64,000 nucleotides of DNA from Candidatus Omnitrophota bacterium. Lineage in GTDB: Bacteria; Omnitrophota; Gorgyraeia; Pluralincolimonadales; Pluralincolimonadaceae. The notes beneath the pieces were generated by a model, which searched no databases, was not told the origin of the DNA, and saw nothing but the letters and a program-made list of their open reading frames with translations. The DNA is taken from the NCBI GenBank assembly GCA_003141835.1, contig PLNR01000006.1, forward strand, positions 142,558-206,557, in the 5' to 3' direction. Every line of letters begins with the position of its first letter. Within the stretch, counting starts at the first letter, position 1. The position numbers were made by a program, and so were the translations under genes. Of the stretch, positions 1 through 64,000 are shown one piece after another.

Positions 1-1408
1 ACCTCCTCCCGGAATTGTCGCGCTGGATGAAATCCGCCTGTTTGAAATTCTTGTCTATCTCCTTGGCGCGCTTTAGCTGGTGGTCCCTGAAATATTCGGT
101 CTTCTCCAGCATAAAGTCCGAGTCTCCCGTCTTTTGGATATAAAGGCGGGTCGTAAGGTACGGCCAGATACCGTGATCCATCCAGACGCGGCTTATCCTG
201 TTGCGGTCGGCGATGAACCTGCCGTCTTTGGCGATGACCGTTGCGTTCGATCCGTCGAGCCGCACGCCGCGGAAACTGTCGAATATAAAATCCCTCGCCT
301 TCTCCGGCTCGGTCAATAAAAGCGTCAGCGCGTCCTGCCAGATATCGCGCCAGCCGCGGCCGCCCTTTCCGTAATCAAAGTGCGGCAGAAATGAGCAGCC
401 GAATAATTTCCTGAGGGTCGGCTGCATCTTGACCCACAGCAGCCAGTTGTTGAAATCGCCGTCGTTGAAATCGAATTCGAGCTTCGAAAGGTATTGCTGC
501 CAGTATTTCTTCGTCGCATCGAGGCTCTTATCGACCTTTGCCGGCGAATCCAGGCCCTTGAATATCTTTTTTACGCCTTTCCTGTCGTCGCTGATCCCCA
601 TGACGAGGATATAATCGACCTTCCCGCCTTTTTTCAGCTTCTTACGGTTGAACCTGAACGCGGCGCACGCTTCTTTCCCGTCGAAATCCGGGAGTTTTTT
701 AGAGGCGAGCTTCACGTATTTCTCTGTCGCGTCCGGGAATATCAGATCTCCCTCTCCGCAGAACATGCCGATCGTCGGGAATTGCCCTGCCGGCGCCTTG
801 CCCTTATCCTCGCATCCGAAGACGAAATAATTTGTCCTGTTCTCGATGTGGCCCTTCTCGTCGAATATCATCGTCGGCTTGAGGAAGATACCGTTTCTTT
901 CGAGGTCGACGCGGTTCAACAGCGAGCTCACGTGCCTGTGGTCGCGGATATTTTTTTCGCTGCGGCCGTATAGCGGGATGAAAGACGTCGGCGTTATCTC
1001 TACATCCTTGCCTCTTTTATTCGTGACGCGGACGCGCATGACTTCGACCGCCGTATTGAACGGGATGAAATTCAGCACCTCTATCTCGAGGCCGTGGGCC
1101 TGTTTCGTGACCTTATGGTACAGGAAACCCGCTTCGACGACATCGTCGTGCGGATAAGAGACCCTTATTATCTCATTTCCCACTTTGATGAAGAAATCGC
1201 GGCGGCAGAAGAGGTTGTTGCGGACGTCCTCGATGCTCGCCGGCGGCGTAAGGAAATGGTCATTATCGCGTTTTATGTCCCCGCCGAGGTTGGGGCTTAT
1301 CGAAGACAACAATTTTCCGTCTTTGTCGGCCAGCGGAAAATACAGGTTATACTTGTGCGGATCTTTTACGACGAATGTGCCCTTATCGTCAATGAATTTA
1401 TATATCAT
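1..1408 (-). CDS. 5'-anchored gene running off the left edge of the window (no stop in window). Glycoside phosphorylase-like protein (GH94-like).
   Basis: My hand translation of the minus strand from ATG at 1408 (RBS GGAAAGGA upstream) gives an uninterrupted frame of more than 460 codons to position 1. It begins MIYKFIDDKGTFVVKDPHKYNLYFPL and contains YGKGGRGWRDIWQDAL, reminiscent of GH94-type phosphorylases. It is not in the ORF track because the stop lies outside the window. Confidence 0.45.
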   Translation of the reverse strand, partial: MIYKFIDDKGTFVVKDPHKYNLYFPLADKDGKLLSSISPNLGGDIKRDNDHFLTPPASIEDVRNNLFCRRDFFIKVGNEIIRVSYPHDDVVEAGFLYHKVTKQAHGLEIEVLNFIPFNTAVEVMRVRVTNKRGKDVEITPTSFIPLYGRSEKNIRDHRHVSSLLNRVDLERNGIFLKPTMIFDEKGHIENRTNYFVFGCEDKGKAPAGQFPTIGMFCGEGDLIFPDATEKYVKLASKKLPDFDGKEACAAFRFNRKKLKKGGKVDYILVMGISDDRKGVKKIFKGLDSPAKVDKSLDATKKYWQQYLSKLEFDFNDGDFNNWLLWVKMQPTLRKLFGCSFLPHFDYGKGGRGWRDIWQDALTLLLTEPEKARDFIFDSFRGVRLDGSNATVIAKDGRFIADRNRISRVWMDHGIWPYLTTRLYIQKTGDSDFMLEKTEYFRDHQLKRAKEIDKNFKQADFIQRDNSGRR

Positions 1409-1419
1409 TTTCCTTTCCT

Positions 1420-1446
1420 GGGGGACGTCCCATTGGGGGACACCCT
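1420..1446. repeat. 27-bp REP-like palindromic element, copy 1 (GGGGGACGTCCCATTGGGGGACACCC; inverted relative to copies 3 and 4)
   Basis: Near-identical to the elements at 23422-23448 and 26467-26493. Contains the palindromic GGGACGTCCC half-site. Intergenic, between the phosphorylase-like start and the TrpB2 stop. Confidence 0.7.
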
Positions 1447-1447
1447 A

Positions 1448-2797
1448 TTATGCGTTGCCGATCTCCGGTATTTTCTTTATCGCCTCTTTTATCTTCTCTT
1501 CCGGATGCTCATAGTCCTCGAGCTTTCCGTCGAGGTACGCGTCGTATGCGGAGAGGTCGAAGTGGCCGTGTCCGCTGTAATTGAAGACGATGCATTTGCC
1601 GTCGTTCTTCTTCGCCTCGTCGATGACGCAGCGTATCGCGTGCGCCGTTTCGGGAGCAGGCAGGAATCCTTCTATTCTCGCCCACATCACAGCCGCCTCA
1701 AAGACCGGGTTCTGCGAATACGCCCTCGCCTCTATCACTTTCTTCTTCGCCAACAACGACACCTCAGGCGCCATGCCGTGATACCTCAACCCCCCTGCGT
1801 GTATCCCGGCCGGCACGAAACTGTGGCCCAGCGTGTACATCTTCACAAGCGGCGTAAGTTTCCCGGTATCGCCGAAATCGTACAGGTATTCGCCCTTCGT
1901 CAACGTCGGGCAGGCGGTCGGCTCGACCGCGATGAACTTTATATCCTTCCCCTTTAATTTATCCGGCACGAACGGGAACGTGAACCCGGCGAAATTGCTG
2001 CCGCCGCCGACGCACGCTATCATCGTGTCCGGCTTCTCGCCTATCATCTCGAGTTGTTTCTTCGTCTCGAGCCCGATGACAGACTGGTGCGTAAGCACGT
2101 GGTTTAATACGCTGCCGAGGGAATATTTAGTGTCGTCGTGGATGGCCGCGTCCTCGACCGCCTCTGAGATCGCGATGCCTAAACTGCCCGGCGTCTCCGG
2201 GTCATCGGCCAGAGCCTGCCTTCCGGAATTGGTCTTCGTTGTCGGAGACGGGAATATTTCCGCGCCCCAGACGCGCATCAAGGATTTGCGGTAAGGCTTC
2301 TGGTAATAGCTCGCCTTGACCATATAGACCGTGCATTTCAGGCCAAGGATATTGCAGGCGAACGATAACGCCGAACCCCATTGCCCAGCGCCTGTTTCGG
2401 TCGCTATGCGTTTTACGCCTTCCTTTTTATTGTAATATGCCTGGGCGATGGCCGTGTTCAATTTGTGGCTGCCGGCAGGCGAGGCGCTTTCATCTTTATA
2501 ATAAATGCGGCAATTCGTTTTCAGGGCCTTCTCGAGGCGGACCGCCCTCTTGAGAGGCGTCGGCCTGTAAATTTTATATACATCAAGGACTTCGTCGGGG
2601 ATATCTATCCAGCGCTGCTGGCTCATCTCCTGCTCAATCAACGCCATCGGGAATATCGGCGCCAGGTCGGCTGGCCCGAGCGGTTTCCCGGTCCCGGGAT
2701 TTAAAGGCGGGGGCAATTGTTCGGGCAAGTCAGGGGCAATGTTATACCAGGCTTTGGGGATGTCGTTCAACGACAAGATAACTCTGTCCTTGTCCAT
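1448..2797 (-). CDS. trpB: tryptophan synthase beta chain, TrpB2-type (PLP-dependent)
   Basis: 449-aa ORF. It has the long N-terminal extension typical of TrpB2 and PLP-fold motifs (HKLN, GGGSN); GAG RBS-like context. No trpA adjacent. Confidence 0.8.
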
Positions 2798-2861
2798 CTC
2801 GGTCTCCTTTTACTGGGGGTTATTATGCGGAATTAGGGGTATTTTAGCACAAAGCGTCCCC

Positions 2862-5138
2862 TTAGTATAGGGTTACCTCGTAAATGTCGCATTCACCCTT
2901 GCCGGTGTTGCCGGGGAAATAGAGGTCGAAGTTCCTGACGGCCTGCAGGTCGAGCGTCTTATTGCCGCCCTGGTTGCCGTACATATTCCTGATGGTGAAT
3001 TCCTCGAACGTAAATTCATACGTCTCGGTTTTGCCTGTGCCGTCACCCGTCTCCGAAGCGAAACCCTCGCCGTCGGCCCCGTTGACGCCGTCATACTTCA
3101 CCTTCCCGAGATCGGCCACGCCGGATTCATTTATGAAGACCGAGAACGGCATGCCGTTGGTCAGCGACATCTTTATCCTGATGCCCTTGAAACCCTGGAG
3201 GTCGAAAGAGCCGTCGCTGTTGACGGTCTTGACCTGGCAAGGCAGGCCGAAACCGCAGCCCCAACCGCTGCCGGTATCGATGACGCATTTCAAATAGGCC
3301 CTGCTGAACTTGATCCCGGCCGTTGTCGAGCTGTCCGCCCAGACGCCTAATTTTTCCACATCAATAGTCTTGACGTCGAAGAACGGCTCGGCCTCGCGCT
3401 TGACATCCTTATTGTTAACTTTTGCGTACCCGCCGACCTTGATCAATTTATCCGGATAAGGCATAATGGATTTCTTGTGCATGGAGTCGGCTGCGGCATT
3501 CATCTTCTTCATCTCGGCAGCCAGGAGAGCGTATTCATTATCATGGATGTCGACGAGCCCGTAATCGCTGTCTTCGCCGTCGAAGCTGCGGCCCTGCGGC
3601 GACTCGTCAAAATATTGGAACCAGTGGTAACCGACAAGGTACGGGAATTCCATCATCTGTGTCACGTATTTGTTGAACCCGGCCGCCCTGTCCTGCTGGG
3701 TCCGGACCGTGACATCGGCGCCTTTCCTGTTCTTGTCCCCGCTGCTGTTCTCCATCGCCCTGTAGGAGAACTCGGTTATCATCACCGGCTTCTGCCCGAG
3801 TAAGTAAAAATTATCGATCAGCTCTTTATTGACCTTCATGTCCTTGCAATAATAATTGACCGTCAGCACGTCGCAATACTTCCCGCACGCCCTCGCCACC
3901 TCATCCGGGGCGTTGCCGGCGAAACGGACGCCGAGTATCAGGTGGTTCGGGTCGTACTTTTTGATGAACCCGCATACCGTGGAAAAATACCGTTCGGCGA
4001 TGACGCCGGCAAAAAGCTCCCGCGCCTCTTTGGCCGAGGCGCCGCGCACGTGCATGAAGTCCTCGATGCTCTTGCCGTATTTCTGCTGCAGGAACTCGGC
4101 TAATTTCTGCCTGCCCGGCGCTTTTTCCGGAAGTTTGGCGTATTCATCGAGAAGCGTGGATGGGTGGCCGGTATACCAGCCATAATCCCCGTACCACGGC
4201 AGCTCATTCTCTATAAAATATCCCAAAAGGTATTTCGCGTCCTTGAACCGCTTGCATCTGCCCATAACGTTCTGTTCGGCCATCTCGTCGAACAACGGGT
4301 CAAAAACATCGACGAGCCTGTGGTCGCTAGTCGACGGGATGCCCAGCATGACGGTAAAAGGCATGTCATAATAGAACGTAGCCGGGTCGGACCATGAGCC
4401 TATCGTGTTAAAATCCAGATTTTTAAGGCGCTTTATAACGCTCTTGGCCCACTCGGCGTAATCCTTATACTTCGACGACACGTCATAATATTCGGAATTC
4501 GGAAGCACCGCGCCATCCTTGCTCAGGACCGCGTTGACCCCTTTCGAGATGAACCGCTCCCCGTCCGGAGTGATGAGCCAGTATTTGCCCTTATCCTGTT
4601 TCACGGTGAAAAACGTCTTGCCCTTCGTCAGCATTGCCCTCTTGGAAATATCCTTATACGGCCCGCCTGCCTTGAATTCCATCTCCCATATCGAGAAGCC
4701 CCACGCCGTCGCCCTCTCGATGCAGTCTATCTTCACGAATTTACAGGCTGCCTTCTCCTTAAAATTGATCTTTATATCTTCGCCTTCGTTGCCGTCGTTT
4801 ATCTCGGCGAGGGTCTGCCATGCGGCGCCGTCGGCCGAGCCCAGGACCTTATAACGGTAGGCTGAGGCCGTTTCCCATTTTATCTCGATGCCGTACAGGT
4901 CGACCGGCTGTTCGAATTCCACCTGTATCCACTGGTTATCCTTCAATTCCGATTCCCAGCGGGTGCGAAGATTCCCGTCGACCGCCTTCTCCGGCCTGTT
5001 GTTATCTTTATCGGATGATGCGGTGACGGCTTTGACCGCCGCTGCCGGCGCCGGTGCAGGCGTTTCGGCGCAATAGGCGGGGGTGATAAATATGGGCAAA
5101 AGTGATAACGACAAAATAACGGCGCTAACGGTTTTCAT
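2862..5138 (-). CDS. secreted F5/8 type C (discoidin) domain protein fused to a clan GH-A-like glycoside hydrolase domain
   Basis: Signal peptide MKTVSAVILSLSLLPIFITPAYCA. The N-terminal segment DGNLRTRWESELKDNQWIQVEFEQPVDLYGIEIKW is discoidin-like. The central segment has IENELPW and ITEFSY, which resemble GH-A acid/base and nucleophile motifs. A C-terminal beta-rich region follows. Confidence 0.6.
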   Translation of the reverse strand: MKTVSAVILSLSLLPIFITPAYCAETPAPAPAAAVKAVTASSDKDNNRPEKAVDGNLRTRWESELKDNQWIQVEFEQPVDLYGIEIKWETASAYRYKVLGSADGAAWQTLAEINDGNEGEDIKINFKEKAACKFVKIDCIERATAWGFSIWEMEFKAGGPYKDISKRAMLTKGKTFFTVKQDKGKYWLITPDGERFISKGVNAVLSKDGAVLPNSEYYDVSSKYKDYAEWAKSVIKRLKNLDFNTIGSWSDPATFYYDMPFTVMLGIPSTSDHRLVDVFDPLFDEMAEQNVMGRCKRFKDAKYLLGYFIENELPWYGDYGWYTGHPSTLLDEYAKLPEKAPGRQKLAEFLQQKYGKSIEDFMHVRGASAKEARELFAGVIAERYFSTVCGFIKKYDPNHLILGVRFAGNAPDEVARACGKYCDVLTVNYYCKDMKVNKELIDNFYLLGQKPVMITEFSYRAMENSSGDKNRKGADVTVRTQQDRAAGFNKYVTQMMEFPYLVGYHWFQYFDESPQGRSFDGEDSDYGLVDIHDNEYALLAAEMKKMNAAADSMHKKSIMPYPDKLIKVGGYAKVNNKDVKREAEPFFDVKTIDVEKLGVWADSSTTAGIKFSRAYLKCVIDTGSGWGCGFGLPCQVKTVNSDGSFDLQGFKGIRIKMSLTNGMPFSVFINESGVADLGKVKYDGVNGADGEGFASETGDGTGKTETYEFTFEEFTIRNMYGNQGGNKTLDLQAVRNFDLYFPGNTGKGECDIYEVTLY

Positions 5139-5154
5139 GCGGGCTCCTCCGTAA

Positions 5155-5850
5155 TTATTTATATGCTGCGAATATCTCGCCGGATTTCTTCTCGAGCGTT
5201 TTAAGGTCGACGCCGAAGGTTTTCGTAAATTTATCGCTGAAACTGCCGCTTTGCTTGTAGATATCCTTGAGTTTATCCTTGCCGTAAGTGTCCATCACAT
5301 ATGAGACGATAGCCCACGCATAGAGATACGAGGACTGTTCCGTCTTACCCGCGCCGAATTTCGCCCCGAGCCGCGTAAATGAAAAATCCGTGAAATCCGG
5401 GAGGGCCTTATGGTACACCTTCTTCATATCCCCGTTCTCTACATACATCGCCACGCCTTCGTGGAACCACCGCGGCGCGGTCGACAGCGGTTTGGAAATA
5501 AGGATGTGCGTGATCTCATGCTTGAGCACTCCTTCGTCGATCCTGCCGAGCGTAAGAAAGATAGTCGATGCGCTGGCAGCTGTCCTAAGGGCCCTGCCAT
5601 TTTCCGGCGTTACGTAGACCCGGATCTCTATCTTTCCCGAACTGGTGTATCCCGTGCCGACGGCCTCCGAGACCTCTTTATAAATACCCTCTACACTATC
5701 GCCTACATCCTTGAGGTCCTGCGCCTTGAGGCCCTGCCCGTTAGCGACGACCCTGAAATGCGCCGTTTCTACCGGCGAGACTGCACCGGCCGTTCCCGCA
5801 AATAACAGGATACAAAATGCAATGCTCACATACAAAGCGGGTCTTTTCAT
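5155..5850 (-). CDS. secreted HExxH zinc-metallopeptidase-like protein
   Basis: Signal peptide plus HEITH motif in a 231-aa ORF. Confidence 0.4.
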   Translation of the reverse strand: MKRPALYVSIAFCILLFAGTAGAVSPVETAHFRVVANGQGLKAQDLKDVGDSVEGIYKEVSEAVGTGYTSSGKIEIRVYVTPENGRALRTAASASTIFLTLGRIDEGVLKHEITHILISKPLSTAPRWFHEGVAMYVENGDMKKVYHKALPDFTDFSFTRLGAKFGAGKTEQSSYLYAWAIVSYVMDTYGKDKLKDIYKQSGSFSDKFTKTFGVDLKTLEKKSGEIFAAYK

Positions 5851-6449
5851 GGTCTCCTTAACGTTTCAAGCCATCTGTTTAATTTATCAATGAATTGCGC
5901 GTAGGCGGCTTTTTCGTCGGCGGTGTAGCGGCCACGGCATTCGGTCTCAAATTTTAACCGGTCCTCTGCGGACTCATGGATGATCTCCTGGATCGAATTG
6001 ACGGCATTTACCGTGTCCCTCTCACCATCCCATTTTTCATTGACCGAAAATCCCGCTTTTTTAAGCGGCAGGTCATAAGTCGCGTCGACCAGTACCCATT
6101 TGCTGTTGATATCCGCCTTGCAGGCGAGGTGATAACTCACAGGCATCCGGCTTAACAGGCCCTTTAGATCGGCGGGATATTTTATTTCGGAATCGCCCCA
6201 CCTGAAAACATACGTCACAAACCTGATGGGGATATTTAATTTTCCGAATAACCCGGCCATAAGATAATGCTTCGGCTGGCATGAACCCCTGTTCTGCTCG
6301 ATCAGGCCCGGCGGCCCGGAGACCGGATCTCTTAGTTCGGGAATGATGGCATACGGGATGTCGCGGATATGCTCATAGACCGAGATGCGGGCCTCTTTCG
6401 GCCCTTTCCCCGCGGTCCATTCGCTGAATTTTTGGGTTATGATATCCAT
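5847..6449 (-). CDS. transglutaminase-like domain protein
   Basis: Spacing of Cys (GSCQPKH), His (YHLACK) and Asp (VDATYD) matches a transglutaminase/cysteine-protease core. Overlaps the downstream gene by 4 nt. Confidence 0.45.
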   Translation of the reverse strand: MDIITQKFSEWTAGKGPKEARISVYEHIRDIPYAIIPELRDPVSGPPGLIEQNRGSCQPKHYLMAGLFGKLNIPIRFVTYVFRWGDSEIKYPADLKGLLSRMPVSYHLACKADINSKWVLVDATYDLPLKKAGFSVNEKWDGERDTVNAVNSIQEIIHESAEDRLKFETECRGRYTADEKAAYAQFIDKLNRWLETLRRP

Positions 6450-6670
6450 TATTCCTGCAGGTCTTTGAGCATTTCCTTGGCCGTTTTGGCGTCTTTCTCG
6501 GCAACCTGTATCTCGGGAACGCCGTCTATGGCTTCGAGGCCGATCATGCTCATTACATCCTCGCCCTTGACATAATACTCTATACCGGCGCTTCTAAGAA
6601 GCGATTTTGCAGTCGCTAACGAGGCGCGGTTACCGCTCGTAAATATTGTCACAAATTCTGATTTTTCCAT
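6449..6670 (-). CDS. DUF2007-like small putative signal-transduction protein
   Basis: 73-aa ORF with FVTIFTSGNRASLATAKSLLRSAGIEYYVKGED, typical of the DUF2007 family. Start overlaps the upstream stop. Confidence 0.45.
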   Translation of the reverse strand: MEKSEFVTIFTSGNRASLATAKSLLRSAGIEYYVKGEDVMSMIGLEAIDGVPEIQVAEKDAKTAKEMLKDLQE

Positions 6671-6705
6671 TTATACCTCCCTAATTAAGTGAGCTGTCAC
6701 CATAA

Positions 6706-7869
6706 TTATTTCGACCCCTGCATGACCCAATAATCCGAACCGTTGGTGTATTTCAAAAGGTAGAGGTGCCTGTTAATGTTCGGGTTCGTGTCAAGAATGC
6801 GCGTATAAAAATCATCATAAAATTCCGGGCATTCCAGGTAATAGCCGTGCTTGAAACTCGAGTTATTTATCGCGGTCACATCGATCGTCATGAAGCGCTC
6901 CGGGTCGAGGGATTTCAAATAAAGCACCCCTCTCGCTTCTTCGAGCTGCTCCGGCTCAGCCACCCTCAGTTTTTCGCGCCCGAGCTTCTTCTCCCCGGTG
7001 ATCATTCCGCTCATCAGCAAAGCGCCATCGTCGGAAGAGACGTATGCGGTCAATTTTTTCGATATGGCCTCAAACTCATTTTTGAATTTTTCATTGAATT
7101 TATTACTGCTGATGTCCGGGGCCGCAAGTATGACCTGGTCTATCTCGATATCCGCATCGGCAAAATCGGGATACGTATAAAGCGTGTCAAAAGCGTCGCA
7201 GACCACCTGGCAGCCGAGGCTCGACGCCTCTATCCAGAGTTTTTCCGGTTTGACTTCACGGACGACCTTCGCCAGCACATTCGCCAGGTACAGCCCGGAC
7301 TCGCCGGCCAGGGATTGCGCTTTCACATAGCCGCCGATGCTGACCGATTGGTCGCCGGGCCAGTCAAATAACAATACCGGGGTATTTACATCCAGCAGAT
7401 ACGCGAAATAGGCGGCCTTCATTGCCGTGGCCTCAAAACCGTCTTTATAACCGAAGACAAGCACGAGCAGGGACTTGTGCGGAGACGCCTGCACCGCTGC
7501 AGATAACTCCCTTGTGAAAACTTCAGGATCGAGTCTCGTTGTGTTTTGCAGCTCTATTATGCCGTTCTTCTTAAGCTGGTCCGGCAGCATCGTCCCTATC
7601 CTTACCCTCGGGTCCATCTTGATATCAAGTGTGCCATATGTCGTCTCGTTAGCCAGGTTGGCCTTGAAAACCGGGGAAGGCTTTGCGGTATAGTCAACTT
7701 CCCTGCTTGTCGCGTAGAAGATATTGACTACCCTGTAGCTGCCTTCTACTTTATAGTTCATGCGTTTATAAATGTCATCAAGGGAATAGGACGGGCCTTT
7801 CTTGACGGGAAGGGCCGCGCAGCCCGAGAGGACCGTGCAGCAGAACAACAGCATTAAATATTTACGCAT
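6706..7869 (-). CDS. lipoprotein, alpha/beta-hydrolase-like (DUF900-like)
   Basis: Lipobox LSGCAA. GxSxG-like SSLGC nucleophile elbow. Confidence 0.45.
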   Translation of the reverse strand: MRKYLMLLFCCTVLSGCAALPVKKGPSYSLDDIYKRMNYKVEGSYRVVNIFYATSREVDYTAKPSPVFKANLANETTYGTLDIKMDPRVRIGTMLPDQLKKNGIIELQNTTRLDPEVFTRELSAAVQASPHKSLLVLVFGYKDGFEATAMKAAYFAYLLDVNTPVLLFDWPGDQSVSIGGYVKAQSLAGESGLYLANVLAKVVREVKPEKLWIEASSLGCQVVCDAFDTLYTYPDFADADIEIDQVILAAPDISSNKFNEKFKNEFEAISKKLTAYVSSDDGALLMSGMITGEKKLGREKLRVAEPEQLEEARGVLYLKSLDPERFMTIDVTAINNSSFKHGYYLECPEFYDDFYTRILDTNPNINRHLYLLKYTNGSDYWVMQGSK

Positions 7870-7872
7870 TGG

Positions 7873-8313
7873 TTATTTTTTCCTTAATGTCCTTAGAGCC
7901 CATACGATGAAACGGATCAGCAATAATACCAGGTAAACGATGAGGACTTTTAAAACAAAGAATTTGCCGAAAAATGAGATGAATAATTTATACCAATAAA
8001 CCGCCGTGGAATTAACATAACGCGATCCTTTTAAACCGGATTTAATATGAGCCGTATCCGTAAATTCCTTTATCCGTTTTTCAATAAGTTTTGGCGGCGG
8101 GTTAAGGGCGTCTTCAATGACCTCATTAGAATTATAACCATTGCGGATCTCCGGATATACCTTTATTGTGTATGTTTCCCCGTTAAGGAACTCCAATTTA
8201 TACTTTGGGAATACAACGGGTATTTCGGGGAGGAAGTGCAGGACCGCATATAATACAATGGCTAATCCTATAACTATCAGCCCTTCTTTTGCTATTATTT
8301 TATTGATATTCAT
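7873..8313 (-). CDS. hypothetical membrane protein
   Basis: 146-aa ORF with two hydrophobic segments. AT-rich gene. Confidence 0.35.
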   Translation of the reverse strand: MNINKIIAKEGLIVIGLAIVLYAVLHFLPEIPVVFPKYKLEFLNGETYTIKVYPEIRNGYNSNEVIEDALNPPPKLIEKRIKEFTDTAHIKSGLKGSRYVNSTAVYWYKLFISFFGKFFVLKVLIVYLVLLLIRFIVWALRTLRKK

Positions 8314-8315
8314 TC

Positions 8316-8669
8316 CTATCTATCCACGGGATTATTTACGCTCTCGGTGCTTACGCTGCCTCCATCCGGGCCGTCAGGGTTGTTGACGCTTCCCTCGGCG
8401 GGCGAGTCGATATGCTTTCCCACGGGTTCGGTAGTCGGTTCCGGCGGGAGCGTATTGTCACCTGATTTGCCGATATCCTTATTGTCTTTATTCTCTATTA
8501 CCGGATTATCCGTAGCTTCCGGAGTATCTGCAGTTTCAGGATTATCGACGTTTTCTTGTGTTCCCGGATTATCGTTGGTGGTATCTGAATATTCACCTTC
8601 CGCGTAAGCGCAGCAAGTTGCAAATAACACGATCCCGATCAAGCTGATGAATAATTTTCTAATCTTCAT
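8316..8669 (-). CDS. secreted acidic low-complexity protein with (D/N)NP repeats
   Basis: Signal peptide then NDNPGT, VDNPET, TDNPVI, VNNPDG, VNNPVD. Confidence 0.4.
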   Translation of the reverse strand: MKIRKLFISLIGIVLFATCCAYAEGEYSDTTNDNPGTQENVDNPETADTPEATDNPVIENKDNKDIGKSGDNTLPPEPTTEPVGKHIDSPAEGSVNNPDGPDGGSVSTESVNNPVDR

Positions 8670-8679
8670 TCCCTCTCCT

Positions 8680-9192
8680 TTATGGATGGAATCCTATCTT
8701 CTTCTTTGGCTTTTCTTCCGGCGGCGCCATTAATTCATCAATAAGCTGGTAAATCGTTGTAATATGTCGACCATGTTCTCCAAGTATTTTACCATGTTCT
8801 TTTACCTGTTGCGCAAGTTCTTTATTTTCAGCTAACATTTCTCTTAACCTAACAAATACTCGCATTATTATGATATTTACCCGAATTGCTCTATCACTAT
8901 TTAAAACGCTCGAGAGCATAGCAACCCCTTGCTCTGTAAAAGCATTGAAATTGTATCTTCTGCCGCCCCATCTTGAGGTCGCAAATTGCGACCTCAAGTT
9001 CGTAACTTCTTGTCTTGTAAGAAGAAACATGAAATCAGCTGGAAATCTCTTTAGATTCCTTTTAACTTGTTCATTCGGCCTCTTCGTTGATACTCCGTAC
9101 AGCTGTGCAAGATCTTTATCAAACATCACCTTTTTACCCCTGATAATAAAGATCTTCTGCCGCACAACATCCTGCTCAACCAGATTTGACAT
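8680..9192 (-). CDS. ORF6N-domain DNA-binding protein (antirepressor-related)
   Basis: N-terminal IRGKKVMFDKDLAQLYGVSTKRPNEQVKRNLKRFPADFMF...RWGGRRYNFNAFTEQGVAMLSSVL matches the ORF6N/KilA-N-like family. RBS AAGGAGGG 6 nt upstream. Confidence 0.6.
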   Translation of the reverse strand: MSNLVEQDVVRQKIFIIRGKKVMFDKDLAQLYGVSTKRPNEQVKRNLKRFPADFMFLLTRQEVTNLRSQFATSRWGGRRYNFNAFTEQGVAMLSSVLNSDRAIRVNIIIMRVFVRLREMLAENKELAQQVKEHGKILGEHGRHITTIYQLIDELMAPPEEKPKKKIGFHP

Positions 9193-9199
9193 AAAAAAT

Positions 9200-9250
9200 C
9201 CCTCCTTTAGCTGTATAGACGCTAAAAGGAGGGATTTTCTTTCAACTATT
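9200..9250. repeat. about 50-bp hairpin repeat, copy A (hairpin with TATAGACG loop plus 18-bp tail GATTTTCTTTCAACTATT)
   Basis: The tail 9233-9250 is identical to 17693-17710, and the loop TATAGACGC is shared. On the minus strand it reads as stem-loop plus T-run plus RBS. It overlaps the SIMPL stop codon. Confidence 0.6.
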
Positions 9251-9998
9251 CCGTTATCGCAAAATCCGCATGGACGACCGCGAAGACCTTCTTCTCGAGC
9301 GATGAGGTGTCGTTACTGCCCCAGTCCGAGACCTCGGTCGAATTGACCGGCGTTATCTGGAAGACGCCCATATCCGCCGAGCGTATCCTGCCGACCTTGT
9401 TGCCGGACGCCGAGGCGATCCGTTCGGCCCGTTTCTTCGCGTCCGCGGAGGCCGCGCCGAGCATCTCGAGCTTCAGCTCGGCCAGCTTGGTGTAAAAATA
9501 CTGCGGCGGGTACGAAACGAACCGTATATCCTGCTCGATGAGCCCGGTCGATTCGCGCGACACGGCGGTTATCTTGGCGACGTCAGCCGAGCGCACTTCT
9601 ATCACCTGGCTGAGGTCGTAGGCCTCGATCTCGTTGGTGGCGATGCCCTTCTCGTTCTTCTTGTAGATGACTGTCGTCACCACCTGCGAAACGATCATCT
9701 CGCCCTCGGTTATCCCCTTGGACGCGAGGTAAGCCCTGACCTTGGCCGTGTCCTCTTTTAATTTGGCGAACGCGTCCTTCATCTGTGGGTCCCGCGCCGA
9801 GAACTCGGCCGTCCAGACCGCGTAATCCGATGTTATCCTCTTCTCGGCGGAGCCGGTTACGTTTATCACCTCGGCCGAGGCCTTCTTGAACTTCACCATC
9901 CCGTTGGTCAATATCACCGCGGAACCGATCGCCGCCACTACAAAACATATCCCCAAGATCACTATCTGCGCATTACGCAGGAAACCGTACTTCTCCAT
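9246..9998 (-). CDS. SIMPL-domain (DUF541) periplasmic protein
   Basis: 250 aa, N-terminal TM/signal segment, overall SIMPL-like architecture. Confidence 0.55.
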   Translation of the reverse strand: MEKYGFLRNAQIVILGICFVVAAIGSAVILTNGMVKFKKASAEVINVTGSAEKRITSDYAVWTAEFSARDPQMKDAFAKLKEDTAKVRAYLASKGITEGEMIVSQVVTTVIYKKNEKGIATNEIEAYDLSQVIEVRSADVAKITAVSRESTGLIEQDIRFVSYPPQYFYTKLAELKLEMLGAASADAKKRAERIASASGNKVGRIRSADMGVFQITPVNSTEVSDWGSNDTSSLEKKVFAVVHADFAITE

Positions 9999-10070
9999 CT
10001 CTCTCCCCTTTACATCTTTTTATTCCCGTTTTATCTTTACCGCTTGCCCGGCATCATTGTTTGATCTTCA

Positions 10071-10421
10071 TCACCTCCCCCATGCTATACCGGTGCAAAC
10101 AAAATCACGCAATCTTATATTCTCTTTTACAGGCACAGCCTCAAGTTTAATAGTAAAACCGACATAACGCAAGACCTTTTCCAGCGTCTCCATACTGCTG
10201 AATTCACCATTCTCGATCTTCGATATATGTTGTTGGGTAACACTGATCTTCTTCGCCAGTTGTCCCTGCGTGAGTTTGTGGTCGATGCGGTAGCGGATGA
10301 TGGGTATAACAATCTTTAATTTTTGCTGGCTTATCTCCCACCGCTTCCTGAAATCCGGATTTTTCTTCAGCTCCTCGATATGCTCATTAACACTCATTCC
10401 TAAATGAATATTTCTTTTCAT
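10071..10421 (-). CDS. HTH XRE-family antitoxin (HigA-like)
   Basis: LTQGQLAKKISVTQQHISKIENGE helix-turn-helix. Overlaps the upstream toxin gene by 4 nt. Confidence 0.65.
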   Translation of the reverse strand: MKRNIHLGMSVNEHIEELKKNPDFRKRWEISQQKLKIVIPIIRYRIDHKLTQGQLAKKISVTQQHISKIENGEFSSMETLEKVLRYVGFTIKLEAVPVKENIRLRDFVCTGIAWGR

Positions 10422-10816
10422 ATTCCCTCCCTTTGGCTACTAATAGATATCTTACGTCTTTGTCTGGCCAATGAAATTTCTTTAAGTGGCATTTTTGCGC
10501 TCTTCTTGACAAACGCGTTTGTCATAATGGCTCTGTTCTCCCAAAAGAAATATAATATTCTGATTGTGCCAGCTTCGCTTTGAAATCTTAATTCGAATAT
10601 ATCATCGCCGATATATTTTGAATACGGTTGTTTTAACTCCCTTCCTAATTCTTCGAGCAATCTTTGAATATAAGCAAATTTATCCTGTGTTTTTGATTCA
10701 AACGACTCTATGAATTCCTTTACCGGCATCCTTCCTGAACTTAAACTGTAATAGAAACAGTTAAATCTTCCCACTCTCGCCTCCTTAACTTTACAACCAT
10801 TTAGTTGTATTGTCAA
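10418..10816 (-). CDS. RelE/ParE-superfamily toxin (HigB / Gp49-like). True start possibly the internal Met (MPVKEF...).
   Basis: IFELRFQSEAGTIRILYFFWENRAIMTNAFVKKSAKMPLKEISLARQR matches addiction-module killer proteins. It sits upstream of the XRE antitoxin. Confidence 0.6.
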   Translation of the reverse strand: MTIQLNGCKVKEARVGRFNCFYYSLSSGRMPVKEFIESFESKTQDKFAYIQRLLEELGRELKQPYSKYIGDDIFELRFQSEAGTIRILYFFWENRAIMTNAFVKKSAKMPLKEISLARQRRKISISSQREGI

Positions 10817-10908
10817 TACGTCTTTTTACTGCCCTTATTGTAATAGACGTATAAAGAAGGCATTTTCTTTCAAAATTATTTTTATAAGGGCGTGGATGGA
10901 GGACTGCC

Positions 10909-12120
10909 CTAAACTTGGTATTCTTCGCCGTCAGTTAGGATTTTGACGTTCTGGAATAGTTTGGGATATCTCTCGGCTTCAAAGGTATGGATGGGGATAA
11001 GGACGCGGGGATTAAGGGCCTTGGCGAAGGCCTGGAGGTCCTCGATGATAGCGTGGCCGCTGGTATGTACCGGCTCGATTATCAGACCCTCGCGCTCACA
11101 ATATGCTTTGAATTCATCGGTCAGATATCCCTGCCACATCGAATAAATTATCTTGGCGCCGCGCGCGCCATCGAGTTCCTTCACCGCGATCGGGAAAAAG
11201 GAATTATCGCGCGCCAGCATAAGTATCCTGTTTTTCATGCGGGCGATCTCGAATAGATCGATCTTTCGCTTGTTATAGACAAAAAGCAAATCCCTGTACC
11301 CGGCGCTTTCTAAACATTTGGCATGGTACCCAAGGAATTTTACCCTGATATTCTTCCAATTAAACTGCGGTATATTTTTAGACACCTTTCTCAGCTTATC
11401 CAATATAAACGCGGTATAAAGGTCTATCACGAATACCGAATCCGTCTTCAAGCATGCCCTGTAAGCCGAAACGATCCTGTCGATGTTCTGGGACGAGGCA
11501 AATAGAAAGGTGATCTCCTTCCTCTCTTCCAATATCCGGGCGATCCGCGCCTCGACCTCTTTCTCGTCTTTATACTCCTGCGCGCCCCTGCCGAGCATCG
11601 AGCCCTCCATTATCAGGCAATCAATATCCTTCGGCGGGGCTTCTAACATCATCTTGAATAACGCGCTCTTCCTCCCGTGGCCGCGGAAATCGCCGGAATA
11701 GAATATCCTCTTGCCTTCGCCCTCCACAAGGAAAGTAAGCGCGTCAAACGCGGAATGGTCGACCTGATACGGCGTCACCGTCATGTCCCCAACGACAAAA
11801 GGCTTTTTTGGCTTTACGATGCGCGTGTTTATCTTGCCGGTCTTGTTCGGCGTGAATATATTGGACACCTCTATCAGCTCTTTTGCCCCCTGGCTCATAT
11901 AAACGGGGATATCCGGATGGATGTGGCCCAGCAAGCCATAATGGTCCATGTGGGAATGTGAGATAAGTACGGCATCCGGGAGGATTTTGGGATAGGATGG
12001 CTTTTCGATCTCTTCGTCCAGCGGCTGGCCGAAATCTATCAGGAGCCGCGTTTTATCTGTCTTTAACTCGACGCAGCTACCGCCGATTTCCTGAGTGCCG
12101 CGGTGGATTGTTACTTGCAC
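10909..12120 (-). CDS. MBL-fold metallo-hydrolase (possible nuclease)
   Basis: HSHMDHYG metallo-beta-lactamase motif near the N-terminus, 403 aa. Start overlaps the upstream gene by 1 nt. Confidence 0.65.
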   Translation of the reverse strand: MQVTIHRGTQEIGGSCVELKTDKTRLLIDFGQPLDEEIEKPSYPKILPDAVLISHSHMDHYGLLGHIHPDIPVYMSQGAKELIEVSNIFTPNKTGKINTRIVKPKKPFVVGDMTVTPYQVDHSAFDALTFLVEGEGKRIFYSGDFRGHGRKSALFKMMLEAPPKDIDCLIMEGSMLGRGAQEYKDEKEVEARIARILEERKEITFLFASSQNIDRIVSAYRACLKTDSVFVIDLYTAFILDKLRKVSKNIPQFNWKNIRVKFLGYHAKCLESAGYRDLLFVYNKRKIDLFEIARMKNRILMLARDNSFFPIAVKELDGARGAKIIYSMWQGYLTDEFKAYCEREGLIIEPVHTSGHAIIEDLQAFAKALNPRVLIPIHTFEAERYPKLFQNVKILTDGEEYQV

Positions 12121-12965
12121 TATTTAATCCTGCTAAAATCAATCTCGTTTTTTATATGTAATATTTTTATCTCGGGATGCTTTTTCTTAAGCCCATTTAT
12201 GCTCTGCTCAGCCAAACCTGAATACCCCCCAACGACAACAATTCCCAAAACACCTTCGACAATATCGATCTCCAAACCGTCTGGCAACAGCCCGAGTCCC
12301 CGCTTCTGTAATGCATTCTTTACGTAACACTCCTTATACTGCTGAAAGTTCTTTGTAATACGCTCAATATAGCCGCTAAGTTGCGTAAAGACCTCTTCCT
12401 TCAATTCCAAATTATTTCCCAGCTTAACTTCCAAGACGCAGAACTGATATTTGCCTGCATTATTCCTCTTGAGCGCAAGAAGATCCATCTTAGTAGAGCT
12501 GTCCCGGTCAACAACCTGCCGGTCGATTATTATCAAATCATCTCTGTTAGAATTGTCGGTCAAGATCATTTGCTCGAAAACGATCTCCTCTTGAAACTGA
12601 ACTTCTTTAACCTTTTGTCCCATCAATAATAAATTTCTCGTGCTAAAAAAGGAATGCAATTTCTTATGCCCAACGGTGAATAAATAGTACTCCTTCTCCA
12701 TAGCGTTCTTGAACCGTTTAACCGCAGGGCCCATACCTTCTACAAATTTACGATGGATTCTGATTTCGTACAGATTTTTTGACTTACGGTAGGATATTTT
12801 CCCAAGGCTGTTGCCTTTATAATAAAGATTTAGGTAATCGTCGCGTATCTGCAAACCATACTCAAAACCAGATTGCTTGATCTTATTAATCAAGAAGTCG
12901 AAATCCCTCTTCACGGCCTCGTATGTTTCCTGAGATAGATATCGGCTTATAACTTTATTTTTCAT
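12120..12965 (-). CDS. hypothetical protein with PD-(D/E)XK-like signature (candidate nuclease)
   Basis: 281 aa, AT-rich. MDLLAL...CVLEVK fits a D-x(n)-E-x-K pattern. Unrelated to anything I recognise. Confidence 0.4.
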   Translation of the reverse strand: MKNKVISRYLSQETYEAVKRDFDFLINKIKQSGFEYGLQIRDDYLNLYYKGNSLGKISYRKSKNLYEIRIHRKFVEGMGPAVKRFKNAMEKEYYLFTVGHKKLHSFFSTRNLLLMGQKVKEVQFQEEIVFEQMILTDNSNRDDLIIIDRQVVDRDSSTKMDLLALKRNNAGKYQFCVLEVKLGNNLELKEEVFTQLSGYIERITKNFQQYKECYVKNALQKRGLGLLPDGLEIDIVEGVLGIVVVGGYSGLAEQSINGLKKKHPEIKILHIKNEIDFSRIK

Positions 12966-12992
12966 TTTAGGTTTCCTGCGAACCTTTTATTT

Positions 12993-13053
12993 GGGGACAC
13001 TCTGCAGCCTGTCCCTTTTTGACACGCCCCTATTACCTACTATTACCTATTAC
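12993..13053. repeat. island repeat unit U1 (GGGGACAC...TGTCCCTTTTTGACACGCCCC plus TATTACC tandem)
   Basis: Shares the core GGGGMSKTKTCAAAAAGGGACA (reverse orientation) with U2, U3 and the helicase-gene element. It sits between the Dam-like MTase stop and the 281-aa gene start. Confidence 0.5.
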
Positions 13054-13101
13054 TTCTTCGTGATTTTGCCTTTTTTACGCCCATAAAATAGCAACCTTAG
13101 G

Positions 13102-13989
13102 TTATACAAATAATGTAAAACAATGTTTATTTTTGATTTTGGGTAAGATACAATTCTCGCTGGATATTAATAATTCCTTACCGATGCTAGCTTTATGAAT
13201 AGAATATCTTATTTTAAGATTATTCCGCTGAACGCCTTTGTAAATATTCTTAATAAATGCTATGTTATCATATGAAAGAACCCATTTTAGATCGCTATTT
13301 TCTTTCAAATAATTGCTTAGTCTTTCGTGTTCTTGGGCCTCCATGTAATATTTATATAAATCTCTTCCCTTTTGATAATACGGAGGATCCAAATATATTA
13401 AATAATTTGATTTATCAGGACTTTTTAACGCTAAGTAAGTTTTTAAAAAATCGACTCCATCCTTATTAAATAGCTCAATTTTACTTTTATATTTTGATAT
13501 CAGTTCGATTCTTTTAATTAAATTTATTTTATTAAACCTTGCGTCAATCTTCCATTCGCCATCCTGCTTCATGCCACCTACTGGACCTGACGATAGTATT
13601 CCAGAACGGTTGCAACGATTTAGATAGAAGCTAGCAAACCCAACATCAATATCTGAACCATGTTTTATAAATTCTTTGTCCTTCAATAAATCTCTTTGTA
13701 TTTTCCACTCGCTAATTTTAACAGGTGTAGAAATTACGCGCGCAATAAAACCATCTGTTTGATTTAAAACTGCTTTCCAGAATTTATATATTCGTTCATC
13801 CAAATCGTTAAGTACGATTTTGTCAACGAACCCTTTCGTCAACAAATTTAAAGCTGCGCCAGCTCCTCCAGCAAAAGGTTCAATATACGCTACGTTGACT
13901 AATTCATTGCTTTGGATCACTTTATTTAAATATTTCCACAAAGCTGTTTTTCCGCCGGGGTATCTCAAGGGACTTATATGATTATCCAT
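13102..13989 (-). CDS. DNA adenine methyltransferase, Dam-like (alpha class)
   Basis: EPFAGGAGAALN (motif I) near the N-terminus and YLDPPYY (motif IV, DPPY) in the C-terminal half. AT-rich. Confidence 0.8.
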   Translation of the reverse strand: MDNHISPLRYPGGKTALWKYLNKVIQSNELVNVAYIEPFAGGAGAALNLLTKGFVDKIVLNDLDERIYKFWKAVLNQTDGFIARVISTPVKISEWKIQRDLLKDKEFIKHGSDIDVGFASFYLNRCNRSGILSSGPVGGMKQDGEWKIDARFNKINLIKRIELISKYKSKIELFNKDGVDFLKTYLALKSPDKSNYLIYLDPPYYQKGRDLYKYYMEAQEHERLSNYLKENSDLKWVLSYDNIAFIKNIYKGVQRNNLKIRYSIHKASIGKELLISSENCILPKIKNKHCFTLFV

Positions 13990-15374
13990 TATTCGTTCTT
14001 TTTTAGAACATGTCTCAAATATTCAGATAATTTTTTCCACTTATCTGAAAGCACTGTTCTGTCAGGTATATAACTAGCGTTATGTACGAAAGAGTTCAAA
14101 TCGTCCAATATTGGTTCTTTTCCTTTAAAATCGACATATTTTTTAAGCGCTTTCTTAATTTGCGGATCCATCGCTATATCATTTTCACTAAGCCAAAGTA
14201 GCATTCCCTTAAGTGAGGGCCACGTATCTGGTAAACTTTTCCCGCTTTTTAACTTAGTTTCATCGCGGTTTTTATATTTTTTTAATTCCCCGCTTCTCTC
14301 CATGTAAATATACGTGCCCAATTCTACTAATAGTCTAAAAGTTACCGCATGGGCATTTGGATATGTTTTAGGGTTGAGCCCGTGCAGTTCTCTAAATATA
14401 TCTTTGATTCGCTCATTATTGATTTCACATATAATCGCATCTGGGATAATCGACTTAAACTGAAGTGTTTTAGGTATTTGGTTTTTTATGGCGGATTTTT
14501 TGAAATCTCCAGGATTTGAAAGATAATCTTCTATTGCATCTGCTGTACTTAAATTTCTTGAATTGACTTCTTTATTGGCAATATCCTCAACAATCTGTTT
14601 TAACTTTATATCAGTCTTTTTCTCATTTTCTATAAACTCAATATTTCCATTATCGTTGTAAGTAACTTTTAGATAATCTTTACCTGGCTTGCTTTGAACA
14701 ACTCTATCTAGGGTAGTAAATTCAAATTTTTCTTTTTCGTTTCCGTTTTCTAGACTTAATAATTGATCTTTAATTTTTTTCGAAATAGGTAGTTTGTGTG
14801 CTCTCTGAATGAAGTTGTAACTTACAATTAATTTTTTTATTTTATTAGCTTTGACACCAACGGATAGCGATAAATTATTGATTGTTTCTCCATCTCTAAT
14901 ACGCCGGTAATAAAATATGGCTTGATTTATCGGCAGCCACTTTTTAATAGGTATTTCTGTATGTCTACCTGCAATAATATAATCAGCATCTTTCCTGCTT
15001 GGAGCAAGTACCCCGTTTATTTTTTTAATACTACCTGATTTAGCATTTTTTGCAATTGCCTTAAATCGTTTTTGGTACTTATCAGGTGCGATGCTGGGAT
15101 TCAAAAGAAGCTTGCATGCTGCAAGCCGCCTATTTCCTTCTAATACATATAGTTTTCCTTCTATATCACAAACTATTATAACCTCTGTTGGTAAAAAACC
15201 TCTTTCTGCTATTCTTAACGATAGATCTATAATATTCTCATATTTAATTAGCTCTTCAAGAATGTTTTCTTCTGATAACTCTTCTAAATTAGCAAATCGC
15301 GGGTTTTCAGGGTCTAGTAACAAATTCTCTACATCATACTTATCTATCTTCCAATCCGAATAATTTGTTGGCAT
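13989..15374 (-). CDS. ParB N-terminal (ParB/Srx nuclease-like) domain protein, 461 aa
   Basis: LYVLEGNRRLAACKLLLN matches the ParB GxRR box. Long lysine-rich C-terminal region of unknown function. Its stop overlaps the MTase start (13989). Confidence 0.6.
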   Translation of the reverse strand: MPTNYSDWKIDKYDVENLLLDPENPRFANLEELSEENILEELIKYENIIDLSLRIAERGFLPTEVIIVCDIEGKLYVLEGNRRLAACKLLLNPSIAPDKYQKRFKAIAKNAKSGSIKKINGVLAPSRKDADYIIAGRHTEIPIKKWLPINQAIFYYRRIRDGETINNLSLSVGVKANKIKKLIVSYNFIQRAHKLPISKKIKDQLLSLENGNEKEKFEFTTLDRVVQSKPGKDYLKVTYNDNGNIEFIENEKKTDIKLKQIVEDIANKEVNSRNLSTADAIEDYLSNPGDFKKSAIKNQIPKTLQFKSIIPDAIICEINNERIKDIFRELHGLNPKTYPNAHAVTFRLLVELGTYIYMERSGELKKYKNRDETKLKSGKSLPDTWPSLKGMLLWLSENDIAMDPQIKKALKKYVDFKGKEPILDDLNSFVHNASYIPDRTVLSDKWKKLSEYLRHVLKKNE

Positions 15375-15427
15375 TTAAACCTCCTCAAGTAATAAAATAT
15401 CTTCCGCCCTTATTTGAAATTTAACTA

Positions 15428-15500
15428 GGGGGACGCATACCTTATGACACTGTGCAACCTGTCCCTTTTTGAAGAGTCCTCTATTCTACTTCTATTATTT
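15428..15500. repeat. island repeat unit U2
   Basis: GACACTGTGCAACCTGTCCCTTTTTGAAGAG...CTATTCTACTTCTATTATTT is collinear with U1. Confidence 0.45.
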
Positions 15501-15514
15501 GCTATGGGAACTTC

Positions 15515-15575
15515 GGGGACGTGTCATTTTGGGGCACCCTGCAATCTATTTCTTTTTGACACGTCACTAATATTT
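15515..15575. repeat. island repeat unit U3 (bounded by 9-bp inverted repeat GACGTGTCA / TGACACGTC)
   Basis: GGGGACGTGTCATTTTGGGGCACCCTGCAATCTATTTCTTTTTGACACGTCAC. Confidence 0.45.
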
Positions 15576-15619
15576 TGAATTGATCTGCTCAGAGCTTATC
15601 TAGATTGGAGTATTAGTAA

Positions 15620-16561
15620 TCAAATGCCTTTCAAAAGCTTAGAAAATCCTGCGGTATTAACGAAATAATTGCTCTTATTCTTTTTAAGATATTTATATAT
15701 ATCTTTTTTTGCTTTTGACATCTTATTGTCTGTTGATGCTTCAATTAGTTCGTTAAACATAATTCCATCCAAAAATGCTACATACGAAACATTTTTGTCT
15801 GTGTATTTCAATAAATCCACTATTTCTACAATTGCACCGTATTGCCCTCCACCGCCACCTTTTTTATGTTTATGCTCAACAACATACATATTAGGCCCTT
15901 TTTGAATATAACAATCTGGCATCTTACCTTGTTTTGATTTACTCCATTCAAATTTAATATTACGTTTGTTACAAATGTCTTTAAAATATTTTTTCTCTCC
16001 TTTATCAGGCAATAAATAAAACGAATCCTTTTTGATATCATCGCTTCTTTTATATCTTTTGAAACCTTCCCGCTCAACAAGCATAATAATCTTATTTGCT
16101 CCTGTTGAGCCCCCTCTTTTATGCGAATAATTGTCAGATAGTACTTGTAAAACAATATTAGAATATCCATGAGATGAATACATCGAATGCCTATCCTTAA
16201 TATATTTAATTAACAATTCCCGTAGTAATTTTTTTCTTTCTTGTTCTTTTTCGGCACGCAGTACAGAATATGGCATATCCCATACCATTAAATATTGCGA
16301 GAATGCCGTATAATTCATATGATGTATTTTGAATAATATTGAATCAATCTCCCTGATAATTTCATCATCCTGCTTCTTGGTGAGCTTACCATCCAAAGTA
16401 TGGTACGTTGTTATTAGATCAATTAACCTTTCATTGCTATTAATAATCTTGTTTTTATCTTTTGCGTTTTTCGTTATTACAATAATTTCTTTTTTATTAG
16501 CATCATCAAAAATCTGCTCTCTATTCTTTAACGAGTATTCGAATAAGAGGATGTTGTCCAT
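15620..16561 (-). CDS. hypothetical protein; candidate restriction endonuclease partner of the adjacent MTase
   Basis: 313 aa, AT-rich, no recognisable motifs. Overlaps the upstream NPPY methyltransferase gene by 34 nt. Confidence 0.35.
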   Translation of the reverse strand: MDNILLFEYSLKNREQIFDDANKKEIIVITKNAKDKNKIINSNERLIDLITTYHTLDGKLTKKQDDEIIREIDSILFKIHHMNYTAFSQYLMVWDMPYSVLRAEKEQERKKLLRELLIKYIKDRHSMYSSHGYSNIVLQVLSDNYSHKRGGSTGANKIIMLVEREGFKRYKRSDDIKKDSFYLLPDKGEKKYFKDICNKRNIKFEWSKSKQGKMPDCYIQKGPNMYVVEHKHKKGGGGGQYGAIVEIVDLLKYTDKNVSYVAFLDGIMFNELIEASTDNKMSKAKKDIYKYLKKNKSNYFVNTAGFSKLLKGI

Positions 16562-17613
16562 AATAATTCTTCTCCATAAATATTATTATACGCATTTTCG
16601 AGTATGGCCCTTGCAGTTTCATAATCTAGGCGCCTTCTTCTGCAACCATTTTTCATATTTCCTTTAAAGGGCGACAAAAGCACATCATTCGTTTTGTCTC
16701 TATAATCTGTAAGAATGTTATTGCATTTCTCCAAAAACAATTCTAGCTTATCATGCTTTAATTTATCCAATTTAATTATTGTTATTAGCCTAGAGCTTAT
16801 CTTAATCCCCTTTAAATCATAATCAAGTTCTTCCTTTTTCATGAATTTTATCATGGATTTAGGATTTGTTGTGTCGACCGCTCTTAAGGCAATATTTCCA
16901 CTAGTATCATTAAAAAATATCCTAAGGTATTTTGCGGGCCTTAATCTCAATTTTTCATAATAGTCCAGATTATTTAAATATTTATCATTTTTATACACCT
17001 TGATTTCCGAATATTCTTTTGCTCTGCCATCAAAGCAAAGAACACATACCGGCGTCTCTGTATCATCAAAACAATTTTCTTCTATTATAGTAATCGAATT
17101 TAATCGATATTTATGCTTAAAATTACTATTTATGAAAGTCTCTGGAACAATTGCTACAACGTATTCTTGCGCTTGCAGCATTTTTTCAAGTGCAATTAAA
17201 TATAAATCGCCATATTCAGAACTAATAAAATAATTTTCAGTACTATCATAGATACCTTTTCTTTTAGCACTATAATTACTTAGGTAGGGCGGATTTGTAA
17301 TTATTATGGCATTTTTTCTTGTGGGAATTTTTAATAAACTATCATTCACTGGGAAATTCTTTTTAGAGTCTATGTCCAAACCAAACGCTTTGGTAATTCC
17401 GAAATTATCGGAGAGTTTTAACAAATCGCCGTCTCCAGCATATGGATCATAAATCTCACTACAACCGCTGGATATCACGAATTCTTTAATATGAGTTTTT
17501 AGCCATTTATCTTTTTTAGTAAAATATTGTCCTAATATTTTTTGGTTCATATAATGCCTCTGACAATATTGCGTTTTTTCGTCTCTAACATGGACTTTTA
17601 TCTCGCTTGTCAT
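16528..17613 (-). CDS. N6-adenine (or N4-cytosine) DNA methyltransferase, gamma-class order (motif I then NPPY)
   Basis: DPYAGDGDLL (SAM-binding) followed about 40 residues later by IIITNPPY. Confidence 0.7.
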   Translation of the reverse strand: MTSEIKVHVRDEKTQYCQRHYMNQKILGQYFTKKDKWLKTHIKEFVISSGCSEIYDPYAGDGDLLKLSDNFGITKAFGLDIDSKKNFPVNDSLLKIPTRKNAIIITNPPYLSNYSAKRKGIYDSTENYFISSEYGDLYLIALEKMLQAQEYVVAIVPETFINSNFKHKYRLNSITIIEENCFDDTETPVCVLCFDGRAKEYSEIKVYKNDKYLNNLDYYEKLRLRPAKYLRIFFNDTSGNIALRAVDTTNPKSMIKFMKKEELDYDLKGIKISSRLITIIKLDKLKHDKLELFLEKCNNILTDYRDKTNDVLLSPFKGNMKNGCRRRRLDYETARAILENAYNNIYGEELLWTTSSYSNTR

Positions 17614-17661
17614 GTGTATTTTAACACCTCCCTATTCATGCGTCAATGCAAGGTTTCTTTG

Positions 17662-17710
17662 CTTCCTTACCTATATAGACGCAAGTTAGGAAGATTTTCT
17701 TTCAACTATT
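17662..17710. repeat. about 50-bp hairpin repeat, copy B (partner of 9200-9250)
   Basis: CTTCCTTACCTATATAGACGCAAGTTAGGAAGATTTTCTTTCAACTATT. Identical 18-bp tail and TATAGACGC loop. Confidence 0.6.
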
Positions 17711-17764
17711 TTTTAGAGTTTCCCCTATAACTCCTCACCTTTCATCGGCGTTGCACTCGGGTCC

Positions 17765-17992
17765 CTAATAATTAAAAATATCTTTAATAGCAAAATTATC
17801 TTCCGGCTTTAGCGCGCGAAGGGCATTCAGAATCTTATGTTGGATATTAAGGGTTAATCGCCTTCCCTTGCGCCCCTTTTGCACCATCTTATGCGACAAC
17901 TGCTCAGTGGAAATCTTAACAAGGTCAGAGTTTGAAAAACCTAGCCGCACCATGATCCTGTCAAGCGGCTGGATGCCTAATTCTTCCTTCAT
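17765..17992 (-). CDS. small hypothetical protein (75 aa), basic, possibly DNA-binding
   Basis: Its ATG overlaps the TGA of the upstream NYN gene (ATGA). Flanked by a roughly 30-bp direct repeat. Confidence 0.35.
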   Translation of the reverse strand: MKEELGIQPLDRIMVRLGFSNSDLVKISTEQLSHKMVQKGRKGRRLTLNIQHKILNALRALKPEDNFAIKDIFNY

Positions 17993-18360
17993 ATTTTACT
18001 CCAAAACTCCTCGCATTTCATCGGCGTTGCACGCGCATCCTTCGCATAAAAATACAGCGAGCGGTCGGAGGAGACGACACGCAGGTTGCGGCGCTGGCGC
18101 GGCGGGATCTGGTCGATGTGTTTCTTTATGTAAGAGTCGGCGTTCCGGGCCGCGACGATATGCAGTTTCGCCGTGCTCCTGTTCGGTATATCGAGATATT
18201 CATTCTTGCTGTCGAATACAAGGGTGATGGGGTCGGCGTGGGTCTCCTGGAACTTCTCCAGGATAGCGATCAGGTGCATGGCGCCGGCCAGGGCGTCGTC
18301 ATGATCTATCCCTGAGCCTTCGTGGCGGACCATGTTCCAACCGTCTATAAGTATAGGCAT
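17989..18360 (-). CDS. NYN/PIN-like (YacP-like) domain protein
   Basis: N-terminal ILIDGWNMV and acidic residues are typical of YacP/NYN nucleases. Confidence 0.5.
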   Translation of the reverse strand: MPILIDGWNMVRHEGSGIDHDDALAGAMHLIAILEKFQETHADPITLVFDSKNEYLDIPNRSTAKLHIVAARNADSYIKKHIDQIPPRQRRNLRVVSSDRSLYFYAKDARATPMKCEEFWSKI

Positions 18361-18373
18361 GGCTCCCTAGCAC

Positions 18374-19516
18374 CTAAACCTTTTCGTGGCTAAATTGGCG
18401 CAGATAATCACTGTACATAAACTTGCGATTGCGCTCTTTTCCGGTTATTTCATATAATATGTCTGCCTTAACAAACTTTTCTATCAACTGAAGGATATTC
18501 GCTTTAGAGGATATTCCGGTAATCCGCGAGGCAATCCCTGAATCTACTATAGGGGTTGAATATAGTTTGTTTAACAGTTTTAAGGCTGTTGCGGAATTTC
18601 TGCCCATGCCGGAAACCTTCCTGATGTGCTCCTCCCTTAATTTTGTGATCTTTTGGGCAGTTATCACGGCTTCCTCAGAAACTTCGCGTACGCCTACAAG
18701 AAAATATTTTAGCCAATCTTCTATACCTTTATTAAACCTATATCCGTTTAATTTATCGTAATAATTTGTACGGTGTTTTTTAAAATACTCCGAAATATAC
18801 AAAAGTGGCCGGGACAGCACCTGTTCTTTGTAAAGATAAAAAGTAATCAAGAGTCTCCCCATCCTTCCGTTACCGTCAAGGAACGGATGGATGGTTTCAA
18901 ATTGAGCGTGTATAATGCCGGCTTTTATTAAAGGCGGAAGTTTCGTGGTTTCATCGTGCAAGAACTTTTCCAGATCAGACAAAGATTCATGCATTTGGTG
19001 AGCGGGCGGAGGAACAAAAAAAGCTGTTTCTATAGTAGGGCCTCCTATCCAATTTTGGGAAGTCCTGAATTCCCCCGGATTTCTGTGCTGCCCACGCACT
19101 CCTTTAAGCAAGGCGGAATGCATTTCTCTTATCAAACGCCAGGAGAGAGGAAAGGTCTTTAGCCTTTCTATGCCATGATCCATTGCGGTTATGTAGTTTT
19201 TTATCTCATCGACATCCGAAGGGGAATCCTTATCCTTTAGTTTCGCCTCCGCTTTTATGTAATCGATGAATGTCGCCTGAGTACCTTCTATCTGGCTTGA
19301 TAACGCGGCTTCTTTCGTAACGTACATGTAGATAAAGAAATTAACGTCGGGGACAAGCTGGTCTATGGCATTGAGACTACCTATAGCGCGATCTGCCTTT
19401 GAGAGAAGCATGATTAAATTGTCATCCCAGTTTATGAGATGCTCAGGTGGAAATTTTGCCGGTATAAACGCCTTGTAACCTGTAGGTTGCTGTTGATAAA
19501 AACCTATTTTTCCCAT
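18374..19516 (-). CDS. Fic family protein (probable AMPylase) with C-terminal winged-helix
   Basis: Canonical Fic motif HPFLDGNGRMGR within a 380-aa ORF. Confidence 0.85.
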   Translation of the reverse strand: MGKIGFYQQQPTGYKAFIPAKFPPEHLINWDDNLIMLLSKADRAIGSLNAIDQLVPDVNFFIYMYVTKEAALSSQIEGTQATFIDYIKAEAKLKDKDSPSDVDEIKNYITAMDHGIERLKTFPLSWRLIREMHSALLKGVRGQHRNPGEFRTSQNWIGGPTIETAFFVPPPAHQMHESLSDLEKFLHDETTKLPPLIKAGIIHAQFETIHPFLDGNGRMGRLLITFYLYKEQVLSRPLLYISEYFKKHRTNYYDKLNGYRFNKGIEDWLKYFLVGVREVSEEAVITAQKITKLREEHIRKVSGMGRNSATALKLLNKLYSTPIVDSGIASRITGISSKANILQLIEKFVKADILYEITGKERNRKFMYSDYLRQFSHEKV

Positions 19517-19688
19517 TTCATCCTCCCAGAACTACTGTTTTGGTTAGTTCTGGATAAGTAGTATATCCGATACTTACGCAATATGCAAGTTTTAATTTCA
19601 ATGATTCCAACGTGTTAGAGTAGCTCAATAATTAGTTCTGGTTAATGCCATTATCCAGAACTTGATATTTTCTAAGTTCTGGCTACAG

Positions 19689-22600
19689 TTACCCCCAGCA
19701 GATATCGTAAAAATCGCATTTATTGTTGCCCTGGCCGCATTTGCCGGGTTTCTCGTCGATCTCCGGCAGTTTGGCGAAGTCGAGCTTCCTGATGCGGCGG
19801 CTAACGTCCTTTATGAGCGACTCGAGCTCGGCGACCATATCCTCGGTCAGCTCGACCTTCTTCTTGACGAATTCGCCTTCCTTGAGGTCGTGCTTTATGA
19901 CCGTCTCTTTAGCCGGGTCGAGGAAGACGAGCACCCCCTCCTTTACCTTGCGGCCCTGTGATTCCTTCTTGTCCCTGTCGAAGAGGAGTTTATACGCGAT
20001 GAGCTGGCGCAGGTACCCCTCGAACTCATCACTTGATACCGGTATCTTTTTCGCGAGAGAATTATTGATCCCTTTGACATGTCTATCCGGTTCACCCGTT
20101 TTATAATCTATCACACGAACGGCGGCGGTGCCCGCGGGTTCGGTTTTATCATATTTTCCGGTAAATTTCAGGTCGTCATCGAGCATGACCATCAGGTTTT
20201 TCTCGAGGCCGAGCGGCTTTATCGGCGCGCGTGATTCTTCCTTGAACCAGGCCTTGAACGTCTCGACCTGGCGCAGGCAGGCGGTCTTTATCGCCGCTTC
20301 CGGGGCTTCGTGGCTTAATTCCCTGGTGAACGCCTCCTTGAAGAACGCGAAATCCGGGAATTTGCCGGTCTTCATGAATTTATCATAGGTATTTTCCAGC
20401 GCCTTGTGGGTGCAGTTACCGAAGACGAGCGGCTGCTTCTTGCCCGACGGCAGCATCAGGGCGTTATCATAGAGATATTTGCGCGGGCAATTTATATAAT
20501 TGTTGAGCGATGTGGGGTTGAGCGAGATGCCGGCGACGAGGTCTTTCAATATCTTGTCGGTGCCGATGAACGGGTCTTCTGCGTCGGTTATCTCGAGCGC
20601 GGCTTTGAGCAGGTCCTCTTCTTTATTTGCGGAGGCCTCCCCATCGGCCACGCCCGTAAGATACGAGCTCGGGATCGCGCTCTCGGTCGGGCTGGCGGTG
20701 TAGATGAGGTTCGCCTTGGCGCGCGTCGAGGCGACGTAGAACAGGCGCGTCTCGTCGTAATAATCGAGTTGCTTTAAGATATCCTTGTCGGGCGGGATCT
20801 CCTTCGACTTGTAGACCTCGGGCGGGAGCGGGATCGAGACGCCCTGCGGCCGCTTCGGCCAGCGCTTCTTTTCGAGGCAGAACGGGATGAATACCGTGTG
20901 GAATTCGAGGCCTTTCGAGCCGTGGGCCGTGTAGATGCGCACGCCTTCCTGCGTGGCCGTGACGAGCTCGCCCTTCAGGGACATGCCGTGGGCCTTGCGG
21001 GTCTCGAGCTCATCGATGAATTCCTTGAGCGTGATGCCCGGGCGCGCGATGTCGGATTCCTTGACCATGTTGACGAATGACGTTAGCGCGCGCAGGTCGC
21101 GGATGCGCAGGAGATCATTATCATCATATTTATCCAAGATGAACTTCAAAACCCCTGCATCTTTGATAAATTGCATCAAAATTGCATGCACTGGTCTACT
21201 TTCGGCTTCAAAAAGCAAAGCAGAAATCGAAGCTAAATTTGGGGACGTTTCAAAAAGGGACACTTCACCCACTGAAGTATTAGCAGGGGTGAAATGTAAC
21301 CCTTTTTGAAACGTCCCCAAGCGCATTAGCTCGCTGAACATCGAAATCGTCGGGGCTTCGCCCTTCTTGCGCTGGTCATATTTTTTCACCCGGACTTCGG
21401 CGATGAAGCGCAGGACGTCGCTCATCGGGATGTGCATGTAATCGGCGGTCAAAATGCGGTAGAGATAGGCGTCTTTCTGCTCTATATCGATGTCGGGCGT
21501 GTGCGCGAAATAGAGCACGTCGAGCATCTGGCGGACGCGCTTCTCGCCGGCGATGTCCTCCTTGCCGTCGGTTGCGTACGGGATACCGGCGCGCAGGAAA
21601 GTGTCGACTATTTTGAGGATATCGTCGCGCTGGCGCACGAGGACGGCGACTTCATCAAGCGGGACCTCCTCCTTCTTCGCGATCTCCTTTATGCGGCGCG
21701 CGATAAAGAGCAACTCCTCGGTCTCGGTCGTGAATTCGTCATATTCGATGGTCTTTTTCTTGAAATCTGTCTCCGGCGCGAGTTCTTTGGCGTGGACGCG
21801 CTCTTTAACCGGAAGGTTATTTATTATGCGGCCTGCGAGCGAGATTATCTCTTTTGTCGAGCGGTAGTTCTTTTCGAGCGGGATCTCTTTTAATTTCGGA
21901 AATCTCTTCTTTAGTTCGCGGAAATTCGCTACCGACGCCCCCTGGAACCTAAAAATAGATTGGTCGTCGTCCCCTACGCAGCAAATATTCGTGCCGCCTA
22001 GCTCGAATAATAAGTCCATCTGCGCGCCGTTGGTGTCCTGGAACTCATCAACCATGATGTAGGTGTACTGCTTCTGGAGGGCGGATTTGAGCTCCGGTTC
22101 ATTGCGGATCGCCTCGACCGCGAAAAGTATCATATCATCGTAATCGTAGCGGCCCCGGTCATCGAAAAGTGCCTTATTTTTGCCCGCTTTGTACTCTTCA
22201 TACAGCTTATATACGGTGGCGAGGGCCTTGAGACGTTCTATGTGCTTTTCTTCAATGTAGGCGCCGTCAGGCTCGGTTTTTTCTATTATCTCAGCGAACT
22301 GCGCCGGCGAAACACCTTCGCGCTTAAGCTCGGTTATCCGCTGGCTTATCTCGCGCTCAAAAGCGTACGGCGCGCGGAACGGCCGGATCTTATCGATGCC
22401 GTCAGTATTATCCAAAATATATTCGAGGAGCTTTATCTGCTCGATATCGGTTATCTGGACGCGTTCCTGGATGTATTCGGCCGCCTCTTCGGACTCCAAC
22501 ACGACAGAATTCGCGAAACTGTGGAATGTCGCCGTTTCAATATTGTAAGCGGCGGCTCCAAGGAGTTTCACGAGGCGCTCTTTCATCGCCTTCGCGGCGG

Positions 22601-22775
22601 CATTCGTGTATGTTAGGATGAGGATATTCTCGGGGCGGGCCTTCTTTGCCTTAATTATGTTCGCCGCGCGGACGGAAAGCAGCTCGGTCTTGCCTGTTCC
22701 GGGTCCGGCTAGGACTAAAACGGGGCCATCGAGGGTCTCGGCGGCTAATTTTTGCTTGGTATTCAGATTGATCAT
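19689..22775 (-). CDS. UvrD/PcrA-like SF1 helicase fused to a C-terminal PD-(D/E)XK Cas4/AddB-like nuclease with Cys cluster
   Basis: Walker A LAGPGTGKT and helicase motifs in the N-terminal 650 aa. C-terminal segment VIDYKTGEPDR...QLIAYKLL plus Cys residues (NCPRKY...CGQGNNKCDFYDIC). Start taken at MINLN (ATG 22775). The track ORF extends to 22823. Confidence 0.8.
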   Translation of the reverse strand: MINLNTKQKLAAETLDGPVLVLAGPGTGKTELLSVRAANIIKAKKARPENILILTYTNAAAKAMKERLVKLLGAAAYNIETATFHSFANSVVLESEEAAEYIQERVQITDIEQIKLLEYILDNTDGIDKIRPFRAPYAFEREISQRITELKREGVSPAQFAEIIEKTEPDGAYIEEKHIERLKALATVYKLYEEYKAGKNKALFDDRGRYDYDDMILFAVEAIRNEPELKSALQKQYTYIMVDEFQDTNGAQMDLLFELGGTNICCVGDDDQSIFRFQGASVANFRELKKRFPKLKEIPLEKNYRSTKEIISLAGRIINNLPVKERVHAKELAPETDFKKKTIEYDEFTTETEELLFIARRIKEIAKKEEVPLDEVAVLVRQRDDILKIVDTFLRAGIPYATDGKEDIAGEKRVRQMLDVLYFAHTPDIDIEQKDAYLYRILTADYMHIPMSDVLRFIAEVRVKKYDQRKKGEAPTISMFSELMRLGTFQKGLHFTPANTSVGEVSLFETSPNLASISALLFEAESRPVHAILMQFIKDAGVLKFILDKYDDNDLLRIRDLRALTSFVNMVKESDIARPGITLKEFIDELETRKAHGMSLKGELVTATQEGVRIYTAHGSKGLEFHTVFIPFCLEKKRWPKRPQGVSIPLPPEVYKSKEIPPDKDILKQLDYYDETRLFYVASTRAKANLIYTASPTESAIPSSYLTGVADGEASANKEEDLLKAALEITDAEDPFIGTDKILKDLVAGISLNPTSLNNYINCPRKYLYDNALMLPSGKKQPLVFGNCTHKALENTYDKFMKTGKFPDFAFFKEAFTRELSHEAPEAAIKTACLRQVETFKAWFKEESRAPIKPLGLEKNLMVMLDDDLKFTGKYDKTEPAGTAAVRVIDYKTGEPDRHVKGINNSLAKKIPVSSDEFEGYLRQLIAYKLLFDRDKKESQGRKVKEGVLVFLDPAKETVIKHDLKEGEFVKKKVELTEDMVAELESLIKDVSRRIRKLDFAKLPEIDEKPGKCGQGNNKCDFYDICWG
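21241..21319. mobile_element. MITE-like structured element inside the helicase-nuclease CDS (perfect 19-bp terminal inverted repeats GGGGACGTTTCAAAAAGGG / CCCTTTTTGAAACGTCCCC plus nested hairpin)
   Basis: It is embedded in an AT-rich stretch of about 200 bp (21125-21330) within an otherwise GC-rich gene. The reading frame is maintained. Its core is related to the island repeats U1-U3. Confidence 0.45.
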
Positions 22776-22822
22776 ATTTATGCTATAATTGGATGGTATA
22801 ATTATACCCCAAGGAGGACGCA
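22776..22822. promoter_or_regulatory. divergent promoter region (two TATAAT boxes, RBS AAGGAGGA for the plus-strand gene)
   Basis: TATAAT at 22784-22789 and 22797-22802. AAGGAGGA 5 nt upstream of ATG 22823. Confidence 0.35.
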
Positions 22823-23155
22823 ATGAAAACTGCTATTATTATGTTATCTGTTCTCTCTTTTACCCTTTTCGTGAGCCCGGCAACGGTCAAGGCCGAAGGC
22901 ACCAGCGGCACGCTCGCCGCGCAGGTAGATACGGTCACTGTGGCACAGACCGAGGGCGAGGATTCCACCGTTTCAGTTGTAGATGAATCCGGCGTCACGA
23001 TACTCTTTTATGTGACAGCCGCAACCGTCATCTCCGGCCCGATAGGCGAGCCGATAAGCCTCGGCAATATCAACCAGAACGACCCGGTCGAGATAGAATA
23101 CGATAATCTCGAGGGCGGGGTCGGGCTGGCGAAGTCAATAAAACTAACAGAGTAA
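22823..23155 (+). CDS. small secreted protein, paralog 1 of 3 (possible OB-fold periplasmic protein)
   Basis: Signal peptide. Shares the C-terminal pattern of hydrophobic and Gly positions with 25322-25636 and 25662-26000. Confidence 0.5.
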   Translation: MKTAIIMLSVLSFTLFVSPATVKAEGTSGTLAAQVDTVTVAQTEGEDSTVSVVDESGVTILFYVTAATVISGPIGEPISLGNINQNDPVEIEYDNLEGGVGLAKSIKLTE

Positions 23156-23160
23156 ATATA

Positions 23161-23207
23161 GGGTGTCCCCCACTGAGGTGGGACCTTGCCCCAATGGGAC
23201 GTCCCCC
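23161..23207. repeat. REP-like element copy 2 (split by a 19-bp internal insert)
   Basis: GGGTGTCCCCC / ACTGAGGTGGGACCTTGCC / CCAATGGGACGTCCCCC. Confidence 0.6.
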
Positions 23208-23215
23208 AGGAAAAA

Positions 23216-23896
23216 ATGCGCATACTTGTAGTCGAAGACGAAAAAAAGATAGCAAATTTCATAAAACGCGGCCTGAAGGAAGAGGGCTACGCTGTCGACG
23301 CGGCTGAAGACGGCGAGCAGGGATATTTTATGGCCACAACGCAGGATTACGACCTCATCGTCCTCGACCTGATGCTGCCGAAGATGGATGGCCTCACCCT
23401 TTGCAGGAAGTTGCACGAAATGGGGTGTCCCCCAATGGGACGTCCCCCAGTATTGATACTCACGGCCAAGGACACGGTAAAAGACAAGGTCTCCGGCCTC
23501 GACTCCGGCGCGGACGATTACATCACCAAGCCGTTCGCTTTCGAGGAGTTCCTGGCGCGGGTGCGGGCGCTTTTGCGCAAACGCGAAGGCAGTGCGTCGA
23601 CGAAACTCACGGCCGGCGAACTCACGCTCGACCTCGTCACGCACAAGGTATCGCGCGGCGGCAAAGAGATCGAGCTTACGGCCAAGGAATACGCGCTCCT
23701 TGAATATTTCATGCGCAACGCCGGCACGTGCGTCACCAGGACGATGATATCCGAGCACGTCTGGGACATGAATTTCGATAGTTTTACAAACGTCATAGAC
23801 GTCTATGTGAACTATCTACGAAAAAAACTGGACAACGGCCCCGGCAAAAAACTCATCCAGACCGTCCGCGGCAGGGGTTATATCCTCAAAGGTTAA
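23216..23896 (+). CDS. OmpR-family response regulator
   Basis: Receiver domain (VVEDE, D..LDLMLP, LTAKD) plus winged-helix effector (LTAKEYALLEYF...RTVRGRGY). Confidence 0.85.
   Translation: MRILVVEDEKKIANFIKRGLKEEGYAVDAAEDGEQGYFMATTQDYDLIVLDLMLPKMDGLTLCRKLHEMGCPPMGRPPVLILTAKDTVKDKVSGLDSGADDYITKPFAFEEFLARVRALLRKREGSASTKLTAGELTLDLVTHKVSRGGKEIELTAKEYALLEYFMRNAGTCVTRTMISEHVWDMNFDSFTNVIDVYVNYLRKKLDNGPGKKLIQTVRGRGYILKG
23422..23448. repeat. REP-like element copy 3, inside the response-regulator CDS (encodes GCPPMGRPP in frame)
   Basis: GGGGTGTCCCCCAATGGGACGTCCCCC. Confidence 0.7.
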
Positions 23897-23897
23897 T

Positions 23898-25247
23898 ATG
23901 AATATCAAGTCTATCCGCGTCAAACTGATCCTCTGGTACATGATGTTGCTCGCGCTGACTCTTATATTCTTCAGCGTGCTTCTCTACAACATCTTCAGCG
24001 GCAGCATAAGAAGCAGCGCCGACGCCCTCCTGCGGTCGAGGGCCGAGGGCATCGCGAACTCTATAGACACCTATTGGGAGACCGAGCGGCTCGAGGCGAT
24101 AAAAGACGGCGTTGTCATCGAGGAATTCAGCAAGATAGACAACATCAATTTCGCCAAGGTAGCCCAGCGCTGGGTCGAGGAAAAAAGCAACGACCCCCAG
24201 CTCATAGGGACTATCGTCCAGATATACGACGCCGACGGGAACCGCATCGCGTATTCAAAGAACATCCCGAAGATATCCATCCTTTCGCAAAAGACTTTTG
24301 CTCACATCCTCAAGGGAAAGGGCATATTTGAAAAAATAGATATTGACCTGCCGGGAAGCAAGCCGGTAGACCTGAGGACACTCACGATGCCGGTGATGGA
24401 AAATCACAAGGTCGCCTATATCGTGCAGGTGGCAAGGCCCCTTGCCCTGGTGACCTCGGCGCGGCAGAATTTGAAGTTCCTCCTCTTCATCCTCCTCCCC
24501 CTGACCGTCCTCCTGACCGGGTTGATCGGGTCGATACTGGCGAAATTCGCCAACCTGGAACGGTCATTCATGATGCAGAAGCAATTCATCGAGGACCTTT
24601 CGCACGAATTGAAGACCCCTCTCTCCGTTTTAAAGGGCGAGATGGAGGTCACATTAAAGAAGTTGCGCTCGCCCGAGGATTACGAGTCGATATTAAAGAG
24701 CGGCCTCGATGAGACGAATACCCTCATCCGGATCGTCGAGAACCTTTTGATGCTGGCGAGGTTCGACAGCAATGCTATCCCGCTTGAAATGAAGACGCTC
24801 GATGCCGCGGAAATAATACGTAACGCCGCGCGTGATGTCAAAGTCCTCGCCGACCAGAAAAATATAACCATATCCCTACCCCCGGCCGCGGTGGCCGGAG
24901 CCACGAAAATAAAAGGCGACGAAGGCCAGATACGCCGGCTCTTTTTGAACCTGTTCGACAACGCCGTCAAATACACCCCTGAGGGGGGAAGCGTGACGGT
25001 GGATATCGCCGAAGACCATCCTTACGTGAAGATCTCGGTTACCGACACGGGCGTGGGCATCCCCCCTGCCGAGCTGCCGCATATATTCGACAGATTCTTC
25101 CGCGTAGACAAATCCCGCGGGTCGGTCGGCTTCGGCCTGGGGCTAAGCATATCGAAAGCCATCGCAGAAGCGCACAAGGGCCGCATCGAAGTTAAGAGCG
25201 AGCCGGGCCGCGGCGCCACATTCACGGTATTCATTAGAAATTTTTAA
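23898..25247 (+). CDS. sensor histidine kinase (HisKA + HATPase_c), two TM segments
   Basis: H-box SHELKTPL. N, G1 and G2 boxes (NLFDNAVKYT, DTGVGI, GLGLSI). Confidence 0.85.
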   Translation: MNIKSIRVKLILWYMMLLALTLIFFSVLLYNIFSGSIRSSADALLRSRAEGIANSIDTYWETERLEAIKDGVVIEEFSKIDNINFAKVAQRWVEEKSNDPQLIGTIVQIYDADGNRIAYSKNIPKISILSQKTFAHILKGKGIFEKIDIDLPGSKPVDLRTLTMPVMENHKVAYIVQVARPLALVTSARQNLKFLLFILLPLTVLLTGLIGSILAKFANLERSFMMQKQFIEDLSHELKTPLSVLKGEMEVTLKKLRSPEDYESILKSGLDETNTLIRIVENLLMLARFDSNAIPLEMKTLDAAEIIRNAARDVKVLADQKNITISLPPAAVAGATKIKGDEGQIRRLFLNLFDNAVKYTPEGGSVTVDIAEDHPYVKISVTDTGVGIPPAELPHIFDRFFRVDKSRGSVGFGLGLSISKAIAEAHKGRIEVKSEPGRGATFTVFIRNF

Positions 25248-25321
25248 TCATCTACTAATGATGGTTTAACCGCCGTTATTGTATACTTCCTCCTAGATAC
25301 AATAAAAAGGAGGTGAAACAA

Positions 25322-25636
25322 ATGAAGAAGATAGCGATCCTGTTGGTAGCATTGATGTCTCTTGGCATGATATCCGGGACGGTAATGGCGGCAGATACGA
25401 AAGCTGCGGATACAGCGAAGGCCGGCATGGAGACTATAAAGGGCAAAATAACCTCGATCGACACGACAAAGAACGTAATCGTCCTCAAAGAAATGAAGAC
25501 GAAGGTAGAGAAGACCATAACGGTCGATCCTAAGGTCATCGCAACACTGAAGGTCGGCGACGCGGTTAAGATCGAGTCGAAGACAGGCAGCAACGTGGCT
25601 GATAGCGTTAAAGTTGTACCCCCGAAGAAGAAGTAA
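25322..25636 (+). CDS. small secreted protein, paralog 2 of 3
   Basis: Strong RBS AAAGGAGGTG, signal peptide, KGKITSIDTTKNVIVLKE...LKVGDAVKIE pattern. Start moved to ATG 25322. Confidence 0.5.
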   Translation: MKKIAILLVALMSLGMISGTVMAADTKAADTAKAGMETIKGKITSIDTTKNVIVLKEMKTKVEKTITVDPKVIATLKVGDAVKIESKTGSNVADSVKVVPPKKK

Positions 25637-25661
25637 GATATTCGGGATGGAAGGAGCGGGA

Positions 25662-26000
25662 ATGAAAAAGATAGTTTTAGCGGTATTGTTGATCGCAGTC
25701 ATGCTTTCTTTGACTGCCAACGCGATAGCGGCGAAAAAAGTCGAATCGGAGAACGTCGAGGGTAAGGTGACTTCCGTGATGTCAGCCGATCCGGCCAGAG
25801 GCATGAAACCGACGATCGCAGTCACCGATAAGAAGGGTGAAAGGACTTTATTCGAGATCACCCCCACCACCACTCTTTACGGGATCGATATGAAGCCGGT
25901 TACGTTAGAGGTAATAAAAAAGGGTGCCTCGGTTAAGGTAAAAGGCACCTCTATAGTAGAAGGCATCGGCTCAGCGACTTCGATAAGATTACTGAAATAG
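25662..26000 (+). CDS. small secreted protein, paralog 3 of 3
   Basis: RBS GGAAGGAG, signal peptide, shared C-terminal pattern. Confidence 0.5.
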   Translation: MKKIVLAVLLIAVMLSLTANAIAAKKVESENVEGKVTSVMSADPARGMKPTIAVTDKKGERTLFEITPTTTLYGIDMKPVTLEVIKKGASVKVKGTSIVEGIGSATSIRLLK

Positions 26001-26014
26001 ATCCAAAGCAGTAA

Positions 26015-26069
26015 AGAGGACATCTGTAGTTTAAGAGGGCCACCCCCTCCAGGATGTCCTCTTTTTTTT
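26015..26069. terminator. bidirectional rho-independent terminator between convergent genes
   Basis: AGAGGACATC...GATGTCCTCT stem followed by TTTTTTTT. Confidence 0.65.
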
Positions 26070-26451
26070 ACCGCAATACTGCGTTTATTTCGGGATTGCC
26101 GTGCAGGGTGTTGTGGACGGGGCAATTATTGATGAAGCGCATGAGGTTGTCCTTTTTTGCCTGGTCTAACGGCGCGTCTTTCAGGTCTATCACGACGTTT
26201 ATCTTCCTGAAACTCATTACCGGGGTCTTTTCGAGCTCGGCCTCGACGCTGATGCTGAATTCCTTGATCGGGAGCTTCATGTTATCGGCGTACCTGCGCA
26301 GGAAGACGCCCATGCACGAGCCCAAAGCCGCCAAAAGCGTCGGCAGCGGACCGAGGTTCTCTTTTTCGGCCATGTCTATCGTGGATTTCGCCTCACCCGA
26401 CGTCACATTAAACACGCTGCCCTCTTTGCATGAAATGTCGACTTTATACAT
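26068..26451 (-). CDS. OsmC/Ohr-family peroxiredoxin-like protein
   Basis: 127 aa with LAALGSCMG and NCPVHNTL motifs. Confidence 0.7.
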   Translation of the reverse strand: MYKVDISCKEGSVFNVTSGEAKSTIDMAEKENLGPLPTLLAALGSCMGVFLRRYADNMKLPIKEFSISVEAELEKTPVMSFRKINVVIDLKDAPLDQAKKDNLMRFINNCPVHNTLHGNPEINAVLR

Positions 26452-26466
26452 GTTTTCCTCCGGAAT

Positions 26467-26493
26467 GGGGTGTCCCCCAATGGGACGTCCCCT
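26467..26493. repeat. REP-like element copy 4 (intergenic)
   Basis: GGGGTGTCCCCCAATGGGACGTCCCC, between the OsmC start and the YhaM-like stop. Confidence 0.7.
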
Positions 26494-27433
26494 AGGTTTT
26501 TTTGAGAAGATATTTGCGGCCTTTGAGGCTTACATACGAGGACCAGACCTTGTCTCCGCCGGACTGCTGGACGATGATCTCCTTGACCGCGTTCGCCTGC
26601 GAGACGAGCTCGTCGGCCTGGTAGACGATCGTCGCCTCGAGCGTCTTCGGGAGTATCGGCGACTGCTGTTCGTATTCGCCGTGGTGGCTTAAGATGATAT
26701 GCTTGAGGCGCAGGGCGAGGTCCTTCGGGAAGTTCTTGATATTTTTTATCTTCTCGGAGACCATCTCGTAGCCGAGCGTCAGGTGGCCGATCAGCCCGCC
26801 GTCGACCGTGTATTCGAAGGTGCTGATGTCGAGCTCGACGGTCTTGCCGATGTCGTGGGCGAACGCGCCGATCATCACGATGTCGCGGTCGGCGTCGGGA
26901 TAAAGGTCGCAGACCACGCCGCTGATGCGCATCACCTCGTACGTGTGCTCCATCAGCCCGCCGATGTAGGCGTTGTGCCAATTCTGGGCGCCGGGCGATT
27001 TTTTGAATTTCGCCATCAGTTCGTCATCGGAGAGGAACTCCTTCGCCAGCGCCGCGAGCCATTTTTCGGAGATCCCGTCAAGTGCCTCTTTGATATTCTT
27101 GAATATCTCTTCGGGCTTTTCGACGGAGCGGACGAGCTCCTCGAATTTGTATTCTTTCGGCTCGGCAAGGCGTATCTGGTCGACGCGTATCTGCAGGTCG
27201 CCCTTGAATGAATCGACGCGGCCGTTGACGAAGACCGCTTCGCCTGTCGCGACCATTTCGTCGGCGGCCCCGGCATTCTCCCAGACCTTCGCTTCCATCC
27301 GGCCGGTCTTATCCGAGAGCGTTAATTTAAGGAACGGCTTTCCGCCTTGCGTGAGCGCAAGTTCTTTCTTCTTGAGGAAATACACGTCCTCGATCGTATC
27401 GTTTGTCTTGAGGTTTTTTATGAATTTAGGCAT
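26492..27433 (-). CDS. OB-fold + HD-domain phosphohydrolase (YhaM-like 3'-5' exoribonuclease family)
   Basis: N-terminal OB-fold region then an HD-domain motif (FAHDIGK...H...D). Confidence 0.6.
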   Translation of the reverse strand: MPKFIKNLKTNDTIEDVYFLKKKELALTQGGKPFLKLTLSDKTGRMEAKVWENAGAADEMVATGEAVFVNGRVDSFKGDLQIRVDQIRLAEPKEYKFEELVRSVEKPEEIFKNIKEALDGISEKWLAALAKEFLSDDELMAKFKKSPGAQNWHNAYIGGLMEHTYEVMRISGVVCDLYPDADRDIVMIGAFAHDIGKTVELDISTFEYTVDGGLIGHLTLGYEMVSEKIKNIKNFPKDLALRLKHIILSHHGEYEQQSPILPKTLEATIVYQADELVSQANAVKEIIVQQSGGDKVWSSYVSLKGRKYLLKKT

Positions 27434-27451
27434 GTGCTTATTATACCACCC

Positions 27452-28504
27452 TTATGCCGGGCAGGCTATCTTCCTGCGGTACGCGTTTATCATGAGGATG
27501 ATGAGCAGCGGACCCGCGATCAGGCTCGCGTCATGCGCCATATGAGAATGCGAACCCTTGCCAAGGCCCGTCATTATATTTATATTGAAAGTCTTGTAGA
27601 CATAATTTAAAAGTAACCCCATGCCGACCGCGCATACCGATATGGCCAAAAGATAGATAGCGACTGTCCTCTTCCCCATAAATTTGGCGACCGTGATTAT
27701 CCCCGCGGTATTCGTCGCCGGCCCTGCCAGCAAAAATACGAGTGCCACGCCCGGGCTCATCCCCTTCGCGATCAGCGCCGCCGCGATAGGCGTCGAGGCC
27801 GACGCGCAGATATAAAGCGGGATGCCGATCAAGAGCATTATGAACATCGCGGGCAAGTCGTATCCGAGATAATTTTTTATCAGGTCCGCCGGCACGAAAT
27901 ACGATATCACGCCCCCGGCGATTATGCCCAAGGCAAGCCAGGCGGCTATGTCCCCGAGAAGGTCCACAAAGGCGTATTCCATCGAGTGGATGAACTTGTT
28001 GAAGAAAGAATGCGAGTGCGCGTGTCCGTGGCCTTCCTCCTCGCAGAATACGCATTTTTCTTCTTTAGGCGCCGCAACCGGCTTTTCTTTCTTCCCGAAG
28101 AGGTTTTCCGATATGCCTGCCGTCAGGGCGGTAATAAGGGCCGCGAAAGGCCGGAATACCGTCATCAGCGGGTCGAGCAGCGCGTATGACAGGAATATCG
28201 AGTCTACGCCTGTCTCAGGCGTCGATATCAAAAATGAAAGCGTGGCCCCCTTCGATGCGCCGTTCTTGCGCAGGGACATCGCCGTCGGCAGTACGCCGCA
28301 CGAACAGAGCGGCAGCGGTATGCCGAAGAGCGCCGCCAGGAATACCGACTTGAACCTCGGCTTGCCGAGGTGTTTCACCACTTTTTCGCGGTCGAAGAAA
28401 ATATGGATAAACCCCGCCACGAAAGTCCCGAAAAGTATATACGGCGCGGCGGTGCTGAACGTTTTCCATATCTCTTTTATAAGACCGGTAAGTATTTCAA
28501 CCAT
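27452..28504 (-). CDS. permease (DUF318/ArsP-like family) with His-rich cytoplasmic loop
   Basis: Multiple TM segments, LPLCSCGVLP motif, EEEGHGHAHSHSF loop. Confidence 0.55.
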   Translation of the reverse strand: MVEILTGLIKEIWKTFSTAAPYILFGTFVAGFIHIFFDREKVVKHLGKPRFKSVFLAALFGIPLPLCSCGVLPTAMSLRKNGASKGATLSFLISTPETGVDSIFLSYALLDPLMTVFRPFAALITALTAGISENLFGKKEKPVAAPKEEKCVFCEEEGHGHAHSHSFFNKFIHSMEYAFVDLLGDIAAWLALGIIAGGVISYFVPADLIKNYLGYDLPAMFIMLLIGIPLYICASASTPIAAALIAKGMSPGVALVFLLAGPATNTAGIITVAKFMGKRTVAIYLLAISVCAVGMGLLLNYVYKTFNINIMTGLGKGSHSHMAHDASLIAGPLLIILMINAYRRKIACPA

Positions 28505-28580
28505 GGGAACGGGACGGCTCCTTTGCCATATTCTAATATAGTCGGTGAGTTATTTCCATAAGTATTGTATAATAGTGGCC

Positions 28581-29012
28581 ATGGGCAAGATGAATAAAAT
28601 AATTACATTCCTGTCCGGCATATACCTGGCTGTATTCGGGGCGTTCCAGCTCGTCCGCCTCTTACCGCGTTATAATTTCATAATGGGGTTGACCCCCAGC
28701 CCGCATCACACGTTCCTGGCGGTGAACTTCGGCATCTTCTCGACCTTAGGCCTTTTATGCGTGATCATTGGATTGGGGCTCATATACAGGCAGGCCTGGG
28801 CGAGGAGCATGGTGATAATCGCGTCTATATTCTCGCTTTTCTTCGGGATAACTATCGTGGTATGCATGACATGGTTGTATTTTATGCTCCCTTACGGCGG
28901 GGTCGCGGTGAGCGAGACATACACCCTTTATTATTGGGTTTATCTTCTAATATGCCTCATCATAATGCCGGCGTTTTTTCTTATATTTTTTTCCAGGGAA
29001 AAGACGCTGTAA
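28581..29012 (+). CDS. hypothetical membrane protein (4 TM)
   Basis: Hydrophobic 143-aa ORF. Start placed at MGKMNK. Confidence 0.35.
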   Translation: MGKMNKIITFLSGIYLAVFGAFQLVRLLPRYNFIMGLTPSPHHTFLAVNFGIFSTLGLLCVIIGLGLIYRQAWARSMVIIASIFSLFFGITIVVCMTWLYFMLPYGGVAVSETYTLYYWVYLLICLIIMPAFFLIFFSREKTL

Positions 29013-29024
29013 GCCTGTTTTAAA

Positions 29025-30758
29025 CTACCAGCCCCCGCCTCCCCCTCCGCCGCCGCCACCTCCCCCGCCTCCCCCTCCGCCGCTGAAACCGGAGCTTGAA
29101 CCCGGAGCGACCGAAGAAGAAGATATGGAACTTGCGAGCGAACCTCCTAATGACGAAAAACCGGTGATGCCTCCGAACCTCGTTACGCCGATACCCGGCC
29201 CTCTATACCAAACCGGCGAGTATCCTTCGCCTCCCGTACCGGCGCGCGATAACACATCGGTGAATTTTTTCGCCCAGGCGTTCTCCAGGTCGAGCGCGAC
29301 AGCGTACGGCAGGTATTTCTCGAAAAGTTCCGGCGTCTTCGCCGGCGCGGCCATGCCTGCTATCTCGTCCTTTTCCGCCGTGCGGAGGTACATTCCGAAA
29401 CCTTCTATCTGGTCCATGACGGTCCTGCCTGCAAGCGTCGGCGCCTTAAGCAGCTGGTAGAAGATAAAATTAAGCGCGGCGAGAATAATAGATGATGCGA
29501 AAGTGCTTAAAGTATCCATGGACGATAATAACGCGACGGAGAGGATGGTAATAATAGATATCACCATGCCGGGGACAAAATATTGCGCGTTGGTCAGGAA
29601 ATATGTCTTCTCGAACTCCGTCTTTAGGGTATCCTTGAGCGAATCTATCGCCCCCGCTACTTCATCGTGATTGGCGTTCTCGAATTTGAAGTACTTCCGC
29701 TCCCCCATAAGCTCATCGGCTATGACCTTTTCTTCCGGGCTTAAGTTCGACGGATCCGCGGGACCGCGGTCTACGGAATAAGTTCCGTCCTCTTCAATTA
29801 TGGTGAAATACCTTTTGACCGCCATATTTATTACTGCCGAGGAGAAACACTTGGCATCATAACCCATATTTTTTATATAACGGATCGCGGACGGAGATAC
29901 GCCTTTCGGCGGCGCAAATAACGGGATTATGGTCCCTTTCGGCGGATTTTTGCCGAAGAGAGCCCAGGTAATGATGAAGTAAACAAAAAGCACGACGACA
30001 CCCAGCGCGCCGGCAGCCAAGCCGGGATTATCACTCAGGAAATACATCCATTTCTCCCGGGCGGTCAGCTCATGCACAAAACCTTTCGGCCAACCGACCA
30101 CGATCGTTAAGCCCTCGCGGGGGGCAAGCGGCCGTGTCGTCACAAAAACCGGCCTGCCCTCATTATCGAAGGATACATTAGAATCTTTCGCGTGCGAACC
30201 TAGCGGCCCGGTGTATTCATCTGTCTTTATCACGTCCCGGGCGATCCCCGCAGGGAGGACCACGGTCGCGGACGCGTTGAGGATCGGGAAATCCCACCCG
30301 TTACCCGTGACATTCCAATAGAGTTCATCGTGGTCCTTGAAAAATCCCAGCTGGCGGTTGGTGTCATATTTTATCGTATATGTATGGACTCCGGGCTGGA
30401 CATAAGTATTTTCGTTGCCTATGTAGACCCTTTCCCCGTTCGAGAGCGCGGCAGTATGATACGGCTCGGGCGTCCCGTCGCGCAGGACCTCTTTCACAGT
30501 AAAACCTACGGAATACCGGAGCGAGGTGCCGTTTTTGTAGATCGTATATTTTGTCGGGAAATCGCGGTATATGCCGTGCCTTATCCGGTAATTCTCGGCG
30601 TTTACCTTTATAGCCTCGATCACCGACATCGTCGAGTCCTGATGTACGGTAATGAGGCTGTCAAAGGAGAGTATGCTTTCGGAGGCACGGGAAACAGGCA
30701 AAGCAAAAAGGATAGCTATGAGGAAGAATACCGCGAAAAGGGATCTTTTCCCAAACAT
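29025..30758 (-). CDS. DUF2207-family membrane protein with C-terminal poly-glycine tail
   Basis: Signal peptide, large extracytoplasmic domain, TM region, then a run of about 17 Gly ending in W. LemA gene adjacent. Confidence 0.6.
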   Translation of the reverse strand: MFGKRSLFAVFFLIAILFALPVSRASESILSFDSLITVHQDSTMSVIEAIKVNAENYRIRHGIYRDFPTKYTIYKNGTSLRYSVGFTVKEVLRDGTPEPYHTAALSNGERVYIGNENTYVQPGVHTYTIKYDTNRQLGFFKDHDELYWNVTGNGWDFPILNASATVVLPAGIARDVIKTDEYTGPLGSHAKDSNVSFDNEGRPVFVTTRPLAPREGLTIVVGWPKGFVHELTAREKWMYFLSDNPGLAAGALGVVVLFVYFIITWALFGKNPPKGTIIPLFAPPKGVSPSAIRYIKNMGYDAKCFSSAVINMAVKRYFTIIEEDGTYSVDRGPADPSNLSPEEKVIADELMGERKYFKFENANHDEVAGAIDSLKDTLKTEFEKTYFLTNAQYFVPGMVISIITILSVALLSSMDTLSTFASSIILAALNFIFYQLLKAPTLAGRTVMDQIEGFGMYLRTAEKDEIAGMAAPAKTPELFEKYLPYAVALDLENAWAKKFTDVLSRAGTGGEGYSPVWYRGPGIGVTRFGGITGFSSLGGSLASSISSSSVAPGSSSGFSGGGGGGGGGGGGGGGGGW

Positions 30759-30768
30759 GGGACCTCCT

Positions 30769-31326
30769 TTATATTTTTACTTCGGGGGCCTGGCGCTCCG
30801 TCGCTAATTCTATTTCAAAAAATTCAGCTTTGCCAAAATGGAAAGAGCCGGCTATCATGCTGCTGGGAAAGGTCTGCGACAGGATATTATAATCGCGGAC
30901 CGTGCCGTTGTAATAACGGCGGGCCATCTGGAGGTTGTCCTCTATATCAACAAGGTTCTTGTGCAGGTCGAGGAAACTCTGGCTGGCTTTAAGTTCGGGG
31001 TACGCTTCTACTACTGCAAAAATTGATTTTAATGAGCGGGAGATCGCATTCTCCGGGCCGGCTTTATCCTGCGGCCCTTCCGCGGCTGTGGCTTTGGAAC
31101 GCAAAGCGGTGACTTCTTCTAGGGTCTTCCTTTCGAATTGCTTGTATCCTTTGACGGCCTCTACGAGGTTCGGGATGAGGTCTGCGCGGCGCTTAAGCTG
31201 GACGTCTATCCCGCTCCAGGCCTCTTTCATCAGGTTCTTGTATTTGATAAGGAGATTATAAGTAAAAACAGTCCATATTACCAGCCCGGCTAAAAGCAAT
31301 AACCCTGCGGTCCCGTATCCCAGCAT
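30769..31326 (-). CDS. lemA: LemA family protein
   Basis: N-terminal TM plus LemA-like helical region (NLLIKYKNLMKEAWSGIDVQLKRRADLIPNLVEAVKGY). Confidence 0.7.
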   Translation of the reverse strand: MLGYGTAGLLLLAGLVIWTVFTYNLLIKYKNLMKEAWSGIDVQLKRRADLIPNLVEAVKGYKQFERKTLEEVTALRSKATAAEGPQDKAGPENAISRSLKSIFAVVEAYPELKASQSFLDLHKNLVDIEDNLQMARRYYNGTVRDYNILSQTFPSSMIAGSFHFGKAEFFEIELATERQAPEVKI

Positions 31327-31335
31327 TTTTGCCTC

Positions 31336-32232
31336 CTACTTAGTAAGCGGTTTGCCGTCCAGCGGCGGGCTGATCTTCCCCACGTCCACACCAAACCTGT
31401 CGAGGATAGTCGGGGTGACGTCTGATTGGAAACCCTGCCTTATCCCCCTCGGGTCGTTCGTGGCCATGAAGACGTACGGTGCATAACCGTGGCCCTTTTG
31501 CCCCTCATCAAAACCGTGGTCGGCGGTCACATAGATGATCGTCGTATCGTATAATTTCAGGTCTTTAAGCTTTTTGACGATGTCGCCTGTCAACTTATCG
31601 CAGGCGATGAGCGCGTCGTTGTATTCTTTCGAATTCTCGCCGAATTCATGGCCCTTGCTGTCGATCGCGGCGAACTGCAGGAAAAAGAAGAACGGCCTTC
31701 CTTTGTATTCCTCGAGAAGCCTCTCCGCCTCGCTCGCGACCCTCTGGTCTTCGTTGAGGCCGTTCTTGAATACGTCGGTCTCCTTGGCGGCATTGTAATA
31801 CGGCTTATCGGGGCTGTCGGATTTAAAACGATGGCCCTTATTATAAAGTGCCACCGTCACGAATTTATCGTGCCCGAAATGGTCCTCGAGCCGCTCGAAT
31901 ATCGTATAGCCTTTCGGTATCGCCTGATATTTTTCGTTACTGCGGACGCCCGAGGTCTCGGCTTTATATCCGGTGAGTATCTGCGCGAAACCGGGCTCGG
32001 TCTCGGTCTGGTGGCCCTGGACGTCTATCTCGACGAACGAACCTTCTGACGATAATTTTTTGAGGTACGGGAGTTCGCCGCGGCCGAGGCATTCCTTCAC
32101 GTGGTTCAATTGCGCCCCGTCCCAGCCGATGAGTACTATATCTTTCGGCCGCTCGTTTAATCCCAGCGCATATGATGGGACCGTAATACAGAGCGCGGCG
32201 CAAAACGCCAGGAAAAGCGCAAACCTCTTCAT
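31336..32232 (-). CDS. secreted alkaline-phosphatase-superfamily enzyme (nucleotide pyrophosphatase/phosphodiesterase-like)
   Basis: Signal peptide. LIGWDGAQ and VTADHGFDE metal-binding motifs. Confidence 0.55.
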   Translation of the reverse strand: MKRFALFLAFCAALCITVPSYALGLNERPKDIVLIGWDGAQLNHVKECLGRGELPYLKKLSSEGSFVEIDVQGHQTETEPGFAQILTGYKAETSGVRSNEKYQAIPKGYTIFERLEDHFGHDKFVTVALYNKGHRFKSDSPDKPYYNAAKETDVFKNGLNEDQRVASEAERLLEEYKGRPFFFFLQFAAIDSKGHEFGENSKEYNDALIACDKLTGDIVKKLKDLKLYDTTIIYVTADHGFDEGQKGHGYAPYVFMATNDPRGIRQGFQSDVTPTILDRFGVDVGKISPPLDGKPLTK

Positions 32233-34010
32233 TTATTTACCAGTCCGCGTTTGGTGTATGTCGTGTGCAGGAGATGGTGCGACTTCTCCCCGAGCGGCTC
32301 GACCAGGAATTCCTTGTAGATAGCTGTGATCGAGGGGTTCTCGTGCGATTTCCTTATCGGTTTGCCCAGGTCTTCCCTGTATATCGCTTCAGCCCTCTTC
32401 TTTCTCACTTCGGTATTCGTGGGGATGGGCTGTCCGCCGCCGCCGAGGCATCCGCCCGGGCAGCACATTATCTCTATGAAATGGTACGGGGACTTGCCGG
32501 CCTTGACCTCGTCCAGCAATTTCCGCGCGTTCGCCAGGCCGCTCGCGACCGCGACCTTTACCTTCAGCCCGTCGACGTCTACCTCTGCGGATTTTATCCC
32601 TTCGAAGCCGCGGACGGCCTGAAAATCGAGCTTGTCGAGCTTCTTCTTCGTGATGACTTCATACGCGGTCCTTAACGCGGCTTCCATGACGCCGCCTGTC
32701 GCGCCGAATATTACGGCCGCGCCGGTCGACTCGCCGAGCGGATTGTCAAAATCCTCATCGGGAAGTTTATTGAAATCGATGCCCGCTTCTTTTATCATCT
32801 GGGCGGCTTCCCTCGTCGTAAGGACGTAATCGACGTCCGGGAACTTGTCGCTCTCCTTGTATGCCTTCTTGTCTTTCCAGTATTCGAAGGCACTGTCCAT
32901 CTCCGGGCGTTTCGCCTCGAATTTCTTCGCGGTGCAAGGCATTATCGAGACGACTACCATATCTTTCGCGTCTACGCCGGCCTTCTCCGCGTAATAGGTC
33001 TTCGCGACCGCGCCGAACATCTGCTGCGGCGATTTGCAGGTCGAAAGATGGTCGAGGAGATCCGGGAAAAAATGCTCGCTGAACTTTATCCATCCCGGGG
33101 AGCACGATGTTATAAGGGGAAGCACGCCTTTATTCTTTATCCTGTCGATGAGCTCGAAGCCCTCCTCCATAATGGTGAGGTCTGCGGTAAACTGCGTGTC
33201 GAAGACTTTATTGTACCCGAGCCTGCGGAGCGCCGCGGTCATCTTTCCGGTAACAAGCGTCCCGGCAGGCAGGCCGAATTCCTCGCCTATCGCGGCCCTT
33301 ACAGCCGGCGCGGTCTGGACTACGACGGTCTTCTTCGGATCGTGTATAGCCTTCCATACGTCGTCTATCGAGCTCTTCTCTGTCAATGCGCCTGTCGGGC
33401 AGACGAGTACGCACTGGCCGCAGTTAGCGCATTCGACCTTGCCGAGCCCTTCGTTAAAAAATGTCGAGACGATCGTCTTGCTGCCCCTGTTCACGAAATC
33501 GATAGCATTGACCGACTGGACCTGCGAGCAGACCGCGATGCAGCGTCCGCAAAGTATGCATTTGTTGGGGTCGCGTATGATCGACGGGGAGCTCAGGTCG
33601 ACGTCGAAGTCGCGTTTCCGCGTCTTCGCGAACCTGACATCCCTTATGCCGAGGTCCGAGGCCAAGATGCGCAATTCGCAGGTCTCGTTTTTGTCGCAGG
33701 TCGGGCATTCTTTCGGATGGCCCGCAAGGAGGAGTTCGACGTTCATCCTGCGCGCGCCGCGGACTGCCGGCGTGTTTGTGTATATCTCCATACCTTCGGA
33801 GACCTTCGTTATGCACGCCCTCAAAAGGCTCTTGGCGTTCCTGACTTCGACGCAGCAGACGCCGCACGAAGCGTTCTCGGATATCCCCTCGAGATAGCAG
33901 AGCGTCGGTATATCGATCCCCGCTTCCCTGGCCGCCTTAAGTATCGTCGTCCCTTCGGCCGCTTTGTATTCTTTCCCGTCTATCTTTATGTTCATTATCC
34001 TGTCGGCCAT
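32229..34010 (-). CDS. hydA: [FeFe]-hydrogenase catalytic subunit HydA (N-terminal 2Fe-2S and 4Fe-4S ferredoxin domains plus H-cluster domain)
   Basis: H-cluster motifs MPCTAKKFE and EIMCCPGGCLGGGGQP are present. Motif 1 reads TSCSPGW instead of TSCCPxW. Start taken at MADRIM, overlapping the hydB stop. Confidence 0.8.
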   Translation of the reverse strand: MADRIMNIKIDGKEYKAAEGTTILKAAREAGIDIPTLCYLEGISENASCGVCCVEVRNAKSLLRACITKVSEGMEIYTNTPAVRGARRMNVELLLAGHPKECPTCDKNETCELRILASDLGIRDVRFAKTRKRDFDVDLSSPSIIRDPNKCILCGRCIAVCSQVQSVNAIDFVNRGSKTIVSTFFNEGLGKVECANCGQCVLVCPTGALTEKSSIDDVWKAIHDPKKTVVVQTAPAVRAAIGEEFGLPAGTLVTGKMTAALRRLGYNKVFDTQFTADLTIMEEGFELIDRIKNKGVLPLITSCSPGWIKFSEHFFPDLLDHLSTCKSPQQMFGAVAKTYYAEKAGVDAKDMVVVSIMPCTAKKFEAKRPEMDSAFEYWKDKKAYKESDKFPDVDYVLTTREAAQMIKEAGIDFNKLPDEDFDNPLGESTGAAVIFGATGGVMEAALRTAYEVITKKKLDKLDFQAVRGFEGIKSAEVDVDGLKVKVAVASGLANARKLLDEVKAGKSPYHFIEIMCCPGGCLGGGGQPIPTNTEVRKKRAEAIYREDLGKPIRKSHENPSITAIYKEFLVEPLGEKSHHLLHTTYTKRGLVNK

Positions 34011-37000
34011 TAGATTGCCTCCTTCACATCGCATCTCAAGCAGCGGGTAGTCTCAGTTTTTACGTCATCCCAGCACAATCCGAGCGATACTTCTTTAAAG
34101 TTCTTCTTCCTGGCTTTCACCGAGAGCGTCTTCGGATACCTCCTGCCCTCAGGGCTCGGCTCGAGCGGGACAATGTTCTTATATTTGAATTTCTTCGACA
34201 GCATCTCTATCCTCTTCTCCCCCATGAGGTCAAGGTCGATCGCCTCGGCAGCTTTTCTGCCTTGGGCCATCGCCTCGACCGCGGTCGCAGGCCCCATGAC
34301 AAGGTCGCCGCCCGCATAAATTTTAGGATCGACGGTCTGGAGCGTGGATTTATCTACTTTTATCGTACCGTCCTCGTTGGCGTCGATGCCGACATTGCGT
34401 ATGAAGCCCGAGTCGACGCGCTCGCCTATGGCGAGTATGACCGAGTTGCAGGTGATCGCCTCGTATGTATCGGTCGCGACAGGCCTTCTCCTGCCGGATA
34501 GGTCGAATTCACCCGGCTTCATCTTGCTTATCTCTATGCCCTTCACTTTTCCTTTTTCGCCGATGATGGATTTCGGAGCGGCAAGGAAGATGAATTTAAT
34601 TCCTTCATGCTCGGCTTCTTTGATCTCTTCTTTATTCGCAGGCATATCCGCTTTCTCGCGGCGGTAGACTACCGTGACGTCGCTGCCGAACCTGAAAGCG
34701 GTCCTGGCCGCGTCTATGGCGACGTTACCGGCGCCGATTATCGCTACTTTCTTGCCTATCGCCGGTTTCTTTCCGGTTGCCACCTGCTCTAAGTATTCGG
34801 TCCCGCGCAGGACTCCTTTAAGGTCCCTGCCGGGGATGTCGAGGTCCATCTCTTTATACGCGCCCGTCGCGAGGAAGATCGTGTCGAACGAACTCTCGAG
34901 TTCACGCAATTTCTTCTCGCTGACTTTAGAGTTAAAAATGAACTTCACCCCGAAGTCCTTGATGAACTTAATCTCCCTTTCAAGGACGTCCTTCGGCAGC
35001 CTGTATGACGGTATGCCGTACATCAGGACGCCGCCGGCCTTCGGTTTCTCTTCGTACACTGTCACCGAATGGCCGAGCCGCGCCAGGTAATAAGCCGCGG
35101 TAAGTCCGGCCGGGCCAGCGCCGACTACGGCGATCTTTTTCCCGGTCGCAGGCAGTTTCTCTTTCAATAACCTGCGCATGACCGGCTTGTCCTTGCCGTA
35201 TTTGTGCATATTATCGGCGACGAAGCGGTGTATCTCGCCCTGGGATACCGGATCGTCGATATCCTCCCTCCTGCAGCGCATCTTGCAATGGAAATGGCAT
35301 ATCCTTCCCGAACTTGCCGGGAAAGGATTGTCGCGCAGGATAAGGTCATACGCGTCGTCCATCTGCTTTTCGTTCACCAATTCGAGGAAGCCCGGGATGT
35401 TCATATGGAGCGGGCAGCTGTTCTCGCACGGAGATAGGAACAGCGACTGGCAAACGCCTGCGTCGCATCTCTTGTCCCTTATGTGCTCCTCGTATTCGTC
35501 CCTGAAATATTTCAGCGTCGTAAGGACCGGGTTCGGCGCTGTCTGGCCGAGGCCGCATATCGCCGTATCCTTTATGACCTTGCCGAGGTCTTCGAGGGTC
35601 TTGATGTTTTCCATCTTGCCCCTTCCCTCGGTTATGTCCTTTAAGATCTTCAACGCCTGCTGTAGCCCCTCGCGGCACGGCGTGCACTTGCCGCACGACT
35701 CGGAAGTGGTGAATTCTATGAAATAGCGGGCGACATCGACCATGCAATTGTCCTGGTCCATGACGACCATACCGCCTGAGCCGAGTATCGCGCCGAGCTG
35801 CGCGAGGTTCTCGTAATCTATCTTGGAATTAAAAAGCGACGCCGGGATGCATCCGCCTGAAGGGCCGCCTGACTGGACCGACTTGATGACCTTATTCTTG
35901 CCGCTACCCTCGCCCATCTGGTAGATGAGAGAAAGTATCGGCGAGCCGAATGGCAGTTCCACAAGCCCCGTATTCTTCACCTTGCCTACGAGCGAAAATA
36001 CTTTTGTGCCGGCGCTCGCCGACGTGCCTGTCTGCGCGAACCACTGGCCGCCCCTGGCGATTATCGCCGGGACGTTGCTTAATGTCTCGACATTATTTAT
36101 GGTCGTGGGTTTGTCCCATAATCCCTTCTCCGCCGGGAAAGGAGGCCTGGGCCTCGGACGGCCGGGCTTGCCTTCGAGCGAGAATATGAGCGCCGTCTCC
36201 TCGCCGCAGACGAACGCGCCCGCGCCCTCGACTATCTGGATGTCAAAACTAAAATTTGTCCCCATTATATTCTTCCCGAGGAAACCCCACTCCTCGGCCT
36301 GGACGAGCGCCTTCTTTATCCTCTGGACCGCCAATGGGTATTCGGCGCGGATGTAGATTATCCCGGCGGTAGCGCCCATCGTATAAGCGGCTATCGCGAT
36401 GCCCTCTATCAGCATGTGCGGGTCGCTCTCTATCTCGTTGCGGTTCATGTAAGCGCCCGGGTCGCCTTCGTCGGCGTTGCACGCTACAAATTTTTGGTCG
36501 GCCTTTATGCCGCGCATGATCTCCCATTTCCTCCACGGCGGAAAACCCGCGCCGCCCCTGCCCCTCAACTTCGAGATCTTGAGCTCTTCTATGATCTTCT
36601 CAGGGGTCATGCTAGTGATGGCTTTATATAACGACTGGTAACCGCCGACCGCTATGTAATCGTCTATGTTCTCGGGGTCTATGAGTCCGCAGTCCCTCAG
36701 GACTATCTTCTTTTGCCCCTTAAAGAACGGCACCTCGTTCCAGATCGGGACTCCTGGCCAACCACGCCCGTATATCACCTTTCCGGTGATGTGGTCCCAT
36801 TCCTCGATCTTGCATAATACCCTTTCCTCATATATGTCGCCCTTCATAGTTTTTTCAACTATCTTCGCGGCGTCCTTCGGTTTGACCTTAGAGAGGATGA
36901 TAAGCGGTTTCCCGGGCATATAAATATTTACCACCGGCTCGTCGGCGCAGAAACCGAAACAGCCGACCTTTCCGAGGGATATCTCGGCCTTCTTCCTGCG

Positions 37001-37153
37001 CAGCGATTTCTCGAGTTCCTTATATACCTCGTCGGCGCCGTTCCCGATGCCGCAGGTGCCCATGCCCACGGAGATCCGCGGCCTGTGCGACAATATCTGC
37101 CTTAGCCTTTTATCGCGTTCGCTGTTCAATTGTTCAAGATTGGCTATGTTCAT
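34010..37153 (-). CDS. hydB: HydB (NuoF-like flavoprotein, Complex1_51K) fused to a GltD-like FAD/NAD(P)H oxidoreductase domain, 1047 aa
   Basis: N-terminal thioredoxin-like 2Fe-2S region, GGAGFP FMN/NADH site, FeS Cys motifs. Then C-x-C-rich linker, VAVVGAGPAGLTAAYYLARLG and a second AIIGAGNVAIDAART Rossmann motif typical of GltD/NfnB. Confidence 0.8.
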   Translation of the reverse strand: MNIANLEQLNSERDKRLRQILSHRPRISVGMGTCGIGNGADEVYKELEKSLRRKKAEISLGKVGCFGFCADEPVVNIYMPGKPLIILSKVKPKDAAKIVEKTMKGDIYEERVLCKIEEWDHITGKVIYGRGWPGVPIWNEVPFFKGQKKIVLRDCGLIDPENIDDYIAVGGYQSLYKAITSMTPEKIIEELKISKLRGRGGAGFPPWRKWEIMRGIKADQKFVACNADEGDPGAYMNRNEIESDPHMLIEGIAIAAYTMGATAGIIYIRAEYPLAVQRIKKALVQAEEWGFLGKNIMGTNFSFDIQIVEGAGAFVCGEETALIFSLEGKPGRPRPRPPFPAEKGLWDKPTTINNVETLSNVPAIIARGGQWFAQTGTSASAGTKVFSLVGKVKNTGLVELPFGSPILSLIYQMGEGSGKNKVIKSVQSGGPSGGCIPASLFNSKIDYENLAQLGAILGSGGMVVMDQDNCMVDVARYFIEFTTSESCGKCTPCREGLQQALKILKDITEGRGKMENIKTLEDLGKVIKDTAICGLGQTAPNPVLTTLKYFRDEYEEHIRDKRCDAGVCQSLFLSPCENSCPLHMNIPGFLELVNEKQMDDAYDLILRDNPFPASSGRICHFHCKMRCRREDIDDPVSQGEIHRFVADNMHKYGKDKPVMRRLLKEKLPATGKKIAVVGAGPAGLTAAYYLARLGHSVTVYEEKPKAGGVLMYGIPSYRLPKDVLEREIKFIKDFGVKFIFNSKVSEKKLRELESSFDTIFLATGAYKEMDLDIPGRDLKGVLRGTEYLEQVATGKKPAIGKKVAIIGAGNVAIDAARTAFRFGSDVTVVYRREKADMPANKEEIKEAEHEGIKFIFLAAPKSIIGEKGKVKGIEISKMKPGEFDLSGRRRPVATDTYEAITCNSVILAIGERVDSGFIRNVGIDANEDGTIKVDKSTLQTVDPKIYAGGDLVMGPATAVEAMAQGRKAAEAIDLDLMGEKRIEMLSKKFKYKNIVPLEPSPEGRRYPKTLSVKARKKNFKEVSLGLCWDDVKTETTRCLRCDVKEAI

Positions 37154-37671
37154 TTCTTCTTACCTCCCCGGCTGAGCTCTTTTACCATCCTTGATAATCT
37201 CCCTGTGTCCATATGGACAAATATTTTGCCGTCCAGGACAACGACCGGCGCGAGCGCGCATTGGCCGAAGCAGGCGACCGTCCTCACCGTGAATTTATTA
37301 TCGGGCGTCGTATAGAACGACTCGCCCTCGTCAAAAACCCCTTTTATCTTCAATATGCTTTCGAGATGCTCTAACAATGCCTTTGAACCCTTCGTGTGGC
37401 AGGCCGTCCCCCTGCATACTATTATCGAATGCTCGCCCTGCGGTTTAAGGTTAAAAAATGCGTAAAAAGTGGCGACGCTGTAGATCTTCGAGGCCGGCAG
37501 GTCGAGGCTCCCGGCTATGTATTCAAGCGTCTCCCTTGGGAGATATTTATGCCTGTGGAGCTCCTGCGCCTCTTCGAGGATACAAAGGACGTCGCCCGGC
37601 CCTCCCTTATATTTCTCGATTATCCTGTCCAGCGATTTCGTATCGACGTCTTTTTCCAAAGTTGCTTTCAT
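37150..37671 (-). CDS. hydC: HydC / NuoE-like thioredoxin-fold [2Fe-2S] subunit
   Basis: CRGTACH...CFGQCALAP motifs. Confidence 0.75.
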   Translation of the reverse strand: MKATLEKDVDTKSLDRIIEKYKGGPGDVLCILEEAQELHRHKYLPRETLEYIAGSLDLPASKIYSVATFYAFFNLKPQGEHSIIVCRGTACHTKGSKALLEHLESILKIKGVFDEGESFYTTPDNKFTVRTVACFGQCALAPVVVLDGKIFVHMDTGRLSRMVKELSRGGKKK

Positions 37672-38306
37672 ACACGTTCTCCTTTTAATTTATATATCAG
37701 GCCCTGAAGCTCTGAGGCCATATCTACGTTCGAGACTGAAATTTTTTTGGGTAACATGAGGTTTACCGGCGCGAAGTTCAATATCGCCTTTACGCCGCAG
37801 GCTGCGAGCTCCTCGCCGACTTCCTGCGCCTTATCGGCCGGGACCGCGAGGATAGCTATCTTTATCCCCTTTTTCCTTAATACGCCCCTCATCGACTTGG
37901 CGTCTTCTATCGTTATGCCCTTGCGGACCTTGCCTATCCTTTCAGGGTCATTATCGAATGCGGCGTTGATCTGGAGGTTAGATTCCGTGAAACCGGGGTA
38001 TCCCAGGAGGGCTGAGCCGAGCTTGCCGGCCCCGACGATGGCTATCTTCCACGCTACGTCGGCGCCGAGGATCTTTTCTATCTCTTTTGTAAGCGCGCTT
38101 GTGCCGTAGCCGACGCCGCGCTTTCCGAAGCCGCCGAAATAAGAGAGGTCCTTCCTGAACTGGACTGACGAGACATTGAGGAACTCGGTGATGTCCTCAG
38201 ATGAGGCGACGTCCACTCTCTTCTTCTCAAGCATCCTTAAGCTTCTAAGGTATAGGCTTAAACGGCTTGCTGTATCCTGGGGAATGTACTTTTTAGTTTT
38301 GGGCAT
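37668..38306 (-). CDS. rex: redox-sensing transcriptional repressor Rex
   Basis: N-terminal winged helix (RLSLYLR) plus Rossmann GAGKLG. Overlaps hydC by 4 nt. Confidence 0.8.
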   Translation of the reverse strand: MPKTKKYIPQDTASRLSLYLRSLRMLEKKRVDVASSEDITEFLNVSSVQFRKDLSYFGGFGKRGVGYGTSALTKEIEKILGADVAWKIAIVGAGKLGSALLGYPGFTESNLQINAAFDNDPERIGKVRKGITIEDAKSMRGVLRKKGIKIAILAVPADKAQEVGEELAACGVKAILNFAPVNLMLPKKISVSNVDMASELQGLIYKLKGERV

Positions 38307-38317
38307 TCAAAAATACT

Positions 38318-38335
38318 TTGTTACGATTTTCACAA
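38318..38335. promoter_or_regulatory. candidate Rex operator (TTGTTACGATTTTCACAA)
   Basis: Close match to the TTGTGAA-N4-TTCACAA Rex box consensus, immediately upstream of the rex start. Confidence 0.55.
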
Positions 38336-38410
38336 TCTAATTAATTATACCATATAATCCTTAAATGTCACGAAAATTATTTGCTGCGGGAGGGCTGCGG
38401 CGGGACCGGC

Positions 38411-39484
38411 TTAGACGTTAAATCTTATGTTTATTATATCCCCGTCCTCTACTATATATTCTTTGCCCTTGAGGTAGAGCTTTCCGGCTTCCTTGACCTT
38501 CTCCTCGCTGCCGAGCCCTTCGAGGTCGGCGAATTTAATGACCTCTGCGCGGATGAAGCCCTTCTGCAGGTCGGAATGTATCGCGCCTGCCGCCTCGGGC
38601 GCCGAGGAATTGCGCTTTACCGGCCATTGCCTTACCTCGTCCTCACCTACGGTGAAGAACGATATGAGGTTGAGCGCCTGTATGCAAAGGCGGCTGAGCA
38701 TATTTATTGCCGGCTCCTCTATCCCGAGCGCGGAAAGGAACTCCTGCTGCTCCTTCTCCGTCTCTAGGGAGGCGATCTCGGATTCGACCTTGGCCGAGAC
38801 GAGCATCACCTCGATCTTTAAATGTTCGTATCTTTTCTTCAGTTCGTCCAGGAGCGCCTTGTTCTTCAGGTCGTCTTCCGAGACGTTCACGGCCAGTATC
38901 ATCTCCTTTAACGTCACGAAAGGATAGCTGGCGATCACCCTCTTCTCCTCGGGTTTAAGTTCAAGGAGCCTGAGCGGAAGTTCTTTTTCGATATGGGCTT
39001 TTATGTGAGCCACGACCTCCCTCTCCTTCGCCTTTACCTCGTCCTTGGCCTTCCTGAGGTCCAGGTCAAGTTTTTCGAGGCGTTTCTCCGCGAAGATGAG
39101 GTCATGGAGGATGAGTTCGGAATTGACGCTGTCTATGTCGCGCTTGGGGTCGACCGTGCCGTTTATGTGGTAGACCGAATCGTCCTTAAAGCCCCTTACG
39201 ACATGGCATATGGCGTCGGTTTCGGCGATATCTTTAAATATGTCACCTTTGGTTATGGCGTCTTTTTCTATTTTAGGGAGGAGCTCTATCTCTATCCTGG
39301 CCCTGACGTTCTTCTTGGGCTTATAGAGCGCGACGAGCTTGTCGTAACGGGGATCCTTGATCTCGGCGATGCTCTTGATGTTCTTGTTCGAGGCAAGGTC
39401 CTTCTCCGAGATCTTGTGGTTTGTCAGGAGTTCGAATAAGGTCTTCTTGCCGGTCTGTGGCAGGCCTATAATACCGATCTTCAT
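38411..39484 (-). CDS. YchF/Obg-family GTPase-like protein with C-terminal TGS-like domain
   Basis: G1 GLPQTGKKT, coiled-coil insertion, C-terminal YIVEDGDIINIRFNV. Confidence 0.55.
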   Translation of the reverse strand: MKIGIIGLPQTGKKTLFELLTNHKISEKDLASNKNIKSIAEIKDPRYDKLVALYKPKKNVRARIEIELLPKIEKDAITKGDIFKDIAETDAICHVVRGFKDDSVYHINGTVDPKRDIDSVNSELILHDLIFAEKRLEKLDLDLRKAKDEVKAKEREVVAHIKAHIEKELPLRLLELKPEEKRVIASYPFVTLKEMILAVNVSEDDLKNKALLDELKKRYEHLKIEVMLVSAKVESEIASLETEKEQQEFLSALGIEEPAINMLSRLCIQALNLISFFTVGEDEVRQWPVKRNSSAPEAAGAIHSDLQKGFIRAEVIKFADLEGLGSEEKVKEAGKLYLKGKEYIVEDGDIINIRFNV

Positions 39485-39500
39485 AGCTAGGGATTATATC

Positions 39501-40793
39501 TTAAACGGGAGCGGAAGACAACCACGAAAACTTGCGGTTGTTCCACTTCCATTCTTTTACGATGAAATATCCCATGAAGCGCAGCATCCCGTTCCTGAAA
39601 TGCATCCTCATGAGCAAGGAGAGTGACGTCCATACCGAATAATACTTGGTATAGGCCTTTAGGACGCTTAACTGCAGGTCCCTGGCCGATATCAGTTTCG
39701 GCTTAAAGACTATGTGCTGGCCGTCGTAGAGGTTCCAGTCCTTTGTGAATATCCTTTTCTGGGCTTCCAGGTCGTGATAGACCTTCGTCCCCGGGAAAGG
39801 GGTCAATACCATCATCTGGATGGTGTCTATCTTCTGTTTCACCGCGAACCTGAGCGTCTCCCATACGGTCTTAATGCTGTCGTCATCGCCGCCCAGGACG
39901 AACATCCCGTGGACCTTGATATTCCTTTTATGGAACGCGCGGATAGCGTCTATGATCTGCGCTACCGTCTGTTTCTTGTCATAGGCGGCGAGGGTCTTCT
40001 CGTTGACCGACTCGATGCCCACGCATACGCCGATGCACCCGGCGTCGGACATGAGTTTGAGCATCCGGTCGTCCCTGGTGACGTCGCAGCGGACCTGGCA
40101 TGTCCAGTTCCTTATATTGCTCTTGAGCAAAAGCTCAAGCAATTTGTATGTGCGCGAAGGTTTGGCGGCGAAATTGTCGTCGCAGAAAAATATCGACTTC
40201 TTGTCCCTGTTCTTTAACTCGCCCATCACGTTCTCGGCGCTCCTGAAACGGTATTCGCGCCCGAACATCTTCGTGACCGAGCAGAAACTGCAGTCGTAAG
40301 GGCAGCCCCTGGACGTCGAGATGGGCCTCGCCAAAGAGCGCGACTTGTCGCCCATTATCAATGAAAAATCCGGGTACGGCAGGGCGTCGAGGTCCTTTAC
40401 CGGCCTGCCCTTTACGATCGGTTCCGTTATCCTGCCTTCGGCGATATCGACGATGACCTCTTCGGCCTCGCCGACAACGACCTGCCTGGCGTATTTTATG
40501 GCCTCTTCCGGGATAAGGCTGGCGTGCACCCCGCCCATTATCACTTTTTCCCTGGGAAATTGGGCCGCTATCTCGTATCCGCGCTTGGCGGTCGAGGTCA
40601 GGATCGAGATCCCTACCAGGTCCGCTTCCAGCTTGGAGTAATCCGGCTTGAATATATCCTCATTATATATCTCGACCTCATGCCCGCGGGCTTTAAGTAT
40701 GGTACCCAGATATATCGGTCCCAAAAGTGGCATGGATACTTTGCTGTATACATTCGCTTCTGTCGAGCGCGGTTCGATAAATACTATCTTCAT
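39501..40793 (-). CDS. B12-binding-domain radical SAM protein
   Basis: N-terminal B12-binding-like domain plus radical SAM motif CPYDCSFC. Confidence 0.75.
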   Translation of the reverse strand: MKIVFIEPRSTEANVYSKVSMPLLGPIYLGTILKARGHEVEIYNEDIFKPDYSKLEADLVGISILTSTAKRGYEIAAQFPREKVIMGGVHASLIPEEAIKYARQVVVGEAEEVIVDIAEGRITEPIVKGRPVKDLDALPYPDFSLIMGDKSRSLARPISTSRGCPYDCSFCSVTKMFGREYRFRSAENVMGELKNRDKKSIFFCDDNFAAKPSRTYKLLELLLKSNIRNWTCQVRCDVTRDDRMLKLMSDAGCIGVCVGIESVNEKTLAAYDKKQTVAQIIDAIRAFHKRNIKVHGMFVLGGDDDSIKTVWETLRFAVKQKIDTIQMMVLTPFPGTKVYHDLEAQKRIFTKDWNLYDGQHIVFKPKLISARDLQLSVLKAYTKYYSVWTSLSLLMRMHFRNGMLRFMGYFIVKEWKWNNRKFSWLSSAPV

Positions 40794-40811
40794 TTTACGC
40801 CTGTTCTTTCT

Positions 40812-40850
40812 ATGCCCGGAATAAAAAAGGGCCCGCGCTTTGACGCGGGC
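40812..40850. terminator. rho-independent terminator downstream of csp (GC-rich stem GGGCCCGCG...CGCGGGCCC flanked by T/A runs on both strands)
   Basis: Perfect 9-bp GC stem with T-run. Confidence 0.6.
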
Positions 40851-40866
40851 CCGTTGTTTTCGGGTC

Positions 40867-41067
40867 TTACGCCTTTGTTACATTTTTAGCTTGTTCGCCT
40901 TTGTCGCCTTTTTCGATGTCGAAATTGACTGCCTGGCCCTCTTCTAGGGTCTTGTAACCGTCGCCCTGGATGGCGCTGTAATGCACAAACACATCATTAC
41001 CCGACTCAGGGGTTATGAAGCCATAACCCTTCTGGTTGCTGAACCACTTCACCTTGCCTGTAGCCAC
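40867..41067 (-). CDS. csp: cold-shock protein (CspA family), GTG start
   Basis: [18 protein letters not shown]1-like motif. AGGAGG RBS 7 nt upstream of the GTG. Confidence 0.8.
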
Positions 41068-41245
41068 TGTACTACCTCCTTTCGATAAAAATTGTAGATA
41101 AGGGCAGAACAAAAAAAAGCCGCAAGGTTAGACTATCTTGCCTTACGGCTCAATCTTTCTAAACCCTCACTTACTCTTAAAACACTTCTTAATCGTAAAA
41201 CCATGACTACCTAATTATACCTGAACTTTCGTTATTGTCAACTGA

Positions 41246-42223
41246 TTATTTGAAACTGTATTTCTTTATGAACTTCACGATCTCGGAAACGCTCGCCTCG
41301 GCCATGCCTATGCAGGTGTCGGCGCAGCCGTAATACAGCCTCAGGCGGTCGCCATCGACCACGGCAGAGCTCGGGAAGAGGACGTTCGGGACGTCGCCTA
41401 CGCGCTCGTACATCTCGGACGGATACATCAGGTAATCCCGCGTCCTGTAAAGCACCTTCCATGGCTTTTTAAGGTCCAAAAGCGCGCCGCCGGCCGAGTA
41501 GATATAGCCGTTACAGCTCGTCCAGACGCCGTGGTATATGAGCAGCCAACCGTCTTTTGTCCTTATGGGATGCGGCCCGGGGCCAACCTTTGTCGATTGC
41601 CAGCCGCCTTTGGGCCCGAATACGAACCTGTGGTGGCCCCAGTGGACCAGGTCCGGGCTCTCGGCGTAGAATACGTCGCCGAACGGGGTATGCCCCCTGT
41701 CGCTCGGCCTGTGGAGCATCGCGAACTTGCCGTCTATCTTCTCCGGGAAGATGACGCAGTTGCGGTTGGCCGGGGGGAGCGGGTTCTCCAGCTGCTTGAA
41801 CGCCTTGAAATCCTTGGTCGTGGCAAGGCCTATGCACGGGCCCTGGGCGCCGGCGTTGCACCATGTAATGTAATAGGTGTCGCCTAACTTTGTGACGCGC
41901 GGGTCGTAGCTATGGTCGGTCACGAAGACCTCGGGATCGCCGCTCTTCATCTTTATGGGAGCGGCTTCTATGTCCCACTTGATCCCGTCCTTGCTCCTGC
42001 CGAGATGGAGGGTGTAGTTCAAGTCGATCTCATCGACGCGGAATATGCCCCGGTATTCGGCGCCGAAGGCGATGATGGCGCTATTGTGGATGGAGTTAGC
42101 GCGGGGAACGGCTTTCGCCGTTATGATAGGATTGCCTCTGTAACGCTTAAAAACTGTATCGTTAGCCATTAACTTCTCCTCGTATGGCTCCCTTACCCGA
42201 ATTGTTTTAAAGTATACTAGCAA
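41246..42223 (-). CDS. GH130-family glycoside phosphorylase/hydrolase
   Basis: YRGNPIIT, beta-propeller-like repeats, about 325 aa, consistent with GH130. Confidence 0.65.
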   Translation of the reverse strand: MLVYFKTIRVREPYEEKLMANDTVFKRYRGNPIITAKAVPRANSIHNSAIIAFGAEYRGIFRVDEIDLNYTLHLGRSKDGIKWDIEAAPIKMKSGDPEVFVTDHSYDPRVTKLGDTYYITWCNAGAQGPCIGLATTKDFKAFKQLENPLPPANRNCVIFPEKIDGKFAMLHRPSDRGHTPFGDVFYAESPDLVHWGHHRFVFGPKGGWQSTKVGPGPHPIRTKDGWLLIYHGVWTSCNGYIYSAGGALLDLKKPWKVLYRTRDYLMYPSEMYERVGDVPNVLFPSSAVVDGDRLRLYYGCADTCIGMAEASVSEIVKFIKKYSFK

Positions 42224-42382
42224 ATACCGGAAATGTCAATGACGGCAGGCTGGCGGCTGATAAGCGCCGAGGTGGAGTTTCAGAAGATCTAAGATGTGAT
42301 GGGGCGAAACTCCACCGCCGGAGCCGGATCCTTCTCCTCCCCCGAGAAATACGTAGGAGCGCCTTCATCTCCCCCGATTGAA

Positions 42383-42634
42383 TCAAGACGAAAGCGCTCC
42401 AAAATCCAGTTCATTGTCCAAAGCCTTACGGATGACCCGCAAAGGAAGGCCCGCGTTTATGAGTTGGGTTATCTTCGCGAGGCGCGCGGCGGTATCATCT
42501 CCGTCATAAAGGCGGATGTTCCCCTTCCTTGAAACGACGTTTATCAAGCCGATATTGGTATAGTGGTTGACAGTCTGGTAGGTAAGGCTGTGTTTCGTGG
42601 CTATCTCCTTGGCTGATATGAGGTCCTTCTTCAT
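42383..42634 (-). CDS. small MerR-family HTH regulator
   Basis: ISAKEIATKHSLTYQTVNHYTNIGLI...RLYDGDDTAARLAKITQL fits a MerR N-terminal domain. Start at MKKDL (ATG 42634). Confidence 0.5.
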   Translation of the reverse strand: MKKDLISAKEIATKHSLTYQTVNHYTNIGLINVVSRKGNIRLYDGDDTAARLAKITQLINAGLPLRVIRKALDNELDFGALSS

Positions 42635-42756
42635 ATCCCCCCGTTTATTATAGTTACAATAACTATGATACTTATTATTGTTATCAAACTTATCATAATC
42701 ACAATAACTTGTCAACAAAAAAAGAAGGGCTGCCCTTTTCCGGCCGCCCGTCTTAA

Positions 42757-43380
42757 TTATTTATATGATTCTTTTGGTATGATCGAGGTCGCGATAAGCG
42801 CTGCGATGACGGATTTAATTATGTCCCCGGGTATGAACGGTATGAAGCCCATCCATAAAACCTCGCCTAACGAGGCCCCTTGCCCTTTCACGGCGCTTAG
42901 CCATATCCAGAGATAGGCCGAACCTAACGCGAGGATTAAAGCGCTCGAGATGAGCATCAGGTTGAACATCGGCAGGAATTTCCTCGCCTTCGCGTAATTG
43001 TCCGTTACATAACCGATGAGGAACGAGACCGCTATTATTCCGATAAGGTATCCGGCCGTAGGCCCGAATAAAATGGCCGCGCCGCCTTTAAGCCCTGTGA
43101 ATACCGGAAGGCCTGCAGCGCCGAGGGTTACATATATGAGCATGCTTATCCCGCCCCATACATTCCCTAGGAGGACGCCGGCGAATATCGCGCCGAACGT
43201 CGAGCCGGTTATCGGGACAGGCGTCCACGGCAGCGGTATCCTTACCTGCGCAAGTATCACCATAACGCCGGCCATCAAAAAGGCAAGTGTCAGCTTCTCG
43301 GCCTCAGCCAAATGGTACCGCCACTTGAATACTTCGTATCTTGTCCTTGCGTATCTTTCGCCCAGAGTTATCGCGGTCAT
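42757..43380 (-). CDS. bioY: biotin transporter BioY
   Basis: Membrane protein with VPITGSTFG and GAAGLPVF motifs typical of BioY. Confidence 0.7.
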   Translation of the reverse strand: MTAITLGERYARTRYEVFKWRYHLAEAEKLTLAFLMAGVMVILAQVRIPLPWTPVPITGSTFGAIFAGVLLGNVWGGISMLIYVTLGAAGLPVFTGLKGGAAILFGPTAGYLIGIIAVSFLIGYVTDNYAKARKFLPMFNLMLISSALILALGSAYLWIWLSAVKGQGASLGEVLWMGFIPFIPGDIIKSVIAALIATSIIPKESYK

Positions 43381-43463
43381 CGTCTACCTCCGTTAATTTT
43401 ATCGTTTACGATTATCCCGCAAATATATATATTTGCGGGATACGATTATACCACATTACGGTA

Positions 43464-44588
43464 TTAAAGCAACTCACTTGAGACCGTGTCGCAGAAGAGG
43501 AACCCTTTCTTCGTGAGCGATACCGCGGCGGCCCTGCCTTTGGCTTTCTTATATTTTATGAGGCCCGCGCCGGTAAGTTTCCGCAGGGCATCCGCCTCAA
43601 GCTCGCCCAGGGCGAACCCGGTCTTCTTTTTGAACCAGCTGAAATCTATCCCTTCGGCAGTCCTTATCTTTACCGCCGCAGTTTCTTTCGCCTTGCGCTC
43701 GCCGGTAAGCCGCTCGGATGAAACGATAGTGCTCTTCCCGGCATTGGCCCTATTGATGTACTCCCAGACATCGGGCACATGCCTCTTCCTGATCCCGCCG
43801 ATATACGAGACAGCCGACGGTCCGAGGCCTATATATTCATCGTTGCGCCAATAATTGAGGTTGTGCCTGCATTCAAAACCTTTTTTGGCGAAATTCGACA
43901 CTTCGTAATGCCGGAAACCGTGCCTGGGGAGATACCCGATCGCGAAGGAATACATCTGGGCGGTGCATTCCTCGTCGACAGGGATGATATTCCCGCATTT
44001 CCTCGCGTTATAAAGCGTTGTCCCTTTTTCATAGGTCAGGCCGTAGCATGAGATATGCGTGACCGGTAATTTTACTGCCCGCGCCAATTCGGAGTAACAG
44101 TCATTAAGTGTTTCGCCGGGCGCGCCGAAGATAAGGTCTATGTTGAGGTCGGCGAAACCTTTCTTCTTTGCCAGCATAACCGAGTCGACCGCCTTTTTGG
44201 CGCTATGGATCCTGCCCAGCCTCTTTAGCTTCCTGTCGTCGAAAGACTGGACCCCGATGCTCAACCTGTTGGCCCCTTCGTCCAATAAGAGGCGCAGCTT
44301 CCCGGCGTCAAGGCTTTCAGGGTTCGCCTCGACCGTGAACTCGGCTCCTTCGGCGGCCAATCTTCGGGCGGCGCGCAGAAGTTTTTTCAACAACGGACTA
44401 CCAAGCGCGCTGGGGGTGCCTCCGCCGATAAATACGGTAGAGACGCTGCTGTTAATGCCGTTTATTTGCGCGGCAAGCGCGTCAACGTAAGCGGCTGCCG
44501 GGCCTTCTTCGTAAGCGATGCTGTAGAAATCGCAATAACCGCATTTTTTCGCGCAAAAGGGTATGTGCACATATAATGAAGGCGTCAT
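43464..44588 (-). CDS. hemW: radical SAM heme chaperone HemW (HemN-like)
   Basis: HIPFCAKKCGYCDF. Start taken at the internal Met MTPSLYVHIPF. Confidence 0.7.
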   Translation of the reverse strand: MTPSLYVHIPFCAKKCGYCDFYSIAYEEGPAAAYVDALAAQINGINSSVSTVFIGGGTPSALGSPLLKKLLRAARRLAAEGAEFTVEANPESLDAGKLRLLLDEGANRLSIGVQSFDDRKLKRLGRIHSAKKAVDSVMLAKKKGFADLNIDLIFGAPGETLNDCYSELARAVKLPVTHISCYGLTYEKGTTLYNARKCGNIIPVDEECTAQMYSFAIGYLPRHGFRHYEVSNFAKKGFECRHNLNYWRNDEYIGLGPSAVSYIGGIRKRHVPDVWEYINRANAGKSTIVSSERLTGERKAKETAAVKIRTAEGIDFSWFKKKTGFALGELEADALRKLTGAGLIKYKKAKGRAAAVSLTKKGFLFCDTVSSELL

Positions 44589-44659
44589 TTTATTTTTCTC
44601 TTGCATTATACCGTATTTCCTATATAATTGTAAACCATAAAACATCAAGGAGGTTTACA

Positions 44660-45472
44660 ATGCGTAAAGCCAGGATGGCTGCCGTTTTCTCCCTGCTGAT
44701 CATTATACCAAATATTGCTGCAGCCATAAACTTCTATGACGGGGTGCGCGCGGCCAAAGGGCTCTACTTCCTCACCTACTCCACCGTCTATGCCGCCGAC
44801 AAGGTGACCGACTCAAAGGGCAGGACAGCCATAAAGGATTACGACCTCCTTAAGGTCGAGGAGTTGCTGCGTTTTTGCTATTACTCGCCCGATTTCGTCT
44901 TCACCGCGCTCCTGCCGGCTGGAGGCGTCCATGTCGGGTCGACGGACAAAAATTCATTCGGCCTCGGCGACGCCTCGATAGGCGCCGGCTGGTTCCTGCC
45001 TGTCAAGGAAGTCGATATCCTGCCGATGCTCTTTGTCAAGGCGCCTACCGGGCAATACGCCTCGGACAAGAGCACAAATTACGGTACGCACCAGGTAGAC
45101 ATCAAGCCCGTCGTATTCTTCCATAAGACGATAAACGATTTCAGCATGGATGCGGCCGCGAAATATTTTTTCAGGCTGGAGAATGATAAGAATATCGCTC
45201 CGGGCGACGAGCTCCACCTGGAATATCTCCTCGGATATAACGTCACGAAAAACTTCAAGCTCGGCCCCTCGGTAAGCTGGATGATAAGCCGGGACAAGCG
45301 GGTGGACGGGGCCAGGGTGCCGGGCAGCGCGCGCCAGACGCTTTCGGCCGGGGCGGAATTTTACACGAAGTTCTCGGGGATGAGTTTTGATTTCAGCTAT
45401 CTTTACGACGCCTTCGCGGAGAACTCGCCGAAAGGCCATTTCTTCCAATTGAAAAGCTGCTACAAGTTTTAG
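44660..45472 (+). CDS. putative outer-membrane beta-barrel protein (MetA-pathway/phenol-degradation-like family)
   Basis: RBS AAGGAGG. Signal peptide, alternating beta-strand pattern, C-terminal F. Confidence 0.45.
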   Translation: MRKARMAAVFSLLIIIPNIAAAINFYDGVRAAKGLYFLTYSTVYAADKVTDSKGRTAIKDYDLLKVEELLRFCYYSPDFVFTALLPAGGVHVGSTDKNSFGLGDASIGAGWFLPVKEVDILPMLFVKAPTGQYASDKSTNYGTHQVDIKPVVFFHKTINDFSMDAAAKYFFRLENDKNIAPGDELHLEYLLGYNVTKNFKLGPSVSWMISRDKRVDGARVPGSARQTLSAGAEFYTKFSGMSFDFSYLYDAFAENSPKGHFFQLKSCYKF

Positions 45473-46206
45473 AATTTACCGCTCAATAATTCCGATACGG
45501 TCACGAACTTATAGCCCTTTTCCTCCAACCTCTTTACAAGCCGCGGGATGGTCTTGACGGTTTGGCTGCGGTCCCCTCCCTCGGTGCTGAAGACCCCTCC
45601 GCTGTCATGGAACAGGATGATGTCCCCGGGCTTGATATGCCTCGCTATGAATGAGGTGATCTGTTTATCGTGGAACGTGACCCAATCCTTGGAGTTCAAG
45701 GACCACAGGACCACCCCGTATCCCATATCCTTGACCTTTTGTTTCTCCGTATCGTTAAGCCAGGCTTTGGGGGGCCTGAAATACTTTGTCGTCCGGCCGG
45801 TGACGTCCTTAATGACCTTCTCCGTCTCATCTATCTCTTTCTTAAGCTCATCTGTTTTATAATAGATCATGACCTTGTGGTCATATCCGTGGTTCTCTAT
45901 ATCGTGCCCCTCGCGCGCGACGCGCCTGGCGATCTCGGGATACTGTTCCACGTGTTTTCCTATCATGAAAAAAGTCGCCTTGATGCCGGCCTTTTTAAGC
46001 TCGTCCAGGACTTGCGGCGTCCATAACGGCGAAGGGCCGTCGTCGAAGGTCAACGCGACGACTTTCTCGTCGGTTTTAAGGCGGTAGATGGTGGATTTGC
46101 GCACGAGGACTGCCTGGTCAAAAAAGACGCAAAAAGCCATTATCGCCGTCGCGGCAATGATGACCGCTATCGTCGAGATCCAGATATATCTTTTAAGGTT
46201 TCGCAT
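45469..46206 (-). CDS. polysaccharide deacetylase (NodB homology domain), membrane-anchored
   Basis: LTFDDGP and HGYDH motifs. Confidence 0.75.
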   Translation of the reverse strand: MRNLKRYIWISTIAVIIAATAIMAFCVFFDQAVLVRKSTIYRLKTDEKVVALTFDDGPSPLWTPQVLDELKKAGIKATFFMIGKHVEQYPEIARRVAREGHDIENHGYDHKVMIYYKTDELKKEIDETEKVIKDVTGRTTKYFRPPKAWLNDTEKQKVKDMGYGVVLWSLNSKDWVTFHDKQITSFIARHIKPGDIILFHDSGGVFSTEGGDRSQTVKTIPRLVKRLEEKGYKFVTVSELLSGKF

Positions 46207-46214
46207 ATCCGATC

Positions 46215-48773
46215 CTAATCATAACCGAATTTCTTTACGAACCAGGTTTTCACGACCTGCACCAGCAGCATATATGTCACGACCATGACAAAAAGGATCA
46301 CGAAGAATAATGGCGGTGGCGCCACGAACCCGAAGGACTTGGCCAGTGGAGACAAGGGAATTAATATGCCCATCGCGACTATGGCTATTGACGTCATAAT
46401 AAGGAACTTGCTCGGCCTGCTCTCGATGAACGGTATCTTTCCGGTGCGTATGACGTGGATGATGAGCGTCTGGGTGCAAAGAGACTCTATAAACCAGCCC
46501 GTGTGGAACAATTCCGGGTTGTTCCAGGTATTGAATACGAAAAGCATCACGCCGTAAGTCAGGAAATCATAGATAGAGCTCAGCGGGCCTATAAACACCA
46601 TGAAATTCCTTATCGACTTGATGTTCCAGGCGCGAGGTTTCACGAGGTACTCCTTGTCCACTTCGTCGGTGGGTATGGCTACCTGCGACAGGTCGTAAAG
46701 GAAGTTATTAAGCAGGATCTGTATCGGCAGCATCGGCAGGAACGGCAGGAAGATGGTACCGCCGGTCATGCTGAGCATATTCCCGAAGTTCGAGCTGGAA
46801 CCCATTTTTATATATTTTATTATATTGCCAAAAGTCTTCCTCCCTTCTACGACCCCGTCCTCGAGGACTAGAAGATTTTTTTTGAGGAGTATTATATCCG
46901 CGGATTCCTTCGCTATGTCCACGGCGTTATCCACGGAGATGCCGACGTCTGACGCCTTCAGCGCCGGCGCGTCGTTTATGCCGTCGCCGAGGTAACCTAC
47001 TATATGTTTATTCCGGTGGAGAGCCCGGATCACCCGCTCTTTCTGGAGGGGCGACATTCGCGCGAAGACGTTCGAGGTCTCGGCCGCAGCCTGGAGTTCG
47101 GCATCGGACATCTTTTCCAATTGTTCGCCTATGATAAGGCCCGTGATATTGAGGCCTACCTCATTGCATATCTTTTTCGTGACGAGCTCGTTATCGCCCG
47201 TCAGGACCTTGAACTGTATCCCCTGCTTAGTAAGCGCCTCGATAGCCTCTTTCGCGTCCGCCTTCGGAGGGTCAAGGAAAGCGACATAGCCCTTCAGGAC
47301 GAGCTCCTGCTCGTCATCCCGCGAATAGGCCTCTTTCTTTGTCTCCTCATCCTTATAGGCGATGGCGAGGACCCTGAAACCGTCGGTGCTCAGCCTGTCG
47401 TATTCTTCCCTCAGATCCGCCAAAAGCCACTGCTCCATCTCGAATATCTCGCCGTCAAGCTCATAGTGCGTGCAGCGTTTGAATATCTCTTCCGGCGCGC
47501 CTTTCGCGATAAGCGTATGCTTGCCGTCCATCCCCACAACGACCGACATGATCTTCCTCGAAAAATCGAACGGCATCTCGTCTATTTTTTTGAACTCCTT
47601 GACAGGCATCTTCTTGTACTTCAGGATGGCCTTATCGAGGAGGTTCTTAAGCCCTGTCTGGTAGTAGCTGTTAAGGTACGCGTACTTCAGGACGGTCTCG
47701 TCGTCTTTCCTGACCACGTCGCAATGCTTCTCCAGGATGATGTGGTCCATGGTCAAGGTGCCGGTCTTATCGGTGCAGATGACGTCCATGGCGCCGAAGT
47801 TCTGGATCGAGTTCAAGCGCTTTACTATGACGTCTTTCTTGGACATCGCGATAGCGCCCTTTGAAAGGTTAAGGGTGATGAGCATAGGCAGCATCTCCGG
47901 AGTCAAGCCTACCGCCACGCCGAGAGAGAAAAGGAAAGCCTCCCTGAAAGGGCGCCCGCGCAACGCGTTTATCCCGAAGATGACTATTACCATGAATATC
48001 ATCGCCCGGATCATGAGCCACGTGAAACTGTTCACGCCCTTGTCGAAGCTCGTCTCGATCCTCATGGTAGCCAGCCTGCGCGATATTTCGCCGAACTGCG
48101 TCGAGATGCCTGTCTTTACGACCACCGCCAGCGCAGTGCCGCTTACCACGCTTGAGCCCATGAACGCGATATTGCGCAATTCCGAATTAGCGGAGGATTT
48201 TGCCTGTACCGGCCCGGCGACTTTCTCTATAGGGAAAGATTCCCCTGTCAAAGAGGCCTGGTTGATAAAAAGGTCCTTGCACGAGATTATCCTTAAGTCG
48301 GCAGGGATCATGTCGCCGGCGAAAAGGTCTACGATATCGCCCGGGACGATTTCGCGGATATTTATCTCTTTCGGCCTGCCGTTCCTGTAAACGGTCGCGG
48401 TCGTGTGTACCATCTCGCTGAGTTTTTCGACGGCTTTTTCGGAACGGTGCTCCTGTATGAACGAAAGGAACACGCTAAGGACGATCATCAGGAAGACAAG
48501 GAAGGCGCTCACCGTAGAGCCGGAATAGAGGGAAAATCCGCAGATGATTATAAGGACGATCACGAGCGGGTTTACGAACTTGGAGAGGATCTGGGTAAAG
48601 ATAGTCCTCTTCTTCTTCCTGGCGGGCTCATTTAACCCGTAATACTCGAGGCGTTTTTTCGCTTCTTTCTCGGAAAGGCCCTTCTGGGAGGTTTTAAGCT
48701 TTAAAAAGACCTCCTCGATGGGGGTGCTGATATAATTAAAAGACGGGCTAGATATTTTCGGTAAGGACTTCAT
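46215..48773 (-). CDS. mgtA: magnesium-translocating P-type ATPase (MgtA-like)
   Basis: DKTGTLT, TGES and GDGINDAPAL motifs. 852 aa with 10 TM segments. Confidence 0.8.
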   Translation of the reverse strand: MKSLPKISSPSFNYISTPIEEVFLKLKTSQKGLSEKEAKKRLEYYGLNEPARKKKRTIFTQILSKFVNPLVIVLIIICGFSLYSGSTVSAFLVFLMIVLSVFLSFIQEHRSEKAVEKLSEMVHTTATVYRNGRPKEINIREIVPGDIVDLFAGDMIPADLRIISCKDLFINQASLTGESFPIEKVAGPVQAKSSANSELRNIAFMGSSVVSGTALAVVVKTGISTQFGEISRRLATMRIETSFDKGVNSFTWLMIRAMIFMVIVIFGINALRGRPFREAFLFSLGVAVGLTPEMLPMLITLNLSKGAIAMSKKDVIVKRLNSIQNFGAMDVICTDKTGTLTMDHIILEKHCDVVRKDDETVLKYAYLNSYYQTGLKNLLDKAILKYKKMPVKEFKKIDEMPFDFSRKIMSVVVGMDGKHTLIAKGAPEEIFKRCTHYELDGEIFEMEQWLLADLREEYDRLSTDGFRVLAIAYKDEETKKEAYSRDDEQELVLKGYVAFLDPPKADAKEAIEALTKQGIQFKVLTGDNELVTKKICNEVGLNITGLIIGEQLEKMSDAELQAAAETSNVFARMSPLQKERVIRALHRNKHIVGYLGDGINDAPALKASDVGISVDNAVDIAKESADIILLKKNLLVLEDGVVEGRKTFGNIIKYIKMGSSSNFGNMLSMTGGTIFLPFLPMLPIQILLNNFLYDLSQVAIPTDEVDKEYLVKPRAWNIKSIRNFMVFIGPLSSIYDFLTYGVMLFVFNTWNNPELFHTGWFIESLCTQTLIIHVIRTGKIPFIESRPSKFLIMTSIAIVAMGILIPLSPLAKSFGFVAPPPLFFVILFVMVVTYMLLVQVVKTWFVKKFGYD

Positions 48774-49326
48774 AAAACGCCTGCGGGTGTTTGCAGGCCG
48801 GGCATTCTTTGGGGGCTTCAGCCCCTTCGAACACGTAGCCGCAGTTTATGCAATGCCATTTGACCGGCGCCTTCTTCTTGAAGACTTCGCCATTCGCTAT
48901 GTTATTGATCAGCTTCCTGTACCTGGATTCGTGGAATTTTTCCACTTTAGAGATATTGTCGAAGGACCTTGCGACCTCCGGAAATCCCTCGTTCTCGGCT
49001 ACCCTCGAAAAATCGGAATACAACGTAGTCCACTCGAGGTTCTCCCCCGCGGCGGCAGCCTCAAGGTTCGCCTTCGTGTTATTTATCGTGCCGGCCGGAT
49101 AGGTAGCGGTTATCTCGACGTCCCCGCCCTCAAGATACTTGAAAAATACCTTGGCGTGCTCCTTCTCATTCTCCGCGGTCTCGATGAATATATTCGCTAT
49201 CTGCTCGTAACCTTCCTTCCGCGCGGCGCTTGCGAAATATGTGTACCTGTTCCTCGCCTGCGATTCACCCGCGAACGAGGCAAGCAGGTTCTTCTCGGTC
49301 TGTGTGCCCTTCAGTGATTTGCCCAT
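48748..49326 (-). CDS. rbr: rubrerythrin (ferritin-like diiron domain plus C-terminal rubredoxin-like CxxC...CxxC)
   Basis: EXXH motifs and CINCGYVF...CPACKHP. RBS GAGGAGG. Start at MGKSLKG. Confidence 0.8.
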   Translation of the reverse strand: MGKSLKGTQTEKNLLASFAGESQARNRYTYFASAARKEGYEQIANIFIETAENEKEHAKVFFKYLEGGDVEITATYPAGTINNTKANLEAAAAGENLEWTTLYSDFSRVAENEGFPEVARSFDNISKVEKFHESRYRKLINNIANGEVFKKKAPVKWHCINCGYVFEGAEAPKECPACKHPQAFYEVLTENI

Positions 49327-49357
49327 TTTTGATTTCCTCCTCGGTGGGATGACTATA

Positions 49358-49391
49358 TATATACCATAAATATATATATTTATGGTGTTAT
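49358..49391. promoter_or_regulatory. AT-rich perfect palindrome CCATAAATATATATATTTATGG upstream of rbr (candidate PerR/Fur-type operator)
   Basis: 22-bp perfect inverted repeat located 35-60 bp upstream of the rbr start. Confidence 0.4.
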
Positions 49392-49406
49392 ACCACAAAC
49401 GGCGCG

Positions 49407-50345
49407 TTATTTCAACGGCCTAATGTCAAATACGGTTATCTCCGGCCTGACCAGGAACCTTACCCTGATGCCGAACTTCCCTTCGGTCCCTATGCCGCGG
49501 TTCACATAGAGGACCGTATTCCCGACCTTGTATTCCCCTGCTTCGTATCTCTTGCCGTATTTTGAAAGCGTGATTATGGCCCCGTAAAAAGGCAGCGCCA
49601 CCTGGCCGCCGTGCGTGTGGCCGGCAAGATACAAGTCGACATTCGAGTTCTTCACATCTTCGATGAGGTCTGGCCTATGATACAGGAATATGCTGTAATA
49701 CCCGCGCGGCACATTCTTCAACACGGGGAACCAATACATGCCATGCTCGAAGTTTACCCCCGAGATGAAAACGGTATCACCGTCCTTGTTTATCTTCTCG
49801 ATCCTGCCGTCCAGGACGCTAAAATCGGTGCCGCCGAAAAGGTCAATGCCGCGCAGGAACCAGTAATCATAATTCCCTGTCACGGCGTATTTCCCTATAC
49901 CCGCCTTCAGGCTCTTCATGGTCTTCTTAAATACGGGCAGCGCCTTCGAGGCATTTACCGTATCCCCGGTAAAAACTATGATGTCGGGTTTCAGGGCGTT
50001 GACTATCTCTACTATTTTTTTCTCGTTTATTCCTTTAGGGTCGGTATGCAAGTCCGACAGCTGGACTATGCGGAGGCTGGCGTGGGATAGTTTTGGGGTC
50101 TTTATCTCTACCGTCTTCACGTCTATCCAATGCGGTTCTATGAGGAGGCCATACAGGAAACAAAGGATGCCGGCTGCCGCAACTATGTGTACGGCTATCG
50201 CAGGCTTGGTCAGGAAACCTGAAGGGCCTTCTTTGCGCCCTAACTTATGGAGGAGCAGCTTTGATATCAGCTGCCCCTCCTTGATGTATATTGCGAGGAC
50301 AAACGCCAGAAAAACGCTGAGCGATACGAATTCCCGGATCAGCAT
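49407..50345 (-). CDS. membrane-anchored metallophosphoesterase (calcineurin-like)
   Basis: GDTVN, GNYDYW and GHTHGG motifs. Confidence 0.7.
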   Translation of the reverse strand: MLIREFVSLSVFLAFVLAIYIKEGQLISKLLLHKLGRKEGPSGFLTKPAIAVHIVAAAGILCFLYGLLIEPHWIDVKTVEIKTPKLSHASLRIVQLSDLHTDPKGINEKKIVEIVNALKPDIIVFTGDTVNASKALPVFKKTMKSLKAGIGKYAVTGNYDYWFLRGIDLFGGTDFSVLDGRIEKINKDGDTVFISGVNFEHGMYWFPVLKNVPRGYYSIFLYHRPDLIEDVKNSNVDLYLAGHTHGGQVALPFYGAIITLSKYGKRYEAGEYKVGNTVLYVNRGIGTEGKFGIRVRFLVRPEITVFDIRPLK

Positions 50346-52855
50346 TAAAGCAATTTGCCGTTTTGGAGCGTAAATGCCCCTTTGAGCTTGATATCCCTGG
50401 ACGAACTGCCTACCAGGATTTCAAATTGCCCGGGTTTCACGGCCCAGTCCTTTTTCCCGGCGTCATAAAATGCGAGGGACCTCTTATCGAGCCTGATCGT
50501 CACCCTTACCGTCTCGCCGGGCTTCACGTCGACCCTCTTGAATCCCTTGAGTTCCATCACCGGCCTCTCGACGCCGGGCGCGACTTCCCTTATATAAAGC
50601 TGGGCCACTTCGGCGCCGGCCCTCTGGCTCGTGTTCTTGAGGTCGAAAGACGCCTCGAGATCGATATTGCCGGCCTGCACCGTGCCGGGCGTTATCGTGA
50701 GGTTGCTGTATTCAAACGTGCTGTAAGAAAGGCCGTGTCCGAACGGGAAGAGGACTTTCATCCCGTGCTTGTCGAAATAACGGTAGCCGACGAAGATGCC
50801 TTCCGCATAAATCACCTTGCCGTTTTTCCCGGGATAATTCGAATACGCGGGACAATCCTCCCACTTCAGGGGGAAGGTCGTGGGCAATTTGCCCGACGGG
50901 TTATAATCACCGAGGAGCACGTCCGCGATAGCGTTGCCGCCCTCCTGCCCGGGGAACCACATCTCGATCAGCGCGGGGACTTTATCCCCCCAGTCGTTCA
51001 TGACGACAGGGGCGCCGGTATTCAGCACGACGACTGTATTTTTGTTCGCCGCAACGACCTTCTTGACGAGATCGTTCTGGTTCTCGGGAAGGCTCATGTC
51101 CTTCCTGTCGAAATTTTCCGACTCAATACGGCCGGAAAGGCCGATGAATACGATCGCGATATCGGATCTCTTAGCGACCTCGGCTGCCTGGTTTGCCAGC
51201 TCACCGGGAATGTCCCATCCCAGCTTGCAGGTTGCGTTGCCGGTATTCTCGTAAAATTCCACGCGCACGCCGTACTCTTTTCCCGCCTCAAGAGTTACCC
51301 ATGTGCTTTTAGTATCTTCACCGTGGTCCTTCCAGTTGCTTATGACTTCCTTGCCGTCTATGAAGAGGCGGGAACCGTCATCGCTCATAACGCTTAGCTC
51401 GTACGTCCCGGTCTTCGGCGGCGCAAGCTTCGCCGTCCATCTTACGGAGAAATGGTCTTTCGGGATGCCGTCTGCCGGCGACGCTTCGCCCCAGTTGAAA
51501 TTTACCTGTTTATCCACCCTCGACAGGACGGGTGAGCCCGAAAGCTGCTGGTTATTGAAATATTCCCCCAGGAAACCGTTCACTTTCTTGCCCTCAAAGA
51601 CCGTATGTGCCGCCGAAGATTCGATAGGCGTCATTTCCCCGTCAAGCTTGCAGCCTAACGCGTAATTGATCGCGACCTTATCCCCGAGCTTTTTCTTCAA
51701 GCCGTCAAGCGGGCTCACGGCATAAGCCGGCGTCACCTCTGAGCTGCCGCCGCCTCCGAACCTGTTGATGGCGGCATTCGGACCTATTACCGCGATCGAT
51801 TTGACCTTATTTATGTCTATAGGAAGGATCCCGCCGGAATTTTTAAGCAGGACTATGCCTTCCCTGGATACCTGGAGTGCGGCCTGTTTGTGTTCCGAAG
51901 TATTAAGGACGCCATGGACCGGCGCCGGATTGGCGTCAAAAAGTCCGAGCCAGAACATAGCCCTAAGGATGCGCCTTACTTTGTCGTCTATTACCGATTC
52001 CTTTACCTGGCCGTTATTAACCGCGCTCACCAGGTTCGCGTTGAAATTATCCCCTTTCGGCATCTCGAGATCGAGGCCGTAATTCGCCGCGTTGACCGTG
52101 CTGTGCGTGGCTCCCCAGTCCGAGACGACAAATCCCTTGAATCCCCATTCTTTCTTAAGGATATCGTTAAGCAGGTGGTCGTTCTCGCTCGCATGATAGC
52201 CGTTTATTTTATTATAGGAGCACATCACCGACCACGAACCGCCCTCTTTTACCGCCGCCTCGAACGCAGGGAGGTATATCTCCCTGAGCGCGCGCTCGTC
52301 GATGACCACATCTATCGTGCCGCGGTCCCATTCCTGGTTATTGCAGGCGTAGTGTTTTACCGTCGCGACGACTTTATTGTCCTGAAGGCCCTTTACATAC
52401 GCTACGGCCAGCCGGGATGATAGATAGGGATCTTCCCCAAAGCTCTCAAAATTCCTTCCGCCCATCGGGACCCTGTGGATATTCACGCACGGGCCCAGGG
52501 ACATATTATTGTCCTTCGCCTTGACTTCTTCGGCAAGCGCCGTTGACATCTTGTAGGCCGCATCCGGATCCCATGTCGCCGCCAGGCATACCGACGACGG
52601 GAAAGACGTCACCGGGCCGCTCCTGGCGACGCCGACCGGGCCGTCGCACATCTTCAATTTCGGGATACCCAGCCGCCCGATAGTATACGTCTCCATGCCG
52701 TTTCCACCGATAAGGGTCACCTTCTCACTGAGTGTCATCTTATTTATCAATTCGTCTATCTTCTTTTCCACCTGTGAATCCTCGCCGTAAAGTATCGTGC
52801 CCGAAAGCAAAAAAACCGAAACAAGGGAGACCATAAAAACAACGGGCTTATTCAT
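50345..52855 (-). CDS. secreted GH3 beta-glucosidase with PA14 insertion
   Basis: KHYACNNQE, VVSDWGA and a PA14-like segment (FSVRWTAKL...TYELSVMSDDGSRLFIDGK). Confidence 0.85.
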   Translation of the reverse strand: MNKPVVFMVSLVSVFLLSGTILYGEDSQVEKKIDELINKMTLSEKVTLIGGNGMETYTIGRLGIPKLKMCDGPVGVARSGPVTSFPSSVCLAATWDPDAAYKMSTALAEEVKAKDNNMSLGPCVNIHRVPMGGRNFESFGEDPYLSSRLAVAYVKGLQDNKVVATVKHYACNNQEWDRGTIDVVIDERALREIYLPAFEAAVKEGGSWSVMCSYNKINGYHASENDHLLNDILKKEWGFKGFVVSDWGATHSTVNAANYGLDLEMPKGDNFNANLVSAVNNGQVKESVIDDKVRRILRAMFWLGLFDANPAPVHGVLNTSEHKQAALQVSREGIVLLKNSGGILPIDINKVKSIAVIGPNAAINRFGGGGSSEVTPAYAVSPLDGLKKKLGDKVAINYALGCKLDGEMTPIESSAAHTVFEGKKVNGFLGEYFNNQQLSGSPVLSRVDKQVNFNWGEASPADGIPKDHFSVRWTAKLAPPKTGTYELSVMSDDGSRLFIDGKEVISNWKDHGEDTKSTWVTLEAGKEYGVRVEFYENTGNATCKLGWDIPGELANQAAEVAKRSDIAIVFIGLSGRIESENFDRKDMSLPENQNDLVKKVVAANKNTVVVLNTGAPVVMNDWGDKVPALIEMWFPGQEGGNAIADVLLGDYNPSGKLPTTFPLKWEDCPAYSNYPGKNGKVIYAEGIFVGYRYFDKHGMKVLFPFGHGLSYSTFEYSNLTITPGTVQAGNIDLEASFDLKNTSQRAGAEVAQLYIREVAPGVERPVMELKGFKRVDVKPGETVRVTIRLDKRSLAFYDAGKKDWAVKPGQFEILVGSSSRDIKLKGAFTLQNGKLL

Positions 52856-53429
52856 TTTCTTTCATTCCTTTCATCATATTGCCGATATCCGGCATGTCCA
52901 TGGAGAATTTTTTGTAATCCGACGGTACCTCGAACAGCGAGTCCGGCTGCGGCCCGGTCTTTATGTTCCTGTATTCGACGCTCCAGCTGCCGTCTAACGC
53001 AGCCGATTTAAGGGGGAGGCTCGAACCGCTCTCCACCCATTGCAGCATCTCGTTCTTGATCCCGTCTATCTCGTAAGTCACTTTATATTTGTCCGCCGTC
53101 TTCCCGTCGACCGTATCCTTGCCGAGGGGCGTGCGCTCAAGCTCGCCTTCGACCTTTTCTGCGGCGGTCGTCATTTTCTTAGGGTCAAAAGGCTGCTCCA
53201 TATACATCTTCTGGCCCGGCATAAGTATCCACACGACCTTCTTGTCCACCCTTGATATGGATATGCTCTCGGGGGCTTCCATCCTGCTCTTCTCCCCGCT
53301 GACGAAAACCCTGGCACTAAAGGTCTTGCCACCCTGGGTGGTGACTACATCAGCGGAAAAGTCCACCGCGAAGGCGGGTACGGCCAGCGAAAAAACCAGC
53401 ATGACCGCAAAACAAAAAGGAACCCTCAT
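52848..53429 (-). CDS. secreted hypothetical protein (LolA-like / DUF4412-like)
   Basis: Signal peptide. 193 aa. Confidence 0.35.
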   Translation of the reverse strand: MRVPFCFAVMLVFSLAVPAFAVDFSADVVTTQGGKTFSARVFVSGEKSRMEAPESISISRVDKKVVWILMPGQKMYMEQPFDPKKMTTAAEKVEGELERTPLGKDTVDGKTADKYKVTYEIDGIKNEMLQWVESGSSLPLKSAALDGSWSVEYRNIKTGPQPDSLFEVPSDYKKFSMDMPDIGNMMKGMKENE

Positions 53430-53512
53430 TATTTTTCCTCCTCATTTATACAAAAGGGGCACAACATCAATTATATATTGTGCCCCTCCATTTATCCAGT
53501 AAATATTCGGTC

Positions 53513-55651
53513 CTATTCCGTTATCTTATAACACCCTCCGTCCAGGACGACGATGACGTTCTTTGCGATCGCGAAATATTTCGCGGCCTGGGGATTCTGC
53601 TTGAGCAGTTCGAAATACTTGCCGCTCAAATATTTAACCTCGGCCGTCTTCATGCTCTCCTTATATTTCGCGTCTATCCAAACGTTCCCGTTCAGGTAAA
53701 AGGTCTTGTCGCCGACATGTTTGACCGTATCGAGCGACGGCTGGGAAGCGGACATCTTTTCCTTCATGCCCTTTATGTCCACTGAGGCATATACCGCATC
53801 GGCTCCGACTTCCCGCTGCATCGAATCCTTGAACACCATACCGTTAAACTCTAATTTCTTGGCCTCTTCGCCCCTTATCCCCCACCGTCCGGAATCCTGC
53901 TCGTTCTCCAGGACGAGGAAAGACGTGTACGGCGTCATGATCCCGTGCTCCTTGCTCAGTTTTACTATCTCATCGACAAGCTCCTTATTCTCGCCCTTGA
54001 GGCGTATCTCGCTCATAAGGTAACCGATCTTGCGCGTAGCCCAGATGCGCGGGATGAAATCATTCTCGGTGCTCGCCTCCGGGAACCTGTCTTCAAATGT
54101 CATCCTCTTCTCGGAGCCGTTGACATTTCCCGTAAGGGTGATAGCGACAGCTCCGGCGCCTTCATACCTGCCGAATAATACGAGCTGCGATCCCTTGAAT
54201 ATATCGGGAAGCGCCGTTGGATACATATCCTTCACTTTGATCTTCCCGAAATCAAGCTTTATGTCCGAGAGGACCGGCTCGCTTATCTTCGAGTAGAAAG
54301 ACGAGACTTTTACCTCTATATCCTCTCCCGGGACGACGTATTCGCACACGCCGCGCTGGACTTCGGCCATCTTATCGAGAAGATGCGTGTTCACGTCGCT
54401 TCCTACCCCGAAGATGAATATCCTCGCCTTGACCCCGTTGGCATCCGCGACATTCTTGAGGATATCGTTGGGGTTCGTCGTGCCGACAGTCGGCTCCCCG
54501 TCGGTAAGGAAGACCACCATCCGCGGCCTTTTAGAGTCCCCGAACATCCTGAGGGACGTGAGAAGGGCATTATTTATGTCAGTCCCTCCCCTCGCCTGGA
54601 ACTTGCCGACAAATTCGGAAGCGCTGCTTATATTATCCTTCGTGGCGTCGACAAGGGTATCCCTGAATGTATTCACGTCTGAAGCGAAGTTCACGATATT
54701 GAACCTGTCGCCTTCGCCGAGCCTGTTGACGCAGAACCGCAGCGCCGCTTTCGCCTGGTCTATCTTATCCCCGGCCATGCTCCCCGACGTGTCGAGGACG
54801 AATATTATGTCCTTCTCTATCGCGCGCGCGTCGAGCTGGCCCGGGGAAAGCAGCATTATGAAGTAACCGTCCTCGCCGGCCTTTTCGCGGTAAGTGAGGA
54901 GGTTCAGGCCCATCTCTTTCTCGGAGACCGTATAATACATGACGAAGTCCTTGTCCGGCCTGACATTCTTCGCCTCGAAACCGCAGCTGGCAGTGAACCG
55001 GTCCAGCTTCGTATCCACTTCATGGCTGGGCGAATAGATGCTCTTTATGGCGACCTTCGAGGTGACCTTGGCAGATATCGTCACTTCCTCAAGCGGCTTG
55101 GGAGAGAACTTCTCGGTATTGAGCGGATAGACGTATTTGTATACGCCCGCGTCGTAATTAAGTGTTTGCTGGTAGACTATCTCGATGCGGGTCTCCCCGT
55201 GTTTCGGGACGGGATATACCCGCGCCTTGAACATGTTGCGCCCGGCGTATTCCAGCAGCCCCGGGTCCTTCATGCGCCTTACGATATCCTCGTATATCTG
55301 CCGCGCCTTGTCTTTATCCAGGAGTTCGCCGCTTACCCTTTTGCCGTTCATGTAAAGCGCAAAATCCTTTATCGCCGCCTCTTCCGGTATCGGGAACATA
55401 TATGTCGCCTCAAGGTCGGCGTCATAATCGTTCCTGAATACCTGGTCGATGGATGTGGTCGCTACCCCGTTATTGATATCGACCTTGACCCTGTGGTATT
55501 TGACAGGCAGGGGCTGGGGATTCACGAACCTTTCGATGCGGATACCAATGGGAGGTTCGGCTATCAATACACCGTCCGCGAATGCGGTATTCAACGCAAA
55601 AAACAGGCCTAACACTGACAACATTACCGGTAAAAACGCTTTGGTCTTCAT
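53513..55651 (-). CDS. secreted VIT (vault/inter-alpha-trypsin) + von Willebrand factor A domain protein
   Basis: vWA MIDAS motif FVLDTSGSM. N-terminal VIT-like region. Confidence 0.7.
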   Translation of the reverse strand: MKTKAFLPVMLSVLGLFFALNTAFADGVLIAEPPIGIRIERFVNPQPLPVKYHRVKVDINNGVATTSIDQVFRNDYDADLEATYMFPIPEEAAIKDFALYMNGKRVSGELLDKDKARQIYEDIVRRMKDPGLLEYAGRNMFKARVYPVPKHGETRIEIVYQQTLNYDAGVYKYVYPLNTEKFSPKPLEEVTISAKVTSKVAIKSIYSPSHEVDTKLDRFTASCGFEAKNVRPDKDFVMYYTVSEKEMGLNLLTYREKAGEDGYFIMLLSPGQLDARAIEKDIIFVLDTSGSMAGDKIDQAKAALRFCVNRLGEGDRFNIVNFASDVNTFRDTLVDATKDNISSASEFVGKFQARGGTDINNALLTSLRMFGDSKRPRMVVFLTDGEPTVGTTNPNDILKNVADANGVKARIFIFGVGSDVNTHLLDKMAEVQRGVCEYVVPGEDIEVKVSSFYSKISEPVLSDIKLDFGKIKVKDMYPTALPDIFKGSQLVLFGRYEGAGAVAITLTGNVNGSEKRMTFEDRFPEASTENDFIPRIWATRKIGYLMSEIRLKGENKELVDEIVKLSKEHGIMTPYTSFLVLENEQDSGRWGIRGEEAKKLEFNGMVFKDSMQREVGADAVYASVDIKGMKEKMSASQPSLDTVKHVGDKTFYLNGNVWIDAKYKESMKTAEVKYLSGKYFELLKQNPQAAKYFAIAKNVIVVLDGGCYKITE

Positions 55652-55711
55652 GGGACCCTCCTTTCCTTTACACCAGTTTAGACAGGAAAGGGGGCAAAAA
55701 GTTCCCGGATA

Positions 55712-56584
55712 TTATTTTACGGCGAGCTTGATGCGGACCCGGACGGTTTCCAGGCCCTGGGGCGCTTCTTTCAGGATAGGTTCTTGGAGGACGCCGATGC
55801 CGGCGAGCTTCCCTATAAATGCCGGGTAACCGGCCGCGGGTATCTCGGCATCGATGTATTGCGGCATGCCTGTATCTTTATTCATTTCGACATTCGTGAC
55901 CTTGCCCTGCGCCAGTTCTACCTGGTTCTTAACCTTCGAAAGGGCTTCGGTTAAATAGGGTCTCCTGGCTTGCGCCATTTCCGCTTGAGGAACTGATTTT
56001 CCCTTTTCAAGGGCCCTCTCTTCGTAGACCCTCTCTTCGGAGGCTTTTTCTTCACGCCCTCTCTCCGTAAATACATTCCCTTTTACCGCACCTACCAGGA
56101 GGGCAAGTTCTACGGGTTTGCTTTCCGCGGCCGGCGCCTGGGCAGCGATCTTATCGCTAAACTCAAGACTTGCCGAAATACGTTCTTTATTTGCATAGAC
56201 GTTTTCGGCGTCGCCCCTGCCGCCTTCCGCCTCGGCTAACTTCTTATCGGCAACCGGTTGATTCGCGAATCCGTTAAACGCCATTTCTGATTTAGGCGCA
56301 TGATCAGGTTTAGGCGCATAAGCGAGCTGTTCAGCCGGTTTCTTTATTCCGATAGTAGAGACGATCAGGATGACCGCCGCGGCCATTGCGGCGACTTCCA
56401 GCGGGACCTTGATCTTTACCGGGACGAATAAAGTCCGCATTATCTTTTCAAACGCGGAACGCCTTTCGATGCGCTCGTGCACCTTCTTAAGGAAGTCTTC
56501 GGGCGCTTTTACCTTCGGCAGGGAATTCATCTGCTTCAGGTACTCTTCTTCCGGCATCATGTTTTTCTTGTCTTCGCGTTCCAT
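55712..56584 (-). CDS. putative anti-sigma factor (single TM)
   Basis: Immediately downstream of the ECF sigma gene. Central TM, Ala/Glu-rich periplasmic part. Confidence 0.45.
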   Translation of the reverse strand: MEREDKKNMMPEEEYLKQMNSLPKVKAPEDFLKKVHERIERRSAFEKIMRTLFVPVKIKVPLEVAAMAAAVILIVSTIGIKKPAEQLAYAPKPDHAPKSEMAFNGFANQPVADKKLAEAEGGRGDAENVYANKERISASLEFSDKIAAQAPAAESKPVELALLVGAVKGNVFTERGREEKASEERVYEERALEKGKSVPQAEMAQARRPYLTEALSKVKNQVELAQGKVTNVEMNKDTGMPQYIDAEIPAAGYPAFIGKLAGIGVLQEPILKEAPQGLETVRVRIKLAVK

Positions 56585-57127
56585 CTATACCAGCCCCTTT
56601 AATTTCTCTCTCAATTCCTGCCTCGCCCTCGCGAGTTTCGATTTCACGGTCCCGAGGTTATAACCGGTCACTTCCGATATCTCCTCATACGGCAGCCCTT
56701 CAACGTCGCGCAGCACCACGACCGACTTCTGGTCGGCCGGAAGGGAATTTATCGCGGCCTGTATAAGCTCGCCCTTCTCTTTCCTGTCCAATTCGCCGGA
56801 CGGGGACAATGACCTCCCCGCAACCTCGACCGCCCGCTCGCCGTCTTCCGTCTCTTTGGGCTCATCCAGCCGGACCATATTCCTGCTGCCGCGGTACTGC
56901 GCGGACTTGAGCCTGTTCTTGCATGTGTTCACCGCTATCCTGTATATCCAAGTCGAGACGGACGACTCGGCCCTGAAATCTTTCAAAGACCGGTAGACCT
57001 TTACGAACGTCTCCTGCGCGCAATCGTCGGCTTCACCGTGATCACCCATAAAACGGTAGCACAAATTGAAGACCTTGTCCTTATGCTTAAGGACCAGCTC
57101 GTCGAAATTTACGCTCTCTTCATCCAT
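56585..57127 (-). CDS. ECF-type RNA polymerase sigma-70 factor
   Basis: Region 2 (FVKVYRSL, WIYRIAVN) and region 4 HTH. Confidence 0.8.
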   Translation of the reverse strand: MDEESVNFDELVLKHKDKVFNLCYRFMGDHGEADDCAQETFVKVYRSLKDFRAESSVSTWIYRIAVNTCKNRLKSAQYRGSRNMVRLDEPKETEDGERAVEVAGRSLSPSGELDRKEKGELIQAAINSLPADQKSVVVLRDVEGLPYEEISEVTGYNLGTVKSKLARARQELREKLKGLV

Positions 57128-57523
57128 TTAGACAATCTTCAGTTTGGAAAGTTCCGCAGCCGGAATAGGCTTTGTCTTGAGGTTTGTATCCACGCACGCG
57201 CATACGACCTTCGCTTTCAATAAAAGGGTGCCGCCCTTCCTTATCTCCTGCTCGAAATCAATGGAGGCGTGGCCGACCTTCCCGATCGAGGTAGCCACCT
57301 CGATAGTGTCCCCGTAAACCGCGGGGAACTTGTAGTCCACCTCGATATGGATGACCGGGAATATCGTTCCGCTGCGGGCCAGCTCCCCGACGTCGATACC
57401 CTTCTCGCGGAGGAATTCGGTCCTTCCCTCCTCCAGGTGGTTAAGGTATGCGGCGTGATAGACTACGCCGCCGCAATCGGTATCATGGTAATATATCTTT
57501 TTTTTGAGGATCCCGGCCGCCAT
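57128..57523 (-). CDS. acyl-CoA thioesterase (YbgC/4HBT hotdog fold)
   Basis: YHDTDCGGVVYHAAYL motif. Confidence 0.7.
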   Translation of the reverse strand: MAAGILKKKIYYHDTDCGGVVYHAAYLNHLEEGRTEFLREKGIDVGELARSGTIFPVIHIEVDYKFPAVYGDTIEVATSIGKVGHASIDFEQEIRKGGTLLLKAKVVCACVDTNLKTKPIPAAELSKLKIV

Positions 57524-57535
57524 CCTATCCCCCTG

Positions 57536-58033
57536 TTAAAACTTTTTCATCAGCCACTTTCCCACAAATTCGCTCGCTATGATGACAACGATCGCGATGG
57601 AAAAGTGCTCGAGTATCGACTGGTACGGGTTCAGTCCCCTGCCCCTGGCTATGGAATAGCTTATTGCGGCAAGCAGGCCCATTCCCCAGATCACGGAGCA
57701 CGGTACGGCAAGGTTAAGCGGGAGGAATGCGACCAGAGCGACGAATGATAAGGAGACGAAAAGCCGCGTAAAGAAATTCGTAACGGTCGACAGCCAGACC
57801 TCTTTCTTGTCTACGCATTCCGATTCCTGGAAGATGTGTATCCCCAGGGAATCCGAGATGTTATCGGCCAGCGCTATTACCAATATGCCGCTTATTATCA
57901 CTACTTTGGGATTGGCCGTGCCGTCCAGGCCTATTATAAGCCCCAGGATGGTGATGATAGCCGAGGTCCCGCCGAAACTGAATTTGGTCTGGTTGGGCCG
58001 GCACTTTCCTTTCGTCTCAACGTTTTTTTGCAT
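57536..58033 (-). CDS. VIT1/CCC1-family-like membrane protein (short)
   Basis: GGTSAIITILGLIIGLDG and subsequent TM helices resemble the VIT family membrane domain. Confidence 0.4.
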   Translation of the reverse strand: MQKNVETKGKCRPNQTKFSFGGTSAIITILGLIIGLDGTANPKVVIISGILVIALADNISDSLGIHIFQESECVDKKEVWLSTVTNFFTRLFVSLSFVALVAFLPLNLAVPCSVIWGMGLLAAISYSIARGRGLNPYQSILEHFSIAIVVIIASEFVGKWLMKKF

Positions 58034-58124
58034 GGCTACATTTTACCTTAAAGACGAAACCTCTGCAAGACTATTGAAATCTTCGGCTGTTTATGTAAAA
58101 ATGGCCTTAACAAAGGAGGGTGCC

Positions 58125-58763
58125 ATGTCCAAGACAAGTGTTGTTTTAATGGCGGTTTGCATCTCTGTCTTTTCTTTGTTTTCCGGCAAAACATACGCCG
58201 CCGTAAAAGCTGCCGCCGCGCCGTCAGCCACGCTCAGCAATCTTTTAGCCGCTTATAACGGCGAAAAGAACGCCCAGATGCGTTATATGCTATTCGCCCA
58301 ACAGGCTGACAAGGAAGGCTATAACGGCGTAGCCAGCCTTTTCAGGGCAGCAGCGCGCTCCGAGCAGGTCCATTACGAAGGACACGCCAAGGCAATAAAT
58401 GAACTGGGCGGCGCTCCTCCGGCGATAAAGATGGCGACACCGGTAGTAAAGAGCACTAAAGAGAACCTTGAGGCGGCCATAAACGGCGAAAATTACGAAT
58501 TCGGGAAGATGTACCCGGAATTCCTGAAGCAGGCGGAGAAAGATAAGGTCAAATCCGCGATCGTTTCGTTCAAAGGCGCCTTGAAGATCGAGGGGATCCA
58601 CGCCCAATTATTCAAGAAGGCCCTAAAGGACATGGAAACGTGGAAGGGACAGAAGAAAGATTTCTTCGTCTGCCTGGTATGCGGCAACGTAGTGGAGAAT
58701 AAGCCGCCGATGGTCTGCCCTATTTGCGCAGCTCCCAGGGAAAAATTCACGGCCGTTAACTAA
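58125..58763 (+). CDS. rubrerythrin-like protein with N-terminal signal peptide (ferritin-like plus C-terminal rubredoxin-like CxxC x2)
   Basis: RBS AAGGAGGG. Signal-like N-terminus MSKTSVVLMAVCISVFSLFSG. CLVCGN...CPICAAP. Confidence 0.6.
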   Translation: MSKTSVVLMAVCISVFSLFSGKTYAAVKAAAAPSATLSNLLAAYNGEKNAQMRYMLFAQQADKEGYNGVASLFRAAARSEQVHYEGHAKAINELGGAPPAIKMATPVVKSTKENLEAAINGENYEFGKMYPEFLKQAEKDKVKSAIVSFKGALKIEGIHAQLFKKALKDMETWKGQKKDFFVCLVCGNVVENKPPMVCPICAAPREKFTAVN

Positions 58764-58767
58764 ACTT

Positions 58768-59337
58768 TTATTTTGCGGCCTTTAGGTACGCCTTGATGAT
58801 CTTTTGTTCGGCCTTAGGTTTGTCGTTCCTGCCGACGGCCGAGTTCTCTATCTTCTCGACCGCGTCGTAGCCCGATACCACCTTGCCGAATATGGTATGC
58901 TTCCCGTTCAACCAAGGGGTCTTGGCGGTCGTAATGAAGAACTGGCTCCCGTTGGTGCTGGGCCCGGAATTCGCCATGGCCAGCAGGCCCGGTGCGTCAA
59001 ATTGGACTTTCGGATCGATCTCGTCCCCGAACGATTTTCCCCAGCATGATTGCCCTCCCATCCCGGTCCCGGTCGGGTCGCCGCCCTGTATCATGAAACC
59101 TTTTATGACCCTGTGGAATATCAGGCCGTTATAATACCCTTTCCCTACCAGCGTGGTGAAATTTTCGCAAGCCTTCGGCGCTACTTCAGGCATAAGTTTT
59201 ATCTCGATGATCCCCTGGTTAGTCTCTAAGACAACGACCTGGTCATCCATGGCAAAAAGGCCTCCGTTGGTGTTAATACAGGTTATACAGAAAAACAGGA
59301 CGGTAATAAAGACAAATATCCTCTCCATTGTCCGCAT
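58768..59337 (-). CDS. secreted cyclophilin-type peptidyl-prolyl cis-trans isomerase
   Basis: FHRVIKGFMIQGGDP and WLNGKHTIFG motifs. Confidence 0.85.
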   Translation of the reverse strand: MRTMERIFVFITVLFFCITCINTNGGLFAMDDQVVVLETNQGIIEIKLMPEVAPKACENFTTLVGKGYYNGLIFHRVIKGFMIQGGDPTGTGMGGQSCWGKSFGDEIDPKVQFDAPGLLAMANSGPSTNGSQFFITTAKTPWLNGKHTIFGKVVSGYDAVEKIENSAVGRNDKPKAEQKIIKAYLKAAK

Positions 59338-59406
59338 CTCCTTTTTTCTTATTTTACCATATCTTGCGGAAAATTATCTTACTCTTTCTTTTTGCCCATG
59401 GCGTTC

Positions 59407-59934
59407 TTACCTGCCATACAAGGCCCTCAATTGGTCCACGGTCGGATTGCCCGGGTAAAATTCACCCTGCGGCCCTTTGTATCCGTTCCCGTGCTTAAAC
59501 AGCGTTATCTTGGTAAAAGTTCCGTCTGAATTCGGGACATTTACTTCCACCGGTTGCCCCTCTGCGGCAGGAGCCTGCACGACGACAGGAGCCGCCGGCG
59601 CAACGTAATAATTTGTCGCAGGCGCGGCTACCACGACAGGCTGCTGGACGATCATATAGCCCTGGGGCACTTGCTGGTAGTAGCTGCCGTCGCAATAGTA
59701 GTAAGTCTGCCCGTTCATCACCATATATCGCCCGTTATCCGGCCTGGACGCCAATATTGCGCCTATGGCAAGCGTGGTAACACCGAAATCAAGCCAGGCG
59801 CCTTCACGGTAATAACGATGGTTGCGGTAAGTATACCTGCCGCCGCCACGCCCGCCGCGGCCCCAATCCGCGAACGCGGGAGCGCACGACAAAGTCAGAA
59901 AAACAACTGCCATTAACATACACAGCTTCTTCAT
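59407..59934 (-). CDS. secreted hypothetical protein (Tyr/Gln-rich)
   Basis: Signal peptide. YYYCDGSYYQQVPQGY. Confidence 0.4.
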   Translation of the reverse strand: MKKLCMLMAVVFLTLSCAPAFADWGRGGRGGGRYTYRNHRYYREGAWLDFGVTTLAIGAILASRPDNGRYMVMNGQTYYYCDGSYYQQVPQGYMIVQQPVVVAAPATNYYVAPAAPVVVQAPAAEGQPVEVNVPNSDGTFTKITLFKHGNGYKGPQGEFYPGNPTVDQLRALYGR

Positions 59935-60002
59935 CTCTCTACCTCCTCTTTTAACATATTAGACGCGATATGTCCTGAGAAGGTTTACTCGATAATTATT
60001 CC

Positions 60003-60581
60003 TTATAGGGACGCTATTTTCTTGCCGAATGCGAACGCTTTACCGCGGATACCCTTAAGCTTTACGATATCCCCGGATTCGCGGGCGTTGGGAACGAGCA
60101 GGGAGAAGAATTTCATTTCACTGTAATCGGCTATGATCTTGAAAGATCTTTTAACGTTATCCAGCCCTATATCCTCATAAGCGCTCAGGAGCAGGGCCAT
60201 AGCCTTACCCTTCAACGGGGATTCGAAGGTGTCGGTCGTATTGTCCCATTTGTACAGGGAGAACATCCGGTCGATGATCACCTTCAGCTGCGCGCTGGGG
60301 CCGTAGAAATAGAGCGGCGTAGCGAAAACAATGACGTCCGCTTTGGCCATTTTCTTGAGGACGGCCTTCGCGCCGTCATTTATCACGCACTCGTATTCCT
60401 TGATCTTCTGGCACGTCCTGCAGGATGTGCAGCCGCTGGACTTGTACTTAAGGAAAGCGGCATTTATGACCTCGACACCGGCGCCTTTAGAGCGCGCGCC
60501 GGCCGCGAACCAGCAGGAAAGCTTTGCGGTGTTCCCGTTCTTTTTAGGGCTTCCGTTGAGGACCAGGATCTTCTTGGGCAT
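60003..60581 (-). CDS. iron-sulfur flavoprotein (NADPH-dependent FMN reductase fold with compact Cys motif)
   Basis: KILVLNGSPKKNGNT flavodoxin-like start. CTSCRTCQKIKEYEC. Confidence 0.6.
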   Translation of the reverse strand: MPKKILVLNGSPKKNGNTAKLSCWFAAGARSKGAGVEVINAAFLKYKSSGCTSCRTCQKIKEYECVINDGAKAVLKKMAKADVIVFATPLYFYGPSAQLKVIIDRMFSLYKWDNTTDTFESPLKGKAMALLLSAYEDIGLDNVKRSFKIIADYSEMKFFSLLVPNARESGDIVKLKGIRGKAFAFGKKIASL

Positions 60582-60659
60582 GGCGTTATTTTACGGCAAA
60601 CAAAAATCCCCTGCAAGTTAAATTGCAGGGGATCTCTGGTGTACCTATCGAATCTCTAA

Positions 60660-60833
60660 TTAACGTCCTTCGTTCTTGCGCTTCGAAAAACAATCCTTGC
60701 AATATACGGGACGGTCATCTCTCGGTTTGAAAGGGACTTCGCATTCCTTCTTGCAATCCGCGCAAGTCGCTTTGTGCATTTCCCTAGGCCCGCCGAACCC
60801 GCCACCACCACCGCCACCACCTTGGTACCCCAT
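60660..60833 (-). CDS. unannotated 57-aa CxxC-x17-CxxC zinc-ribbon mini-protein with N-terminal Gly8 run
   Basis: Hand translation gives MGYQGGGGGGGGFGGPREMHKATCADCKKECEVPFKPRDDRPVYCKDCFSKRKNEGR. Too short for the 60-aa ORF track. Confidence 0.5.
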   Translation of the reverse strand: MGYQGGGGGGGGFGGPREMHKATCADCKKECEVPFKPRDDRPVYCKDCFSKRKNEGR

Positions 60834-60908
60834 GTTACCTCCTTTTTATTGAACTACACTCTAGGTGTGATTCTACCCTAAATCAGGGCCCAGCGCAACA
60901 TATTTTTA

Positions 60909-61271
60909 TCAGTACCCCGGTGAAGGTTGTACGGGCTTTGAGGACGTAATGCTTTCGGCGACGCTTGAGTCGCTCTTATATTTGACCTCGACAGTATCTC
61001 CGAGCCTGAGCGAATTGATCTCTTCGGGCTTTACCGTAAATTGTCTCTCGGTGAGCTTATTCGGGTCCTTGACCGTGATCTGGTTGAACGACCTCTTGAT
61101 CGAGACTACTTCGCCGGACAATGTCATGAGGGGCGCTCCTTCCCCGGAGATCCCTGCCGACTGGTCATCTCCCACCAAAGCTTCACGTGCCGCTTTTTGC
61201 TGGGAAGGGCTCACTGCGAAACAACTCGCCGCAAGGCATAATATCGCGGCCGCGGCCATTATCCGTTTCAT
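60909..61271 (-). CDS. secreted hypothetical protein
   Basis: Signal peptide. 120 aa. Confidence 0.35.
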   Translation of the reverse strand: MKRIMAAAAILCLAASCFAVSPSQQKAAREALVGDDQSAGISGEGAPLMTLSGEVVSIKRSFNQITVKDPNKLTERQFTVKPEEINSLRLGDTVEVKYKSDSSVAESITSSKPVQPSPGY

Positions 61272-61522
61272 CTTTTTCCCCTTTCGCTTTTTACCAATGC
61301 CAGTTTTTTCTCGCGGGGCCAGGTCTTGATCCGGGATTCGCGCTTCTGGGCTATCGACCTGTTAGGATGGACTTCTTTGTATAACAATTCGACAGGCCTG
61401 TGCATCCTGGTATACTTTCCGCCTTTACCGGAATTATGCTCTTTCAGGCGGCGGCCTACGTCGGAACTGGCGCCGGTATAAAAACTTCCGTCAAGGCAGC
61501 GTAATATATATACGTACCACAT
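61268..61522 (-). CDS. GIY-YIG nuclease-domain protein (UPF0213-like)
   Basis: YVYILRC...GSFYTGAS...RLKEHNSGKG GIY-YIG motif. Confidence 0.7.
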   Translation of the reverse strand: MWYVYILRCLDGSFYTGASSDVGRRLKEHNSGKGGKYTRMHRPVELLYKEVHPNRSIAQKRESRIKTWPREKKLALVKSERGKR

Positions 61523-61525
61523 AAA

Positions 61526-62098
61526 TTAGAACGACCAGTTTACCAGGACCATGAACTCAAACGGTTTCTTGTTGCCGTTATAGTTTCCGAGGCCTATCTG
61601 CAGGCCGTCGAGGGATTTCGTATAGTTGACGAACCCGAACTGGAGCCCGTGCATCTCTTTGGCATAATTAACGCCGCCGAACTGGAGGCCCTTGAACGAT
61701 CCTTCGCTATAATTCACCATGCCAAGTTCCATTCCCGCAGATTGCCCTTTCGAAACGTTCAGGAACCCGTACTGGAGGCCATGCATAAATCCTTCATCCC
61801 AGTTCACGAAACCCAGCTGCACGCCGCTGAAATCGCCTTCCGTAATATTTGCGGCGCCCCATTGCAGGCCTACGCCGCGCCCCTTGGTGCGGTTGATGAG
61901 GCCGAGGCTTATGCCGCCAACATCCTGGTTGGCGCCGTAGATAAGGCTCAGGCTCAGGCCATTTATCGACTCATTCTCCGGGACGAGCTGGATGGGATCG
62001 AAAATAGCCAACTGGATAGGCTTTGCTTCTGCGGCTTGCGCTAACTGCGGCATTAACACCATTACCGATAATACAAAAAACAGTACCTTTTTTGTCAT
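61526..62098 (-). CDS. secreted repeat protein with about 19-aa periodic GLQ(F/Y)G-x-(V/L)N motifs
   Basis: Signal peptide. At least 7 repeats (GVGLQWGAANI, GVQLGFVNW, GLQYGFLNV, GMELGMVNY, GLQFGGVNY, GLQFGFVNY, GLQIGLGNY). Confidence 0.5.
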   Translation of the reverse strand: MTKKVLFFVLSVMVLMPQLAQAAEAKPIQLAIFDPIQLVPENESINGLSLSLIYGANQDVGGISLGLINRTKGRGVGLQWGAANITEGDFSGVQLGFVNWDEGFMHGLQYGFLNVSKGQSAGMELGMVNYSEGSFKGLQFGGVNYAKEMHGLQFGFVNYTKSLDGLQIGLGNYNGNKKPFEFMVLVNWSF

Positions 62099-62137
62099 GG
62101 CTGGTCCTTTCTGTTTGGGAAACCGGCTTGCGATTAA

Positions 62138-62731
62138 CTATGCGGCTCCCCGCTTCTCCCGTTTCTTGTGTTTATAGAGAGTGGTGTAAGATACGCCGAT
62201 AATGATGCAGAGCGGGCTGAGGTAAGAATAGAAAGAACCCGGTAAGGCAGCGGGATAGAATAACCGGAAAGCGCTGAAAGCTGTCGGGATTAAAAGCAGC
62301 GCTCCCCAGAAAATGGCGATGAACCGGCAACCGCTGATCATATCTTCATTATTCCATTGATCTTTCGGCAGTTCTTCCCGCGCATATTGCAATGTGAACG
62401 GTTTGCCTGTCAGCACCGTGAACCAAATAACACCGGTCAGGAAGCCGTTTGAAATGATCGCCATATGTTGTGCCAGCCACATCCACTTGAATCCGTAGAA
62501 TGATATTGTGCAAACAAGAAAAAACATTATGGTAGCCCACTGCAAAATGAAGCCCCTGCGCAGCTCTTTCCAGCCGAAAATAACGGACATGACCAGGCAT
62601 ATCGCTACTGCTCTCTCTAAATGGCCCCAGCTATCTGTCGGCAGGATCAAAAACAGGATCCAGGGCAAGAACCCCAGGAGGAATTTCGCGATGTCCAATA
62701 ATTCATTAACCATTCGGATCTCCTTTTTCAA
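62138..62731 (-). CDS. hypothetical membrane protein (5-6 TM)
   Basis: Hydrophobic 197-aa ORF. Preceded by a terminator hairpin plus RBS. Confidence 0.4.
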   Translation of the reverse strand: MKKEIRMVNELLDIAKFLLGFLPWILFLILPTDSWGHLERAVAICLVMSVIFGWKELRRGFILQWATIMFFLVCTISFYGFKWMWLAQHMAIISNGFLTGVIWFTVLTGKPFTLQYAREELPKDQWNNEDMISGCRFIAIFWGALLLIPTAFSAFRLFYPAALPGSFYSYLSPLCIIIGVSYTTLYKHKKREKRGAA

Positions 62732-62813
62732 TCATTTTACTCCAAACAAAAACCCTCCGCAATGTTTAATTGCAGAGGGTAACTATAACGGCAATGCCGC
62801 TAGCTGTCATAGG

Positions 62814-63203
62814 TCAATCGAGCGCTTTAATCGATTCGGCCCCGTTCTTACCATTAGTTATGCTCGAGCCGTCCGTTATGGTAGAGTATTTAACTTCAAC
62901 GCGTTCGCCCATCTTGAGAAGCATGGCTCCGTGCGTTTTTCCGCCATCGTTCAGGTCTTTGCCGGAAGCGTCGGTCACGGACGTGGTCCCCATCACAAAA
63001 AATTCGACTTTCTCGCCGCTGTCGGGAGCTACCGTCATTTTGCAATACGGTCCGCTCGGTGACCTGCTCATAGTCATCTTCTTAGATTCTATTTTGCCTG
63101 CAAGGGTCTTGGCCTCATCGGCAGCCTTTAGGGACGGCTGGCTGATGAAACACAAGGACCCGGAAAATGCGACAGCGATTAATGCAAAAACTATTTTTTT
63201 CAT
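62814..63203 (-). CDS. secreted hypothetical protein
   Basis: Signal peptide MKKIVFALIAVAFSGS. 129 aa. Confidence 0.4.
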   Translation of the reverse strand: MKKIVFALIAVAFSGSLCFISQPSLKAADEAKTLAGKIESKKMTMSRSPSGPYCKMTVAPDSGEKVEFFVMGTTSVTDASGKDLNDGGKTHGAMLLKMGERVEVKYSTITDGSSITNGKNGAESIKALD

Positions 63204-63435
63204 TCCTCCCTCCTTTTCCTAATTTTACTCCAAACAATACCCCGCTCGGGTCGCTTCGCTCCCTGAGAGAAAACCCTGATGGTTTTCTCTCAGCGCCGCA
63301 CAACCTTTAGCGGGACTGCTCTCTTTCCTTCCGCCGGGATGCTTACGGGACAGAGGGAAAACGGTCTTTTCCCTCTGTAACTCCCTATTTCTCGGCGGTG
63401 TCGCCAAATTTTATTACTCTTGGCGCGAGAAAATT

Positions 63436-63475
63436 TGGCTCCCCCGCCTGGGCTCGAACCAGGGACACGTGGATT
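63436..63475 (-). other. tRNA-like 3' fragment (T-arm GGTTCGAGCC plus 7-nt acceptor strand plus discriminator plus encoded CCA) with no recognisable 5' half
   Basis: Minus-strand read ...GTGTCCCTGGTTCGAGCCCAGGCGGGGGAGCCA. I could not find a matching 5' acceptor strand (TCCCCCG), D-arm or paired anticodon stem within 170 nt upstream. Confidence 0.35.
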
Positions 63476-63648
63476 ACAAGTACCCCGGTATTGCTACCGG
63501 ACTTGGACTATATCATCTCCTACGGCTTTACGTTTAGGAGGCAGGTGCATAGTCTCTGAACCTTCCCTTTATTTCTAAAGGGCTCGGCTGCTGATTACCC
63601 CAGAGGGGCTTCCAGGATGCCACAATGTGGCATCTCCGTCAGCTAATA

Positions 63649-63999
63649 CTACGCTGCGGACAATTCTCCTGCTTTTTCAATCCCGATTTCTCGGGAAAGC
63701 TGCGCTTGGACATGAGTCTCTCGGTGACAATTGGCGCACAGCAATACACATTTGTCCAATTCTTCTTTTACTTTCGTCCAACTTCTCGTATATCCTTTTG
63801 AGGATATGCTGAAGTCTTTCTTGGAAGAATCGACGTGATGGAACTCCAAAGCATCGCTGCAACGGTCGTAACCGCATACTTCACAGCGACCGCCTTTATA
63901 CTCAATAGCCATTTGCCTTATCTTTCTCCGTCTTTTATGGACGGCGGCTATTATGTATTGCCGGCGATCTTTGTAAGTCCGCGTATCGCGTTTTGCCAT
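63649..63999 (-). CDS. HNH endonuclease
   Basis: CEVCGY...HHVD...CANCH HNH/zinc-finger motif. 116 aa. Confidence 0.7.
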   Translation of the reverse strand: MAKRDTRTYKDRRQYIIAAVHKRRRKIRQMAIEYKGGRCEVCGYDRCSDALEFHHVDSSKKDFSISSKGYTRSWTKVKEELDKCVLLCANCHRETHVQAQLSREIGIEKAGELSAA

Positions 64000-64000
64000 T

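Follow-up and report, generated by a model that had tools for sequence, protein, structure and literature searches.

The 82-bp hairpin carried in frame within a helicase-nuclease gene of this Candidatus Omnitrophota bacterium belongs to a type of selfish DNA that is already known, though its location is unusual. It is very probably a REPIN of a dispersed Omnitrophota repeat family that is tied to a RAYT transposase, and has most likely been tolerated as a passenger in a loop of the helicase. Positions given below are those of the whole 64,000-nucleotide (64-kb) stretch of DNA that was analysed, which is referred to as the window.

The host gene and the structure of the hairpin

The host gene (19689-22775, minus strand) was recognised from its open reading frame, translation and Pfam matches as an SF1 UvrD/PcrA-type helicase with a C-terminal PD-(D/E)XK nuclease domain, the latter being Cas4/AddB-like and Cys-rich. 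The reading frame is intact from the ATG at 22775-22773 and encodes 1028 amino acids, with matches to UvrD-helicase (9.5e-65), UvrD_C (2.2e-31) and PDDEXK_1 (2.3e-23); the best solved relative is PcrA (9e-52), the protein is identical to P0001, and its homologs are named Omnitrophota. The gene adjoins variable neighbours of defence type (Fic, AbiEii, NYN, methyltransferases and an SLFN-like helicase).

The hairpin (21239-21320) extends from codon L486 as far as the first base of N513, and its translation reads L-GTFQKGLHFTPANTSVGEVSLFETSP. It was delimited by its repeat structure, fold and motif matches together with an AlphaFold model, and consists of two outer arms that form a perfect 21-nt inverted repeat, TTGGGGACGTTTCAAAAAGGG (21239-21259) and CCCTTTTTGAAACGTCCCCAA (21300-21320), with 40 nt between them. 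This is the longest inverted repeat in the window, and the chance expectation for a 21-mer arm is 0.01. The spacer (21260-21297), seen both as an inverted repeat and in the fold, holds a nested stem of 10 pairs out of 11 (21260-21270 with 21287-21297) around a 16-nt loop (21271-21286). Folding of the hairpin region as RNA gave -63.1 kcal/mol, compared to -25.2 +/- 3.4 for shuffled sequences (z = -11.3, with none of 200 shuffles as good), and folding of 21100-21340 as DNA gave -51.7 kcal/mol (z = -8.4). The preliminary description of this region had reported a perfect inverted repeat of 19 nt, which is the GGGG...GGG core of the 21 nt found here, and its nested hairpin, its unbroken frame through the hairpin and its quoted peptide were all borne out.

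Assembler errors can make perfect palindromes and the source is a metagenome, so mis-joined reads or a chimera, already raised in the preliminary description, had to be considered. A separate Logan assembly (of SRR7151659) is however identical over 4087 bp (19189-23275), the exact protein is encoded by 3-4 contigs across NCBI, ENA and Logan, a 95%-identical ortholog from another sample (P0029, on a contig of ENA ERZ1426509) carries the same insert with a few substitutions, and the REPIN family is present at the helicase site in many independent assemblies, all of which makes an artefact hardly credible.

The extent of the insertion and its AT-rich flank

The GC content does fall to 0.39-0.46 across approximately 21100-21350, as had been noted, but the host gene is 54% GC overall and not 60%, with 59-67% reached only in the immediate flanks of the AT-rich stretch. 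The further reading of this stretch as a foreign insertion of some 200 bp, adding about 70 residues and ending in the inverted repeats, is rejected because the sequence at 21105-21238 codes for part of the helicase itself, with residues that every ortholog conserves (LLFEAESRPVHAILMQFIKDAGV..., with His530 invariant in 120 sequences). Alignment with orthologs confirmed a lineage-specific insertion, but one of only approximately 82 bp (codons 486-513) and 26-27 residues, and the repeats bound this smaller element at one end of the AT-rich interval.

Ortholog comparison delineated a short linker, NLASISALLF (21210-21238, minus strand), that joins the REPIN to the conserved EAExxPVH helix, and the ancestral "..HKA" linker of the empty-site orthologs is missing from this helicase. 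Beyond it lies an AT-shifted coding patch (21105-21209, minus strand; E523 to approximately L557; GC 0.39, GC3 0.40) which is conserved in protein sequence and is part of the helicase, not an insertion. In a comparison of 12 orthologs, these 35 codons beside the hairpin are the most AT-shifted and the most divergent. The "CAAAAA" unit subtype of the helicase copy is otherwise typical of genomes of 38-43% GC. A clean recombination tract was favoured at first as the source of the patch, but was downgraded because every ortholog is least conserved over just this 35-codon stretch (mean identity 0.78-0.85), the value of 0.76 in the window being the extreme of a continuum. Recombination from a lower-GC relative is thus only weakly indicated as the origin of hairpin and patch.

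In the AlphaFold model, residues 488-510 form a coil that links helices 479-488 and 512-521 and has pLDDT values below 50, which predicts a disordered loop for the inserted peptide. This loop probably lies in domain 2B, judging from the alignment to PcrA and from the model, which is of mediocre quality (mean pLDDT 71, pTM 0.38).

A dispersed family of REP units

Searches for the exact arm of the helicase copy found no other copy in the window even when 3 mismatches were tolerated, and its exact 19-mer was absent from 132 other loci; the hairpin could be tied to a repeat family only after comparison of orthologs and with a looser pattern. That pattern, a repeat unit of approximately 25-30 nt, GGGGACGTnnCAnnnnGGGACAC, has 6 matches in the window, compared to 0.15 expected, and GGGGACGT occurs 8 times, compared to 1.7 expected. 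Both outer arms of the helicase hairpin are such REP units by inverted repeat, motif and nhmmer match: the first (21239-21259, plus strand; nhmmer E = 1.2e-7) reads GGGGACGTTTCAAAAAGGGACAC starting at 21241, and the second (21300-21320, minus strand) is an inverted unit complementary to it at 21 of 21 positions. The motif itself is matched without mismatch at 21241-21263 (+) and with 2 mismatches at 21296-21318 (-).

By nhmmer there are seven REP loci in the window, five of them intergenic. Two solo units, supported by motif as well as nhmmer, each lie between two minus-strand genes, at 1419-1449 (plus strand; GGGGACGTCCCATTGGGGGACACCC) and at 26464-26494 (minus strand). A small degenerate pair detected by nhmmer lies at 12989-13026, and a decaying REPIN (15513-15570; motif and nhmmer) has GGGGACGTGTCATTTTGGGGCAC as its left arm and a degenerate right arm. 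The fifth, a unit split by a short insert (23157-23207, minus strand; nhmmer), ends 8 nt before the ATG (23216) of a response-regulator gene. Within an OmpR-type response-regulator gene there is a further solo unit in frame (23419-23449, minus strand; motif and nhmmer), which encodes the peptide GCPPMGRPP in the alpha3-beta4 loop.

In public genomes the unit motif was found in more than 114 stretches, which among the matches listed are almost all from Omnitrophota MAGs, and many are inverted pairs of 58-164 nt. Viral contigs gave just 2 unit matches and hence no sign of carriage by phage. Of the 36 full hairpins in 114 related loci, only 5 fall inside long open frames, compared to 73% of random intervals, and three of these five belong to the helicase-nuclease gene; for solo units the count of long stop-free frames gave many spurious frames and can therefore be used only as an upper bound.

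When canonical units were folded singly, five of the six tested formed a small imperfect stem (-6.5 to -8.8 kcal/mol, z -2.1 to -2.7), while the sixth (1417-1449 in the window) reached a z of only -1.2. In the helicase copy, a change of GTCCC to GTTTC in both arms has removed the small stem within each unit, so that the arm by itself does not fold (-1.5 kcal/mol, z = +1.0), and for this reason the copy is probably no longer mobile. Classical E. coli-type REPs have a conserved GTAG tetranucleotide next to the palindrome. Here, two of the related loci (L062 and L001) have GTAG directly against the unit's inner end; in other subfamilies ATAG, TTAG or nothing stands at this place, and the helicase copy has none.

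The repeat units flank RAYT-like genes

Open reading frames of approximately 200 amino acids adjoining units in related genomes match Pfam Y1_Tnp above threshold (2e-16 and 2.5e-20). Within NCBIfam they match NF047646 (REP-associated tyrosine transposase) best, the scores of 77.7 and 72.3 bits being just under the curated 80-bit cut-off, with IS200 scores of only 20-32 bits; the translations show an H-x-H motif (NHIHLL or NHFHLL) and RYIERNP. A Y1_Tnp/RAYT-like frame stands beside a unit at ten motif loci, one example being 6751-7341 of L076, and in all eight of these loci whose sequence covers both flanks there is a unit 80-110 nt upstream of the gene and an inverted unit within approximately 45 nt after its stop. 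This arrangement of units as inverted pairs around RAYT-like genes, together with the dispersed repeat family, identifies the hairpin as a REPIN. No RAYT gene was found by tblastn in the window, and the transposase link of the helicase copy consequently rests on the related genomes.

The preliminary description had suggested a MITE or mini-insertion. A small mobile insertion is upheld, but REPIN is a better name than MITE given the Y1/RAYT genes. Bacterial MITEs such as Correia, ERIC and RUP derive from DDE insertion sequences or are ascribed to them, and they duplicate their target sites. An origin of that kind, in which a DDE insertion sequence (for instance of the IS630/Tc1 type, which duplicates TA) supplies a transposase that moves the element in trans in place of a RAYT, would suit the terminal inverted repeats and small size, and TA does flank the 37 full elements more often than its 5.7% background (15 on the left, 11 on the right). 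Yet the same dinucleotide stands on both sides in only 6 of the 37, so that target duplication is not evident, and the helicase copy lacks TA flanks. The only transposase found beside units, at the ten loci above, is Y1/RAYT, and in the two widely spaced inverted-unit loci inspected (L024 and L076) no DDE transposase is bounded by the units, both having a Y1/RAYT gene instead. A DDE-derived MITE is accordingly considered very unlikely.

Filled, empty and recurrently occupied sites in orthologs

An empty-site allele, which the preliminary description had proposed to look for, was found in a 90%-identical ortholog (P0059, locus L130) that has no hairpin, and a second empty site in L131 (P0017). 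Elsewhere an identical 71-nt REPIN is present at two positions of one helicase gene (L001), and near-identical REPIN peptides occur in helicases that are themselves only 58-71% identical (P0022, P0027 and P0035). The contrast of empty and filled sites, together with the repeated identical copies, supports, by comparison, mobility of the repeat family, and the same insert in P0029 does so as well. The empty-site ortholog and the predicted lack of structure in the loop also agree with the earlier proposal of a small mobile palindromic element tolerated in frame in a helicase loop.

Some hairpin repeat occupies the same codon position in approximately 20 of the 30 closest orthologs, and a second loop of the helicase is occupied in approximately 11 of the 30. 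Since most close orthologs thus have a strong hairpin at that codon position while its sequence differs, it might be supposed that a gene-specific hairpin is under selection to tune helicase expression, as an RNase III site, translational pause or DNA cruciform, with position kept and sequence turning over. A perfect 21-bp RNA duplex would be a plausible RNase III substrate. The hairpins at the site (-45 to -63 kcal/mol) nevertheless come from four or more dispersed repeat families and not from one evolving structure. Several orthologs have only a half unit or small remnant (L007 and L119) and some are empty (L130 and L131), with the protein otherwise conserved, and more distant orthologs have ordinary linkers of 23-48 amino acids. 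Rfam gave nothing at gathering score across the window, the sub-threshold matches being to microRNA precursors, themselves generic long hairpins, and no terminator or promoter was found in a scan of 20900-21600. Selection for such a hairpin is therefore given little probability, and the programmed regulatory structure envisaged in the preliminary description finds no support.

A further suggestion is that REPINs at the two loops have been exapted, being favoured for varying the surface of the helicase-nuclease, for example in escape from phage-encoded inhibitors. The occupation of both loops, the share of the genic full hairpins that falls in this gene and the defence-type genes bordering it would fit, but the inserted peptides are mere translations of palindromes, predicted to be disordered, and the pattern would be equally well explained by two floppy loops that tolerate insertion or by a local hot spot for insertion; exaptation is considered improbable. 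A wider proposal is that the gene is not merely tolerant but a preferred landing site, in which hairpin repeats from four or more unrelated families have settled repeatedly at the two loops in many Omnitrophota species, either through an insertion or recombination hot spot for hairpin elements that act on single-stranded DNA or through selected loop variation at the surface of a repair or defence helicase; this we hold to be unlikely.

We favour the REPIN as a passenger, most likely one with no function of its own. The element would comprise two inverted REP units and a short spacer. Judging from RAYT and IS200/IS605 enzymes that have been studied, it would have been cut and rejoined as a hairpin in single-stranded DNA by the family's RAYT, a putative tyrosine transposase of the single-domain HUH/Y1 type within the IS200 superfamily. 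How this copy arrived is less certain, and either direct insertion or a short recombination tract from a lower-GC relative may be envisaged. It sits in a length-variable linker between two helices, and would have survived there because the net change keeps the frame, brings no stop codon and adds approximately 26 residues of disordered loop.

Comparison with known palindromic elements and implications

No relevant literature was found on palindromic repeats in Omnitrophota, and the family was compared with REPIN and REP-RAYT systems as described in a 2017 paper (PMC5581495). The definition of REPINs restricts them to extragenic DNA. The Omnitrophota family shares with these systems two short inverted REP units and a spacer forming one long hairpin, many copies mostly between genes with singlets and decayed copies beside doublets, a Y1/HUH transposase gene flanked by the repeat's own units, and unit subfamilies specific to genome or lineage. 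It differs in its phylum, in a unit (GGGGACGT..GGGACAC) unrelated to proteobacterial REPs, in having a GTAG-like tetranucleotide only in some subfamilies, and in the in-frame position of the helicase copy within a gene, which by the extragenic definition is atypical.

That position recalls the Rickettsia palindromic elements (RPEs), in-frame palindromes of approximately 100-150 bp that are translated within unrelated genes in a fold-compatible way, nearly half of the copies being genic (PMC10969869, citing Ogata et al.). As with RPEs, a palindromic repeat here lies in frame in a protein gene and is translated as an extra peptide, but genic copies are a small minority in the Omnitrophota family, which moreover has a candidate RAYT whereas no transposase is known for RPEs; as the host phylum also differs, the likeness is one of behaviour only, namely in-frame genic insertion. 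The Correia, ERIC and RUP MITEs are likewise small, non-autonomous elements with terminal inverted repeats, RNA hairpins and occasional in-frame fusion to open reading frames (PMC10969869), features that the present element shares, while differing in its Y1 transposase and lack of consistent target duplication.

Work on REPIN-RAYT systems has centred on Proteobacteria and has treated them as strictly extragenic. The helicase case extends this with what appears to be a clear REP-RAYT system in the uncultured phylum Omnitrophota. In conserved genes, here a helicase-nuclease and a response regulator within one 64-kb window, its doublets and singlets can persist in frame, and a single gene struck repeatedly at two loops offers a concrete hot spot for studying insertion preference. 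For annotation, palindrome peptides (GDVPFGDT...GVSPNGTSP, GTCQKGT...SQSDTSP and others) should be read as repeat insertions and not as features of the protein. Beside the Rickettsia RPEs, this is a second independent example of selfish palindromes adding loop segments to proteins and, if the helicase-nuclease should prove to be a preferred landing site, REPINs would be a recurrent generator of protein-loop novelty across a phylum.

Extent of the hairpin insert in the helicase-nuclease gene

The minus-strand ORF at 19689-22823 encodes, from an ATG at 22775-22773, a helicase-nuclease of 1028 amino acids (identical to database protein P0001) with UvrD-helicase N, UvrD_C and C-terminal PD-(D/E)XK nuclease domains by domain search; its closest solved relatives are PcrA and UvrD, and its named homologs are almost all from Candidatus Omnitrophota MAGs. 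This ORF encloses 21125-21330, where a preliminary description placed an AT-rich stretch holding a hairpin in frame, and this was borne out: a perfect 21-nt inverted repeat (21239-21259 and 21300-21320), by far the longest of the whole window, flanks a nested 11-nt stem with a 16-nt loop, the RNA fold of the region has an energy of -63 kcal/mol (z = -11 versus shuffles) and the reading frame is open throughout. The same description proposed an insertion of about 200 bp adding some 70 residues. In alignments of 29 and then 120 orthologs, these residues divide in two: those from about L520 onwards (LLFEAESRPVHAILMQFIKDAGVLKFILDKYDD) are conserved in every ortholog aligned, His530 being invariant, and are native helicase, and only L486-N513 (GTFQKGLHFTPANTSVGEVSLFETSP), coextensive with the hairpin, lies in a hypervariable, length-variable linker. 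The proposed size was roughly 2.5-fold too large.

As expected of a lineage-specific insertion, a 90% identical ortholog (P0059) has a 15-residue linker, YMAASPHKALVNLLF, and DNA (L130) without the hairpin, the site is likewise empty in P0017 (locus L131), and P0029, a 95% identical protein of a different sample, carries the same insert with small changes. An assembly artefact was excluded by the presence of the insert in that other sample and by a separate assembly that is identical across the region. On the contig of P0029, the closest relative with the insert (ENA ERZ1426509), gene calling gives the helicase as an ORF of 668 aa followed, after a 108-nt gap, by one of 271 aa, which reflects an assembly error or else a frameshift or stop that lies far downstream of the insert. 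In an AlphaFold model from the 29-sequence alignment, mediocre overall (mean pLDDT 71, pTM 0.38), residues 488-510 are predicted as a disordered loop (pLDDT < 50, coil) between helices 479-488 and 512-521. The hairpin site falls between segments aligning to PcrA residues 10-410 and 511-578, presumably within the helical 2B domain.

The genes directly 3' of the helicase vary among orthologous loci (18374-19516, minus strand, in the window; L001, L002, L118, L119 and L131) and belong to defence or toxin classes (Fic, AbiEii, NYN/YacP, DNA methyltransferases, MazG, SLFN-like helicase, AIPR); the upstream OsmC and HD-domain protein genes are conserved. The region is a variable island beside a conserved gene.

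The insert as a probable member of a REP-RAYT family

Ortholog DNA carries differing hairpins at this position, many having the termini GGGGACGT...ACGTCCCC in common, and the helicase gene of L001 has two identical copies of a 71-nt hairpin, one here and one in a second loop immediately ahead of the CCVGDDDQ motif. The shared REP unit, GGGGACGTnnCAnnnnGGGACAC, has 6 matches in the window versus 0.15 expected, and nhmmer found seven REP loci there, 5 of which lie in short gaps between genes. When one genome per species was scanned, the matches listed comprised more than 114 stretches, nearly all in Omnitrophota MAGs; the few others listed, in unrelated, mostly high-GC genomes, look like chance hits. 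Dozens of the listed matches are inverted pairs of 58-164 nt, and most canonical units fold as a small imperfect stem-loop. REPINs of 152-164 nt (L019 185-336, L039 1075-1238, L085 6982-7138) enclose in their spacer a second palindrome (GTAGCCCAGGC..CTGCCTACCTGC..) and look like composites, or one hairpin element inserted into another. We found no description in the literature of this repeat family in Omnitrophota.

In the related loci L024 and L076, ORFs of 196-202 aa adjoin REP units and match Pfam Y1_Tnp; their best NCBIfam match is the REP-associated tyrosine transposase (77.7 and 72.3 bits, cut-off 80), with IS200 scoring far lower. RAYT-like homologs were found by tblastn in ten motif loci, the gene lying, in all 8 loci with both flanks, between an upstream unit and one in inverted orientation directly behind the stop codon; unit subtypes follow RAYT clade and genome GC. 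This layout is that of a REP-RAYT system, and its inverted doublets are REPINs as Bertels and Rainey define them (PMC3116915; PMC5581495). The 82-bp element appears to work like a REPIN and shows such defining features of one as are testable, the RAYT association being known from related genomes. The small mobile in-frame element first proposed stands, as a REPIN rather than a classical MITE; a DDE-type MITE is unlikely, as the repeat elements examined had no consistent target duplication and inspection of L024 and L076 revealed no DDE parent. A programmed regulatory structure, also suggested, found no support, since pattern scans and an Rfam search of the hairpin region gave no terminator, promoter or Rfam family.

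Other units in the window include a solo REP (23419-23449) in frame in an OmpR-type response regulator gene (23216-23896, plus strand), read as GCPPMGRPP, at exactly the point where the alpha3-beta4 loop has 4 more residues than that of the Thermotoga DrrD structure (1kgs); it is the second REP in frame in the 64 kb. A unit split by an insert of about 20 nt (23157-23207; ...GGGACGTCCCCCAGGAAAAAATG) stops 8 nt short of that gene's ATG and so overlaps the expected ribosome-binding region, and solo units at 1419-1449 and 26464-26494 each lie within about 15 nt of the start codon of a minus-strand gene.

Recurrent occupation of two helicase loops

Among the 30 closest orthologs (at least 65% identity), palindrome-derived sequence occupies the linker site in about 20 and the second loop in about 11; orthologs of 62% identity or less have ordinary linkers of 23-48 aa, with one exception, at the linker site. 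At least four repeat families occur at the linker: the GGGGACGT REPINs and the unrelated hairpin repeats GGTGACAGC...GCTGTCACC (L118 3495-3665), GGGGGCCATCC...GGATGGCCCC (L126/L127 3241-3381) and CTCTCCCC...GGGAGAGG (L128 58-276, read as SPLP..GER..). Near-identical REPIN peptides in helicases only 58-71% identical to ours (P0022, P0027, P0035) speak for recurrent gains of recent date and against a single ancient insertion. Three of five full hairpins in long open frames, from loci retrieved by the motif alone, were in the helicase gene.

The second loop, an apparent second hot spot of insertion between helicase motifs II and III after DLLFELGG in the ortholog alignment (window about 22000), is empty in the window (LGGTNI) and holds REPIN-derived peptides in P0002, P0004, P0005, P0010, P0011, P0013, P0015, P0018, P0022, P0027 and P0035; conserved codons just downstream (GTA GGG GAC GAC) resemble the REP terminus GGGGACGT. 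The recurrence may reflect hot-spot targeting, exceptional tolerance or selection for loop diversity.

Possible origin and working of the helicase copy

On the 3' side of the element, 35 codons (21209-21105) have a GC of 0.39 and GC3 of 0.40, compared to 0.45-0.55 and 0.57-0.83 in orthologs, to which they are 71-83% identical (90-96% over the next 65 codons), with mainly synonymous differences. Elsewhere the CAAAAA unit subtype is characteristic of genomes of 38-43% GC, and among loci of at least 50% GC the one further copy found (in L007) is also at the helicase site. This suggests that patch and element were imported from a lower-GC lineage by recombination over a short tract, but every ortholog compared is least conserved in these codons, the window being only the extreme, and so we treat import as plausible, at even odds or slightly less, and not as shown.

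By analogy with RAYT and IS200/IS605 enzymes, the RAYT would recognise and cut REP units as hairpins in single-stranded DNA, with the doublet as the spreading unit. Both arms of the helicase copy have GTCCC changed to GTTTC relative to the common CCCAAAAA subtype and are still perfectly complementary; the change abolishes the intra-unit stem and so this copy may no longer be a RAYT substrate. The ribosome reads through it, adding about 26 residues, and most simply it is a tolerated passenger. Rickettsia palindromic elements likewise have in-frame copies in many genes (PMC10969869), but their sequence is unrelated and the Omnitrophota family has an identifiable transposase. REPINs in general are supposed to be extragenic, unlike the copy described here, and the relevance of the finding lies in this genic REPIN together with a recurrent hot spot in the helicase gene.

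Follow-up and report, generated by a model that had tools for sequence, protein, structure and literature searches.

Within a 64-kb stretch of Candidatus Omnitrophota DNA (hereafter the window), a gene for a large helicase–nuclease lies on the same strand as a Fic gene and an NYN gene, with only short gaps between the three. An earlier note on this DNA suggested that they might form a defence combination, and the locus thus raises the question of whether the helicase–nuclease belongs to a defence system with its two neighbours or to the ordinary genetic backbone of its host. The second answer is probably the right one: the gene appears to be a vertically inherited part of the Omnitrophota backbone, encoding a one-polypeptide DNA-processing enzyme and not a component of a Fic–NYN system. 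This explanation draws on domain architecture, motifs, cysteine ligands, fold, phylum-wide conservation, synteny, base composition and purifying selection; the mechanism is inferred.

The gene and its presumed promoter are as follows.

19689..22775, minus strand: helicase–nuclease gene (1028 aa plus stop codon), from the ORF listing, its translation, the identical public protein P0001 and Pfam domains
22801..22829, minus strand: promoter-like site, TTTTCA-17-TATAAT, from a consensus scan (10 of 12 matches; a consensus match only)

The earlier note had placed a polypeptide of 1044 aa at 19689-22775; its coordinates hold, but its length is 16 residues too long. The larger figure is obtained when a longer ORF (19689..22823, minus strand) is counted from a TTG codon. 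The real start is instead the ATG at 22775, giving 1028 aa, because the public collection holds an identical protein of that length (P0001), close homologues begin at the same Met in the alignment, and the promoter-like site (22829-22801) overlaps the TTG. This site sits just upstream of the ATG, within the 47-nt gap that separates the gene from a divergently oriented 110-aa gene.

Three parts can be distinguished in the predicted protein: a UvrD/PcrA-type 3'→5' SF1A motor, a flexible linker, and a Cas4/AddB/AdnA-type nuclease that a four-Cys iron-sulfur cluster is predicted to stabilise.

20694..22766, minus strand: SF1A UvrD/PcrA-like helicase core, residues 4-694 (Pfam UvrD-helicase and UvrD_C, NCBIfam, PDB sequence, Foldseek)
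20523..20693, minus strand: linker, residues 695-751, predicted flexible (low pLDDT, variable alignment)
19698..20522, minus strand: Cas4/AddB/AdnA-type PD-(D/E)XK nuclease domain, residues 752-1026 (Pfam, domain model, Foldseek, invariant residues)
20487..20489, minus strand: Cys763, first predicted [4Fe-4S] ligand, in NCPRKY (invariant in 20 Omnitrophota homologues and 8 more distant relatives)
19698..19739, minus strand: Cys1013, Cys1020 and Cys1026, predicted C-terminal ligand triad (CGQGNNKCDFYDIC; invariant in 20 homologues)

In the helicase half, Pfam assigns residues 4-293 to UvrD-helicase (E 9e-65) and residues 298-694 to UvrD_C (E 2e-31). The motifs GPGTGKT, DEFQDTNG, VGDDDQSIFRFQGA, NYRS, TAHGSKGLEF and DETRLFYVASTRA are intact, including the Walker A lysine K29 (22689-22691, minus strand) and the motif II sequence DEFQD. 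PcrA provides the best NCBIfam match (267.7 bits, cutoff 911; UvrD scores 199 bits, cutoff 1144) and the best PDB sequence match (1pjr, E 1e-51), and PcrA and UvrD head the Foldseek results. Residues 3-695 thus have their best sequence and fold matches among the SF1A helicases PcrA, UvrD and Rep, with all motifs present. Unlike these enzymes, which comprise about 650-750 aa and carry no nuclease, the protein has its C-terminal region replaced by 330 aa of linker and nuclease, and its scores lie below the equivalog cutoff.

The earlier note had suggested PADLOC as a check. The GajB and DRT-helicase models of PADLOC match the generic UvrD core in the N-terminal half only, and no model spans the nuclease, so these matches were rejected as a sign of a named system. 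GajB itself lacks a nuclease domain, and its match in the PDB is no more than marginal, with E 2e-6 across about 100 residues. No GajA (OLD-family ATPase-nuclease) was found when the 19 neighbouring ORFs, at about 5.2-23.2 kb, were compared with PADLOC.

The linker is variable in sequence among aligned homologues, and residues 695-739 have pLDDT values below 50 in the full-length AlphaFold model. That model is mediocre (pLDDT 69, pTM 0.43); it aligns with AddA and AddB in Foldseek, a domain-level match that is uninformative on how the domains dock. The model of the nuclease domain has a pLDDT of 91. Pfam recognises PDDEXK_1 at residues 752-1026 (E 2e-23), with a sub-threshold Cas4 match at the C-terminus, and the RecB-family nuclease motifs are intact: H790/E794, GKYD876, D890-Y-K892 and Q924xxxY928, which supply the predicted catalytic residues H790, E794, D876, D890, K892, Q924 and Y928. 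A profile of the domain found no match among PDB sequences at E≤1, and a fold search was therefore carried out, with the AdnA nuclease, AddB, ACE1, Cas4, Dna2 and Exo5 as the top Foldseek matches. Helicase and nuclease motifs alike are invariant across 20 aligned homologues. The spacing of the C-terminal cysteines is CX6CX5C in the window clade, owing to a 4-residue insert, and the canonical CX2CX5C in most family members; the C..C tail is kept by 87 of 88 full-length relatives. Two observations of the earlier note are borne out here. Pfam domains and intact motifs agree with its description of a single-chain SF1 helicase with a C-terminal RecB-family nuclease, and the cysteines that it likened to Cas4/AddB [4Fe-4S] ligands are four in number, invariant in 20 homologues and positioned as in Cas4, AddB and AdnA.

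Such an architecture and fold parallel those of AddA, AddB, AdnA, AdnB and RecB, which invites the suggestion that the protein is one subunit of a two-subunit complex of the AddAB/AdnAB type, its partner being encoded elsewhere in the genome; in the known systems, an FeS nuclease of this kind resides on a partner subunit. In AddAB (Bacillus/Bacteroides), AddB bears the FeS "iron staple" nuclease, and AddA bears the active motor and a nuclease as well. The nuclease domain resembles that of AddB (Foldseek TMq 0.58-0.61), including the four-Cys pattern C…CX2CX5C. Unlike AddB, whose helicase-like domain is degenerate and inactive, the protein retains its helicase motifs, and unlike AddAB it is about 150-200 aa shorter and has no partner gene. 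Mycobacterial AdnAB likewise places a UvrD-like motor before a C-terminal RecB-type nuclease with an FeS cluster in the nuclease domain, and AdnA is the best solved structural match of the nuclease (9np6_A, E 1e-7). AdnAB, however, is a heterodimer from a two-gene operon, with its FeS nuclease on the subunit that is not the driving motor, whereas a single chain here bears an active-looking motor and the FeS nuclease together; sequence similarity to AdnB is weak (E 3e-16) and restricted to the helicase region, nuclease similarity is at the level of fold, and the gene stands single at all loci where AdnAB would show an adjacent adnA–adnB pair. The NCBIfam scores fall far below their cutoffs for AddA (TIGR02785, 105.8 bits against 707.65; TIGR02784, 103 against 861), AddB (30.5 against 903.7) and RecB (TIGR00609, 126.6 against 696), with no adjacent addB and no recC or recD nearby. 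The two genes of AddAB, like those of AdnAB, normally sit side by side in one operon. Neither the window nor the related loci show a large PD-(D/E)XK or helicase-like neighbour, and no gene of AddB/RecC size occurs within ±8-10 kb at the approximately 20 loci examined or anywhere in the 64-kb window; the earlier note's remark that no such partner is adjacent thus extends to every related locus examined. Taken together, a missing partner is quite improbable, and a one-polypeptide enzyme remains the preferred reading.

The nuclease domain also shares its fold and arrangement of Cys ligands with Cas4 and ACE1, the stand-alone FeS nucleases of the Cas4 family. Unlike these, it is fused to a helicase and lies outside any CRISPR or pAgo context; Cas4 models score below threshold (TIGR00372, 23 bits against 65; PF01930, 16.9 against 22.7), and no cas genes are present. 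The closest architectural counterpart is a family of UvrD–Cas4-like fusions, the largest branch of pfam12705, which was described computationally (Hudaiberdiev et al., 2017; PMC5704561). Like its members, the protein has a UvrD-like SF1 helicase at its N-terminus and a Cas4-like PDDEXK_1 nuclease, complete with Cys ligands, at its C-terminus, comprises approximately 1000 aa, is encoded stand-alone and is experimentally uncharacterised. As both the one-polypeptide helicase–PDDEXK_1 fusion and the Cas4-type Cys ligands are present, it is, by predicted domain make-up, a probable member of this known family. The literature was searched for experiments with UvrD–Cas4 fusions and for studies of DNA repair in Omnitrophota, and yielded nothing specific.

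From these parts, a course of action can be proposed. The motor would load where a DNA molecule ends or has a nick or gap, and would move 3'→5' along one strand, while the tethered FeS nuclease would degrade the unwound single-stranded DNA, leaving a 3' tail for RecA. The 5' strand is the one that the AdnA nuclease cuts, with the FeS subdomain placed at the fork (PMC8789073). The choice of strand can only be inferred for the present enzyme, from the displaced 5' strand that its closest structural relatives cut in AdnAB and AddAB. The outcome may be either a minimal AddAB/AdnAB-like resection or a UvrD-like repair function. A bolder proposal, which we put forward tentatively, is that Omnitrophota, and perhaps the Peregrinibacteria-like CPR lineages with the nearest relatives, lack AddAB, RecBCD and AdnAB, and that this single polypeptide serves them as a minimal double-strand-break resection machine in which a UvrD-type motor drives an AdnA/AddB-type FeS nuclease on the displaced 5' strand. 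If so, it would constitute a fourth, one-chain class of bacterial end-resection enzyme. Should these small genomes have no other end-resection enzyme, no simpler counterpart of RecBCD, AddAB and AdnAB would be known, and the protein would also be a handy model for the coupling of an FeS nuclease to an SF1A motor.

The distribution of homologues speaks to inheritance. Full-length homologues number more than 120; they share the Pfam architecture, measure about 1010-1070 aa and descend smoothly in identity from 100% to 50%, and the informative taxon labels among them are all Omnitrophota except for two Dehalococcoidales. When the nuclease domain alone was used to look for homologues, most matches were gene fragments from Omnitrophota, and no other phyla were reached. 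At E≤1e-30, a profile of the same domain recovers 883 relatives. Many are full-length proteins of ~900-1350 aa that end in this domain; of the best 150 of the 883, 88 have at least 900 aa and the others are shorter, mostly fragments. When ten nuclease-domain relatives were looked up by cluster, the sole name returned was Candidatus Peregrinibacteria. No paralogue of the helicase–nuclease lies elsewhere in the window. The gene has a GC content of 0.536, against 0.53-0.56 in its flanks, and its dS values (0.42 against relative L001 and 1.12 against relative L002) fall inside the range of the flanking core genes, with dN/dS of 0.10 and 0.08, respectively. The helicase–nuclease is under purifying selection, has native base composition and co-diverges with the flanking core genes. 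The remaining interest of the locus lies in the conservation, across a candidate phylum, of a biochemically unstudied one-chain helicase with an FeS nuclease.

The neighbouring genes are as follows.

18374..19688, minus strand: Fic cassette of 1.3 kb, comprising a SoFic-type Fic gene and its 172-nt leader (PADLOC, GC, comparison with L001; context only)
18374..19516, minus strand: SoFic-type Fic gene (PADLOC, Pfam)
17989..18360, minus strand: NYN_YacP gene, 123 aa (Pfam; backbone in the closest clade only)
10071..17992, minus strand: variable defence island, mostly low-GC, between the NYN gene and a SIMPL gene (PADLOC, Pfam, GC, relatives)

The Fic protein matches the PADLOC SoFic model PDLC03963 over its full length (E 2e-117, residues 13-376 of 380). 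It has the Fic_N and Fic domains, the HxFx(D/E)GNGRxxR motif of SoFic in the form HPFLDGNGRMGR, and the inhibitory SSQIEG motif; its score of 151 bits lies under the NCBIfam equivalog cutoff of 550. This match, together with the common strand, the short gaps and a second SoFic-type gene near the same locus in relative L011, is what favours a single three-gene defence system of Fic, NYN and helicase–nuclease. The comparison with relatives points the other way. Fic occupies the HelNuc–NYN position in the window genome only and is absent from L001 and L002/L010. The cassette lies precisely in the interval that separates the stop codon of the helicase from the start codon of NYN, where it replaces the 88-nt spacer of the 90%-identical L001. 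It has a foreign GC content (0.416, against 0.54 for the flanks) and a leader of its own rich in palindromes (CCAGAACT-N10-AGTTCTGG). The L011 gene is only 25% identical and lies on the opposite side of NYN, and was therefore acquired independently, and PADLOC lists SoFic as a single-gene system. Fic is thus a separately acquired SoFic-type cassette.

The NYN gene (GC 0.551) is 98%, 85% and 85% identical in L001, L002 and L011, respectively, and is missing beside every helicase–nuclease homologue below about 80% identity. The possibility that its 123-aa product had been truncated by the island was rejected, as this length is conserved in all three relatives. With Fic at this position confined to one genome and NYN adjacency to the nearest clade, the trio whose co-occurrence the earlier note had thought worth following is not kept in the relatives examined, and a three-gene system is highly improbable. 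A new Fic–NYN–helicase defence system at this locus is a false lead that can be removed; the genes seem to belong together because a defence-island hotspot adjoins a conserved gene of repair type.

The island beyond NYN holds an Eco57I-like MTase with a 313-aa ORF, PD-Lambda-5 A/B, a 281-aa ORF with an MBL/β-CASP gene, and a Gp49/HTH toxin–antitoxin pair. Outside this pair, most island genes have GC contents of 0.30-0.39, and the MBL/β-CASP gene has 0.50. The cargo found at this site differs in the relatives, and defence genes start 0.1-1.7 kb downstream of the helicase–nuclease in the window clade. A search of the window revealed no tRNA genes or Rfam families, and a tRNA-linked integration site therefore does not explain the island. 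Most likely, Fic and the island past NYN are defence cargo that arrived independently at a hotspot beside a conserved gene, and the locus offers a clean example of a hotspot whose cargo (SoFic, PD-Lambda-5, Type I and II R-M systems) is replaced from one close relative to the next.

Such surroundings lend some appeal to a further alternative, namely that the helicase–nuclease is itself a stand-alone or ancillary defence effector that degrades invading DNA, possibly aiding neighbouring R-M systems. The wider UvrD–Cas4-like family was reported beside Type III R-M and Dcm/Vsr loci, and a defence-ancillary role was proposed on that basis (PMC5704561). R-M or defence genes lie just downstream of the helicase–nuclease in four related genomes, and a distant homologue on a Hymenobacter plasmid adjoins a BREX system, and also umuDC; the resemblance of the helicase half to GajB and DRT-associated helicases can be read in the same way, although it extends to the generic UvrD core alone. 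Against this, the island cargo turns over while the helicase–nuclease stays put, and its smooth identity gradient, native GC and dS equal to that of the flanks are those of a resident gene. No phage matches the nuclease domain, and a set of 72,556 plasmids gives only 4 matches to it, all of them weak. Moreover, unlike the Type III R-M and Dcm/Vsr neighbourhoods of the wider family, those of the Omnitrophota clade are housekeeping contexts, purely so at at least nine of the more distant loci. A defence effector is thus unlikely, and the likeliest role of this backbone enzyme is housekeeping DNA-end or nick processing. The earlier note had itself named a sole housekeeping AddA/PcrA ortholog in a conserved core-genome context as evidence against its reading, and a context of that kind is found across Candidatus Omnitrophota loci: the synteny is conserved, the composition is native and the gene diverges in step with its flanking genes, all of which mark the helicase–nuclease as a probable core gene of Omnitrophota.

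At least six housekeeping neighbourhoods of the gene are found across the phylum, five or more of them in its more distant members. Close relatives retain the backbone ArsP–YhaM…HelNuc–NYN, and the genes past NYN vary. Elsewhere, LOG–HhH-GPD glycosylase–YjbQ lies upstream (L005, L009), thyA/HIT/HD and GAF-HD contexts surround the gene (L007, L017), or PG-binding or SNF genes are its neighbours (L013, L019). In a further group (L014, L016, L021), MetX–MetW is found upstream and YhaM directly downstream. Several Omnitrophota lineages thus have the helicase–nuclease linked to YhaM, which is homologous to a 3'-5' exonuclease.

The helicase-nuclease is encoded on the reverse strand, and Pfam divides its product into two helicase regions and a nuclease:

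19689..22823 (-), the ORF as listed
19689..22775 (-), the same ORF from its ATG start, 1028 aa
residues 4-293, UvrD-helicase
residues 298-694, UvrD_C
residues 752-1026, PDDEXK_1

An earlier note gave the length as 1044 aa; its coordinates, 19689-22775, are those of the ORF from the ATG, which yields 1028 aa. This start is favored by an identical public protein of 1028 aa (P0001), by alignment with close homologues, in which the same Met is the first residue, and by a promoter-like site (TTTTCA-17-TATAAT, 22829-22801) that overlaps the upstream TTG. The helicase motifs (GPGTGKT, DEFQDTNG, VGDDDQSIFRFQGA, NYRS, TAHGSKGLEF and DETRLFYVASTRA) are all intact, as are those of the RecB-family nuclease (H790/E794, D876, D890-Y-K892 and Q924…Y928). 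Together with four Cys residues in the nuclease domain (C763, C1013, C1020 and C1026), they are conserved without exception in 20 aligned homologues of 53-92% identity. Most family members show the canonical Cas4/AddB spacing, CX2CX5C; a short insert makes this CX6CX5C in the clade of the window. AlphaFold predicted the nuclease domain with confidence (pLDDT 91); among solved structures, the model is closest to the FeS-bearing AdnA and AddB nucleases, and then to ACE1, Cas4, Dna2 and Exo5. Pfam, motifs and fold thus agree with the note's description of an SF1 helicase and a C-terminal FeS-type RecB-family nuclease in one chain: an intact PcrA/UvrD-type SF1A motor is joined to an intact FeS-type PD-(D/E)XK nuclease by a linker, which has low predicted order in the full-length model. 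Although PcrA/UvrD is nearest to the helicase half in both sequence and fold, this half scores far under every NCBIfam equivalog cutoff for PcrA, UvrD, Rep, RecB, AddA and AddB.

This architecture was named "UvrD–Cas4-like fusion" in a 2017 computational study, in which it formed the largest branch of pfam12705, a monophyletic one, with genes that stand alone or lie beside Type III R-M or Dcm/Vsr loci; an ancillary role in unwinding and cleavage was proposed (PMC5704561). Our literature search found no experimental characterization, and by its architecture the helicase-nuclease is a new, phylum-wide member of this known but uncharacterized family. Searching 1.84 billion proteins with a nuclease-domain profile returned 883 cluster representatives at E≤1e-30. 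Among the best 150 of these, 88 reach 900 aa or more (mostly roughly 950-1060 aa) with the domain C-terminal, and the remainder are shorter, mostly fragments; a Walker A motif is present in 84 of the 88, and a C..C tail in 87. Full-length relatives with 26-33% identity come from Bacteroidota and CPR-labelled MAGs. No AddB-sized neighbor was found at their loci, and the window likewise has no adjacent partner gene, as had been noted; that the protein is a subunit of a complex with a distant partner is very unlikely.

Taxonomic range, synteny, GC content, substitution rates and scarcity on mobile elements all point to vertical inheritance of the helicase-nuclease as a backbone gene. Close homologues with an informative taxon label all belong to Candidatus Omnitrophota, except two labelled Dehalococcoidales, and identity declines smoothly from 100% to about 50%, and neither length (about 1010-1070 aa) nor domain architecture changes. 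Close relatives (82-90% identity; loci L001, L002/L010 and L011) keep the backbone ArsP permease – YhaM-like OB/HD exonuclease … helicase-nuclease – NYN, and distant members (48-57% identity) are neighbored by housekeeping genes:

L005, L009: LOG – HhH-GPD DNA glycosylase – YjbQ upstream
L014, L016, L021: MetX–MetW upstream, YhaM immediately downstream
L007, L017: thyA/HIT/HD and GAF-HD neighbors
L013, L019: SNF-symporter and peptidoglycan-binding gene neighbors

GC content is 0.536 for the helicase-nuclease and 0.53-0.56 for flanking core genes; it is 0.416 for Fic and 0.30-0.39 for most genes of the island beyond NYN (0.50 for its MBL/β-CASP gene). Its dS (0.42 vs. L001, 1.12 vs. L002) falls among those of flanking core genes (0.21-0.58 and 0.94-1.33, respectively), and dN/dS is 0.10 and 0.08. 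None of 50,697 phage records matched the nuclease domain, and among 72,556 plasmids there were four matches, all weak.

A distant 1065-aa family member lies on a Hymenobacter sp. plasmid (NZ_CP095057.1), flanked by umuDC (translesion polymerase V) and a BREX-1 system. In the wider family, then, the gene can lie next to defense genes; given the backbone-gene signatures and the coincidental gene trio described below, the defense reading raised earlier is not supported here, and a stand-alone or ancillary defense effector is unlikely. The protein is probably a housekeeping repair or recombination enzyme. A repair role is consistent with the genes repeatedly linked to it, one for a YhaM-type exonuclease and, in some lineages, one for an HhH-GPD glycosylase. 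The gene for the YhaM-like OB-fold/HD 3'-5' exonuclease is linked in several Omnitrophota lineages, lying 3.7 kb upstream in the window (26492-27433) and directly downstream in L014, L016 and L021 (at about 11.2-12.5 kb); this linkage may mark a functional repair module.

UvrD, PcrA, AddA and AdnB translocate 3'→5'. By analogy, the helicase-nuclease would load at a DNA end, nick or gap, and its motor would then track 3'→5' along one strand. In AdnAB, the AdnA FeS subdomain sits at the fork, and it is the displaced 5' strand that the AdnA nuclease cleaves (PMC8789073). The tethered nuclease of the helicase-nuclease would digest single-stranded DNA released by unwinding, most likely the 5' strand, and so leave a 3' tail for RecA.

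Two same-strand genes lie downstream:

18374..19516 (-), Fic
17989..18360 (-), NYN, 123 aa, native GC

In PADLOC, the Fic protein has a full-length match to the SoFic model (E 2e-117); it contains the HPFLDGNGRMGR active-site motif and an inhibitory SxxxEG motif. Aligned with L001, the window is nearly the same as far as the stop codon of the helicase-nuclease gene, and the match resumes at the first codon of NYN. Between these points L001 has an 88-nt spacer; in its place the window carries a 1.3-kb cassette, consisting of Fic plus a leader that contains two CCAGAACT-N10-AGTTCTGG palindromes. L002 has two unrelated small genes at this spot, and L011 carries a different SoFic-type gene, only 25% identical, beyond NYN. 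NYN itself adjoins the helicase-nuclease only in the close clade. With the hotspot turnover beyond NYN, these differences show that the trio, adjacent as its genes are, is a positional coincidence; the co-occurrence that the note proposed to check is lacking, and a single Fic–NYN–helicase system is extremely improbable. The Fic leader (19526-19685) also contains one extra half-site; its palindromes look operator-like and might mediate autoregulation of the SoFic-type gene.

A hotspot separates NYN from a conserved SIMPL gene, and its cargo is different in each genome compared:

Window: Eco57I-like methyltransferase and 313-aa ORF; PD-Lambda-5 A/B; 281-aa ORF and MBL/β-CASP gene; Gp49/HTH pair
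L001: two methyltransferases and a GmrSD/NsnA-like gene
L011: Type I M and S subunits and another PD-Lambda-5
L002: AAA_14/DUF4143 ATPase, RadC, HsdR and a HATPase_c protein

In and beside the window's island are:

16528..17613, Eco57I-like N6-adenine methyltransferase
15620..16561, 313-aa ORF overlapping it
13989..15374, PD-Lambda-5 A
13102..13989, PD-Lambda-5 B, a D12 methyltransferase
10909-12965, 281-aa ORF and MBL/β-CASP-like hydrolase
10071-10816, Gp49 (HigB-like)/HTH toxin–antitoxin pair, at the island edge
8680-9192, ORF6N-domain protein matching PADLOC candidate PDC-S05, past the SIMPL gene

The PD-Lambda-5 pair (13102-15374) is complete and lies within a 32%-GC island; that of L011, in the same hotspot, is divergent from it. 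Profile scans gave no family match for the 313-aa ORF, a candidate for a novel restriction endonuclease that would pair with the methyltransferase. The 281-aa ORF, whose PADLOC matches (PDC-S18/S11) are all weak, adjoins the hydrolase gene by a stop/start codon overlap at 12120, and the two could form a candidate two-gene defense system.

Elsewhere in the window, a ~28-nt element, ctgGGGGACGTCCCATTGGGGGACACCC, occurs four times (0.09 copies expected by chance):

1422-1439, 23188-23205, 23429-23446, 26474-26491

Three copies are intergenic, and one falls inside an OmpR-type response-regulator gene (23186..23896) and is translated there as …MGCPPMGRPP…, within a loop; the element could be a REP-like repeat or a putative binding site. 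A DUF2207-like membrane protein (29025-30758) ends in 16 glycines followed by Trp.

Follow-up and report, generated by a model that had tools for sequence, protein, structure and literature searches.

Four genes in the order rex-hydC-hydB-hydA were found on the minus strand, based on the open reading frame list and a domain search of the 64-kb window (the whole stretch of DNA analysed). They correspond to the operon for a trimeric HydABC-type [FeFe] hydrogenase described in the initial annotation, with the same gene coordinates. The genes and the elements upstream of rex are as follows:

38344..38371, minus strand: sigma-70-type promoter (-35 box GTGACA, 16-nt spacer, TG-extended -10 box TATAAT)
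38318..38335, minus strand: Rex-operator-like inverted repeat TTGTGAAAATCGTAACAA (match to the consensus TTGTGAANNNNTTCACAA)
37668..38306, minus strand: rex, redox-sensing transcriptional repressor, 212 aa (Pfam Put_DNA-bind_N and CoA_binding)
37150..37671, minus strand: hydC, NuoE/BfuC-like subunit, 173 aa (Pfam 2Fe-2S_thioredx, E 1e-39)
34010..37153, minus strand: hydB, 1047 aa (Pfam domain search and alignments)
32229..34010, minus strand: hydA, [FeFe]-hydrogenase catalytic subunit, 593 aa (Pfam domains and H-cluster motifs)

The hydC-hydB-hydA order and the three subunits are those of the HydABC enzymes of Acetobacterium woodii, Thermoanaerobacter kivui and Thermotoga maritima (7q4v, 8a6t, 7p5h). 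The 4-nt overlaps reported initially hold for rex/hydC and hydC/hydB (ATGA in both cases) and not for hydB/hydA, where the overlap is 1 nt (TAATG) with a hydA start at the ATG at 34010, or 25 nt if the longest open reading frame, starting at 34034, is taken. We prefer the ATG at 34010, because it is preceded by a Shine-Dalgarno sequence, GAAGGAGG, and the resulting length of 593 aa fits that of 592-aa homologues.

HydA has the Pfam domains Fer2_4, NADH-G_4Fe-4S_3, two Fer4, Fe_hyd_lg_C (E 3e-101) and Fe_hyd_SSU, with a cofactor layout of an N-terminal [2Fe-2S], a His-ligated [4Fe-4S], two [4Fe-4S] and the H-cluster, for which the motifs L1 (TSCSPGW), L2 (MPCTAKKFE) and L3 (EIMCCPGGCLGG) are all present. 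Among solved structures it is closest to A. woodii HydA1 (7q4v_A, E 2e-207); both have TSCSPGW, with the same unusual Ser ligand of the H-cluster [4Fe-4S], and the A. woodii enzyme with this Cys-to-Ser L1 is active (PMC10021017). The score against NF040763 ('NADH-dependent [FeFe] hydrogenase, group A6') is 907 bits, above the cut-off of 765. The H-cluster motifs, this score and the adjacent NuoF- and NuoE-like genes are those of the HydABC type (HydDB group A3 / NCBIfam group A6), and HydA is a subunit of this type with a complete predicted H-cluster site. None of the maturases HydE, HydF and HydG was found within the 64-kb window; its two radical-SAM genes are of the HemW-like and B12-binding types. 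HydC is a thioredoxin-like protein in which C86, C91, C134 and C138 are the four Cys for the C1 [2Fe-2S] cluster.

HydB is divided into a NuoF/BfuB core (residues 23-572) and a GltD/NfnL-type module (residues 573-1047), with the following parts:

36824..37087, minus strand: N-terminal thioredoxin-like domain (B5 site), aa 23-110 (BfuB alignments, conservation in 121 sequences)
35486..36676, minus strand: NuoF/BfuB core, aa 160-556 (Pfam, PDB phmmer, predicted fold)
35450..35485, minus strand: hinge (B2 Zn/[2Fe-2S] site), aa 557-568 (alignment to solved BfuB)
34139..35437, minus strand: GltD/NfnL-like module, aa 573-1005 (Pfam Fer4_20 and Pyr_redox_2, PDB alignments)
34013..34138, minus strand: C-terminal segment, aa 1006-1047 (permuted first part of Fer4_20)

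All four Pfam domains expected from the initial annotation were found in HydB, namely Complex1_51K at 193-362 (E 1e-40), NADH_4Fe-4S at 473-557 (E 4e-35), Fer4_20 at 564-652 and Pyr_redox_2 at 673-965. SLBB gave no match in HydB at E ≤ 1e-3; PF10531 (IPR019554 domain) is present in some homologues. The FMN/NAD(H) site motifs GRGGAGFP and NADEGDPGA and the B1 [4Fe-4S] ligands C487, C490, C493 and C533 are invariant in 121 sequences, as are all four hinge residues (His557, Cys563 and Cys568, with Cys470), and the hinge lines up with 'HIRDKKCPAGVC' in all solved BfuB chains. The role of the B2 site and the Bfu-specific hinge His have been described previously (PMC12018979). PDB phmmer hits of the core to BfuB subunits have E values of 1e-180 to 1e-190, and its predicted fold matches NfnB, StnB and HydB with TM 0.87-0.96, the predicted HydB fold reaching 0.96 over 548 columns on complete NfnB. 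The N-terminal domain was compared with 9bov_B, 9n5u_B and 8oh5_B on the one hand and 7q4v_B and 7t2r_B on the other; Cys34, Cys65 and Cys69 give the three-Cys pattern of NfnB/StnB, whereas the A. woodii HydB domain has a four-Cys pattern, and Cys114 is mostly conserved. HydC and HydB 1-572 carry predicted sites for every core cofactor of the Bfu 'flavobicluster' (FMN/NAD(H), B1, C1 and the B2 hinge); the HydC C1 cluster and the HydB FMN, B1 and His/Cys hinge are common to this enzyme and HydABC. The Nuo51 FMN and [4Fe-4S] domains, the B2 hinge and the BfuC and BfuA domains by which Schut et al. (2022, PMC9304861) define Bfu enzymes are thus present; HydB is without the BfuB C-terminal ferredoxin-type domain and so falls outside the definition used in that census.

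As originally proposed, HydB is GltD/NfnB-like in its C-terminal half, based on its Fer4_20 and Pyr_redox_2 matches, alignments at 40-41% identity to NfnL, and a predicted fold that matches NfnL 5jca_L with TM 0.82 and an rmsd of 1.7 Å over 424 columns. The nearest solved chains are those of NfnA and StnC (9n5u_A with E 3e-114, 9bov_A and 8oh5_C, with E values ranging to 5e-100), together with NfnL 5jca_L. The HydB model has a pLDDT of 87 and a pTM of 0.82; its BfuB half matches solved structures with TM up to 0.96 and its NfnL half with TM 0.82, and no solved chain covered both halves in the fold comparison of predicted HydB. Like the large subunit of NfnSL/NfnAB (Pyrococcus furiosus NfnI 5jca_L; Thermotoga maritima 4ylf_B) and GltD, the module has the same fold with two [4Fe-4S] clusters, FAD and an NADPH-type Rossmann site, the respective residues being Cys576/580/619/623/627 and His642 for the clusters, GAGPAG (678-683) for FAD, and GAGNVA (807-812) with Y830-R831-R832 for NADP(H). 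All of these are invariant in 121 homologues. The GxGxxA pattern has been proposed for NADP(H) in StnC (PMC7483475), and the Tyr-Arg-Arg motif is also aligned in the NADPH-specific StnC, NfnA and NfnL, making the suggested second nucleotide site, of NADPH type, plausible.

The final 42 residues carry the invariant Cys1038 and Cys1041 (RCLRCD; 121 sequences), are predicted with a pLDDT of 88-91, and align both to the NfnL N-terminus and to the segment that follows the GltD part in NfnA/StnC. In isolation, this tail matches positions 1-30 of the Fer4_20 profile, and moving it in silico to before residue 574 improved the Fer4_20 match from 68.5 to 92.2 bits, now covering profile positions 1-111. 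The module is, by these alignments, circularly permuted as in NfnA/StnC, and with the permuted segment it comprises about 475 aa rather than the roughly 450 aa first estimated. NfnL and GltD, in contrast, are stand-alone proteins with the Cys-rich segment at the N-terminus. Closer parallels are the Nfn-Bfu/Stn enzymes (NfnABC of Caldicellulosiruptor saccharolyticus and Thermococcus sibiricus, StnABC of Sporomusa ovata; 9bov, 9n5u, 8oh5), which have the same NADPH-binding GltD/NfnL-like module on a Bfu core, the same permutation with an 'RCLxC' segment after the flavin domains, and a similar B-subunit N-terminal domain. The best matches and the common permutation relate the module here to the NADPH-input module, itself non-bifurcating, of these enzymes. 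There, however, it is inserted in an A subunit without an H-cluster and feeds the mid-potential branch, while the B subunit retains its ferredoxin-like domain; in the present enzyme it is HydB whose ferredoxin-like domain has given way to the module, and HydA is a true hydrogenase. The proximal cluster also has a different non-Cys ligand, namely Lys in StnC/NfnA (PMC10482914), Glu in NfnL, which works with an NfnS-type partner, and an invariant His here.

The module had been described as an extra domain. It is present, but in place of the C-terminal 2x[4Fe-4S] ferredoxin-like domain rather than added to a complete HydB, as judged from three observations: a CX2CX2CX3CP ferredoxin motif is found nowhere in the HydB Cys list, Pfam Fer4 (IPR017896 ferredoxin-type domain, clusters B3/B4) has no match in HydB, and the alignments to every solved BfuB end at residue 572, just past the hinge, where the GltD-type Fer4_20 follows. 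HydABC keeps the B3/B4 domain where this protein has the 475-aa FAD/NADP(H) module. [quoted passage not shown] This replacement, the circular permutation and the invariant proximal-cluster His had all been missed in the initial annotation.

Searching public genomes for the same fusion, as had been suggested, gave 541 related loci in a scan of species-representative genomes. The best 80 of these 541, from Omnitrophota, Bacteroidota, Spirochaetota and Ignavibacteriota, all cross the HydB junction, in frame and with 62-98% identity over 121 residues. That separate hydB and gltD genes were joined by an assembly or frame error, considered only as an a priori possibility with metagenomes, is untenable because the junction recurs in 80 independent genomes, and we give this a negligible probability. 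At least 120 clusters of full-length fusion proteins at ≥60% identity, the invariant junction residues, a GC content (0.53-0.57) that is even across the junction and a model that is confident across it further count against a chimera. Additional fusion clusters exist at 35-53% identity, and cultured organisms, such as Petrimonas sulfuriphila DSM 16547, carry the fusion as well. On the strength of these homologues the fusion variant is widespread in anaerobes, and its earlier description as uncommon does not stand. The architecture has also been noted before, as the HydB-GltD of a second trimeric hydrogenase in Vallitalea guaymasensis L81 (2018, PMC6163223) and, for archaeal hybrid [FeFe]/[NiFe] hydrogenase complexes, as a HydB of comparable build (2024, PMC11216029), in both cases in genome- or model-based remarks suggesting a second NAD(P)H site. 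By their descriptions, these HydBs are enlarged and likewise have a GltD-type domain after the FMN/NADH domain in place of the two-[4Fe-4S] domain, the archaeal one sitting in a larger hybrid complex, unlike the trimeric hydrogenase here. We found no biochemical study of a fused-HydB hydrogenase in the literature, so substrate use as discussed below is entirely inferred.

The order hydC-hydB(fusion)-hydA is kept in the best 80 of the 541 loci wherever the contig allows, and hydC lies directly 5' of the fusion gene in all related loci with enough contig sequence on that side; conservation across several phyla suggests selection on the unit. In ten related Omnitrophota loci a canonical hydCBA set lies directly 3' of the fusion-type operon. 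Five of these were inspected: the downstream HydB has about 580 aa and a ferredoxin motif, and HydA has TSCCPSW in all three loci where the motif was located. This suggests that the fusion-type hydrogenase may be an isoenzyme functionally distinct from the adjacent canonical HydABC.

We favour, with about even confidence, a soluble HydABC-type (Bfu-related) [FeFe] hydrogenase in which H2 would be coupled with both NAD(H) and NADP(H), the latter in the ferredoxin branch. The distal module cluster is proposed to take the position of canonical B3, because the first module ligands follow only 8 residues past the hinge; its proposed closeness to C1 and the hinge is based on adjacency in sequence. 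The branch C1 -> B3 -> B4 -> ferredoxin would thus become C1 -> [4Fe-4S] -> [4Fe-4S](His) -> FAD -> NADP(H), with NAD(H) acting at the FMN and NADP(H) at the FAD, and the enzyme would not depend on ferredoxin as a partner. A fermenter would probably run the reaction as NADH + NADPH -> H2. In vivo, the potential of NADPH is roughly -380 mV and that of NADH about -280 mV; by our calculation, pooling the two would raise the H2 pressure tolerated for NADH re-oxidation from a few Pa to roughly 100 Pa. Against this reading, a bifurcating core whose low-potential branch ends at NADP+ would waste energy when oxidising H2, and the thermodynamic benefit in the H2-evolving direction would be modest. We know of no characterised precedent for a His ligand at the proximal-cluster position of the module, which also counts against it, and the module clusters could still dock ferredoxin, as NfnL does.

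One alternative is a combined hydrogenase-Nfn enzyme still using ferredoxin, in which the module FAD would bifurcate as in NfnSL, or the distal cluster would dock ferredoxin, interconverting H2, NAD(H), NADP(H) and ferredoxin; it might, for instance, be a confurcating hydrogenase specific for NADP, or a transhydrogenase driven by hydrogen. The identity and fold match to the bifurcating NfnL given above, the intact Bfu core sites and the conserved Arg that contacts FAD N5 in NfnL (R718 in YGIPSYRLP) are in its favour; however, the FAD of the nearest modules, NfnA/StnC, has been shown to be non-bifurcating despite the same Arg (PMC10482914, PMC12018979), the canonical ferredoxin-docking domain is missing, and no NfnS-like [2Fe-2S]/FAD partner is found in the operon or in the best 80 of the 541 loci. 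We regard this enzyme as unlikely. The same holds for an uncoupled NAD(P)H-dependent hydrogenase, with two independent flavin entry/exit points on one iron-sulfur wire and either nucleotide accepted. Non-bifurcating NADH-only HydABC relatives have been mentioned (PMC9304861), the sequence holds no proof of coupling, and our calculation places both nucleotide couples near H2 at low H2 pressure. Yet invariance extends to the hinge His/Cys, the C1 cluster of HydC and the N-terminal B5 domain alike, and the hinge His is reported missing from non-bifurcating homologues (PMC12018979). The canonical route to the C-terminal domain is, moreover, gated by a HydC movement linked to NAD(H) (PMC10021017), and gating tied to NAD(H) binding would couple the two sites.

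HydDB includes a 'glutamate synthase-linked' hydrogenase group. The Vallitalea genome authors suggested a link to glutamate metabolism (PMC6163223). Both would agree with a GltD-like module that connects the hydrogenase with the synthesis of glutamate, or with a different acceptor that is not a nucleotide, for example polysulfide. We consider this very improbable, as no gene for a glutamate synthase large subunit lies beside the operon in the window and none is conserved in the best 80 of the 541 loci, both Rossmann nucleotide motifs are invariant, and the module is nearest to NADPH:iron-sulfur oxidoreductase modules of the NfnA/StnC type (E about 1e-114), not to GltD proper (E 1e-61).

For the NAD(H)- and NADP(H)-coupled hydrogenase that we favour, the upstream elements offer a possible mode of control. 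The promoter is the best sigma-70-type match in 28800-38600, with agreement at 11 of the 12 positions and a TG in front of the -10 box, and is predicted to be strong. The operator-like repeat lies between the -10 box and the rex ATG, 9 nt 3' of the former and 12 nt 5' of the latter; it deviates from TTGTGAANNNNTTCACAA at two positions and is the single site in the window with at most two mismatches (chance expectation 0.11). Comparable sites, with 1-3 mismatches, precede rex in five related Omnitrophota loci (L002, L004, L005, L008 and L024), as a control for which about 2% of random 310-nt windows were found to contain such a site. Rex itself combines a winged-helix domain with a Rossmann domain for NAD(H) binding (Pfam, NCBIfam) and passes several NCBIfam Rex cut-offs, e.g. 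NF003995 (253 bits against a cut-off of 126). With promoter, putative operator and rex all in place, control of the operon by Rex is suggested; the two operator mismatches, and a rex linkage that is seen in only part of the Omnitrophota loci and is absent in Bacteroidota and Spirochaetota, would count against this part of the reading. The single promoter would transcribe the hydrogenase genes together with their own repressor, and a rising NADH/NAD+ ratio would lift the repression, so that the enzyme would act as a redox valve. The interval given in the initial annotation ends at 38335, which falls on the Rex-operator-like site.

Four closely spaced genes on the minus strand, in the order rex, hydC, hydB and hydA, make up the hydrogenase operon:

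37668-38306, minus strand, rex, passing the NCBIfam Rex models
37150-37671, minus strand, hydC, a thioredoxin-like [2Fe-2S] protein with all four Cys retained
34010-37153, minus strand, hydB, 1047 codons, assigned from its Pfam domains
32229-34010, minus strand, hydA, with a complete N-terminal series of iron-sulfur domains and the H-cluster domain

The rex/hydC and hydC/hydB junctions are both ATGA overlaps. The hydA start is most likely the ATG at 34010, which forms a TAATG overlap with hydB and has GAAGGAGG just before it; translation from this codon gives 593 aa (homologues, 592 aa), and the longest hydA ORF starts 24 nt farther upstream. The initial annotation had described an operon in which HydB is fused to a GltD-like module, and this was borne out at the domain level by the Pfam matches in HydB:

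aa 193-362, Complex1_51K
aa 473-557, NADH_4Fe-4S
aa 564-652, Fer4_20
aa 673-965, Pyr_redox_2

HydB residues 23-572 aligned end to end with all of the solved Bfu-type B subunits compared, comprising HydB of A. mobile, A. woodii, T. kivui and T. maritima, NfnB of C. saccharolyticus and T. sibiricus, and StnB of S. ovata (E values of 1e-163 to 1e-191). Each of these alignments ended shortly past the motif H557-IRDKR-C563-DAGV-C568, the counterpart of the Bfu B2 hinge site, at which Zn or a [2Fe-2S] cluster is bound by three Cys and a His, the latter reported to be typical of the B subunits in Bfu enzymes (PMC12018979). Past the hinge, canonical enzymes continue into a ferredoxin-like domain that contains clusters B3 and B4 and serves as the docking place of ferredoxin (PMC10021017, PMC12018979). 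This domain is missing here, with no CX2CX2CX3CP motif in the whole of the fused HydB, and the GltD/NfnL-type module starts eight residues past the hinge. Judged from these alignments, the module takes the exact place of the ferredoxin-docking domain and the rest of the Bfu core is invariant. This replacement of the ferredoxin-binding domain is the main structural point, and was overlooked in the initial annotation.

The best solved relatives of the module are the NADPH-input modules of NfnA (9n5u_A, E value 3e-114; 9bov_A) and StnC (8oh5_C). The last 40 residues of HydB (…KKNFKEVSLGLCWDDVKTETTRCLRCD…) match the N-terminus of NfnL and the segment that follows the flavin domains in NfnA and StnC. 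In the native residue order Fer4_20 was matched over profile positions 28-111 only (68.5 bits), and the tail by itself matched positions 1-30; when the tail was shifted in silico to the front, the full profile was recovered (positions 1-111, 92.2 bits). Based on this profile behaviour and the NfnA/StnC match, the module shows the same circular permutation as the Nfn-Bfu and Stn enzymes. Chance resemblance of the tail was ruled out by the un-permutation test and the contiguous alignment to NfnA and StnC.

Seven Cys (576, 580, 619, 623, 627, 1038 and 1041) and His642 were invariant in 121 homologues; Cys 576, 580, 1038 and 1041 would make up the site of the distal cluster. By alignment, His642 falls at the site of the non-Cys ligand to the FAD-proximal cluster, a role taken by Glu in NfnL, by Lys170 in StnC and by Lys165 in the NfnA of T. 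sibiricus; no precedent was found for a characterised His at this position. Both Rossmann motifs (GAGPAG and GAGNVA) were also invariant in these homologues, as was Y830-R831-R832, which is common to NADPH-specific relatives, and in StnC the GxGxxA form has been read as a signature of NADP(H).

An AlphaFold2 model of HydB, built from an alignment of 49 sequences, had a mean pLDDT of 87 and a pTM of 0.82, with a confidently structured C-terminal tail. Foldseek matched the N-terminal half to NfnB, StnB and HydB (target TM 0.83-0.96) and the C-terminal half to NfnA, StnC and NfnL, including 5jca_L at 1.7 A over 424 columns; no solved chain spanned more than half of the fused query.

The nearest relative of HydA is A. 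woodii HydA1 (E value 2e-207), and the protein scored above the NCBIfam cut-off for NADH-dependent group A6 [FeFe] hydrogenases. Its L1 motif reads TSCSPGW instead of TSCCPxW, with Ser304 replacing one Cys ligand of [4Fe-4S]H. This Ser is also present in A. woodii HydA1, an active, structurally solved enzyme whose H-cluster signature is normal (PMC10021017). TSCSP was present in all 66 HydAs found downstream of fusion-type HydBs in the best 80 of at least 541 related loci, and on both grounds a defective H-cluster was ruled out. HydA also has an extra Cys at residue 516, just ahead of the L3 cysteine (MCCPGGC), which is shared by four of the 66 partner HydAs, most of the others having Thr or Ser.

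A protein search recovered at least 120 full-length clusters of approximately 1045-1060 aa with 60-96% identity and the same Pfam architecture, the top match being from a Candidatus Omnitrophota MAG (96% identity). One genome per GTDB species was then scanned with a junction-only alignment (hinge plus His-type Fer4_20), giving at least 541 tblastn-confirmed loci. The junction was spanned in all of the best 80 of these (62-98% identity), and the hydC-hydB(fusion)-hydA order was kept in each as far as the contigs extend. These 80 loci belong to Omnitrophota, Bacteroidota (including Paludibacter, Proteiniphilum, Microbacter and the cultured Petrimonas sulfuriphila DSM 16547), Spirochaetota (including Rectinema and Treponema), Ignavibacteriota and Kryptoniota. 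The cluster and locus counts, together with the conserved junction and gene order, dispose of both the earlier suggestion that the architecture is uncommon and the possibility that the 1047-aa gene is an assembly chimera; an even base composition over the fusion point also speaks against the latter.

Among 50%-identity representatives, further full-length NuoF-GltD fusions were found at 35-53% identity (including the more distant proteins P0122-P0205, at 35-47%). The hinge and the permuted C-terminal RCLRCD tail are common to all of them, the His642 position is mostly Lys or Glu (Gly in one), and some have a degenerate B1 site, with B1-cluster cysteines lost, or have lost the N-terminal domain. 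This suggests a bigger, diversified superfamily of NuoF-GltD proteins. No NCBIfam model covers the fused HydB above its cut-off, and the full-length clusters are named 'FAD-dependent oxidoreductase' or 'NuoF' in their source databases and by hydrogenase annotation pipelines; as a result, metabolic models of the MAGs concerned may attribute the wrong electron carriers to H2 metabolism.

Upstream of rex, a promoter and a candidate operator were identified:

38371-38344, minus strand, sigma-70-type promoter GTGACA-16-TG-TATAAT, the best match in the region
38335-38318, minus strand, putative Rex operator TTGTGAAAATCGTAACAA, 9 bases downstream of the promoter and ending 12 bases before the rex ATG

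With up to two mismatches to the Rex consensus allowed, the putative operator was the only match in the 64 kb window (0.11 expected by chance), and the Rex protein scored above the curated NCBIfam model cut-offs. In five related Omnitrophota loci, rex is likewise preceded by a similar site with one to three mismatches, a quality of match reached by only about 2% of random windows. Autoregulated, NADH-responsive control of the whole operon by Rex is thus a well-supported prediction. The rex-hydrogenase linkage was found in only some Omnitrophota loci and is absent from those of Bacteroidota and Spirochaetota, where Rex boxes 5' of hydC showed no enrichment over background; the linkage is therefore lineage-specific. 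A plus-strand promoter-like match (TTCACA-18-TATAAT, 11/12, 38329-38358), directed toward the ychF side, overlaps the Rex box and the minus-strand -10 region, and may be a by-product of this AT-rich palindromic region since no close plus-strand gene lies downstream.

How HydABC/Bfu enzymes work is a matter of active debate, notably as regards the exit of low-potential electrons and the docking of ferredoxin, and the domain swap bears on whether the core couples to a nucleotide in place of ferredoxin or whether ferredoxin has another binding site. With FMN, B1, C1 and the hinge intact, the core would be expected to work like that of a Bfu hydrogenase up to the low-potential branch exit. The most economical reading is that NADP(H) replaces ferredoxin, because the exit domain has been swapped for a module akin to non-bifurcating NADPH-input modules. 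H2 would then be coupled to NAD(H) at the FMN and to NADP(H) at the FAD, and a build-up of NADH would lead Rex to turn the enzyme on. We consider that there is about an even chance that H2 is coupled to both nucleotides in this way, with NADP(H) standing in for ferredoxin under a Rex switch. Using in vivo potentials of approximately -280 mV for NADH and -380 mV for NADPH (Table 1, PMC9304861), we estimate that joint oxidation of NADH and NADPH could in that case sustain H2 up to ~100 Pa, versus a few Pa for NADH alone, which would be a real but modest gain for fermenters living with H2 consumers. More tentatively, this may be a ferredoxin-independent hydrogenase of the Bfu lineage that confurcates NADH and NADPH to H2, or operates in reverse, the low-potential exit of its flavobicluster core being hard-wired via the His-ligated [4Fe-4S] cluster to an NADP(H)-reducing flavin.

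Other readings of the module were thought less probable. A glutamate synthase connection is unlikely; among the solved relatives of the module, the glutamate synthase small subunit reached only ~1e-61, compared with 3e-114 for NfnA 9n5u_A and 2e-99 for the bifurcating NfnL 5jca_L. The kinship to NfnL would suit a Hyd-plus-Nfn hybrid that still uses ferredoxin; with the known docking domain gone, we regard such a hybrid as rather improbable. A hydrogenase that uses two nucleotides without coupling them seems similarly improbable given the retained core.

The fusion architecture has been noticed before but is unstudied, and the present operon adds one more member. The 2018 genome paper on Vallitalea guaymasensis L81 describes a trimeric [FeFe] hydrogenase in which an enlarged HydB has a GltD domain in place of the two-[4Fe-4S] domain, and proposes a second NAD(P)H site (PMC6163223). 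In a 2024 study of archaeal hydrogenases, HydB was modelled with a glutamate-synthase-like domain in hybrid complexes, and a low-potential acceptor was proposed there (PMC11216029). A non-exhaustive literature search found passing genomic remarks only and no biochemical characterisation of a fusion-type enzyme. In the Bfu census, BfuB had to have a 4Fe-4S domain of the ferredoxin type (PMC9304861), a requirement that probably left the fusion family, with its several hundred candidate loci at the species level, out of the count; neither the census nor the Hydrogenedentota hydrogenase paper mentions GltD, fusions or glutamate synthase. If the ferredoxin-independent reading is true, the family would provide a natural experiment on the low-potential branch exit from the Bfu core, and a previously unrecognised H2 route for balancing the NADPH pool in widespread Bacteroidota, Spirochaetota and Omnitrophota fermenters. 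Although no surprise in itself, the family offers the electron-bifurcation field a good target that is open to direct testing.

In ten related Omnitrophota loci (L006-L009, L011, L013, L017, L023, L024 and L041; ~10.3-14.4 kb in each) a second hydCBA lies right behind the fusion-type operon. Among the five inspected, the second HydB is ~580 aa with a ferredoxin motif, and the motif of the second HydA, located in three of them, reads TSCCPSW, which suggests that the fusion-type and canonical tandem hydrogenases are non-redundant. At the corresponding place the window has three other genes instead:

31336-32232, minus strand, phosphodiesterase/sulfatase-like metalloenzyme, 298 aa, with a signal-peptide-like N-terminus (MKRFALFLA...)
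30769-31326, minus strand, LemA, after the metalloenzyme gene
29025-30758, minus strand, DUF2207, after LemA

The metalloenzyme ATG overlaps the hydA stop codon (ATGA). This trio follows hydA only in the closest relatives (L001 and L003-L005), and has no evident functional tie to the hydrogenase. On the 5' side of hydC, a separate GltD/NfnL-like gene was seen in five loci, its identity to the fused module being 37-41%; it adjoins hydC in L012, L014, L016 and L054, the position of rex in other Omnitrophota loci, and lies ~1.2 kb upstream in L047.

The larger ORFs scanned in the 64-kb window included no hydEFG, nfnAB or second hydrogenase, and no hydrogenase maturase is among the four upstream neighbours, which head the following list of other genes:

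38411-39484, minus strand, YchF GTPase
39501-40793, minus strand, B12-binding radical-SAM protein, below all NCBIfam cut-offs
41246-42223, minus strand, beta-1,2-mannobiose-phosphorylase-like protein, below the NCBIfam cut-off
43464-44648, minus strand, HemW
13989-15374, minus strand, 461-aa ORF with no Pfam family at E <= 1e-5
19689-22823, minus strand, AddA-like UvrD helicase with a PD-(D/E)XK nuclease domain
46215-48773, minus strand, P-type cation ATPase
50345-52855, minus strand, GH3 glycosidase with a PA14 insert
53513-55651, minus strand, VIT-VWA protein

The helicase, ATPase, GH3 and VIT-VWA genes are consistent with the ordinary context of a saccharolytic Omnitrophota genome.
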